From assembly GCA_965208605.1 (NCBI GenBank), contig OZ242345.1, positions 1,471,380 to 1,495,379 of the forward strand: a DNA stretch of 24,000 bases, written 5' to 3'. Source of the stretch: Candidatus Azotimanducaceae bacterium. GTDB lineage: Bacteria; Pseudomonadota; Gammaproteobacteria; Pseudomonadales; Azotimanducaceae. Of this stretch, positions 1 through 24,000 are shown piece after piece; within the stretch, counting starts at the first letter, position 1; every line of letters starts with the position of its first letter. The translations under genes and the position numbers were made by a program. The notes under the pieces are model-generated. The model made no database searches. It had not been told where the DNA came from and saw only the letters and a list, made by a program, of their open reading frames with translations.

Positions 1-563
1 CCAACACCTGCACGGTTTGCAGCCGACTCAACATCGTCTGCGGTGAACATCTCACCAGTAAATCGCCATAGATCATCAATGGCTGTTTGCATACGAGTGT
101 GGCTTTCGTTGGTTCCGTCACCCAGGCGAAGTAACCACTGACGATTATGCTTGACTTGATAGCGCATTTCCTTGACGGCTTTTGCGGCAATCTCCTGAAT
201 GCGTGTATCTGATGATTCAATGAGATGCTCAAGAAGCAACATGTGGTAACAAGAAAACAGAAATTGACGAGCGATGGTTACCGCAAAATCGCCATTAGGT
301 CGTTCTACCAACAGAAGGTTTTGGAAATCCCTACTATCTCGTAAGAATGCTAATTCATCTTCGCCACGGCCCTTGCCTTCAATATCACCAGCTAGAGTCA
401 GCCAGAGCCTGGCTTGGCCGATAAGATCCAGTGCGAAATTGGCCGTTGCCATTTCTTCTTCAAGCTCGGGACTCGACCCAACGAGCTCACCGAGTTGCTG
501 GCCGAGTAGCAGTGTGTTATCGCCAAGTCGCAAGATGTAGTGAAATAGCTGTTCAGAATTCAC
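1..563 (-). CDS. paaC: Phenylacetyl-CoA 1,2-epoxidase subunit C (PaaC), 3' end cut by the window edge
   Basis: Not in the ORF track because no stop codon lies inside the window. My hand translation of the minus strand from GTG at 563 is open to position 1: VNSEQLFHYILRLGDNTLLLGQQLGELVGSSPELEEEMATANFALDLIGQARLWL...RQFLFSCYHMLLLEHL. This is typical of PaaC. AGGGA lies about 8 nt upstream of the GTG, and the gene directly follows paaA-paaB. Confidence 0.85.
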   Translation of the reverse strand, partial: MNSEQLFHYILRLGDNTLLLGQQLGELVGSSPELEEEMATANFALDLIGQARLWLTLAGDIEGKGRGEDELAFLRDSRDFQNLLLVERPNGDFAVTIARQFLFSCYHMLLLEHLIESSDTRIQEIAAKAVKEMRYQVKHNRQWLLRLGDGTNESHTRMQTAIDDLWRFTGEMFTADDVESAANRAGV

Positions 564-573
564 TGTAGCATCC

Positions 574-876
574 CTAAATGTTCTTTGCGCCTTCGGGCAT
601 TTCGTAAAACGTTGGATGGCGATAAATCTTGTCGTCGGCCGGATCAAACAACTCTGCTGCTTCCCTTGGGTCTGAGGCAGCAATGGTGCTGGATTCAACT
701 GCCCAGATGCTAACACCCTCGCCACGTCGCGTATAAAGATCACGGGCGTGGTCAATGGCCATTTGTTTGTCACTGGCGTGCAGGCTACCGACGTGGCGAT
801 GACTTAAACCAGATTTTGCACGAATGAATATCTCAAACAATGGCCAATGATCGTTTTGCATAGGTATTTTATCCAT
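574..876 (-). CDS. paaB: Phenylacetyl-CoA 1,2-epoxidase subunit B (PaaB)
   Basis: 100-aa ORF. HWPLFEIFIRAKSGLSHRHVGSLHA...YRHPTFY closely parallels E. coli PaaB (WPLYEVFVRGKQGLSHRHVGSLHAA...YRHPTFY). Its ATG lies 2 nt after the paaA stop. Confidence 0.95.
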   Translation of the reverse strand: MDKIPMQNDHWPLFEIFIRAKSGLSHRHVGSLHASDKQMAIDHARDLYTRRGEGVSIWAVESSTIAASDPREAAELFDPADDKIYRHPTFYEMPEGAKNI

Positions 877-878
877 GA

Positions 879-1859
879 CTAAGCGGCTACCTTGGTAGCA
901 TGCTTGTGTGCATAGGCCTTAGCTCCATCGCGAACCCATTGCCCGTTATTGTGAGCTGATTGCTGAGCAGCCAATCGCTCACGATTGCAGGGGCCGTTGC
1001 CAGCTAGCACTTCCATAAACTCAGTCCAATTAATTTCACCGAAATCGTAGTGACCGCTGGTTTCGTTGTACCTGAGATCTTTGTCTGGTGTTGTTAGTCC
1101 CAATATTTTGGTTTGTTCTACAGTAACGTCGACAAATTTCTGACGTAACTCGTCGTTACTAAATCGCTTAATCTTCCACGCCATGCTCTGGGTATTGTGT
1201 TTGGAGTTGGAATCGCTTGGTCCGAACATCATCAACGAAGGCCACCACCAGCGGTTCAGTGCGTCCTGTGCCATCTCTTTTTGTGCTGTGCTGCCATTAC
1301 TCAACGCCAACATAATCTCAAAACCTTGCCGCTGATGAAAACTCTCTTCTTTGCATATTCGCACCATTGCACGTGCGTAGGGCCCGTAGGAACATCGACA
1401 CAGCGGTATTTGATTCATAATTGCTGCACCGTCAACGAGCCAGCCGATAGCACCGATATCAGCCCATGTCAAGGTTGGATAATTAAAGATGCTCGAGTAC
1501 TTGGCAATGCCACTCAACAATTGATCCACCAGCATGTCCCGTGATACACCCAGTGTCTCGGCCGCACTGTAGAGATATAGACCGTGTCCGGCCTCATCTT
1601 GTACTTTTGCAATCAAGATTGCTTTACGGCGCAAACTCGGCGCACGAGTGATCCAGTTGCCCTCGGGAAGCATGCCAACAATCTCTGAATGTGCGTGTTG
1701 CGAAATTTGGCGAATCAGCAGCTTGCGATACTCAGTCGGCATCCAGTCTTTAGGTTCGATTTTTTCTTCCATATCAATACGGTGCTGGAATGCCACCCCA
1801 GTGCTCCCGGCAGTATCGCTACTATCTTTGATGTGTTGGTCTAAACCCTGTGTGTACAT
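879..1859 (-). CDS. paaA: Phenylacetyl-CoA 1,2-epoxidase catalytic subunit A (PaaA)
   Basis: Near-colinear with E. coli PaaA ([52 protein letters not shown]). The ORF-track start at 1883 is a TTG. The ATG at 1859 is preceded by GAGAGG 6 nt upstream, so I use 1859. Confidence 0.93.
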
Positions 1860-1887
1860 GCTTTGCCTCTCGTATCTTTCCAATATG

Positions 1888-1916
1888 ACACAGAATATAA
1901 TATATCACAATATAAT
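1888..1916 (-). promoter_or_regulatory. AT-rich repeat element in the 65-bp paaI-paaA gap (possible internal promoter or operator)
   Basis: The minus strand reads TATATT-GTGATATAT-TATATT-CTGTG, giving two -10-like hexamers with a 15-bp period. On the plus strand this is CACAGAATATAAT and CACAATATAAT. No convincing -35 element was found. Confidence 0.3.
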
Positions 1917-1924
1917 TGGTATCA

Positions 1925-2368
1925 TTACTGTCCATCGTCTGATATCAGTGGCTTGCCCAGTGCCGCCGAGCGCCCTAGAAACACGGCAATCAGCAGGTCT
2001 CTATTATGCACCAAGACATTGTATAGACCGGAGCGCTTGCCCTTGTATACCTGTCGCGCTGTAGCCGTCAATTGGTCGCCGAGTTTTGCTGGCTGAAGGA
2101 ACTCAATACTCGCCGAACCCGCGACGGTAATTTCATTGTAGGCATTGCAAGCGAATGCGAATGCGGAGTCGGCTAATGTAAAGATCATACCCCCGTGACA
2201 AATGTCATGGCCGTTGAGCATGTCTTTTCGGACCGTCATACGCGCTTCACACACTGCGAGTTCCGGGATGGAAATCTGTATTCCAAGTGCCTTAGTGGAA
2301 TGATCAGAAGAGAGCATCTGTGTAGCGCAGGCTCTTGCCAAAGCTAATCGATCAGTATTCTTGTTCAT
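1925..2368 (-). CDS. paaI: Hotdog-fold acyl-CoA thioesterase PaaI
   Basis: 147 aa. MLNGHDICHGGMIFTLADSAFAFACN and GDQLTATA align with E. coli PaaI (MLNGHQSCHGGQLFSLADTAFAYACN, GDTLTATA). Confidence 0.85.
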   Translation of the reverse strand: MNKNTDRLALARACATQMLSSDHSTKALGIQISIPELAVCEARMTVRKDMLNGHDICHGGMIFTLADSAFAFACNAYNEITVAGSASIEFLQPAKLGDQLTATARQVYKGKRSGLYNVLVHNRDLLIAVFLGRSAALGKPLISDDGQ

Positions 2369-2370
2369 TT

Positions 2371-3162
2371 TTATTTGCCACTGAACTGGGGTGCTCGCTT
2401 CTCTAGAAATGCACTCGCGCCCTCTTGGTAGTCATCGCTGTTGCCCAGTTGGTGTTGCAAATCGCGTTCTAGATCCAGTTGAGAATTGAGCTCGTTGGTG
2501 AAACTTTGCGCCAAGGCATTTTTGATTGCAGCCAGCGCAAGCGTTGGTTGTGTTGCGAGATGAGCACATAGTTGTTGTGCTTCGTGCAAGAGTTCGTCTG
2601 CGGGTACAACTTTATAGATGAGCCCCCAATCCACGGCATCTGCCGCCGATAATGGTGTGCCAAGCAGCATCAGTGCTTTTGCCCTGGCAATGCCCACCAA
2701 TCTCGGTAGTATCCATGTCCCACCAGAATCTGGCAGCAAGCCGATCTTGCAAAATGCTTGTATGAATTTTGCAGAATCGGCGGCGATTACAAGATCGCAT
2801 GCCAAAGCAATATTTGCTCCAGCACCGGCCGCAACACCATTTACAGCGCATAAGACCGGCATGGGTAAATCCCGGATGCGTCGGATTAAGGGGTTGTACC
2901 AAGTCTCAAGTATCTCGCCGATATCAACAGGAGCCTGACCCGAATCGACTGATATATCGGCTAGGTCTTGGCCGGCGCAGAAGGCACGGCCGGCACCGGT
3001 AATCAGCAATGCACGGATGTCCTTGTCCCTTGCTACCTGTGCTAGTGCGTCAGCAGTTTCTTGATGCATTCTGGTGTTAAAACTGTTGAGAGACTTAGGG
3101 CGATTGAATAACAAGCTTGCATACCCGTTCTCGACCTTGAACTTGATAGTTTCATAACTCAT
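2371..3162 (-). CDS. paaG: Crotonase-family 1,2-epoxyphenylacetyl-CoA isomerase (PaaG)
   Basis: 263 aa, alignable to E. coli PaaG along its whole length: LLITGAGRAFCAGQDL, WYNPLIRR, CAVNGVAAGAGANIALACD, DYQEGASAFLEKRAPQFSGK. Confidence 0.85.
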   Translation of the reverse strand: MSYETIKFKVENGYASLLFNRPKSLNSFNTRMHQETADALAQVARDKDIRALLITGAGRAFCAGQDLADISVDSGQAPVDIGEILETWYNPLIRRIRDLPMPVLCAVNGVAAGAGANIALACDLVIAADSAKFIQAFCKIGLLPDSGGTWILPRLVGIARAKALMLLGTPLSAADAVDWGLIYKVVPADELLHEAQQLCAHLATQPTLALAAIKNALAQSFTNELNSQLDLERDLQHQLGNSDDYQEGASAFLEKRAPQFSGK

Positions 3163-3188
3163 TGTGATGACCTTTTTTATTGTTTATT

Positions 3189-4145
3189 TTATTGTTTAAT
3201 GCCGTCAAAACGCTGGAAAAACCCGGGCTCTGCGGGAGGAAATGCCCCGTCAGCAGATTCCCAATTTTCTTGCAAAAAACGAGCAACTGGACCCGCCACC
3301 AAGATGTAGAGATTGCGACACAGCTGGTATGCCGCTACTCCATTCCAATTGCCAGGTAGCAAGGCATGGGGTAAGAAGGGGTCTCGTAATAGAATTTTTC
3401 GATATTCATGAATTAGTAATGTGCGCAGTTGGAATGCACGTTTTGAATCCAGGTTGCCAGCACCATGTGTAGCATGGTAGACCGGGCTGAACTTCTCAAG
3501 AAACTGCGCATATCGCTCATCAAGCTCATTCAAGACCCATGCCTTTTGTACAAGTTTTCGAAGATAGTCTTGACGAGTGTCATCAACCGAGGCCTGCATG
3601 AACAAGATTTGTTGGTAGCCAGATATTTTTTGAAGTTCATCCATGACCGCGCTTTTGTCAGGTGCTGGATGCGCCATCAAGTTATTGGAAAATGCAGCAA
3701 AGCCAAGCCATTGTAGGCGTTTTCTCGCCTTGTCACGTTCACTTGTTTCAATACCCGATAATTCAACTAGGCTCCAGTTGCCGTCCCAACTGCGACGCGG
3801 TTCCCTGTAGATTTGTCTACTGGCGGCATGGATTTGCTTTTGACCCTTCTCTGTCAAACTGTAGAAACTTCGCCGCCCGATTTGCTCTGAACGTAACCAA
3901 CCGTCTTTAGTTAGTCGAAATACCGAAGTACGGACCAAGCGATCGTTAACTCCAAAGGGTTCCAGTGCTTTGACCAGGCTACCAAGCCACACAGAACCAC
4001 CGTGCGGCGCAATTGCGTCACCAAAAACACTGATAAGCAATGAGCCCGTGCGTTTTGGTTGCTGATTGGAGAAGGACTCAACTAGCTCATCAACATAATC
4101 ATCAAAGTGCATCCATTTGACTGCCGTTGCTGTCGATTTCGACAT
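3189..4145 (-). CDS. paaX: PaaX-family phenylacetyl-CoA-responsive transcriptional repressor
   Basis: GSVWLGSLVKALEPFGVNDRLVRTSVFRLTKDGWL...GRRSFYSLTEKG and WDGNWSL match E. coli PaaX (GEIWLGSL..., GRRSFYSLSDKG, WDGKWLL). The ORF-track start at 4151 is a TTG, so I use the ATG at 4145. Confidence 0.85.
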   Translation of the reverse strand: MSKSTATAVKWMHFDDYVDELVESFSNQQPKRTGSLLISVFGDAIAPHGGSVWLGSLVKALEPFGVNDRLVRTSVFRLTKDGWLRSEQIGRRSFYSLTEKGQKQIHAASRQIYREPRRSWDGNWSLVELSGIETSERDKARKRLQWLGFAAFSNNLMAHPAPDKSAVMDELQKISGYQQILFMQASVDDTRQDYLRKLVQKAWVLNELDERYAQFLEKFSPVYHATHGAGNLDSKRAFQLRTLLIHEYRKILLRDPFLPHALLPGNWNGVAAYQLCRNLYILVAGPVARFLQENWESADGAFPPAEPGFFQRFDGIKQ

Positions 4146-4183
4146 CTTCAAGACTCACAGGCTTGCGGTAAGTATCTGTCTAA

Positions 4184-4212
4184 GTTATACCGAAATTATT
4201 GAAAATTGTCCA
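4184..4212 (-). promoter_or_regulatory. Candidate sigma70 promoter for paaX-paaG-paaI(-paaABC)
   Basis: The minus strand reads TGGACA-N17-TATAAC. The -35 is at 4207-4212 and the -10 at 4184-4189, about 40 nt upstream of the paaX start. Confidence 0.4.
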
Positions 4213-4387
4213 TTTGTGTTTCATTTTAACCAGGCTGCATCTATCTCTGATGAAAGAAGATGAGCACTGGTTTGGGTAACACAACGCGAAACTGATGTGT
4301 GCATTACACATTGAATGGGACATGGGACGGCTTTAGTGAGTCCGAAATGATTGGATTTAACGATTTTGTGCCAGCGTCCTTGCTAGG

Positions 4388-5743
4388 CTAGTCAATGTGC
4401 AATCTGTACGCTAGTAAAGCAGCGATTGCAACCGGGACCGCAAACACCAGGAAGTTTACCGACATCGTTGCACCCGCTGCAACGAGGTAACCCGCTATCG
4501 CTGGACCGGCAACAGCACCTAGACGACCAAGACCTATAGCCCAGCCGATCCCAGTGCTTCGTATTTCCGTTGGATAGGCATTGGCAGCAGCACTGTATAG
4601 TCCTGTGTATCCGCCCTGTTGCAGGACGCCGATGATAAAAATAATCACTAACAAGACGTTGAGCTCCGCTGATTGTAAGAATGCGAACGCCACCATAGCA
4701 ATTGAAGCAGCCAACAACATCACGAAGATAATGTTGGTGAGTCGAAATCGAGTCGACAAGAATCCCAATAGATAAATTCCCAAGACTCCACCTAGATTCA
4801 GAGCGAAGAATGCCTGTCGTCCAACGACGGCGGAATAGCCTGCATCTTCCATAAGTTTTGGAACCCAACTCAGTAAGAAGTACAGTGTTGCGATACTTAG
4901 GAAGAAAACTGACCACAAAATGATGGTGCGTGACCTATAAGGTTGGTCAACCAAGCGTAGCATGCTGGATATTACTCCGGGCGATTTCAACTGCTCAGAT
5001 GCATCAGTAGGAGGTAGATCGACAATTGTAGGTTCTTTCAATTTAACAAATATTTTGTTGACTTTTTCAAGCGCATTTTTCGGTCGACGGTGAAATAGGA
5101 ATGCTAGGGACTCGGGAATGAATAACCAGGCGATACCAACCATACCGAGTGTCACTGTTCCGCCTAACCAAAACATTCCACGCCACCCGTAATCTGGCAA
5201 AATGAAACCCGCGAAGACCGCTGTTAGCATGGCACCAGCTGGGTATCCAGAAGTTACGATGCATACTGCCAATGAACGATATTTAATAGGTGCATACTCT
5301 GCTGCCAAAGACGCTTGGCTTGCTAGTACGCCACCGGCTCCGATGCCAGAAAAAAATCGCAAAACGATGAACTCTGTCAAGGATGATGCCTGCGCGGTGA
5401 GCAATATCGACACCGCGACCAAGGATATGCTTATGATGATAAGTTTTCGCCGACCATATTTATCAGCCAGCGGCGCAAGTAGCATTGCTCCGCACATCAT
5501 GCCAGCAAGCGCGAAGCTGAAAATCCAACCTAGGTTATCCGGTGAAAGCGACAGCTCGGAAGACACATCACCAGCAACGACCGCCATGGCGGTAATATCA
5601 AAGCCATCCAAAGTGTTGAATAGAAAGCACAAGCTGACAATAAAAATTTGGAAAGGCGTTATGACGTTATCTTTGAACTTGTGCACGTCAGTTTCAGATG
5701 CTGATAGTTCCGAGATGTTCGTATTGTCTGAAGTCATTGGCAT
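4388..5743 (-). CDS. MFS transporter, aromatic acid:H+ symporter-like (candidate phenylacetate or aromatic acid importer)
   Basis: 451 aa with 12 predicted hydrophobic segments. It has the MFS loop motif LADKYGRRKLII and overall resembles PcaK/MhpT/BenK-type permeases. It starts 6 nt after the paaK stop. Confidence 0.85.
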   Translation of the reverse strand: MPMTSDNTNISELSASETDVHKFKDNVITPFQIFIVSLCFLFNTLDGFDITAMAVVAGDVSSELSLSPDNLGWIFSFALAGMMCGAMLLAPLADKYGRRKLIIISISLVAVSILLTAQASSLTEFIVLRFFSGIGAGGVLASQASLAAEYAPIKYRSLAVCIVTSGYPAGAMLTAVFAGFILPDYGWRGMFWLGGTVTLGMVGIAWLFIPESLAFLFHRRPKNALEKVNKIFVKLKEPTIVDLPPTDASEQLKSPGVISSMLRLVDQPYRSRTIILWSVFFLSIATLYFLLSWVPKLMEDAGYSAVVGRQAFFALNLGGVLGIYLLGFLSTRFRLTNIIFVMLLAASIAMVAFAFLQSAELNVLLVIIFIIGVLQQGGYTGLYSAAANAYPTEIRSTGIGWAIGLGRLGAVAGPAIAGYLVAAGATMSVNFLVFAVPVAIAALLAYRLHID

Positions 5744-5749
5744 ACCATG

Positions 5750-7054
5750 TTAGGAATTACGTTCATCAATGACCCGGACGGCCTTACCTTCAGAACGAGG
5801 TACGCCCCCCGGTTCACATATATCTACTTGGGTTGTTACACCCACGTAAGCTTTTATATCGCTTTGCAGTTTCTGCTTGATGTTATCGTTCTCTTTCACC
5901 GGAATTGAGGGCTGGCGTTCAACCATGACATTAAGCCTATCCAGATTACCTTCGCGAATCACGTGCAGTTGGTAGTGAGGCGATAGACCGTCTACCTTTA
6001 GAACACATTCCTCAATTTGTGAAGGGAAAACATTAACGCCGCGAATAATCAGCATATCATCACTGCGCCCGGTAATCTTTTCCATACGGCGCATCGTTCG
6101 AGCTGTACCAGGCAACAGTCTTGTTAGGTCACGAGTGCGATAACGAATTACAGGTAACGCTTCTTTGGTCAATGAAGTAAATACTAACTCCCCTAGTTCG
6201 CCGTCTGGTAAAGGCTCGCCATTTGTTGGATCAACAATCTCTGGGTAGAAATGATCTTCCCAAATCACTGGCCCGTCCTTTGTTTCAATACATTCGTTCG
6301 CTACTCCGGGGCCCATTACCTCTGACAAACCATAAATATCTACGGCATCCAAATTACAGCGTTGCTCTATCTTTTGGCGCATTGATTCGCCCCAAGGCTC
6401 AGCTCCAAAAATACCGACACTCAGCGATGACGATGCCGGGTTCAGTCCCTGACGTTCAAACTCATCGGCCAAATTGAGCATGTACGAAGGCGTACACATT
6501 ATGATATCTGGTCGAAAATCTTCTATGAGCTGAACTTGTTTTTGGGACTGGCCACCGGACATAGGGATAACCATGGCACCGAGCTTTTCAGCACCATAGT
6601 GTGCACCCAATCCGCCGGTAAACAGGCCGTAACCATAGGCCACGTGAATCTTGTCGCTTGACTGGCCTCCGCTTGCTCGGATGGAACGCGCACAAACCTT
6701 CGCCCAGGTTTCAATATCATTACGTGTATAAGCGACAACCGTCGGCTTGCCGGTTGTTCCACTTGAGGCATGAATCCTAACGACATCTGTCTCTGGTACT
6801 GCTAACAGACCAAAGGGGTAGTTTTGACGAAGATCATCTTTGAATGTAAAAGGGAAATGACGTAGATCATCAAGCGACTTTAGATCACCGGGGGCAATGC
6901 CTTTCTGCTCACATTTTTGTCGGTAAGGCGCAACATTGTCGTAGGTTGTGCCTATTGTTTGGCGGAGTCGTTCAAACTGAAGGGTTCGAATCTCATCAAT
7001 GCTGGCTATTTCAATTGGGTCTAGTGAGGATTTGTCTGGTATACGAGTTACCAT
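5750..7054 (-). CDS. paaK: Phenylacetate-CoA ligase
   Basis: 434 aa. It has the AMP-binding motif SSGTTGKPTVVAYT, YGLSE, and PaaK-type length and C-terminal domain (GRSDDMLIIRGVNVFP). Confidence 0.95.
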   Translation of the reverse strand: MVTRIPDKSSLDPIEIASIDEIRTLQFERLRQTIGTTYDNVAPYRQKCEQKGIAPGDLKSLDDLRHFPFTFKDDLRQNYPFGLLAVPETDVVRIHASSGTTGKPTVVAYTRNDIETWAKVCARSIRASGGQSSDKIHVAYGYGLFTGGLGAHYGAEKLGAMVIPMSGGQSQKQVQLIEDFRPDIIMCTPSYMLNLADEFERQGLNPASSSLSVGIFGAEPWGESMRQKIEQRCNLDAVDIYGLSEVMGPGVANECIETKDGPVIWEDHFYPEIVDPTNGEPLPDGELGELVFTSLTKEALPVIRYRTRDLTRLLPGTARTMRRMEKITGRSDDMLIIRGVNVFPSQIEECVLKVDGLSPHYQLHVIREGNLDRLNVMVERQPSIPVKENDNIKQKLQSDIKAYVGVTTQVDICEPGGVPRSEGKAVRVIDERNS

Positions 7055-7098
7055 TTTCTTATCCGTTCAATCTCTAAATTCATAAACAATCGGTAACT

Positions 7099-7113
7099 GA
7101 CGAGTATCATATT
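7099..7113 (-). promoter_or_regulatory. PaaX-operator-like box upstream of paaK
   Basis: The minus strand reads AATATGATACTCGTC, which matches 12 of 15 positions of the E. coli PaaX consensus as I remember it (WWTRTGATTCGYGWT). It lies 45-59 nt upstream of the paaK ATG. The match was counted by hand. Confidence 0.3.
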
Positions 7114-7140
7114 TTAGTCGTCCTGGCTGATAAGAGCATT

Positions 7141-9546
7141 TCAATATAGCATAAGCTGAGTTTCCGAAACCTCATGCGCCTCTACATCAGCAGGATAAAA
7201 CCAAATACGTTTTTTGCCAAAATCAGAATAAAGATTGATCTGGTCATCAAAATTACTTGCGCGCTCCCCGGCTGGGTTAACAAATGCGTTTTGCCCAGGC
7301 GGTGTTACCTCATAACCGATAATTTCTCCAGGCTTCATTATAATCATATTATTTTCGGTACCGCGATTTTGTTCAAGTGGTGTCATCGTTGGTTGTTGAT
7401 CAAAATCCTGGGGGATGCCTAGAAAATTTTTCTTCGCATAGGGTCTGGGGTCAACCGCCAATTTCCATTCATCCATGGTTGTTCCTTGTGTTTCGGATAG
7501 CAGCTCCAAGGTATTTTGCAGACTCAGCGAAATCAGCTCTATTGCATTAGTACCATTGAGTAAATCAAAATCACCACGGCCATTTAATGACTCAAACACA
7601 GCTTTAAATCCAGCTTGTATATTGGTGCCTGCAGCTGTTGGTTTGCCAGGTTCAGGGTAGCCTGTTGATGCAAAATAGGGATAAATATCGCCCAGATCAT
7701 CCTTTAATGCTTGCTCAATCAATTGCTTCACAAAGGTTCTGAATATGACGGGAGCTGGTCCATCGTAATAGCCATCACCATTCAGGTCCTCGTAATGGCC
7801 ATTCCATTTTTGTAAAATCTGATTGGCCTCGCTTAAATTTTGATCCGAATCGGCCGACTGGTCAATCAGCTCTATCAAATAAACCAGGTGCAGATCGATA
7901 TTGGAGCTGGTTTTAATCAAGCCCCAGGCTTGATCTGCGCTGAATCGGTCTTGTTGTTCAATGACATCATGCAGGTAATCGACCCGGTCAGCTTCGCTCC
8001 AGCTGTACCAAAATTCGTCTGGATTCATCACACCGTATCCAGGCTTGTTATTCCAGTTCGCTAAATAACCACCAACTGGATTCAACACCCGAGGGTTTGC
8101 CAACAAAGGGGGCAACCGCCCTTGCCAATCCATACTGCCGTCGCCGGTAACTGGCAGTCGATTATCATGCCCATCAACGCGTTTAGGATATTGCCCTCCA
8201 TAGAAGTAACCGATGTTGCCATCAACATCAGCGAAGTACATATTGACGTTAATCGCTGATTTTTCTGCCTGCTCTATCCAACTTGCATAGTCCATAGCCC
8301 AGGTTGCATACAACCAGGCAAGCAAGGTTTCCAGTTCTTTGCCGTCCCAAGCCCGTTGTTTGGCATAAGCCGTCAATTGATTGCCGGTATTATTTTCATC
8401 ACGATGAATAATTGGGCCGTGGACAGAGCGGTAGAGCGTCACTATCTCGGATTCTTCGCCAAGCACATCAATAATTTCGGTTCTTGATTCCAGATCAATG
8501 TAAGCACCCTTATACCAGTATTGATTAGAGTTCTCCGGGTTAAGTTGTTCAATGAATATATCAACGATATCGCCTGCCCCCCAGGTACTACCCCAGGCTA
8601 TAGAATCGTTATGACCGAACATGACCATTGGATAGCCAAATGGTGTATTGCCGGCCACATCAATGCCCGCGCCATGCATACCCACTGAATAGACATAGGA
8701 AGGCGAAAACCAACCAAATTGAGGGCCATTAGCAAGTATCGCATTGCCTTCTGACACCTTATCTTTGCCTAGGACCCAACAGTTACTCATGCCAGAAATG
8801 CCTTGCTCGGTGAATGCAATATAGTTTTCTAGAGAGTTTTTAAGACCTGAATCAAATAGCGTTTCATTCATCGTTAGTGCGTCTGGAACCAAGTGATTCC
8901 ATTCTGCCAAAGGCACGGTTGTTGGTGCGTTGTTGGTATATCTTGGGTTCAACAAATCAAACAAGGCAGTAGCTTTATGTTTGCCATGCTGTGTTTCTAA
9001 TGTCTGAAGTATTTTTAAATTGTCAAGTTCAGTATTGAAATCTCCATAACGGTTAGCCATGGTGCCGACAAATATCATAACAACATCATAAGCAGTCCAG
9101 TTTTTCGGTTTAAAACCATAATCCAGAAATTGCTTTGGCATCAAAGTTTCTGGTTTTTTCTCTATTTCTGTCAACCAGGCATTCATGCCATCAGCATAGC
9201 CTGCAAAAACATTTTGATCTTTAGTATCCAATGCCGAGATCTGTTTTCTGATAGATACTGGTGAAAAAATTTGTCTGGCATGCTTGTCAAACTCTATATA
9301 ATCCGGCCCCAGCACTTCAGCAACAAGCCCCTGAGTGCTACGCCGAGCCATATCCATCTGAAACAATCGATCCTGCGCAACAGCATATCCATAGCCGTAA
9401 TAGAGCCCGTAAATTGAATCAGCGTAAATATGGGGCACACCGTATTCATCACGCACGATTCTCACGCTAGGCTCAGGGGAACCCGTTTGATTTTCTGTAC
9501 AAGCAATCAGAGCCATGAGAGCGCAACACAACATTAGTGGTTTCAT
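7141..9546 (-). CDS. pac: Penicillin G acylase-like Ntn-hydrolase (phenylacetyl-amide acylase), predicted lipoprotein
   Basis: 801 aa, colinear with E. coli PGA: IVRDEYGVPHIYA, YGYGYAVAQDRLFQMDMARRSTQG, GTMANR. The beta-chain N-terminus SNCWVLGK...NGPQFGW...GNTPFGYP..FGHN parallels SNMWVIGK...NGPQFGW. The catalytic Ser codon is at 8785-8787. The N-terminus MKPLMLCCALMALIAC carries a lipobox (LIAC). Confidence 0.9.
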   Translation of the reverse strand: MKPLMLCCALMALIACTENQTGSPEPSVRIVRDEYGVPHIYADSIYGLYYGYGYAVAQDRLFQMDMARRSTQGLVAEVLGPDYIEFDKHARQIFSPVSIRKQISALDTKDQNVFAGYADGMNAWLTEIEKKPETLMPKQFLDYGFKPKNWTAYDVVMIFVGTMANRYGDFNTELDNLKILQTLETQHGKHKATALFDLLNPRYTNNAPTTVPLAEWNHLVPDALTMNETLFDSGLKNSLENYIAFTEQGISGMSNCWVLGKDKVSEGNAILANGPQFGWFSPSYVYSVGMHGAGIDVAGNTPFGYPMVMFGHNDSIAWGSTWGAGDIVDIFIEQLNPENSNQYWYKGAYIDLESRTEIIDVLGEESEIVTLYRSVHGPIIHRDENNTGNQLTAYAKQRAWDGKELETLLAWLYATWAMDYASWIEQAEKSAINVNMYFADVDGNIGYFYGGQYPKRVDGHDNRLPVTGDGSMDWQGRLPPLLANPRVLNPVGGYLANWNNKPGYGVMNPDEFWYSWSEADRVDYLHDVIEQQDRFSADQAWGLIKTSSNIDLHLVYLIELIDQSADSDQNLSEANQILQKWNGHYEDLNGDGYYDGPAPVIFRTFVKQLIEQALKDDLGDIYPYFASTGYPEPGKPTAAGTNIQAGFKAVFESLNGRGDFDLLNGTNAIELISLSLQNTLELLSETQGTTMDEWKLAVDPRPYAKKNFLGIPQDFDQQPTMTPLEQNRGTENNMIIMKPGEIIGYEVTPPGQNAFVNPAGERASNFDDQINLYSDFGKKRIWFYPADVEAHEVSETQLMLY

Positions 9547-9590
9547 GGATTTCTCAGTGATAAATAATCAATAATAAAAAAGATTTTGCT

Positions 9591-9628
9591 AAATCAAAAA
9601 GACCGGAGACAGTAGCTGCCCCCGGTCT
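9591..9628 (-). terminator. Rho-independent terminator after TBDR1
   Basis: The minus-strand RNA reads AGACCGG-(15 nt, with an inner 4-bp GCAG/CUGU pairing)-CCGGUCU followed by UUUUGAUUU. Confidence 0.6.
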
Positions 9629-9654
9629 CTTAATATACAGTCTCTTAATATACT
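9625..9654. repeat. Tandem 15-bp direct repeat x2 (GTCTCTTAATATACA / GTCTCTTAATATACT)
   Basis: Read directly from the sequence, 14 of 15 positions identical. The left copy overlaps the terminator stem. The repeat lies between the TBDR1 stop and the acylase gene. Confidence 0.8.
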
Positions 9655-9699
9655 AGCTTCCAAGTGCACTAGGGCATTATGAAATTGGGTAGCGGCTTC

Positions 9700-12048
9700 T
9701 CACTGGAAATTCCAGTATGCTGACAGGCCGAAAGTTCTGGGTGGACCCCAAACACCGATACCGCCAGGGCCAATAACATATTGGTGAGAAATGTAGTCTT
9801 CTTCGGTGAGGTTTTTGCCCCAAAATGCTACTTCCCAGTCTTCGCTGGGAGAAACCCAACCAAGACGAACCTCCAGCAACTGGTGTTCATCGGAGGTGAT
9901 ACGTTGATCAGGGTAATCTTGATGCTGGTCATCGGATGTGCTGTACCCAATACGAAGGTCATACCCCCCCCCCGATTCTGTAGGCAGGTGGTAAGATAAA
10001 GTTAAGTTAGAAGTAACGCGTGGTGCGCGAGTTATGTCGCTCCCAGATACATCCTTTGGACCAGCTGGAAGCTCAATAACGAGATCATTCACTTCAGTAT
10101 CCAGAAAAGCCACGAATCCGGAAAGTTGTAAGTTTGTTGACAGGTTCCAGGTGATTTCTGCTTCTGCGCCTTTAATTTCCGCATCGCCCAGGTTGGCCGT
10201 CACGAAGGTACCAAATGTCGAACCGGCGACGGGACCAAAACGAACGATTTGTAAATCTTCATAATCGGTATAGAAGGCCGTGAAGTTAAAACGGAAGTTA
10301 TCTGTCAAATCACCTTTGTAGCCAAGTTCATAGTTGATCGCTGTTTCTGGATCAACCGGCAACGACGCGCTGGCTTTAATACCTTGAGAACCAGCAAAGC
10401 CGCCACTCTTAAAGCCTTCTGAAATAGACCCAAAAAACATGGAGTCCTCAGTCGCAAAATACTGCAAGGCGATCTTGGACGAGAAGTTACTCCAAGAATC
10501 AGAAGGGTTAACCTCAAAAACTTCAGCAATAATCTTCAAACTGCCGCCAACACCACCGCAGGCGGCAAAGTTCTCAAACCGGGTGCCTACAAGGGACGGA
10601 TCATTACTTGCTACCAAGCCACAGTTTACCGACTCCGCCGTGTAATCTTTCTTGTCATTGGTATAACGCGCGCCAAAAGTCAAATGTAACTGCTCGCTTA
10701 TTTCCCAGGTGCCTTGTCCATAGACAGCGGAGCTGGTTGTTTCATTAGCGGTTCGAGCATACTCATTGCCAACCACAGCTTGAGAGCCAACCTCCGTGAT
10801 ACGGAATGGCATTGAAGGATCAGCAAAGGTACCAGCTTGAGTGATTCGGAAGATTTCAGTCCGCTCAGTGTCTTCAGTAAAGTAATACAATCCAGCAGTG
10901 TAGTTAAACGGTCCATTCAAAGTAGAAGTCCACCGAAATTCCTGAGAGAAGGTATCAATGTCTTCGACGATATCGTCAATGACTTCATCAAATGGCGCAA
11001 TCCCTCCCCCTAGAGGAGCACCAACAGACGCCATTTCCCAATCAGTTTCTGCATGCCGAGAAGCCGTGATGGTGGTTAAGATGCCATTTTCAAATTCAAT
11101 ATCGCCTTGAAGACTGATGCCATTGGCTTCCCGTTTGGAAAATCCATCATAGGATGCCGCATTCTGGCGAGGGCCAGTCACGCCGTTCTGGGCAAGGATA
11201 GCTTGAAGAGGTGCATTATCGTTGACCGGAGTTCGCCCAAGATCAGCGCGGTCATCTTCCATCGTATCAACAGAGAGCAGCCAGTCAGAAGTGTCCGATT
11301 GCCAACGTAATTGACCTCTAAAAGCAGTTTGATCTTCTGTCTGCAGATCTGTACCTAGCACCACATTGCGCACAAAACCATCATGCTCCCGGTGGCTTAC
11401 AGACAATTTACCAGACAGGCTTTCAGACAGCGCACCGCCAAATAACCCTTGATATCGCATAATGCCTTCGTTACCAACTGTCACTCCCAGCTTGGCCGTA
11501 GTGGTTCCGCTAGGCTTGCTGGAAACCACATTGATGGCACCACCAATTGCATTACGCCCAAAGAGGGTACCCTGGGGTCCACGCAAGACTTCAATTCGCT
11601 CTAGGTCAAACATCTCAAAGTTAATGCTGGCACCGCGACCGATATAAACACCATCCAGAAATAGTGCCACCGAGTTGTCCAAGCCCGCGCCATCATCAGC
11701 GGAAGAAATCCCCCGCAATGAAGGAATTGCTTGACCAGGAGAAAACTCCGAGTACGACAGTCCCGGTGTATGCTGAGCAATTCCTGCCGCGTCAAATATA
11801 TCCGCCTTTATAATCGTGTCAGCACTGAGCGCGGTTACTGTAACGGGAACATCTTGAATGTTCTGCGCTCTATGCTGAGAGGTGACGATGATTTCCTCAA
11901 GCTCATAACCCCTGGCTCCCTGTTCTTCCTGTGCAGCGGCAGTTTCTATTGTGGCACCACTCATTGCAACGACACTCATTGCTACAACAATCGCCCAGCA
12001 TCCCCCCATATACGTTTTTTTATTCGTTATCTTTGTTGCATCTAACAT
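9700..12048 (-). CDS. TonB-dependent outer-membrane receptor (TBDR1)
   Basis: It has a plug domain with TonB box LEEIIVTS, then VEVLRGPQGTLFGRNAIGGAINVVS, and a long beta-barrel with the FKSGGF motif. The ORF-track start at 12120 was trimmed to the ATG at 12048, which follows GGGGGA by 7 nt and precedes a signal-like segment (WAIVVAMSVVAMSGA). Confidence 0.9.
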   Translation of the reverse strand: MLDATKITNKKTYMGGCWAIVVAMSVVAMSGATIETAAAQEEQGARGYELEEIIVTSQHRAQNIQDVPVTVTALSADTIIKADIFDAAGIAQHTPGLSYSEFSPGQAIPSLRGISSADDGAGLDNSVALFLDGVYIGRGASINFEMFDLERIEVLRGPQGTLFGRNAIGGAINVVSSKPSGTTTAKLGVTVGNEGIMRYQGLFGGALSESLSGKLSVSHREHDGFVRNVVLGTDLQTEDQTAFRGQLRWQSDTSDWLLSVDTMEDDRADLGRTPVNDNAPLQAILAQNGVTGPRQNAASYDGFSKREANGISLQGDIEFENGILTTITASRHAETDWEMASVGAPLGGGIAPFDEVIDDIVEDIDTFSQEFRWTSTLNGPFNYTAGLYYFTEDTERTEIFRITQAGTFADPSMPFRITEVGSQAVVGNEYARTANETTSSAVYGQGTWEISEQLHLTFGARYTNDKKDYTAESVNCGLVASNDPSLVGTRFENFAACGGVGGSLKIIAEVFEVNPSDSWSNFSSKIALQYFATEDSMFFGSISEGFKSGGFAGSQGIKASASLPVDPETAINYELGYKGDLTDNFRFNFTAFYTDYEDLQIVRFGPVAGSTFGTFVTANLGDAEIKGAEAEITWNLSTNLQLSGFVAFLDTEVNDLVIELPAGPKDVSGSDITRAPRVTSNLTLSYHLPTESGGGYDLRIGYSTSDDQHQDYPDQRITSDEHQLLEVRLGWVSPSEDWEVAFWGKNLTEEDYISHQYVIGPGGIGVWGPPRTFGLSAYWNFQ
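9964..9973 (-). repeat. Homopolymeric G10 tract (C10 on the plus strand) inside the TBDR1 coding sequence
   Basis: Read directly: ataCCCCCCCCCCgatt. It encodes the GGG of ...PTESGGGYDL..., about 90 codons before the stop. Confidence 0.95.
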
Positions 12049-12429
12049 GAAGTATCCCCCTTCTTTAAGAAAACATTCGTAATTTTTTACCTGCATAGAC
12101 ATAGGCTGGAAGCTTCCCAACCTTATTCAGCAAGCAACAGCGGCGGGTATAGTGATTGAAAAATGCAGCGGATGCAAGCCACTGCCACACTGATACGAAT
12201 AAATTCAACAAATTAAAGGTAATATAATTTATTTTTATATCTATTTCTCACTGGTGCTGGCGGCAACCCAGCGCCCCATGAATATCGGAACACCGTTCGC
12301 CGACTGATGTCTGCTTAACTGTCTGAATCTTCCTTCCTGATGTAGCTAGGATGTCACGATAGGCGACTTAAAGCAAAACACAGTCCCGATTGCTTAATAC
12401 CACGTAAGAAAATATGGAAAAAGGCGAAT

Positions 12430-12490
12430 GAACAAGATTTGTTCGATAAGCAAACTGTCCGCTCGCCCTACTCATGCGGTCAACAGTTTG
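12430..12490. repeat. Two adjacent inverted repeats in the divergent TBDR intergenic region
   Basis: The first is GAACAA-GAT-TTGTTC (12430-12444). The second is CAAACTGTCCGC-N13-GCGG-TCA-ACAGTTTG (12451-12490), with 12 paired bases. Function is unknown; it could be an operator or an RNA stem-loop. Confidence 0.5.
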
Positions 12491-12657
12491 TCCTGTTCTG
12501 TCAAAGCATAAAGCTATTGCGATGATGTATTGTGCGTGCCTGCGCTGCAAGCAAGTTATATGTGCGCTTATTCCCATGCTTGAATTCACGATGTAGCACT
12601 AGCGATTGTATTCGATGATAGTGCGCAAATTCTTGATTACTAAAAAGGGTCCCGGTC

Positions 12658-15114
12658 ATGCACACTCTTCAAACATACCTCACACTTATCAATGGGTTAC
12701 GTACAGCAATAGTTGCCGTCGTGACATTAAGCATCCCGCTATCGGTTCAGGCAGTGATGCTTGAGGAAGTTGTCGTCACTGCGCAAAAGCGCGAACAGAG
12801 TGCGAACGATATTGGTATCACCATGAATGCGTTCTCAGGCGATTTACTCCGCGACCTAGGCGTGGCATCCGCGGAGGATATAGCGGTTATTACGCCGGGG
12901 TTAACCGTGAATGAGACCGCCGCGACAGGCGTGCCTCTGTATACAATTCGTGGTGTTGGCTTTCAGGACTATTCCACATCCGCATCATCGACTGTTGGCT
13001 TGTACTTCGATGAAGTGGCTATTCCATACACTGTCATGAGCCGTGGCGCCATCTTCGATGTGGAACGAGTCGAGGTACTAAAAGGTCCGCAGGGTGATCT
13101 TTATGGGCGTAACACAACAGCAGGTCAAATCAATTTCGTAAGCCGCAAGCCAACCGACGAATTTGAGGCGAGGGTTTCTTTAGGTATCGCCAATTTTGGA
13201 ACAGTGGAACTCGAGGGCTATGTCAGCGGCGCAATATCTTCGTCGGTTAATGGTCGCCTGTCTTTCAGAACGGAGCAATCCAGCGAGGGTTGGCAGAAAA
13301 GCACCACCCGCAATGACGAATTGGGTGAAAAAGACATTACGGCTATCCGCGCAATCCTTGACATTGACCTAAGCGAAAACGCCAGCCTGTTACTGAACGC
13401 TCATTATGTTGATGACGGCTCAGATAACAGAGCCAACACGGCCTACGATGGAAGAATTATTGGACAGGCTCTGTCTAACAACCCTTATCTACCACTGGAC
13501 CAGTATGTTATTCCAACAGGTGTAAATTTTGGTGGGACGCCGCCTTGGTTCTCCACAGGCGATAACCGTGCTGCGGATTGGACTAACAGTTATACAAGCT
13601 TGACGGGTCAAGTATTCGATCTTCGACCGCAGCGCGATAATCAACTATTTGGCTTGTCAGCGCGACTGGAGTGGCATTTCAATAATGTTACGTTGACCAG
13701 TATTTCTGGCTACGATACGTTTGACCGTGAGGAAGCTAACGATTGGGATGGTGGTTTCTTCAACGATTCGTCAAACATCAACACCACAGAAATCAACGTC
13801 TTCTCTCAAGAGCTACGTTTAAGTGGCGACAATGAGGAATTATCCTGGATTGCTGGGCTTTACTATTCAAAAGATGATGTGGACGAATATTACCATTACT
13901 TTATGTCGGACTCGGTCTTTGGCCTGGGTTCCATCCCATTTGGCGTCGCATTGTTTGCAACTACCCCCATTCGCGAACTAGACACCAAGTATCAGCAAGA
14001 CACAGATTCTTTCGCCGTGTTTGGTCATGTGGAATGGGAGTTTGCGGAGCGCTGGCACCTAACAGCCGGCTTACGTTATACCGATGAAGAGCGCAATTGG
14101 ACGGGCTGCACATTCGTGGCAGCGGACGGTAGTCTCGCCGGATTCCTTAACAAGTCATTTGGCGCTACGTTACAGCCAGGCGATTGCGGCACGATTAACG
14201 ATGATCCTACCTCACCCAATTTCGTCTTGTTTCTTGCCGGTACGCCGAATGTTAATGACGCCTTTCCAGTTTTCACCTCTAGGATTAGCACTAGTAAAAC
14301 CATGGGGAAAATAGGTGTGGATTATTCCTTTTCGGATGATGCTCTAGGCTACCTCACAGTTTCGACAGGCTTCAAATCCGGCGGTTTTAATGGTGCAAAC
14401 TCCAACACATCAGGGCAACTTCGTCCGTACCGGGAAGAGGAGCTAACGGCTATTGAACTAGGCTTAAAAGCAACCCTATTGGATGGTGCCATGCAGCTGA
14501 ATGCCGCGATATTCAACTATGACTATCAAGACAAGCAGGAGCAAGAGCGTGCTGTCACGTTTGTGGGGAATATTTCTGGCTTGACCAACGTTCCCGAATC
14601 CGAAATCAATGGTTCAGAGCTCGACGTGCAGTGGCAGGTGAACGATGGCTTGTACCTGAGTTGGGGCGTGGCTTTTCTGGGTACTGAAATCAAGGAGTGG
14701 GATGCGGTATCGAATGATAGCAACTACGATTTTGCTAATCTGCAGCCAAATATTATTACCTTTAGTGCTGCTGGCCTTGAACTGGCCCAGGCCCCAGAGG
14801 TTAGCTATCACTTTCTGGCTTCGTACAGCTGGAAACTTAGCAGCGATTGGACTATGGAAGTTGCTGGTGATATCAACTTTCAAGACGACACCACCGGTGG
14901 TGCACAACCCACCGATGCGACCAAAGACTTTACTTTGATCGGTGCTCGAATTGGCGTAACTAGTGCGGACGAAAAGTGGCGCATATTGTTGTGGAGCAAG
15001 AACCTGGCGGATGAGGACTACTATCCGGCAGCATATACGGGTGGTAACGGCCCCTATGTGCGCTCCAATGGCATGCCCCGAACCTACGGAGTCAGCCTGG
15101 ACTATAGCCTCTAG
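12658..15114 (+). CDS. TonB-dependent outer-membrane receptor (TBDR2)
   Basis: 818 aa. Signal peptide (...SIPLSVQA), TonB box LEEVVVTA, plug motif VEVLKGPQGDLYGRNTTAGQINFVS, and barrel motifs FKSGGFNG and YGVSLDYS. The RBS AAAGGG lies 8 nt upstream of the start. Confidence 0.9.
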   Translation: MHTLQTYLTLINGLRTAIVAVVTLSIPLSVQAVMLEEVVVTAQKREQSANDIGITMNAFSGDLLRDLGVASAEDIAVITPGLTVNETAATGVPLYTIRGVGFQDYSTSASSTVGLYFDEVAIPYTVMSRGAIFDVERVEVLKGPQGDLYGRNTTAGQINFVSRKPTDEFEARVSLGIANFGTVELEGYVSGAISSSVNGRLSFRTEQSSEGWQKSTTRNDELGEKDITAIRAILDIDLSENASLLLNAHYVDDGSDNRANTAYDGRIIGQALSNNPYLPLDQYVIPTGVNFGGTPPWFSTGDNRAADWTNSYTSLTGQVFDLRPQRDNQLFGLSARLEWHFNNVTLTSISGYDTFDREEANDWDGGFFNDSSNINTTEINVFSQELRLSGDNEELSWIAGLYYSKDDVDEYYHYFMSDSVFGLGSIPFGVALFATTPIRELDTKYQQDTDSFAVFGHVEWEFAERWHLTAGLRYTDEERNWTGCTFVAADGSLAGFLNKSFGATLQPGDCGTINDDPTSPNFVLFLAGTPNVNDAFPVFTSRISTSKTMGKIGVDYSFSDDALGYLTVSTGFKSGGFNGANSNTSGQLRPYREEELTAIELGLKATLLDGAMQLNAAIFNYDYQDKQEQERAVTFVGNISGLTNVPESEINGSELDVQWQVNDGLYLSWGVAFLGTEIKEWDAVSNDSNYDFANLQPNIITFSAAGLELAQAPEVSYHFLASYSWKLSSDWTMEVAGDINFQDDTTGGAQPTDATKDFTLIGARIGVTSADEKWRILLWSKNLADEDYYPAAYTGGNGPYVRSNGMPRTYGVSLDYSL

Positions 15115-15129
15115 ATGATGAATCCTCAT

Positions 15130-15152
15130 CCCCGGCAATGAGCCGGGGTTTT
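15130..15152 (+). terminator. Hairpin terminator or attenuator between TBDR2 and the amidohydrolase genes
   Basis: CCCCGGC-AATGA-GCCGGGG forms a perfect 7-bp GC-rich stem followed by TTTT. It sits 16 nt after the TBDR2 stop. Confidence 0.65.
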
Positions 15153-15194
15153 ACAGGGTTTCGGAAATAACCAACATCTAGTCGGAGTAGGAAA

Positions 15195-16922
15195 ATGATC
15201 AAACTTGCAGTGCCTTTACTGTTTGCCGGTTTTTGCCTTGGTCTCACAGCTTGCCAGCAGAATGAGCCAGACGACGAAGCAGCTGACACAATTCTCGTCA
15301 ATGCAAACATTCATACCATGGATGCCACGCACCCTACTGCCTCAGCACTGGCGATAAAAAACGGCAAGTACATCTACATTGGTGACAATCAGGGTGCTCG
15401 ATCGGTCGCCAATGCGTCGACTGAACTGATAGATCTGGGCGGCAAAATGCTAATGCCTGGAATCAACGATGCCCACCAACATCCGGTTGAGGGAGGCACG
15501 AAAGAACTATTTGAGTGTAGCTTTCCTTTCACTTCCGGGCCGGATGAAATTTCCAAGGCATTGCGCGCCTGCGTCGCAGCTCAGCCAGATGCTACCTGGA
15601 TACGTGGTGGGCAATTCTCCAGTGACTTTTTTGTCGACTACCCCATGGAATCTCCCAGGCTGTGGCTGGACAATGTATCCGGCAACAAAGCCGTTGCTCT
15701 TGTTGATGACGCCTATCATAACGCGTGGTTGAACACGCGAGCCATGGAGCTTTTGGGCGTAAATGGTGTCGAGGATTTACCCGAAGGCGTTGAGATGGCT
15801 CTCGATCAGGAGGGCAAGCCCGATGGCTTTATGATTGAAGCGTTTGGTTTCCTAAAAGATCAACTCACATGGAGTGAAGAACAATATCGGGCCGCAGTAG
15901 CGCACGCTGTTAAGCTGGCCAACGGGTTTGGCATTACAGGGCTAAAAGCAACCGCGATCGCCGAACCGGAGCTTGCTGCCTTTAAGTCTCTGGCCGAGAA
16001 CGAAGGCTTATCTGCACATGTTGCTGGTGCGATCGCCACACCGTATGGTCATCGTACCGAGGCATTGGATGTGAGCGAATACATTAAACTTCGCGATACC
16101 TATAAGGCACCGAACTTTAACACCAACTTCGTGAAAATATTTATGGATGGTGTGCCCACGGCGGCGCGAACAGCCGCGATGCTTACGCCCTATACCGCTG
16201 CTAAAGAGGGAGAAGAACGCACCCGAGGTCAACTTCACATTACTGCCGAGCTATTGAATCAGGATGTCGTTGCTCTCGATGCGGCTGGCTTTACCATCAA
16301 AATCCACACCGCAGGCGATCGATCAGTGCGAGTGGCACTAGATGCGATAGAGCAAGCGCGAGTCAAGAATGGTAAGAGCGGCGCACGCCATGAGCTAGCT
16401 CATGCCGGCTACGTTGATGAGGCAGATATAAATCGATTTGCCAGCTTGAACGCGATCCCGGATTTCTCCCCCTATATCTGGTTCCCATCACCTATTATGG
16501 ATTCGGTATTAACCGCCGTTGGCGAACGCGGAGAGTTTTACTGGCCTACAAAAACACTATTGAAGAGTGGCGCCAGCGTCGCGCCCGGTTCTGATTGGCC
16601 AGCTGCCGTACCGAGCATGAATCCTTGGCCAGGCATTGAAGCGTTAGTCACCAGAGCTGATCCTTTCAGCAATGGTACGGACACCTTGTGGGCCGACGAG
16701 GCGGTGTCGTTGGCAGATGCGCTCAAAGTTTTCACGGTTAACGGTGCGAAAGCACTCCGAATAGGCACACAGAGTGGCTCTATTGAAATCGGAAAATCGG
16801 CAGATTTCATCGTCTTAAACCATAATCTGTTTGACATAGAGCCAGCACTTATTAGTGATACTGAAGTGCTAATGACGTTCTTTGCCGGTAGTAAGGTGTA
16901 TGAAAAGTCTAATCAGAAATAA
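15195..16922 (+). CDS. Metal-dependent amidohydrolase (Amidohydro_3/YtcJ-like), predicted lipoprotein, paralog 1
   Basis: 575 aa. Lipobox LGLTAC, HxH metal motif PGINDAHQHP, and IHTAGDRSVR, HELAHAG and GSDWPA motifs. The RBS GGAG lies 7 nt upstream. Confidence 0.85.
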   Translation: MIKLAVPLLFAGFCLGLTACQQNEPDDEAADTILVNANIHTMDATHPTASALAIKNGKYIYIGDNQGARSVANASTELIDLGGKMLMPGINDAHQHPVEGGTKELFECSFPFTSGPDEISKALRACVAAQPDATWIRGGQFSSDFFVDYPMESPRLWLDNVSGNKAVALVDDAYHNAWLNTRAMELLGVNGVEDLPEGVEMALDQEGKPDGFMIEAFGFLKDQLTWSEEQYRAAVAHAVKLANGFGITGLKATAIAEPELAAFKSLAENEGLSAHVAGAIATPYGHRTEALDVSEYIKLRDTYKAPNFNTNFVKIFMDGVPTAARTAAMLTPYTAAKEGEERTRGQLHITAELLNQDVVALDAAGFTIKIHTAGDRSVRVALDAIEQARVKNGKSGARHELAHAGYVDEADINRFASLNAIPDFSPYIWFPSPIMDSVLTAVGERGEFYWPTKTLLKSGASVAPGSDWPAAVPSMNPWPGIEALVTRADPFSNGTDTLWADEAVSLADALKVFTVNGAKALRIGTQSGSIEIGKSADFIVLNHNLFDIEPALISDTEVLMTFFAGSKVYEKSNQK

Positions 16923-16930
16923 TTAATGCG

Positions 16931-18688
16931 ATGCCTACCTATAAACTTGCCAGGACTCCAGTTCTCGCAACTATCGCAAGTGTAGTAATGCTAACTGCCT
17001 GTCAGGACTTGCCAGCATCAAAATCAGCTGATTTGATGGTTGTTAATGCGAAAATATATACGCTTGCTGAACCCGAATGGGCCGAGTCGATGGCCATCAC
17101 CAATGGGCGAATTTCCTATATTGGTAGCGTCGAAGGTGCAGAAAAACTGGTCGGACCAGTAAGCCAGCGTCTGGATCTCGACGGCCGAATGGTGATGCCA
17201 GGTATAAACGACGCGCACCTACACCCCGTAGACGGCGCGCTGAAAGCACTCTATCGCTGCAATTTTCCATTTACAGCTGGCCCACTGGAGGTTCAATCAG
17301 CTGTTTTGGAATGTGTTAGAAATAGTGGCGACCAGCAGTGGATTATCGGTGGCCAATGGGACAGCGATTTCTTTGTCAACAACGATGTAGCTTCCCCGCG
17401 CGGTTTACTCGATGAGGTGTCAGACGACAAAGCCGTTTTTTTACGCGCTGATTCCGGCCACGATGCCTGGTTAAATAGCAAAGGACTGGAGCTTGCTGGA
17501 ATAAACAAACACAGCCATCAACCCGAGGGAGGTACGATTGTTCGTGATGAGAAGGGCGAGCCTAACGGGCTGCTTCTTGAAAAAGCGAAGTATGCGGCGG
17601 AAAAAAAGCTTCCCGCCAACACCGAAGAACAATACGTCAATGCCGCCCGAGAATTGATACAGATAGCGAACGCATACGGCGTAACGGGCATGAAGGACGC
17701 TTCGGCAGAAGAAGCTGATGTGAAATCACTAACGGCATTGGCAAGCTCTGGTGAACTCACTGCGCATATGGCGACCTCACTCAGGGTTCGAAAAGAGGAT
17801 TGGACTGCGGCTGGTTTTGATACCAGCCGATTACTGAGGGTGCGGGACCAGTACACAAATAATAACGTCGACACGCGACACGTAAAAATATTCATGGATG
17901 GAGTGCCGACCTCGTCGAGAACAGCGGCGATGCTGATGAATTACTTGCCTGTTTCAGAGCAAGAGCCTGCGCACAACGGGGACGTACATTTTAGCCTTGT
18001 GCAATTGTCTGAAATGCTGATTACGCTGGATGCGCTAGGCTTTACCGTAAAAATCCATACAGCGGGTGATCGCTCGGTACGCATGGCTCTGGACGCCATA
18101 GAAATTACCCGCGAAAAAAATGGCCGTAGCGGTTTACGCCACGAACTTGCGCATGCAGGTTATATCCATCCCGATGATATTAGTCGCTTCCGCCCTCTCA
18201 ATGCGGTCGCGGATCTGTCGCCTTATATTTGGTATCCCTCACCGATTATCGATTCTGTCCTTCGGGCAGTAGGGCCTCGCGGTGAAAGGTACTGGCCGAT
18301 GCGTGCTCTGATAGCAGCTAACGCCCCTATACTGGCGGGGTCAGATTGGCCCGCGGCTGTCTCTAGCATGAACCCTTGGGTCGGCATTGAAGCCATGGTG
18401 ACTCGAGCCAATCCCAATGACGAAACGGAAGGAGAATTATGGCCCGAGCAAGCGCTCTCCCTCGCGGAAGCGTTACGCGTGTTTACTCTGGGTGGCGCTA
18501 AAGCGCTTCGACTGGAACAGGAAACCGGCAGTCTGGAGACCGGAAAGCTTGCCGATTTTATCGTGTTAAATAAAAATCTTTTCGAGCAAGCCAGCAGCGA
18601 AATTGGTAGCACCGAAGTGGAAGCGACTTTCTTTGAAGGCAAGCTGGTTTATAGCCGCGATCAAGTCTTGTTCAACATCGTTCCGTAA
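16931..18688 (+). CDS. Metal-dependent amidohydrolase (Amidohydro_3/YtcJ-like), predicted lipoprotein, paralog 2
   Basis: 585 aa. Lipobox MLTAC, and PGINDAHLHP, IHTAGDRSVR, HELAHAG and GSDWPA motifs. It is colinear with paralog 1, with roughly half of the positions I aligned by eye identical and more than that in the C-terminal half. Confidence 0.85.
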   Translation: MPTYKLARTPVLATIASVVMLTACQDLPASKSADLMVVNAKIYTLAEPEWAESMAITNGRISYIGSVEGAEKLVGPVSQRLDLDGRMVMPGINDAHLHPVDGALKALYRCNFPFTAGPLEVQSAVLECVRNSGDQQWIIGGQWDSDFFVNNDVASPRGLLDEVSDDKAVFLRADSGHDAWLNSKGLELAGINKHSHQPEGGTIVRDEKGEPNGLLLEKAKYAAEKKLPANTEEQYVNAARELIQIANAYGVTGMKDASAEEADVKSLTALASSGELTAHMATSLRVRKEDWTAAGFDTSRLLRVRDQYTNNNVDTRHVKIFMDGVPTSSRTAAMLMNYLPVSEQEPAHNGDVHFSLVQLSEMLITLDALGFTVKIHTAGDRSVRMALDAIEITREKNGRSGLRHELAHAGYIHPDDISRFRPLNAVADLSPYIWYPSPIIDSVLRAVGPRGERYWPMRALIAANAPILAGSDWPAAVSSMNPWVGIEAMVTRANPNDETEGELWPEQALSLAEALRVFTLGGAKALRLEQETGSLETGKLADFIVLNKNLFEQASSEIGSTEVEATFFEGKLVYSRDQVLFNIVP

Positions 18689-18707
18689 CAGGCTGAGGAG
18701 TAGCCCC

Positions 18708-19076
18708 ATGTCAGACCAGGAAATTGAGAAGATCAAAGCGACAGTCTCGTCTTATGTTAGTGCCTGCCGGAAAGCAGACACCGCACTACTTGAATCAGTA
18801 TTTGCGCCGAATGCTTTAATGGTCGGTTATATGCAAGGCGAACTATTGTTTGGCAGTATTCAGCCTTTTGTCGACGCAGTCGCAGCAAACCCTTCTCCGG
18901 ACGCCGCCGGAACAAGCTACCAGACCACTATCTCAGATATCCGATGTGCGGGCGATGTTGGCCAGGCAACGCTAATTGAAACTGGATATATGAGCTTGAA
19001 CTTTACCAATTACTTCCAGTTGCTGAAACTCGATGGTAAATGGCAAATTACGACGAAATCCTTCCACCACAGTTGA
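18708..19076 (+). CDS. NTF2/SnoaL-like small protein (putative lumazine-binding family), function unknown
   Basis: 122 aa from the ATG at 18708, with GAGGAG 7 nt upstream. The ORF-track start at 18603 overlaps the preceding gene. The pattern YVSACRKADTALLESVF...LKLDGKWQITTKSFH is typical of NTF2-like cone folds. There is no signal peptide. Confidence 0.65.
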   Translation: MSDQEIEKIKATVSSYVSACRKADTALLESVFAPNALMVGYMQGELLFGSIQPFVDAVAANPSPDAAGTSYQTTISDIRCAGDVGQATLIETGYMSLNFTNYFQLLKLDGKWQITTKSFHHS

Positions 19077-19188
19077 GTTCTTGATTGGCGAGAAGTAATT
19101 GTTCTTGAATCTAAATGATTATAAGGTATAAGTTGGAGCATCATCGATCGTATAATATTGATATATGCGAGAAAATGAGCAAAATCAA

Positions 19189-19208
19189 GTCGGTCAAAAT
19201 CGTGACCG
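19189..19208. promoter_or_regulatory. Perfect palindrome TCGGTCA-N6-TGACCGA upstream of the aldehyde dehydrogenase gene (candidate operator)
   Basis: Read directly from the sequence. It has 7-bp arms and ends 37 nt before the ALDH ATG. No T-tract follows it, so it is not a terminator. Confidence 0.3.
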
Positions 19209-19244
19209 AGAAGCATATTTGTGTCAACTCAATGAGGATATAAC

Positions 19245-20666
19245 ATGTTAAACCTAGATATGTATGTAAATGGTCAGGCTGTTCAAGGCAGCGAATCGTT
19301 TGCGGTAATCAATCCAGCCACAGGTGCAGCATTTGCAAATGTTCAGGCCGGCGATATAGCACTAGTTGAACAGGCTGTAGGCTCGGCCAAGCAAGCGTTT
19401 GTTACCTGGAGTCAGACGTCCGATGCCGATCGACAGGCGGCGTGCCGCGATTTGGCCGGTGTGTTGAAAACGAATATGCCGGAGCTAATGGAGCTGGTCA
19501 CGCGCGAAACCGGGAAACCCATGGGCGGTCTTAATGGCGTTGGCTCCGGCATGGAGGTTGGTGGTGCTATGGCCTGGGCTCAGTTCACCGCTGAATTGTC
19601 CATCCCGGTTGAACTCATTCAAGACGACGACACAGCGCGGGTTGAAGTTCACCGAAAACCATTGGGCGTAGTGGCCTCCATCACACCCTGGAACTGGCCA
19701 CTGATGATCGCAATCTGGCACGTTATCCCGGCAATTCGAACTGGCAACACGGTAGTACTTAAGCCGTCACCTTACACCCCAGTCGCCACAACACGGTTCG
19801 TCGAACTCGCGCAACAGGTACTCCCGCCAGGCGTATTAAATCTTGTGCATGGCGAGGGTCCTGTCGGTGGCGCACTCACATCGCACCCGGACATCGCCAA
19901 AATTATATTCACCGGTTCTACCGCTACTGGGCGGAAAATTATGCAGTCAGCTTCCGCGAGCCTGAAACGCATTACCCTTGAACTCGGTGGCAATGATGCC
20001 GGAATAGTCCTGCCTGATGTCAAGGTAGCAGACGTTGCCCCAAAACTTTTCGGCGCCTGCTTTCATAATAACGGGCAAACCTGCGCAGCACTCAAGCGAT
20101 TGTATGTGCACGAATCTCAGTATGAAGAAATGTGCTCAGCACTTGCTGAGCTTGCCCAAACAGTCCGGGTGGGTGACGGTATGGAGGAAGATACCGAGCT
20201 CGGCCCGATACAGAATCTTGCGCAACTGAACATCGTCAAAGATCTCTCCCAGTCAGCGCGTACTGATGGCGGGCGGTTTCTAGCAGGTGGAGAGCAAATA
20301 GATCGCGATGGTTATTTCTTCCAGCCTACAATCGTCGCCGATTTGACTGACGGGTCGAGACTGGTTGATGAAGAACCGTTCGGGCCCATTTTGCCCGTAA
20401 TCAAATATACGGACATTGAAGAAGTCATTCAACGCGCTAATCAAAATGAACGAGGGCTCGGAGGATCGGTCTGGTCAAGCGATACAGCCAAGGCTATCGC
20501 CTTCGCCCAACGCTTGGAGTGCGGGTCGGCATGGGTCAACCAGCATGGCGCTCTTCAACCCAACGCACCTTTTGGAGGTGTAAAACAGTCGGGAATTGGC
20601 GTAGAGTTTGGCACCTATGGCCTAGAGGAATATACATCCATCCAGACCTTAAACATTGCCAAGTGA
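19245..20666 (+). CDS. NAD(P)+-dependent aldehyde dehydrogenase (candidate arylacetaldehyde/phenylacetaldehyde dehydrogenase)
   Basis: 473 aa. ALDH motifs are present: ITPWNWP, FTGSTATG, LELGGNDA, the catalytic Cys in NNGQTCAA, and EEPFGPILPV. GAGGA lies 7 nt upstream. There is no signal peptide. The substrate assignment rests on gene context only. Confidence 0.88.
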   Translation: MLNLDMYVNGQAVQGSESFAVINPATGAAFANVQAGDIALVEQAVGSAKQAFVTWSQTSDADRQAACRDLAGVLKTNMPELMELVTRETGKPMGGLNGVGSGMEVGGAMAWAQFTAELSIPVELIQDDDTARVEVHRKPLGVVASITPWNWPLMIAIWHVIPAIRTGNTVVLKPSPYTPVATTRFVELAQQVLPPGVLNLVHGEGPVGGALTSHPDIAKIIFTGSTATGRKIMQSASASLKRITLELGGNDAGIVLPDVKVADVAPKLFGACFHNNGQTCAALKRLYVHESQYEEMCSALAELAQTVRVGDGMEEDTELGPIQNLAQLNIVKDLSQSARTDGGRFLAGGEQIDRDGYFFQPTIVADLTDGSRLVDEEPFGPILPVIKYTDIEEVIQRANQNERGLGGSVWSSDTAKAIAFAQRLECGSAWVNQHGALQPNAPFGGVKQSGIGVEFGTYGLEEYTSIQTLNIAK

Positions 20667-20698
20667 GGCAAGGAGAGTCAGCGAATTGCCGGGGGATA

Positions 20699-21895
20699 AT
20701 GAGAATGCGCACTAAATTATTCAGTGCAATAACAGGGTTTATTGCTGCGCTAGCGACCGGAGGAATGGCCCTTGCGGAACAGGGACCTGCATCTATTCCG
20801 CCGCCACTTGCGATAGAAAAAACGGGTAATGTACTGAGTTTACCCGCCAGTTATCCCGAAAGCTGGGTCATGGTTGATGAAGCAAGTTTTTTTAGCATGT
20901 ACGGTGGCAAAGTTATCGTTCTAGATGTGATGGAAACCGCCCCTGCCAAGCGCATAAAAGGCATGGTTCATAAAAACTTGCTCGGCAATTTTGCCCAGCA
21001 CCAGAAACGGCCGGAATTCTATGTGCTTGAAACTTTTCACGAGCGCGGCTGGCGGGGTAAAAAAACGGACGTGTTTGTTGTTTATGATCGAAGCACTCTG
21101 AAAATCAAAAAAGAATTTGTCTGGCCAACAGACCGAATGCAAGCTCTCCCGCGACGCTATGACATGACGGTGTCAGGCGACCAAGACTACCTTTACGCCG
21201 CCAATTTCACACCAGCAGCGTCATTTTCAGTGGTTCGACTTGATGGGCATGAGTTGCTGGGAACTATTGATACGCCCGGCTGTGTACTGACTTTCCCCGC
21301 TGGTAAGCGCAGCGTGGCTTCATTGTGTAATAACGGCGGCATGTTAACGACGGTGGTGAATAAGGACGGCAGTCTGAAATCTCAACATCGCATGGAGCCA
21401 TTCTTTGATACAGATAAAACACCGATCTTCGAAAGGCCAGCCATTGTAAAAGGTCGCGCCTATTTCCCCAGTTTCACGGGCATGATGCATGAGATTGATT
21501 TGAGTGGTGAAGTAGCTAAGTACAAAGGAAATTGGAACCTACTAAGTGAGGAAGAGCAAGCCGCAAACTGGCGGCCTGCTGGTCTTGGCCTAGTCGATCG
21601 AGATGACCAGGGACTGCTGTACCTGATCATGCAGCCTGATGGTGCCGAAGGGACGCACTCACACGGTGGCTCTCATATTTGGGTCATTGACGTGCGTAAG
21701 AAACAGCGAGTGCGCATTATCGAAGCACCTAATTGGGCTATATCATTAGCGGTGACCCGAGGCAAGTCACCGAAAATTGTCGTCACCAACGGCGAACTGT
21801 CTTTGGATGTAATTGACGCAGAAAGCGGAGAGCTACTACAAACTATCAGCGATATAGGCAGCGTCACTCCCTTGATCGTTTACAAGTCGTATTGA
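20699..21895 (+). CDS. aauB: Quinoprotein (TTQ) amine dehydrogenase large subunit, MauB/AauB family
   Basis: About 398 aa with a signal peptide (ATGGMALA|EQ). Its size and beta-propeller-like sequence fit MADH/AADH heavy chains, and it is followed by mauE and the light-chain gene. The ORF-track start at 20519 lies inside the ALDH gene. The real start is the ATG at 20699 or at 20705. Confidence 0.8.
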   Translation: MRMRTKLFSAITGFIAALATGGMALAEQGPASIPPPLAIEKTGNVLSLPASYPESWVMVDEASFFSMYGGKVIVLDVMETAPAKRIKGMVHKNLLGNFAQHQKRPEFYVLETFHERGWRGKKTDVFVVYDRSTLKIKKEFVWPTDRMQALPRRYDMTVSGDQDYLYAANFTPAASFSVVRLDGHELLGTIDTPGCVLTFPAGKRSVASLCNNGGMLTTVVNKDGSLKSQHRMEPFFDTDKTPIFERPAIVKGRAYFPSFTGMMHEIDLSGEVAKYKGNWNLLSEEEQAANWRPAGLGLVDRDDQGLLYLIMQPDGAEGTHSHGGSHIWVIDVRKKQRVRIIEAPNWAISLAVTRGKSPKIVVTNGELSLDVIDAESGELLQTISDIGSVTPLIVYKSY

Positions 21896-21905
21896 GCGCA
21901 TTTTA

Positions 21906-22472
21906 ATGGATTGGTTAGCGTTGATTAGTGACTGTCTTGCCTTGTTTTTGTTATGGCTATTTGTCACTGCAGGCATTCACAAATTGCAATACCGAAATAG
22001 GAATTACTATCAGCGAGTAATTTCCGCGTATGGGTTTGATAGCCTGGCAGCATCTTTGAACTTTAGACGGCTATTGGGTCTGTTCGAACTTCTGTTGGGC
22101 ATGACAATCATGGTGCCACTCTGGCGGGAGGTGGCTGCCATCACTGCCACGCTACTGTTGCTCGGCTATTTTGTGTTAATGGCGACTCAGCTCTGGCAGG
22201 GTAAAAGAGATGTTGATTGTGGTTGTGCGGGCCCCATGAGTGATTCAAAAATTGCACCTGCGCTATTGGTTCGAAATGCCTTTCTGATTGTCGTTGCATT
22301 GTTTTGTGTGATGAATGATTCCAGTGCCCTATTCAGTGCTGCTCTCAATGATCGCAGCGCAGCACTGTTTGCGCTTCCTCTCGCGATAATGATGCCCATT
22401 CTATATATGTGTTGTGAACAGCTCATTGTGAATGGTCAGAAACTTCAAAACCTGAAAACAATAAGGTCGTAG
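21906..22472 (+). CDS. mauE: MauE-family membrane protein (amine dehydrogenase maturation)
   Basis: 188 aa with 4-5 hydrophobic helices. It has a DCGCAG motif equivalent to the MauE CGCFG motif and occupies the canonical position after the large-subunit gene. Confidence 0.8.
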   Translation: MDWLALISDCLALFLLWLFVTAGIHKLQYRNRNYYQRVISAYGFDSLAASLNFRRLLGLFELLLGMTIMVPLWREVAAITATLLLLGYFVLMATQLWQGKRDVDCGCAGPMSDSKIAPALLVRNAFLIVVALFCVMNDSSALFSAALNDRSAALFALPLAIMMPILYMCCEQLIVNGQKLQNLKTIRS

Positions 22473-22473
22473 A

Positions 22474-22620
22474 ATGGCTCTCCTCGTCATCTCAAATACC
22501 TTTCTCATGATAGTCATTAAACAGCATGGGCTACAGTACTACCCGTATCTCATATCAGAAGTACTTGGCAGAAATTACAGCATCTCGAAAGATTGTTTGA
22601 AGCAAAAGAACGGAAGGTAG
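22474..22620 (+). pseudogene. 48-codon ORF at the position where mauD/aauD is expected (possible decayed mauD remnant)
   Basis: My translation is MALLVISNTFLMIVIKQHGLQYYPYLISEVLGRNYSISKDCLKQKNGR*. The ATG lies 1 nt after the mauE stop, with AAGG upstream. The hydrophobic N-terminus resembles a MauD membrane anchor, but no thioredoxin-like CxxC domain fits in the 232-bp gap. Confidence 0.3.
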
Positions 22621-22704
22621 CATCTATTCAGACTATATGGCCGGGCAAAGTGCGGCTGATGAAGCCAGCTTTGTAGAAGTGCCGAAATAGGGAGACTGGA
22701 AAAA

Positions 22705-23217
22705 ATGAACATTCTCGACAAACTCTTAGAAAAATCGGCACGCCGAGTTGCTCAACAAAGCTCGCGACGTAGCCTGTTAAAAACAGTAGGCACTGCACTG
22801 GTGGGTGCCGCCAGCATTCCCTTGTTGCCCGTCGCACGTGCTTCGGAGCAACCGGCTAAACCGGCGGAAACTGGCGACCCCGCTAGTTGTGATTATTGGC
22901 GCTATTGTGCCATCGACGGCTTTCTTTGCGAGTGCTGTGGCGGCAATTACAATAGTTGCCCTCCTGGTACCGAAATGTCTACCTTGACCTGGATAGGCAC
23001 CTGCAGAAACCCAGATGATGGGCGCAATTACGTTATCTCATACAACGATTGTTGTGGTGTTACCCAATGTGGAACATGTTTGTGCCAACGTGATGAAAGA
23101 GATCGTCCCATTTACCGAGCTGACAAGTCCAACGACATAAACTGGTGCTTGGGCTCCAGCAGTTCCGTCTATCACTGTTCGACCGCAATCATTGTTGGTG
23201 TGGCGTTCGAAGAATAA
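22705..23217 (+). CDS. aauA: TTQ amine dehydrogenase small (cofactor-bearing) subunit, aromatic-amine-dehydrogenase-like
   Basis: 170 aa. Twin-arginine leader SRRSLLK, then CDYWRYCAIDGFLCECCGG, CPPGT, TWIGTC, DCCG, NDINWC and YHC motifs. The two putative TTQ Trp codons are at 22990-22992 and 23143-23145, 51 residues apart as in MADH (Trp57/Trp108). There are 14 Cys residues. Confidence 0.9.
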   Translation: MNILDKLLEKSARRVAQQSSRRSLLKTVGTALVGAASIPLLPVARASEQPAKPAETGDPASCDYWRYCAIDGFLCECCGGNYNSCPPGTEMSTLTWIGTCRNPDDGRNYVISYNDCCGVTQCGTCLCQRDERDRPIYRADKSNDINWCLGSSSSVYHCSTAIIVGVAFEE

Positions 23218-23243
23218 TTGCATCGTATAACTGAACAATAAGT

Positions 23244-23738
23244 ATGAAAGTGTTCGGAGCCACTATTCAAATGCAATCCAATTCGGCGTTGCCCGTGGTG
23301 CCTTTGCTGTTGTGGCTATTTGCTACGTCTGCATTTGCGGAGTCGCCACAGCTAGAGCAACAGTCTCTGCCACAGGATGAGCTTGAGCGGCGTGCGCAGT
23401 TTAACTACCAACTGTATTGCCAAGGTTGCCATGGACCGGATGGTAGTGGGAAACGAGGCGTTCCCAGCCTCAAAGATTCGATTGGTACTTTTTTAAAATC
23501 ACAACATGGCAGAGAATATCTGATTCGTGTTCCTGGCACCGCAAACGCACCGCTTGATGACTTGCAACTCACCGAATTAATGAACTGGACGATAATACGC
23601 TACGCTGGAGCTAGCCTGCCTGAACTATGGCAATCTTATGTAACGGAAGAAGTCAGTCTCTATCGCCAACAACCATTGTTAGAGGTGCAACGCTATCGAC
23701 AACAACTTTTGGCCCAATTGCTGGAATCAGACGACTGA
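23244..23738 (+). CDS. Monohaem c-type cytochrome, periplasmic (candidate electron acceptor)
   Basis: 164 aa with a signal peptide (...TSAFA|ES) and a single CQGCH haem-binding motif. The start could instead be the ATG at 23271. Confidence 0.75.
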   Translation: MKVFGATIQMQSNSALPVVPLLLWLFATSAFAESPQLEQQSLPQDELERRAQFNYQLYCQGCHGPDGSGKRGVPSLKDSIGTFLKSQHGREYLIRVPGTANAPLDDLQLTELMNWTIIRYAGASLPELWQSYVTEEVSLYRQQPLLEVQRYRQQLLAQLLESDD

Positions 23739-23765
23739 TCAGCTGGAAAATCACCGAGGTCTACA

Positions 23766-24000
23766 ATGAAACTTGTTCACTTTCAAAAATTAATAATCAA
23801 ACTATTTCTCGCCTCAGTGTGCAGCTTGAGCCACGTTGCTAGCGCAGATGACGCAACTGTTCTCGCCCAGACGTGTTCTGCCTGTCATGGTCAAGCAGGC
23901 GTTTCCTTAAACCCCAATTGGCCACATTTAGCCGGACAAAAACAAGGCTATTTGATACAGGAAATAACGGCGCTCAGAGATGGCACAAGAGAAGAGCCGA
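23766..24000 (+). CDS. Class I c-type cytochrome (c4/c553-like), 3' end cut by the window edge
   Basis: Not in the ORF track because no stop codon lies inside the window. My translation is MKLVHFQKLIIKLFLASVCSLSHVASADDATVLAQTCSACHGQAGVSLNPNWPHLAGQKQGYLIQEITALRDG... It has a CSACH haem motif and the PHLAGQ..YL pattern of c4-type domains. GAGG lies 6 nt upstream. Confidence 0.75.
   Translation, partial: MKLVHFQKLIIKLFLASVCSLSHVASADDATVLAQTCSACHGQAGVSLNPNWPHLAGQKQGYLIQEITALRDGTREEP

What the first reader, a model, noticed from the sequence alone, without database searches (positions are those of the whole stretch)
7141..19076. Candidate TonB-gated 'amide utilisation locus': two TBDRs paired with three lipoprotein amide hydrolases
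Seen in sequence: two divergent TonB-dependent receptors are each followed, after a hairpin terminator, by amide-bond hydrolases carrying lipoboxes. TBDR1 is followed by a PGA-like acylase (LIAC|T). TBDR2 is followed by two tandem Amidohydro_3 paralogs (LTAC|Q in both). The same window encodes routes for both halves of an aromatic amide. The amine half would go through the TTQ amine dehydrogenase and ALDH. The phenylacetate half would go through the MFS transporter, PaaK and PaaABC/G/I. Established knowledge: TBDR plus lipoprotein-hydrolase pairing is the logic of Sus-like polysaccharide loci. The YtcJ/Amidohydro_3 branch includes N-substituted formamide deformylase NfdA, which releases benzylamine from N-benzylformamide. 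Inference: this is an outer-membrane/periplasmic capture-and-cleave system for aromatic amides such as phenylacetyl-amides, N-acyl or N-formyl arylalkylamines, or beta-lactam side chains. I know of no characterised TonB-dependent system of this kind.
Basis: partly seen in the sequence, partly recalled or inferred. Interest (0 to 1): 0.75.

Follow-up and report, generated by a model that had tools for sequence, protein, structure and literature searches.

The report
TonB-gated aromatic amide uptake-and-cleavage locus
A marine bacterium places two outer-membrane import channels, each paired with lipid-anchored amide-cleaving enzymes, inside its pathway for burning phenylethylamine and phenylacetate; the same pairings recur in many marine bacteria, pointing to an undescribed route for feeding on amide-bound organic matter.

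Summary
The window holds two divergent TonB-dependent receptors (TBDRs). TBDR1 is followed by a lipobox-bearing penicillin-G-acylase-type (PGA) enzyme. TBDR2 is followed by two tandem lipobox-bearing YtcJ-type amidohydrolases (AH1, AH2). A hairpin plus T-run follows each TBDR gene. PaaK, PaaX, PaaI, PaaABG and an aromatic-acid MFS transporter flank one side. An NTF2-like gene, an ALDH and a TTQ aromatic-amine-dehydrogenase cluster flank the other.

Comparative genomics supports the interpretation. TBDR2-type genes (58-79% identical) lie next to the AH in 41 of 73 informative loci. TBDR1-type genes precede PGA in 6 of 6 annotated contexts. Both modules recur beside aau, paa or other aromatic-catabolism genes in many different gene orders, often with further amidases. 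Characterised YtcJ-branch enzymes (NfdA, metallo-bile-salt hydrolases) release primary amines from N-acyl amides.

Caveats: the substrate is unknown, and most AH loci lack aromatic genes within 10 kb. mauD is a pseudogene remnant here. A sister genome has deleted TBDR2-AH1-AH2. No SusC/SusD genes are present, so the system is only Sus-like in logic.

I found no literature precedent. Verdict: a probable new substrate class for TBDR-centred utilisation loci, a new variant of a known kind. Interest 0.62.

The parts
574..4151 (-). paaB (574-876), paaA (879-1883), paaI thioesterase (1925-2368), paaG enoyl-CoA isomerase (2371-3162), paaX repressor (3189-4151). A partial paaC lies below 574.
   Evidence: Pfam. 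PaaX and PaaI pass NCBIfam equivalog cut-offs. Colinear with L086, where paaC, D and E follow.
4388..5743 (-). MFS transporter of the aromatic acid/H+ symporter family; proposed inner-membrane uptake of phenylacetate.
   Evidence: TIGR00895 at 360.7 bits against a cut-off of 418.6; MFS_1.
5750..7054 (-). PaaK, phenylacetate-CoA ligase.
   Evidence: TIGR02155 equivalog at 698 bits, above the 646 cut-off.
7141..9546 (-). Penicillin-G-acylase-type Ntn hydrolase with a lipobox (LIAC|T).
   Evidence: Pfam 1.9e-127. E. coli PGA beta subunit about 1e-128 and alpha subunit 1e-69. In the printed alignment to the PGA variant 7reo, read with E. coli numbering recalled from memory, the catalytic and acyl-pocket residues are kept, with the changes aF146Y, bV56M, bA69W, bF71A and bI177V. 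A lipobox occurs in 87 of 108 homologs.
9596..9630 (-). Hairpin plus T5 between TBDR1 and PGA; a terminator or attenuator-like element.
   Evidence: Read directly. RNAfold gives a stem of about 15 bp; the folded 80-nt segment is -28.2 kcal/mol.
9700..12048 (-). TBDR1, a TonB-dependent receptor (Plug plus 22-strand barrel type), with a signal peptide and the TonB-box-like sequence LEEIIVTS.
   Evidence: Pfam. Start site and RBS. Orthologs 53-67% identical lie directly upstream of PGA in L087-L091.
12049..12657 (.). Divergent promoter region between TBDR1 and TBDR2. No Fur box, no PaaX-operator enrichment, and no regulator gene.
12658..15114 (+). TBDR2, a TonB-dependent receptor with the TonB-box-like sequence LEEVVVTA.
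   Evidence: Pfam. Orthologs 58-79% identical are adjacent to AH in 41 of 73 loci.
15130..15152 (+). GC-rich hairpin (7 bp stem, 5 nt loop) plus T4 between TBDR2 and AH1.
   Evidence: Read directly. A comparable element occurs in 17 of 29 related loci.
15195..16922 (+). AH1, a YtcJ-type binuclear metallo-amidohydrolase lipoprotein (LTAC|Q).
   Evidence: Pfam 1.2e-80. The putative metal ligands H94/H96, K314, H371, H399/H403 and D467 are invariant columns. AF2 model pLDDT 86. Foldseek 3IGH and 3ICJ at 1e-31.
16931..18688 (+). AH2, a tandem paralog 49% identical to AH1, with its own lipobox (LTAC|Q).
   Evidence: Fused in frame to AH1 in L004.
18708..19076 (+). NTF2-like (Lumazine_bd_2) protein with no signal peptide; role unknown.
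   Evidence: Pfam 6.4e-23. Found in 10 of 80 loci by tblastn; in the ORF clustering (5 loci) it always accompanies TBDR and the HDAC-like gene.
19245..20666 (+). Cytoplasmic NAD(P) aldehyde dehydrogenase; proposed phenylacetaldehyde dehydrogenase.
   Evidence: Pfam 2.5e-143. StyD model 401 bits against a cut-off of 850. PDB hits 4QYJ and 4O5H at about 1e-92 to 1e-96. The assignment is not decisive.
20705..23738 (+). TTQ aromatic amine dehydrogenase cluster: aauB heavy chain (20705-21895), mauE (21906-22472), mauD pseudogene remnant (22473-22704), aauA light chain (22705-23217) and a c-type cytochrome (23244-23738).
   Evidence: One search shows a Sec leader on aauB, a twin-arginine leader on aauA and a CxxCH motif in the cytochrome.

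Best explanation
The window is a phenylethylamine/phenylacetate catabolon. Two independent TonB-dependent uptake-and-cleave modules for amide-bonded precursors have been attached to it.

Module 1 (TBDR1 -> PGA). TBDR1 imports arylacetyl amides or esters across the outer membrane. A lipid-anchored, periplasmic penicillin-G-acylase-type enzyme releases phenylacetate or a close analogue. The aromatic-acid MFS transporter takes this up, PaaK converts it to phenylacetyl-CoA, and the Paa enzymes degrade it under PaaX control.

Module 2 (TBDR2 -> AH1 + AH2). TBDR2 imports N-acylated amines. Two lipid-anchored YtcJ-type binuclear metallo-amidohydrolases cleave the N-acyl bond in the periplasm and release a primary arylalkylamine. 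The periplasmic TTQ aromatic amine dehydrogenase oxidises the amine to the aldehyde, passing electrons to c-type cytochromes. The cytoplasmic ALDH then converts the aldehyde to phenylacetate, which joins the same pathway.

The hairpins after each TBDR gene probably set the ratio of receptor to enzyme transcript.

Shown: gene content, conserved pairings, export signals, intact catalytic residues and recurrent linkage. Inferred: substrate class, direction of flux, periplasmic location, lipidation and regulation.
For: - Gene content and family assignments.
- Intact catalytic machinery. In PGA, bS1, Q23, F24, F57, S67, W154, N241, R263, aM142 and aR145 are kept. In AH1 and AH2, the HxH, K, H, H and D metal ligands are invariant, and the fold matches the YtcJ structures 3IGH and 3ICJ at 1e-31.
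- Conserved, co-varying pairs. A TBDR2-type gene lies directly upstream of AH in 36 of 73 loci, adjacent on either side in 41, and somewhere in the locus in 49 of 80. A TBDR1-type gene lies directly upstream of PGA in 6 of 6 annotated contexts, and a TBDR C-terminus lies upstream in L094.
- Recurrent linkage to aromatic catabolism in different architectures. aau or paa genes occur in 21 of 80 AH loci. The module is embedded in a full paa cluster in L084. It lies between aau and homogentisate-pathway genes in L085. L090 reads aauBA-SSF-amidase-TBDR-PGA-paaK. In L087, PGA lies next to hydroxyphenylacetate-type genes. In L093, PGA is followed by paaK.
- Other amide hydrolases are the top extra neighbours: AS amidase in 28 loci and HDAC-like deacylase in 23 of 80.
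- Characterised YtcJ-branch enzymes release primary amines from N-acyl amides: NfdA and the metallo-BSHs.
- PGA is regarded as a scavenger of phenylacetate amides and is PaaX-regulated in E. coli.
- Topology: lipoboxes are conserved in the families. aauB, aauA and the cytochrome carry export signals, and ALDH and NTF2 carry none.
- A natural in-frame AH1::AH2 fusion in L004 indicates the two paralogs work together.
Against: - No substrate is identified and no experiment exists.
- 59 of 80 AH loci have no aau or paa gene within 10 kb. MalT-regulated versions never do, so the family as a whole may act on non-aromatic N-acyl amines.
- mauD, which I recall to be needed for TTQ enzyme maturation in methylamine dehydrogenase systems, is a pseudogene remnant here and in L086. 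The amine branch may therefore be defective or may depend on a gene elsewhere.
- A 98-99% identical sister genome has cleanly deleted TBDR2-AH1-AH2, so the module is dispensable.
- PGA has bA69W and bF71A near the acyl and leaving-group sites, so its specificity may differ from phenylacetyl.
- The ALDH assignment is not specific.
- No PaaX operator was detected, and this copy has no AraC regulator.
- The two modules are never found together outside this lineage: PGA occurs in 0 of 80 AH loci.
Confidence: 0.55

Rival explanations
1. Generic scavenging of N-acylated amines or organic nitrogen. The TBDR2-AH module imports and deacylates non-aromatic amides, such as acetylated polyamines, N-acyl amino acids or N-acyl taurines. 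Its position next to aau and paa genes here reflects only a lineage-specific recruitment or plain adjacency.
For: AS amidase (28 of 80) and HDAC-like/acetylpolyamine-amidohydrolase-type genes (23 of 80) are commoner neighbours than aau (14) or paa (8). MalT-type loci never carry aau or paa. L001 and L003 place the module next to APH kinase, class-III aminotransferase and PLP decarboxylase genes. The ALDH scores as well against aminobutyraldehyde dehydrogenase models as against phenylacetaldehyde dehydrogenase models. The metallo-BSH relatives release taurine, not an aromatic amine.
Against: aau or paa genes occur in 21 of 80 loci in at least eight different arrangements, far above what chance adjacency would give. 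The module is embedded inside complete paa clusters in Halieaceae. The TTQ enzyme is AADH-type. The module is linked to homogentisate-pathway genes in L085.
Confidence: 0.2
2. Surface-cleavage variant. The lipoprotein hydrolases are exposed on the cell surface, like the lipoprotein partners of some TBDRs. They cleave amide-bonded material outside the cell, and the TBDRs import a product rather than the intact amide.
For: All three enzymes are lipoproteins encoded directly after a TBDR. Lipoprotein partners or lids of non-SusC TBDTs have been proposed in Bacteroides (abstract listed). The +2 residues (T, Q, Q) do not suggest inner-membrane retention; this is an inference from the E. coli rule.
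Against: PGA-type enzymes are periplasmic in the known cases (my knowledge). The presumed next enzyme, AADH, is periplasmic. The expected products are small and would not need a TBDR. No surface-lipoprotein export factor was seen in the window.
Confidence: 0.1
3. Iron or siderophore system. The TBDRs are siderophore receptors, and the hydrolases tailor or degrade acylated or amide-linked siderophores, as PvdQ and the marinobactin acylases do.
For: The best partial NCBIfam matches of both TBDRs are to siderophore-receptor subfamilies. ECF sigma, FecR and an STN-domain TBDR lie upstream of PGA in L087 and L088. Ntn acylases that act on acyl-siderophores are known (my knowledge).
Against: All the siderophore models score far below their cut-offs (for example 154 against 223). 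PvdQ scores 81.7 bits against a cut-off of 950, whereas E. coli PGA matches at 1e-128. No Fur box is found. No periplasmic binding protein, ABC importer or siderophore biosynthesis gene is seen in any context. The neighbours are catabolic.
Confidence: 0.07
4. Antibiotic or signal inactivation. The acylase, with or without the amidohydrolases, degrades beta-lactams or N-acyl-homoserine lactones for detoxification or quorum quenching, and the paa genes merely dispose of the side chain.
For: The acylase is a close PGA homolog. From my knowledge, soil bacteria catabolise penicillin through amidases plus the paa pathway, and some PGA-family enzymes cleave AHLs.
Against: No beta-lactamase is present in the window. 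The pairing with a dedicated TBDR and the linkage to arylacetate transporters and CoA ligases across marine lineages fit nutrition better. The rival does not explain the AH module or its link to aau.
Confidence: 0.05

Closest known systems
E. coli W penicillin G acylase (pac) as part of the PaaX-controlled phenylacetyl-CoA catabolon
   Same: The enzyme type is the same: the beta subunit matches at about 1e-128 and the catalytic and acyl-pocket residues are largely kept. The logic is also the same: a periplasmic acylase releases phenylacetate from amides or esters for the paa pathway. The gene lies beside paaK and paaX.
   Different: Here the acylase is predicted to be a lipoprotein and is transcriptionally coupled to a dedicated, co-evolving TonB-dependent receptor (6 of 6 contexts). 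It carries aF146Y, bV56M, bA69W and bF71A. No PaaX operator was detected.
YtcJ-like amidohydrolases (COG1574/cd01300): N-substituted formamide deformylase NfdA of Arthrobacter pascens and the metal-dependent bile salt hydrolases of 2026
   Same: They share the Pfam family, the fold (3ICJ and 3IGH are the top structural matches) and the binuclear-metal ligand set. The characterised members hydrolyse an N-acyl amide and release a primary amine.
   Different: AH1 and AH2 are lipoproteins paired with a TBDR and linked to a periplasmic amine dehydrogenase. Neither feature is mentioned for NfdA or the mBSHs in the passages I read (a term search found no 'lipoprotein' in either preprint). The preprints also show that substrate cannot be inferred from annotation: the mBSH did not cleave N-benzylformamide.
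TBDR-centred nutrient utilisation loci: Sus-like PULs of Bacteroidota and CUT loci of Xanthomonas and Caulobacter
   Same: The architecture matches: a TBDR, hydrolases beyond the inner membrane, an inner-membrane transporter, a regulator and a cytoplasmic pathway. Some relatives even carry ECF-sigma/FecR/STN signalling.
   Different: The hydrolases cleave amide bonds, not glycosidic bonds. There is no SusD, and the TBDRs are not SusC-type. The products feed aromatic catabolism.
DdvT, the TonB-dependent receptor for a lignin-derived biphenyl in Sphingobium sp. SYK-6
   Same: It is a precedent for a TBDR dedicated to uptake of an aromatic carbon source (abstract of PMC6874591, listed).
   Different: The abstract I saw describes DdvT only as the outer-membrane uptake step for the intact aromatic compound and mentions no hydrolase. 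The present TBDRs are consistently paired with a hydrolase.
E. coli tynA-feaB-paa phenylethylamine catabolon and the Alcaligenes faecalis aauBEDA aromatic amine dehydrogenase
   Same: The route is the same: periplasmic amine oxidation, then an aldehyde dehydrogenase, then the paa pathway. The heavy and light chains match A. faecalis AADH at 5e-49 and 6e-45.
   Different: mauD is degraded here. c-type cytochromes follow aauA, whereas, from my memory, A. faecalis AADH uses azurin. An upstream amide-cleaving step is added.

Membership tests
Penicillin G acylase family (Ntn hydrolase, PF01804) | Full-length match to the family model and close similarity to solved PGAs | tested here: met
   PF01804 at 427.6 bits over profile positions 1-675 of 675. 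E. coli PGA beta subunit about 1e-128 and alpha subunit about 1e-69.
Penicillin G acylase family (Ntn hydrolase, PF01804) | N-terminal nucleophile Ser at the start of the beta subunit, plus the oxyanion and catalytic residues Q23, N241 and R263 | tested here: met
   Query S254 aligns to beta-Ser1. Q23, N241 and R263 are conserved in the alignment to the PGA variant 7reo. Residue roles and E. coli numbering are from my memory of the literature.
Penicillin G acylase family (Ntn hydrolase, PF01804) | Phenylacetyl-binding pocket (aM142, aF146, bF24, bF57, bS67, bA69, bW154, bI177) | tested here: inconclusive
   Six of the eight positions are identical; the changes there are aF146Y, bI177V and bA69W, and the nearby bV56M and bF71A also differ. 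The effect on specificity is unknown.
Penicillin G acylase family (Ntn hydrolase, PF01804) | Autoproteolytic maturation and hydrolysis of phenylacetyl amides | not testable with these tools
   Needs purified protein.
PvdQ-type siderophore/AHL acylase | Score above the NCBIfam equivalog cut-off | tested here: not met
   NF051460 at 81.7 bits against a cut-off of 950.
YtcJ-like metallo-amidohydrolase (PF07969, COG1574) | Full-length Amidohydro_3 match | tested here: met
   AH1 at 272.8 bits and AH2 at 304.1 bits, covering profile positions 1-472 and 3-472 of 472.
YtcJ-like metallo-amidohydrolase (PF07969, COG1574) | Binuclear metal site: HxH, carboxylatable Lys, two His and an Asp | tested here: met
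   H94, H96, K314, H371, H399/H403 and D467 are invariant across 18 sequences, including both AH1 and AH2. The ligand pattern is as described.
YtcJ-like metallo-amidohydrolase (PF07969, COG1574) | Fold closest to the YtcJ-type structures 3ICJ and 3IGH | tested here: met
   Foldseek 1.7e-31 and 5.2e-31, TM about 0.7-0.84. The next hits are at 1e-17 or weaker.
N-substituted formamide deformylase (NfdA) or metallo-BSH orthology | Close sequence relationship and substrate-recognition residues (for example the mBSH sulfonate-binding Ser/Gln/Asn) | not tested
   The reference sequences are not held: the papers have no supplements on file and no PDB entry exists.
TonB-dependent receptor | Plug domain plus beta-barrel domain, signal peptide and TonB box | tested here: met
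   PF07715 and PF00593 in both proteins. Signal peptides and the LEEIIVTS and LEEVVVTA motifs are visible in the sequence.
Sus-like polysaccharide utilisation locus | SusC-type TBDR paired with a SusD-like lipoprotein | tested here: not met
   TIGR04056 at 18.7 bits against a cut-off of 368 for TBDR2 and not listed among the hits shown for TBDR1. None of the 18 ORFs scanned matches a SusD family.
TTQ aromatic amine dehydrogenase system (aauBEDA) | Heavy chain, light chain, MauE and MauD all present | tested here: not met
   The heavy chain, light chain and MauE are present. MauD is reduced to frame-shifted fragments without the CPxC motif.
Phenylacetyl-CoA catabolon | PaaK, PaaX and PaaI at equivalog level, plus the PaaABC oxygenase | tested here: met
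   TIGR02155 at 698 bits (cut-off 646), TIGR02277 at 303 (265) and TIGR02286 at 133 (119). PaaA and PaaB by Pfam. paaC, D and E continue in L086.
Bacterial lipoprotein | Lipobox [LVI][ASTVI][GAS]C at the end of a signal peptide; lipidation | tested here: inconclusive
   The motifs LIAC, LTAC and LTAC are present and are conserved in 87 of 108 PGA homologs and at least 70 of 114 AH homologs. No dedicated predictor or experiment was available.

The most novel reading that the evidence does not exclude
Marine Proteobacteria (Halieaceae and other Cellvibrionales, Pseudomonadales, Sphingomonadales, Steroidobacteraceae and others) carry a widespread, unrecognised class of TonB-dependent 'amide utilisation loci'. 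In these, specific TBDR clades have co-evolved with specific periplasmic lipoprotein amide hydrolases: YtcJ-type metallo-enzymes or PGA-type Ntn hydrolases. Cytoplasmic AS amidases and HDAC-like deacylases often assist. Together they harvest N-acyl arylalkylamines and arylacetyl amides from dissolved organic matter and channel both halves into aromatic catabolism.
Probability: 0.4. Interest if true: 0.78.

Novelty: new variant of a known kind. Interest (0 to 1): 0.62.

Why it matters
From my own knowledge, TonB-dependent transporters dominate the outer-membrane proteomes of coastal marine bacteria, yet most have no known substrate, and much marine dissolved organic nitrogen is amide-bound.

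A conserved pairing of specific TBDR clades with amide hydrolases would add a substrate class, small amide-bonded aromatics, to the metals, vitamins, glycans and peptides already known. It would make dozens of orphan TBDRs and the large uncharacterised YtcJ amidohydrolase branch experimentally approachable. It would also give penicillin-G-acylase-type enzymes, whose natural role is still debated, a defined ecological setting.

Cultured carriers exist (Kineobactrum sediminis, Pseudomaricurvus species, Pseudoteredinibacter isoporae, Pseudomonas segetis), so the hypothesis can be tested directly.

Tried and rejected
- **Terminator scan:** the consensus scan found neither hairpin, and its overall counts equalled the shuffles. 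Direct reading, folding and conservation in relatives were used instead.
- **PaaX operator:** the consensus WWTRTGATTCGYGWT (recalled from memory) gave 14 matches against 12.7 expected. TGATTC/GAATCA is absent from all intergenic regions. There is no evidence for PaaX control of the modules.
- **Fur box:** none with up to 6 mismatches in any TBDR promoter region. This weakens the siderophore reading.
- **Characterised relatives of AH1 and AH2:** the PDB sequence search returned only unannotated Pyrococcus structures. Fold search added nothing functional. Sequences of NfdA and the mBSHs could not be obtained from the papers.
- **Metagenome scan for PGA relatives:** only three short contigs were returned, too short for statistics.
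- **Literature:** six searches for any described TBDR plus acylase or amidohydrolase, or TBDR plus phenylethylamine or phenylacetate system, found nothing relevant.
- **Recent insertion hypothesis:** I considered whether the TBDR2-AH cassette was recently inserted into the window's locus. I rejected this because the sister genome L086 keeps the first 134 nt of TBDR2 and the last ~194 nt of AH2, which points to a deletion there.
- **Sus-like membership:** rejected, because SusC and SusD are absent.

Full report
**1. What is in the window.**

ORF listing and Pfam/NCBIfam scans give the following map.

Minus strand:
- paaB 574-876, paaA 879-1883, paaI 1925-2368, paaG 2371-3162, paaX 3189-4151.
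- An aromatic-acid/H+ symporter-type MFS transporter, 4388-5743.
- paaK 5750-7054.
- A penicillin-acylase-family protein, 7141-9546.
- A TonB-dependent receptor (TBDR1), 9700-12048.

Plus strand:
- TBDR2 12658-15114.
- Two Amidohydro_3 proteins: AH1 15195-16922 and AH2 16931-18688.
- An NTF2-like Lumazine_bd_2 protein, 18708-19076.
- An aldehyde dehydrogenase, 19245-20666.
- A TTQ amine dehydrogenase cluster: heavy chain 20705-21895, mauE 21906-22472, light chain 22705-23217, cytochrome c 23244-23738.

PaaK, PaaX and PaaI exceed NCBI's curated equivalog cut-offs. All three hydrolases begin with a signal peptide that ends in a lipobox: LIAC|T, LTAC|Q and LTAC|Q.

The closest genome in the collections is a 'Candidatus Azophilus sp.' MAG (Pseudomonadales, Ca. 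Azotimanducaceae), with AH1 98% identical.

**2.

- TBDR1 most likely starts at the ATG at 12048, behind a strong RBS, not at the TTG at 12120.
- The NTF2 gene starts at 18708.
- The two hairpin terminators were missed by the consensus scan, whose totals matched shuffled sequence. They are plain on direct reading. A stem of about 15 bp followed by T5 sits after TBDR1 (9630-9596). CCCCGGC-AATGA-GCCGGGG followed by T4 sits after TBDR2 (15130-15152).
- In related loci, a perfect GC-rich stem followed by a T-run lies just after the TBDR stop in 17 of 29 cases. The feature is therefore conserved.
- A correction that matters: the 233-bp gap between mauE and aauA contains only frame-shifted fragments of mauD. 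They match residues 126-150 and 173-190 of the L002 protein, and the CPxC motif is gone.

**3. The enzymes.**

The acylase is a true PGA-type enzyme.
- The E. coli PGA beta subunit matches at about 1e-128 and the alpha subunit at 1e-69. PvdQ and the cephalosporin acylases are far weaker.
- The alignment to the PGA variant 7reo, read with E. coli residue numbering recalled from memory, conserves the nucleophile bSer1, Q23, N241 and R263. It also conserves most of the phenylacetyl pocket: aM142, bP22, bF24, bF57, bS67 and bW154.
- The changes are aF146Y, bV56M, bA69W, bF71A and bI177V.

AH1 and AH2 are 49% identical.
- Both share invariant HxH, Lys, His, His and Asp metal ligands with 16 homologs.
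- AH1 models confidently (pLDDT 86).
- Its fold is closest by far to the unannotated YtcJ-type structures 3IGH and 3ICJ, at 1e-31 against 1e-17 or weaker for everything else.
- Two 2026 preprints and the older NfdA work define what this branch is known to do. NfdA converts N-benzylformamide to benzylamine. The metal-dependent bile salt hydrolases convert tauro-bile acids to taurine. Both release a primary amine from an N-acyl amide.
- The same preprints show that annotation does not predict substrate.

The TTQ enzyme is aromatic-amine-dehydrogenase-type. Its heavy chain scores 5e-49 against A. faecalis AADH and 8e-25 against methylamine dehydrogenase.

**4. Comparative genomics of the AH module.**

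A pattern scan of one genome per species returned 80 loci with AH homologs at 44-98% identity.
- A TBDR2-type gene, mostly 58-79% identical (high for this family), lies directly upstream of the AH in 36 of 73 loci with enough upstream DNA. It is adjacent on either side in 41, and within 10 kb in 49 of 80.
- An unbiased clustering of all neighbouring ORFs ranked the families as follows: AH 75 loci, TBDR 50, amidase-signature amidase 28, HDAC-like deacylase 23, AraC regulator 17, mauD 13, ALDH, mauE and a MalT/LuxR-like regulator 12 each, aauB 10, CoA ligase 10.
- aau or paa genes are present in 21 of 80 loci, in at least eight different arrangements. Examples:
  - AH-AH-AraC-ALDH-aau in L005, and with AraC-TBDR upstream in L002/L007 (the same contig).
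  - ALDH-aau-cytochromes-AraC-AH-TBDR-amidase-HDAC-NTF2, followed by homogentisate-pathway genes, in L034 and L085.
  - paaX|paaK-AraC-CoA ligase-(AbgT, amidase)-TBDR-AH-paaZGIJABCDE in L084.
- AraC-regulated loci carry the aromatic genes. MalT-regulated ones never do.

**5. Comparative genomics of the PGA module.**

- PGA homologs of 58-98% identity were examined in six annotated contexts. A TBDR lies directly upstream in all six. It is TBDR1-type: 53-67% identical to TBDR1 (96% in L086) and only about 28% to TBDR2.
- Three contexts add an amidase directly upstream of the TBDR.
- L090 reads aauB-aauA-x-x-DUF485-SSF-amidase-TBDR-PGA-paaK.
- L087 and L088 carry ECF-sigma/FecR signalling. In L087 an SSF transporter and hydroxyphenylacetate-type catabolic genes also follow PGA.
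- In short metagenome contigs, paaK follows PGA (L093) and a TBDR C-terminus precedes it (L094).
- Lipoboxes are present in 87 of 108 PGA homologs and in at least 70 of 114 AH homologs.
- PGA never occurs in the 80 AH loci. The two modules are therefore independent and are combined only in this lineage.

**6. History of this locus.**

- A sister genome (L086) is 98.6-99.2% identical to the rest of the window but lacks window 12793-18494. It retains the first 134 nt of TBDR2 joined to the last ~194 nt of AH2. This is a clean deletion, so the cassette was ancestral at this site.
- The same lineage has a second copy elsewhere, next to an AraC gene (L004, 94% DNA identity). There an in-frame deletion fuses AH1 to the mature part of AH2 and removes AH2's lipobox.
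- The fusion argues that the paralogs act together. The deletion and the mauD remnant argue that the amine branch is dispensable or decaying in this lineage.

**7. Mechanism proposed.**

Shown: gene content, intact catalytic residues, conserved co-varying TBDR-hydrolase pairs, recurrent linkage to aromatic catabolism, and export signals. The export signals are a Sec leader on aauB, a twin-arginine leader on aauA, a signal peptide plus CxxCH motif on the cytochrome, and none on ALDH or NTF2.

Inferred:
- TBDR1 imports arylacetyl amides. The lipoprotein acylase releases arylacetate in the periplasm. The MFS transporter and PaaK then feed the paa pathway. The E. coli precedent is that PGA is regarded as a scavenger of phenylacetate amides and is repressed by PaaX.
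- TBDR2 imports N-acyl amines. AH1 and AH2 release an arylalkylamine in the periplasm. AADH oxidises it there, and the cytoplasmic ALDH yields phenylacetate.
- The hairpins probably tune the ratio of receptor to enzyme expression.

I put 0.55 on this overall picture. The identity of the substrates is open.

**8. Rivals.**

- **Generic N-acyl-amine or organic-nitrogen scavenging, with aromatic linkage only in a subset (0.2).** This is favoured by the commoner amidase and HDAC-like neighbours and by the 59 of 80 loci without aromatic genes.
- **Surface-exposed enzymes that cleave before import (0.1).**
- **Siderophore tailoring (0.07).** It is disfavoured by sub-threshold siderophore models, the absence of a Fur box, the absence of ABC importers and the catabolic neighbours.
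- **Antibiotic or AHL inactivation (0.05).**

**9. Comparison with known systems and novelty.**

Each ingredient is known separately:
- PGA linked to paa in E. coli.
- YtcJ-branch enzymes that release amines.
- TBDR-centred utilisation loci for glycans.
- A TBDR for a lignin-derived aromatic, DdvT.
- The route from periplasmic amine oxidation to phenylacetate.

The locus is not Sus-like by membership: there is no SusD and no SusC-type TBDR.

What I could not find described anywhere is a TonB-dependent receptor dedicated to, and co-evolving with, a periplasmic amide hydrolase as the entry step of aromatic catabolism.

I therefore rate it a new variant of a known kind, resting on strong comparative-genomic evidence with no experimental support. 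Interest 0.62.

Noticed in passing
window 22473-22704: mauD is reduced to frame-shifted fragments. The N-terminal MALLVISN..., then ...YPYLISEVLG..., then ...HLERLFEAKERKVASIQ... survive in different frames, and the CPxC thioredoxin motif is lost. L086 shows the same 233-bp gap with no gene called. TTQ enzyme maturation may be impaired or may be supplied in trans.
   Followed up: partly
L086 6775-6786 (equivalent to window 12793-18494): A 98.6-99.2% identical sister genome has a clean deletion of about 5.7 kb that removes most of TBDR2, all of AH1 and most of AH2. It leaves a 65-aa remnant ORF. This is a strain-level presence/absence polymorphism of the module.
   Followed up: yes
L004 10001-13399: A second, AraC-linked copy of the cassette (94% DNA identity) carries an in-frame deletion. 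It fuses AH1 (...KVYEKS) to mature AH2 (KAADLIVVNAK...), giving a 1132-aa two-domain lipoprotein with a single lipobox. An assembly error was not excluded.
   Followed up: partly
window 9624-9653 (minus strand): A tandem 15-nt direct repeat, GTATATTAAGAGACT/GTATATTAAGAGACC, lies between the TBDR1 stop codon and the terminator-like hairpin, and its second copy overlaps the first bases of the hairpin stem. It could be a protein-binding site or part of an alternative RNA structure.
   Followed up: no
L001 1-8466; L003 1557-5918: In the closest AH1 relatives outside the lineage, the AraC-(TBDR)-AH module sits next to an APH-family kinase, a class-III aminotransferase, an SDR and an MFS transporter. 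L001 also has a PLP decarboxylase, MadL/MadM and an amidase. This gene set is reminiscent of amino-alcohol or amine catabolism and is a different downstream route for a released amine.
   Followed up: no
L087 4975-9899; L088 3294-9880: ECF sigma factor, FecR anti-sigma factor and an STN-domain TBDR lie upstream of PGA. This is cell-surface signalling of the kind known for siderophore and glycan systems, here attached to an acylase module.
   Followed up: no
L084 4463-7230; L085 8652-11626; many loci: An amidase-signature amidase (28 of 80 loci), an HDAC-like deacylase (23 of 80) and an AbgT/SCFA-type transporter (5 of 80) travel with TBDR-AH in relatives but are absent from this window. This hints at substrates with more than one amide bond.
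   Followed up: partly
window 23244-24000: Two consecutive c-type cytochrome genes follow aauA. The first has a YCQGCHG motif. The second is partial, begins near 23766 and has a CSACHG motif. They suggest cytochrome electron acceptors for the amine dehydrogenase rather than a cupredoxin.
   Followed up: no
window 7141-9546 (PGA residues beta69 and beta71): The acylase swaps the residues at two active-site positions relative to E. coli PGA (A69W and F71A). This may reshape the acyl and leaving-group sites. Conservation of this swap among the TBDR-linked homologs was not checked.
   Followed up: no

Follow-up and report, generated by a model that had tools for sequence, protein, structure and literature searches.

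The aromatic amine dehydrogenase (AADH; AauA/AauB) of Alcaligenes faecalis is a TTQ enzyme of the alpha2beta2 family, and its aauBEDA-orf2 cluster was reportedly described by Chistoserdov in 2001 and Hothi in 2005. The mau clusters of Paracoccus denitrificans and Methylobacterium encode the large and small subunits of methylamine dehydrogenase (MADH) and MauE, and also carry mauF, mauD, amicyanin, mauJ, mauG and mauM/N homologues. Two other systems feed amines into phenylacetate catabolism. In E. coli, the tynA-feaB-feaR genes lie beside paaA-K and paaX, and the O2-dependent copper/TPQ oxidase TynA begins a route from amine through aldehyde to phenylacetate. The pea cluster of P. putida U, which Arias et al. 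are said to have described in 2008, comprises the quinohaemoprotein PeaABCD, the aldehyde dehydrogenase PeaE and an AraC-type regulator.

A predicted amine dehydrogenase operon near paa genes

We analysed a 24,000-nucleotide stretch of DNA from a marine Candidatus Azotimanducaceae bacterium (the window). Its last part (19245–24000) codes, on the plus strand, for a cytoplasmic NAD(P)+ aldehyde dehydrogenase (ALDH; 19245–20666; PF00171, E = 2.5e-143), the periplasmic large (alpha) subunit of a TTQ amine dehydrogenase (20699–21895; PF06433, E = 1.6e-29), a MauE-type membrane protein (21906–22472; PF07291, E = 7.6e-21), the precursor of the small (beta) subunit, including a Tat-type leader (22705–23217; PF02975, E = 4.5e-52), a c552-like monohaem class I cytochrome c (23244–23738; one CQGCH motif and a signal peptide) and the N-terminal part of a dihaem c4/PdsA-like cytochrome (23766–24000; two CxxCH motifs; PF00034 and PF13442). 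Open reading frames and family matches bear out this gene order, which a preliminary description of the same DNA had proposed. The large subunit most likely starts at the ATG at 20699, which opens a signal peptide (MRMRTKLF...ALA); a GTG at 20519 is a less likely start and would overlap the ALDH gene.

Together with two genes past the window end, encoding a ferric-reductase-like membrane protein and a membrane-anchored tetrahaem cytochrome, these genes would form an eight-gene operon, which also holds a mauD remnant. The ALDH-to-cytochrome operon probably has its promoter in the gap 5′ of the ALDH gene (19077–19244, plus strand); the mauD remnant excepted, this is the sole gap of more than 50 bp from the upstream SnoaL-like gene through the operon. 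A weak sigma-70-like match within the gap (19158–19185) does not rise above shuffle expectation, and PaaX-type half-sites match there only with two mismatches in total. The window itself encodes no FeaR- or MauR-type regulator, as had been stated, but 3.3 kb past its end there is a gene for a QhpR-like AraC regulator of the amine-dehydrogenase type. This protein scores 207 bits against the QhpR model and 47.6 bits against FeaR, which sets it apart from the FeaR-like regulator of E. coli and recalls the AraC-type regulator of the pea cluster. Of the 20 loci in a neighbouring subclade (mostly Halieaceae), 10 have AraC homologues after the operon.

Relationship to aromatic amine dehydrogenase

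By sequence comparison, the window enzyme is a TTQ amine dehydrogenase of AADH type and belongs to a clade of its own, mostly marine. Aligned with AADH, the small subunit, which has a twin-arginine leader (SRRSLL), retains both TTQ tryptophans (W96 and W147), the catalytic Asp pair (D71 and D115) and 14 of 14 cysteines, against 12 in the small subunit of MADH; S159 replaces Thr172-beta of AADH. An Asn precedes the second TTQ tryptophan in both the window protein and AADH, whereas MADH has Ile at this position, which reportedly has a role in specificity according to MADH mutagenesis work. The small-subunit motifs quoted in the preliminary description are all present, and the AADH and MADH versions given there match the PDB alignments (for MADH, that of P. 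versutus). The mature small subunit is about 55–60% identical to that of AADH and scores 156 bits against AADH versus about 130 bits against MADH in the PDB; the large subunit scores just 170 bits against AADH alpha versus 91 bits against the MADH heavy chain.

In a tree of concatenated large and small subunits, the window proteins fell within a 48-row clade (support 95/87) that is sister to the Alcaligenes-type AADH clade (support 99/92). In the latter, a Denitromonas protein with a score of 203 bits against PDB 2agl_D serves as the anchor. MADH occupies a long separate branch (length 2.5), far from the window proteins, which lie outside the MADH clade. The suggested resemblance to AADH rather than MADH is upheld by the PDB scores and the sister relationship, with the correction that the enzyme lies outside the AADH clade proper. 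The order large subunit, MauE, MauD, small subunit, cytochrome, without amicyanin, MauG, MauF or MauJ, is common to AADH-clade loci. The window shares this aauBEDA-orf2-type order, with MauD in degraded form, whereas the mau clusters introduced above depart from it; of the additional genes that those clusters carry, the window has only the mauD remnant. MauE, an accessory factor for small-subunit biogenesis, is homologous to that of the mau clusters and found at the same operon position in relatives.

Relatives were counted over 80 loci, 31 from the immediate clade and 49 others. A homologue of the monohaem cytochrome lies 3′ of the small-subunit gene in 74 of the 80; its family profile matches Thermus cytochrome c552 (E = 2e-20), and we propose that it is the direct electron acceptor of the dehydrogenase. 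The complete second cytochrome has 191 residues and both CxxCH motifs, its gene ending at about 24341, past the window, and scores 69.9 bits against PdsA. This dihaem c4-like protein is present in 29 of 31 immediate-clade loci versus 0 of 49 others. Unlike the AADH system, the window operon adds a conserved c4-like cytochrome and an ALDH, its mauD is degraded, and the whole genome encodes no azurin or other cupredoxin.

Decay of mauD

A mauD pseudogene (22474–22704, plus strand) occupies the 232 bp that separate mauE from the gene for the small subunit. A tblastn search with MauD of the sister locus L005 gave matches confined to codons 1–12, 126–150 (60% identity) and 173–190 (89% identity), the last in another frame, indicating a frameshift; the CPVC redox motif is deleted. 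Intact mauD was found in all 31 immediate-clade loci, MauD in 71 of the 80 relatives overall, and the gene is kept in all eight same-genus loci examined. mauD is reportedly essential in every mau or aau system tested, as shown by mutants of M. extorquens, P. denitrificans and A. faecalis. Across the whole genome we found no other MauD, the sole MauD-like match being a cytoplasmic peroxiredoxin, and no MauG/CCP homologue. With mauD reduced to a pseudogene and no MauG in the genome, the activity of the enzyme in this strain is uncertain.

These observations, together with a small genome (2.8 Mb) that also lacks PaaZ, make it a serious possibility, though not the one we favour, that the module was inactivated recently and survives as a relic that carries no flux in this strain, with the clade-level function still standing. 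Both the window enzyme and a second TTQ dehydrogenase would then be inactive, because their disulfide-rich small subunit could not be made without MauD. Against this, all operon genes other than mauD are intact, and their proteins show neither rate acceleration nor excess divergence relative to L005. There is no mauD at the second TTQ locus (contig 1, about 5.2–8.1 kb) either, although that locus is intact and compact, mauE and the cytochrome gene lying 12 bp apart. It fits an organism that manages without MauD, in which the enzyme might still mature.

Association with phenylacetate genes

The minus strand of the window encodes the phenylacetate-CoA ligase PaaK (5750–7054; TIGR02155, 698 bits, cut-off 646) and, at 3–4151, paaC (partial), paaB, paaA, a paaI-like thioesterase, paaG and paaX, assigned with Pfam; paaG also exceeds the TIGR02280 cut-off (378 versus 345 bits), and paaD and paaE continue the cluster upstream of the window. 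Among relatives, 9 of 31 immediate-clade loci have paaK, paaA or paaX within 10 kb, versus 3 of 49 elsewhere. In loci L026, L061, L016, L017 and L047, paaK is the immediate neighbour of the operon, as is paaX in L007. This linkage recurs independently, in several families and in differing arrangements.

The enzyme might instead be a broad or different primary-amine dehydrogenase, acting on periplasmic amines (for example, aliphatic amines or diamines) supplied by TonB-receptor and amidohydrolase sets. A TonB-dependent receptor and Amidohydro_3 pair adjoins both TTQ loci of the genome, homologues of the pair recur beside the operon in relatives, and only about 30% of immediate-clade loci have paa genes within 10 kb, the other 70% having none. 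The ALDH, which falls below every NCBIfam equivalog cut-off, has its best curated match in an aminobutyraldehyde-dehydrogenase subfamily (PRK13473, 416 bits), followed by StyD (401 bits); it would then yield non-aromatic acids, with phenylacetate at most one product among several. We consider this unlikely, given the repeated, independent placement of paaK directly beside the operon and the AADH-like Asn; no other catabolic pathway recurred comparably beside the operon among the genes probed.

A search of the whole genome found no TynA homologue, in agreement with the preliminary description, which had also doubted that the ALDH is a FeaB orthologue. The ALDH is not that orthologue: with 36% identity, it ranks third among the matches to E. 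coli FeaB in the genome. It has no predicted signal peptide, and 15 of 31 immediate-clade loci have an orthologue of it (54–78% identity) directly 5′ of the gene for the large subunit. No PaaZ or PaaN equivalog was found in the genome, so the downstream paa pathway may be incomplete. With the paa genes nearby, the ALDH could in principle supply the semialdehyde-dehydrogenase step normally taken by PaaZ rather than oxidize phenylacetaldehyde; this is improbable, as it is only 25% identical to the PaaZ ALDH domain, no better than other ALDH paralogues, and its orthologues stay beside the gene for the TTQ large subunit in loci that have no paa genes nearby, too. That the enzyme is a methylamine dehydrogenase serving C1 or nitrogen metabolism, as the label 'methylamine dehydrogenase light chain' given to close homologues by public annotation pipelines would have it, is very improbable in view of its place in the tree, the missing amicyanin, MauG, MauF and MauJ, scores below both MADH equivalog cut-offs (160.6 versus 196.85 for the small subunit with TIGR02659, and 102.7 versus 454.45) and an adjacent ALDH and paa genes that fit formaldehyde metabolism poorly.

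Proposed pathway

On balance, we favour a route in which a periplasmic AADH-type TTQ dehydrogenase, its cytochromes and the ALDH lead from an arylethylamine to phenylacetate and the paa pathway. The alpha2beta2 enzyme would oxidize a primary arylethylamine in the periplasm to the arylacetaldehyde and ammonium, the substrate, as gene context suggests, most likely being 2-phenylethylamine or a close analogue. Electrons would pass through the c552-like and then the c4-like cytochrome to a terminal oxidase. The aldehyde would enter the cell, where the co-transcribed ALDH would convert it to phenylacetate for activation by PaaK, encoded 12 kb from the operon.

Such a route would follow the logic of the E. 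coli system, with the place of TynA taken by a periplasmic TTQ dehydrogenase that is unrelated to it and passes electrons to cytochromes. Like the pea system, it would join a periplasmic quinoprotein and a dedicated aldehyde dehydrogenase to the phenylacetyl-CoA catabolon, although the pea enzyme is a three-subunit CTQ/haem protein (QHNDH) with a radical-SAM maturase and the window enzyme a two-subunit TTQ protein. The proposal that a quinoprotein takes the place of TynA in an amine-to-phenylacetate pathway is left in doubt for this strain by the decay of mauD and the lack of MauG; for the clade as a whole, the linkage to paa genes supports it.

Genetic organization of the operon

The genes that the preliminary description had assigned to positions 19245–24000 are all present there, in the order given and on the plus strand. 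The first encodes an aldehyde dehydrogenase (ALDH; 19245–20666; PF00171, E 2.5e-143), followed by a TTQ-dehydrogenase large subunit (PF06433, E 1.6e-29, 103.4 bits against a cut-off of 21), MauE (21906–22472; PF07291), the small subunit (22705–23217; PF02975, E 4.5e-52, 175.7 bits against a cut-off of 25) and a monohaem cytochrome c of 164 residues with a single CxxCH motif. A second, c4/PdsA-like cytochrome (191 residues, two CxxCH motifs) begins in the window and ends just past it. ATG 20699 is the most likely start codon of the large subunit, since translation from it yields a normal signal peptide, whereas the GTG first listed (20519) would make the gene overlap that of the ALDH. Beyond the window the operon continues with a plus-strand pair (L001:5771–6780, in the source genome), a ferric-reductase-like membrane protein (six helices, 215 residues) whose gene overlaps by 4 bp that of a membrane-anchored tetrahaem c3-like cytochrome (121 residues). 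This pair is kept after the c4 cytochrome only in the related loci L004, L005 and L016.

Upstream of the ALDH gene, the plus strand carries a second receptor gene, two Amidohydro_3 genes and a gene for a SnoaL/lumazine-binding-like protein. The minus strand of the window is listed with paaC′, paaB, paaA, a paaI-like thioesterase gene, paaG, paaX, an MFS transporter gene, paaK, and genes for a penicillin-amidase-family protein and a TonB-dependent receptor; paaD, paaE and a TPP-enzyme gene lie upstream, beyond the window edge. Past the operon and also beyond the window are an acyl-CoA synthetase gene in the opposite orientation and a plus-strand gene for an AraC-family protein (L001:8706–9722, equal to window coordinates 27326–28342). 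The best NCBIfam match of this protein is QhpR, which regulates quinohaemoprotein amine dehydrogenase (207 bits against a cut-off of 250), and it is a candidate amine-responsive regulator of the operon. AraC homologues also occur directly 3′ of the operon in a neighbouring, mostly Halieaceae, subclade. Promoter and terminator scans gave signals no higher than those in shuffled sequences.

The enzyme is of the AADH type and lies outside the AADH clade proper

Both subunits exceed the curated cut-offs of their families (Me-amine-dh_L and Me-amine-dh_H), which places them in the TTQ-dependent amine dehydrogenase family. Small-subunit residues W96, W147, D71 and D115 align at a constant offset with Trp109, Trp160, Asp84 and Asp128 of the β subunit of the Alcaligenes faecalis aromatic amine dehydrogenase (AADH, encoded by aauAB), the tryptophans being the pair that forms TTQ in this family and the aspartates the catalytic ones. 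W96, W147 and D115 are invariant in our small-subunit alignment, D71 being the exception.

Two characterized types of TTQ enzyme had to be considered, AADH and methylamine dehydrogenase (MADH, MauAB). The small-subunit motifs on which the preliminary description had based its preference for AADH are present, and the AADH and MADH versions it set beside them agree with PDB alignments. The AADH small subunit has 14 cysteines, each with an aligned counterpart in the window protein, whereas MADH has 12. Against solved structures, the mature small subunit scored 156 bits with AADH and about 130 bits with MADH, and the large subunit 170 and 91 bits, respectively. Both subunits fell below the MADH equivalog cut-offs (TIGR02659, 160.6 against 196.85; TIGR02658, 102.7 against 454.45).

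We built separate trees of the large and small subunits and a concatenated tree with bootstraps, all of which agree. AADH was anchored by a Denitromonas small subunit (203 bits to PDB 2agl_D) and its locus, and MADH by the Paracoccus denitrificans and Methylobacterium mau clusters; the other rows were plasmid-borne 'aau'-type clusters and 80 loci from species genomes. A representative library at 50% identity, in which the matches were mainly fragments and frameshifted small subunits, served only to find an AADH-like query. The window pair groups with two loci from metagenome-assembled genomes (MAGs), L005 and L004 (support 100/99), within a seven-row subclade (100/100) whose other members come from Cellvibrionaceae and one Colwellia MAG. 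In the concatenated tree this subclade is nested in a 48-row clade (95/87) that is sister to the AADH clade (99/92), and MADH forms a very long separate branch; the small-subunit tree likewise puts the window clade in a separate sister group. Clustering with MADH, which would have spoken against the original proposal, was thus not seen in the trees. AADH-like rather than MADH-like is the part of that proposal that stands, by scores and by tree, although membership of the AADH clade proper does not. As judged from these comparisons, the window enzyme is an AADH-type TTQ amine dehydrogenase outside that clade.

Operon architecture divides as the tree does. MADH clusters carry mauF, mauD, amicyanin, mauJ, mauG and mauM/N, whereas loci of the AADH clade and of the window clade alike consist of genes for the large subunit, MauE, MauD, the small subunit and one or two cytochromes c, and have no mauF, amicyanin, mauJ, mauG or mauM/N. 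Searches by tblastn with the P. denitrificans proteins found no amicyanin, MauG, MauF or MauJ in the genome or in the 80 related loci. The B-E-D-A order with intact MauD that marks the A. faecalis AauAB clade is found in relatives of the window operon but not in the window itself, where mauD is degraded to about 230 bp. Relatives in culture that have the operon intact include Pseudomaricurvus alcaniphilus, Pseudoteredinibacter isoporae, Kineobactrum sediminis and Parahaliea mediterranea.

Several marine gammaproteobacterial genomes carry two tandem TTQ gene pairs from two different subclades (loci L041, L046, L056, L066, L069, L071 and L081), in the order large–small, then large–(MauE–MauD)–small–cytochrome.

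A proposed phenylacetate-linked amine oxidation module

The operon is embedded in a phenylacetate catabolic island, as had been proposed. PaaK, PaaABCDE, PaaG and PaaX are encoded; PaaK and PaaG exceed NCBIfam equivalog cut-offs, PaaA, PaaB, PaaC, PaaX and PaaI were identified by Pfam, and PaaD and PaaE were found upstream of the window. Using the proteins of the window as queries against the 80 related loci, we compared the enzyme's immediate clade (31 sampled loci; support 98 in the large-subunit tree) with the other 49. MauD is encoded in 31/31 and 40/49 of these, respectively, the c552-like monohaem cytochrome in 30/31 and 44/49, and the c4-like cytochrome in 29/31 and 0/49. An orthologous ALDH gene (54–78% identity) lies directly upstream of the large-subunit gene in 15 of the 31; the four cases among the 49 are not the same orthologue. 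Nine loci of the immediate clade and three of the others have paaA, paaK or paaX within 10 kb, raw counts that are inflated by kinship among loci. By our own estimate, a random 20-kb stretch overlaps a paa cluster by chance roughly 1% of the time.

The arrangements vary. In L026 the operon is directly flanked by paaK on the upstream and paaI on the downstream side, L061 and L017 have paaK immediately after the cytochrome gene, L016 has paaK–paaX upstream, L007 has paaX after the c4 cytochrome gene, and in Luminiphilus paaA lies upstream of the ALDH gene. This variety across lineages argues for repeated selection of the paa linkage. This recurrence is the strongest evidence so far that the module would yield phenylacetate, and hence that its substrate may be 2-phenylethylamine or a close analogue; from the association with paaK, paaA and paaX, the enzyme has a putative preference for arylethylamines (such as phenylethylamine, tyramine and tryptamine).

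Such a pathway is already known from E. coli (TynA/FeaB), P. putida (QHNDH/PeaE) and A. faecalis (AADH), and the window operon, amid its phenylacetate genes, would fill the role of the E. coli pair. In keeping with the suggested replacement of TynA, tblastn with E. coli TynA found no copper amine oxidase in the genome; we used tblastn because a Pfam copper amine oxidase search, also empty, was silent for the E. coli control too. The caution that the ALDH was not obviously a FeaB orthologue was justified, as it is only the third-best FeaB match in the genome (36% identity, 302 bits) and not a reciprocal best hit. The best match is another ALDH (42% identity, 415 bits) at position 540047 of contig 1, in an unrelated gene context. 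A TOTE conflict-system primase-helicase gene (AEP-TOTE plus ResIII/DEAD; L103:3519–5939, minus strand, contig 1 at about 537.5–539.9 kb) adjoins it. The operon ALDH also scored below the StyD-type cut-off (NF045735, 401 against 850 bits). Its best PDB match is 8YEN, and the phenylacetaldehyde dehydrogenases 4qyj and 4o5h are among its top matches, not set apart from betaine-aldehyde dehydrogenases. ALDHs tied to AADH-clade loci are not orthologous to it (33–39% identity), which indicates that the operon aldehyde dehydrogenase was recruited independently.

Further down the pathway, no PaaZ or PaaN equivalog was found in the whole genome (TIGR02278, at best 114 against 563 bits; TIGR02288, at best 47 against 579), and an E. 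coli PaaZ query matched nothing but generic ALDH paralogues (about 25% identity). Ring opening has no obvious enzyme, so the route from phenylacetyl-CoA may be incomplete beyond the epoxide and oxepin steps. For regulation, we searched for the E. coli PaaX operator consensus TGATTC-N15–35-GAATCA. With up to one mismatch it has no match in the window, and shuffled sequences give about one per 24 kb; the matches in the 19077–19244 gap all have two mismatches, and the paa promoters have none. The operator scan thus provides no evidence for PaaX control.

At the end of the paa operon are genes for a DUF819 membrane protein and an acetolactate-synthase-like TPP-dependent enzyme (PRK08266; L002:12688–14331, minus strand), the latter next to paaE on its upstream side and beyond the window edge. 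It may act as a 2-oxoacid decarboxylase and so likewise yield an aldehyde.

Electron transfer

Azurin would be the expected physiological acceptor for a member of the A. faecalis AADH clade. No PF00127 cupredoxin is encoded anywhere in the genome, which excludes azurin and amicyanin alike as acceptor. The monohaem cytochromes found 3′ of the small-subunit gene form a family whose profile matches Thermus cytochrome c552 (E 2e-20), a soluble carrier to terminal oxidases. Given this match and the c4/PdsA-like dihaem protein, we read the two cytochromes as an acceptor chain for the dehydrogenase, which they would form together, and not as maturation enzymes.

Cofactor maturation

Between mauE and the small-subunit gene lie 232 bp that represent the remnant of a mauD gene. 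Of the closest relative's MauD, this remnant retains codons 1–12, 126–150 (60% identity) and 173–190 (89% identity, in another frame), and the thioredoxin CPVC motif is gone. No other MauD was found in the genome (95.8% complete, two contigs), the sole weak match being a cytoplasmic peroxiredoxin. An exact 28-mer across the deletion junction had no match in a metagenome search. For every operon gene, the proteins of the window and of its sister L005 have equal pairwise identities to those of the outgroups L004 and L017, and so the genes of the window show no sign of relaxed constraint. Either the deletion happened recently or it is tolerated.

The MauG/CCP family (PF03150) was found in the genome neither by HMM nor by tblastn, and no linked mauG was found within 10 kb in any of more than 85 loci examined. 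Two other genomes with the clade's operon lack the family as well, one being that of the isolate Pseudomaricurvus alcaniphilus, and PF03150 proteins are entirely missing from 3 of the 11 genomes tested. A CCP match apparently inside L010 was rejected as a coincidence of contig numbering.

A second, divergent TTQ locus (L087; contig 1, about 5231–8078, minus strand) encodes a large subunit, small subunit, MauE and monohaem cytochrome. A mauD gene is missing there, but present in its relatives L045, L047, L054 and L067. Genes for a DUF5020-like and an SCP2 protein follow, and the locus is divergent from genes for a TonB-dependent receptor and an Amidohydro_3 protein. Both TTQ loci of the genome thus adjoin such receptor and Amidohydro_3 genes (window 12658–18688; L087:8663–12667), and homologues of the receptor, amidohydrolase and amidase also lie 3′ of the operon in Halieaceae (L013, L018, L021, L022, L025, L032 and L040). 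These neighbours suggest imported amides as the compounds from which the amines are released.

The one unusual point of the finding is that MauG, and in this genome MauD too, is missing. With two otherwise intact TTQ loci, it is conceivable from gene content, if rather doubtful, that TTQ is made in this genome without MauG and MauD. If either enzyme is active, TTQ cross-linking and oxygenation and the formation of small-subunit disulfides would have to come about in the AADH-type superclade by a route new to science, for which autocatalysis, general periplasmic Dsb proteins or a conserved operon cytochrome may be considered.

Implications

To our knowledge, TTQ dehydrogenases are known almost wholly from methylotroph MADH and the single Alcaligenes AADH. 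Among the species genomes scanned, at least 598 have a gene for a relative of the small subunit. Most of the 80 closest loci examined belong to marine Gammaproteobacteria, notably Cellvibrionaceae, Halieaceae and Woeseiaceae, with some from Alphaproteobacteria, and nearly all are annotated 'methylamine dehydrogenase'. In the immediate clade of the window enzyme, the dedicated cytochromes, frequent ALDH and repeated linkage to phenylacetate-CoA ligase argue for oxidation of biogenic arylethylamines and not of methylamine. Nothing specific emerged from literature searches on AADH, paa and TTQ biogenesis without MauG; this clade of enzymes is uncharacterised, as are the cytochromes that go with it and its broad occurrence in marine bacteria. 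As an annotation, the original finding is both correct and useful, describing an AADH-type TTQ operon with its own ALDH and cytochromes in the phenylacetate island of a marine gammaproteobacterium. The arylethylamine reading would alter the interpretation of these genes in marine metagenomes, and the absence of MauG, and here of MauD too, offers a clean handle on how TTQ forms in AADH-type enzymes.
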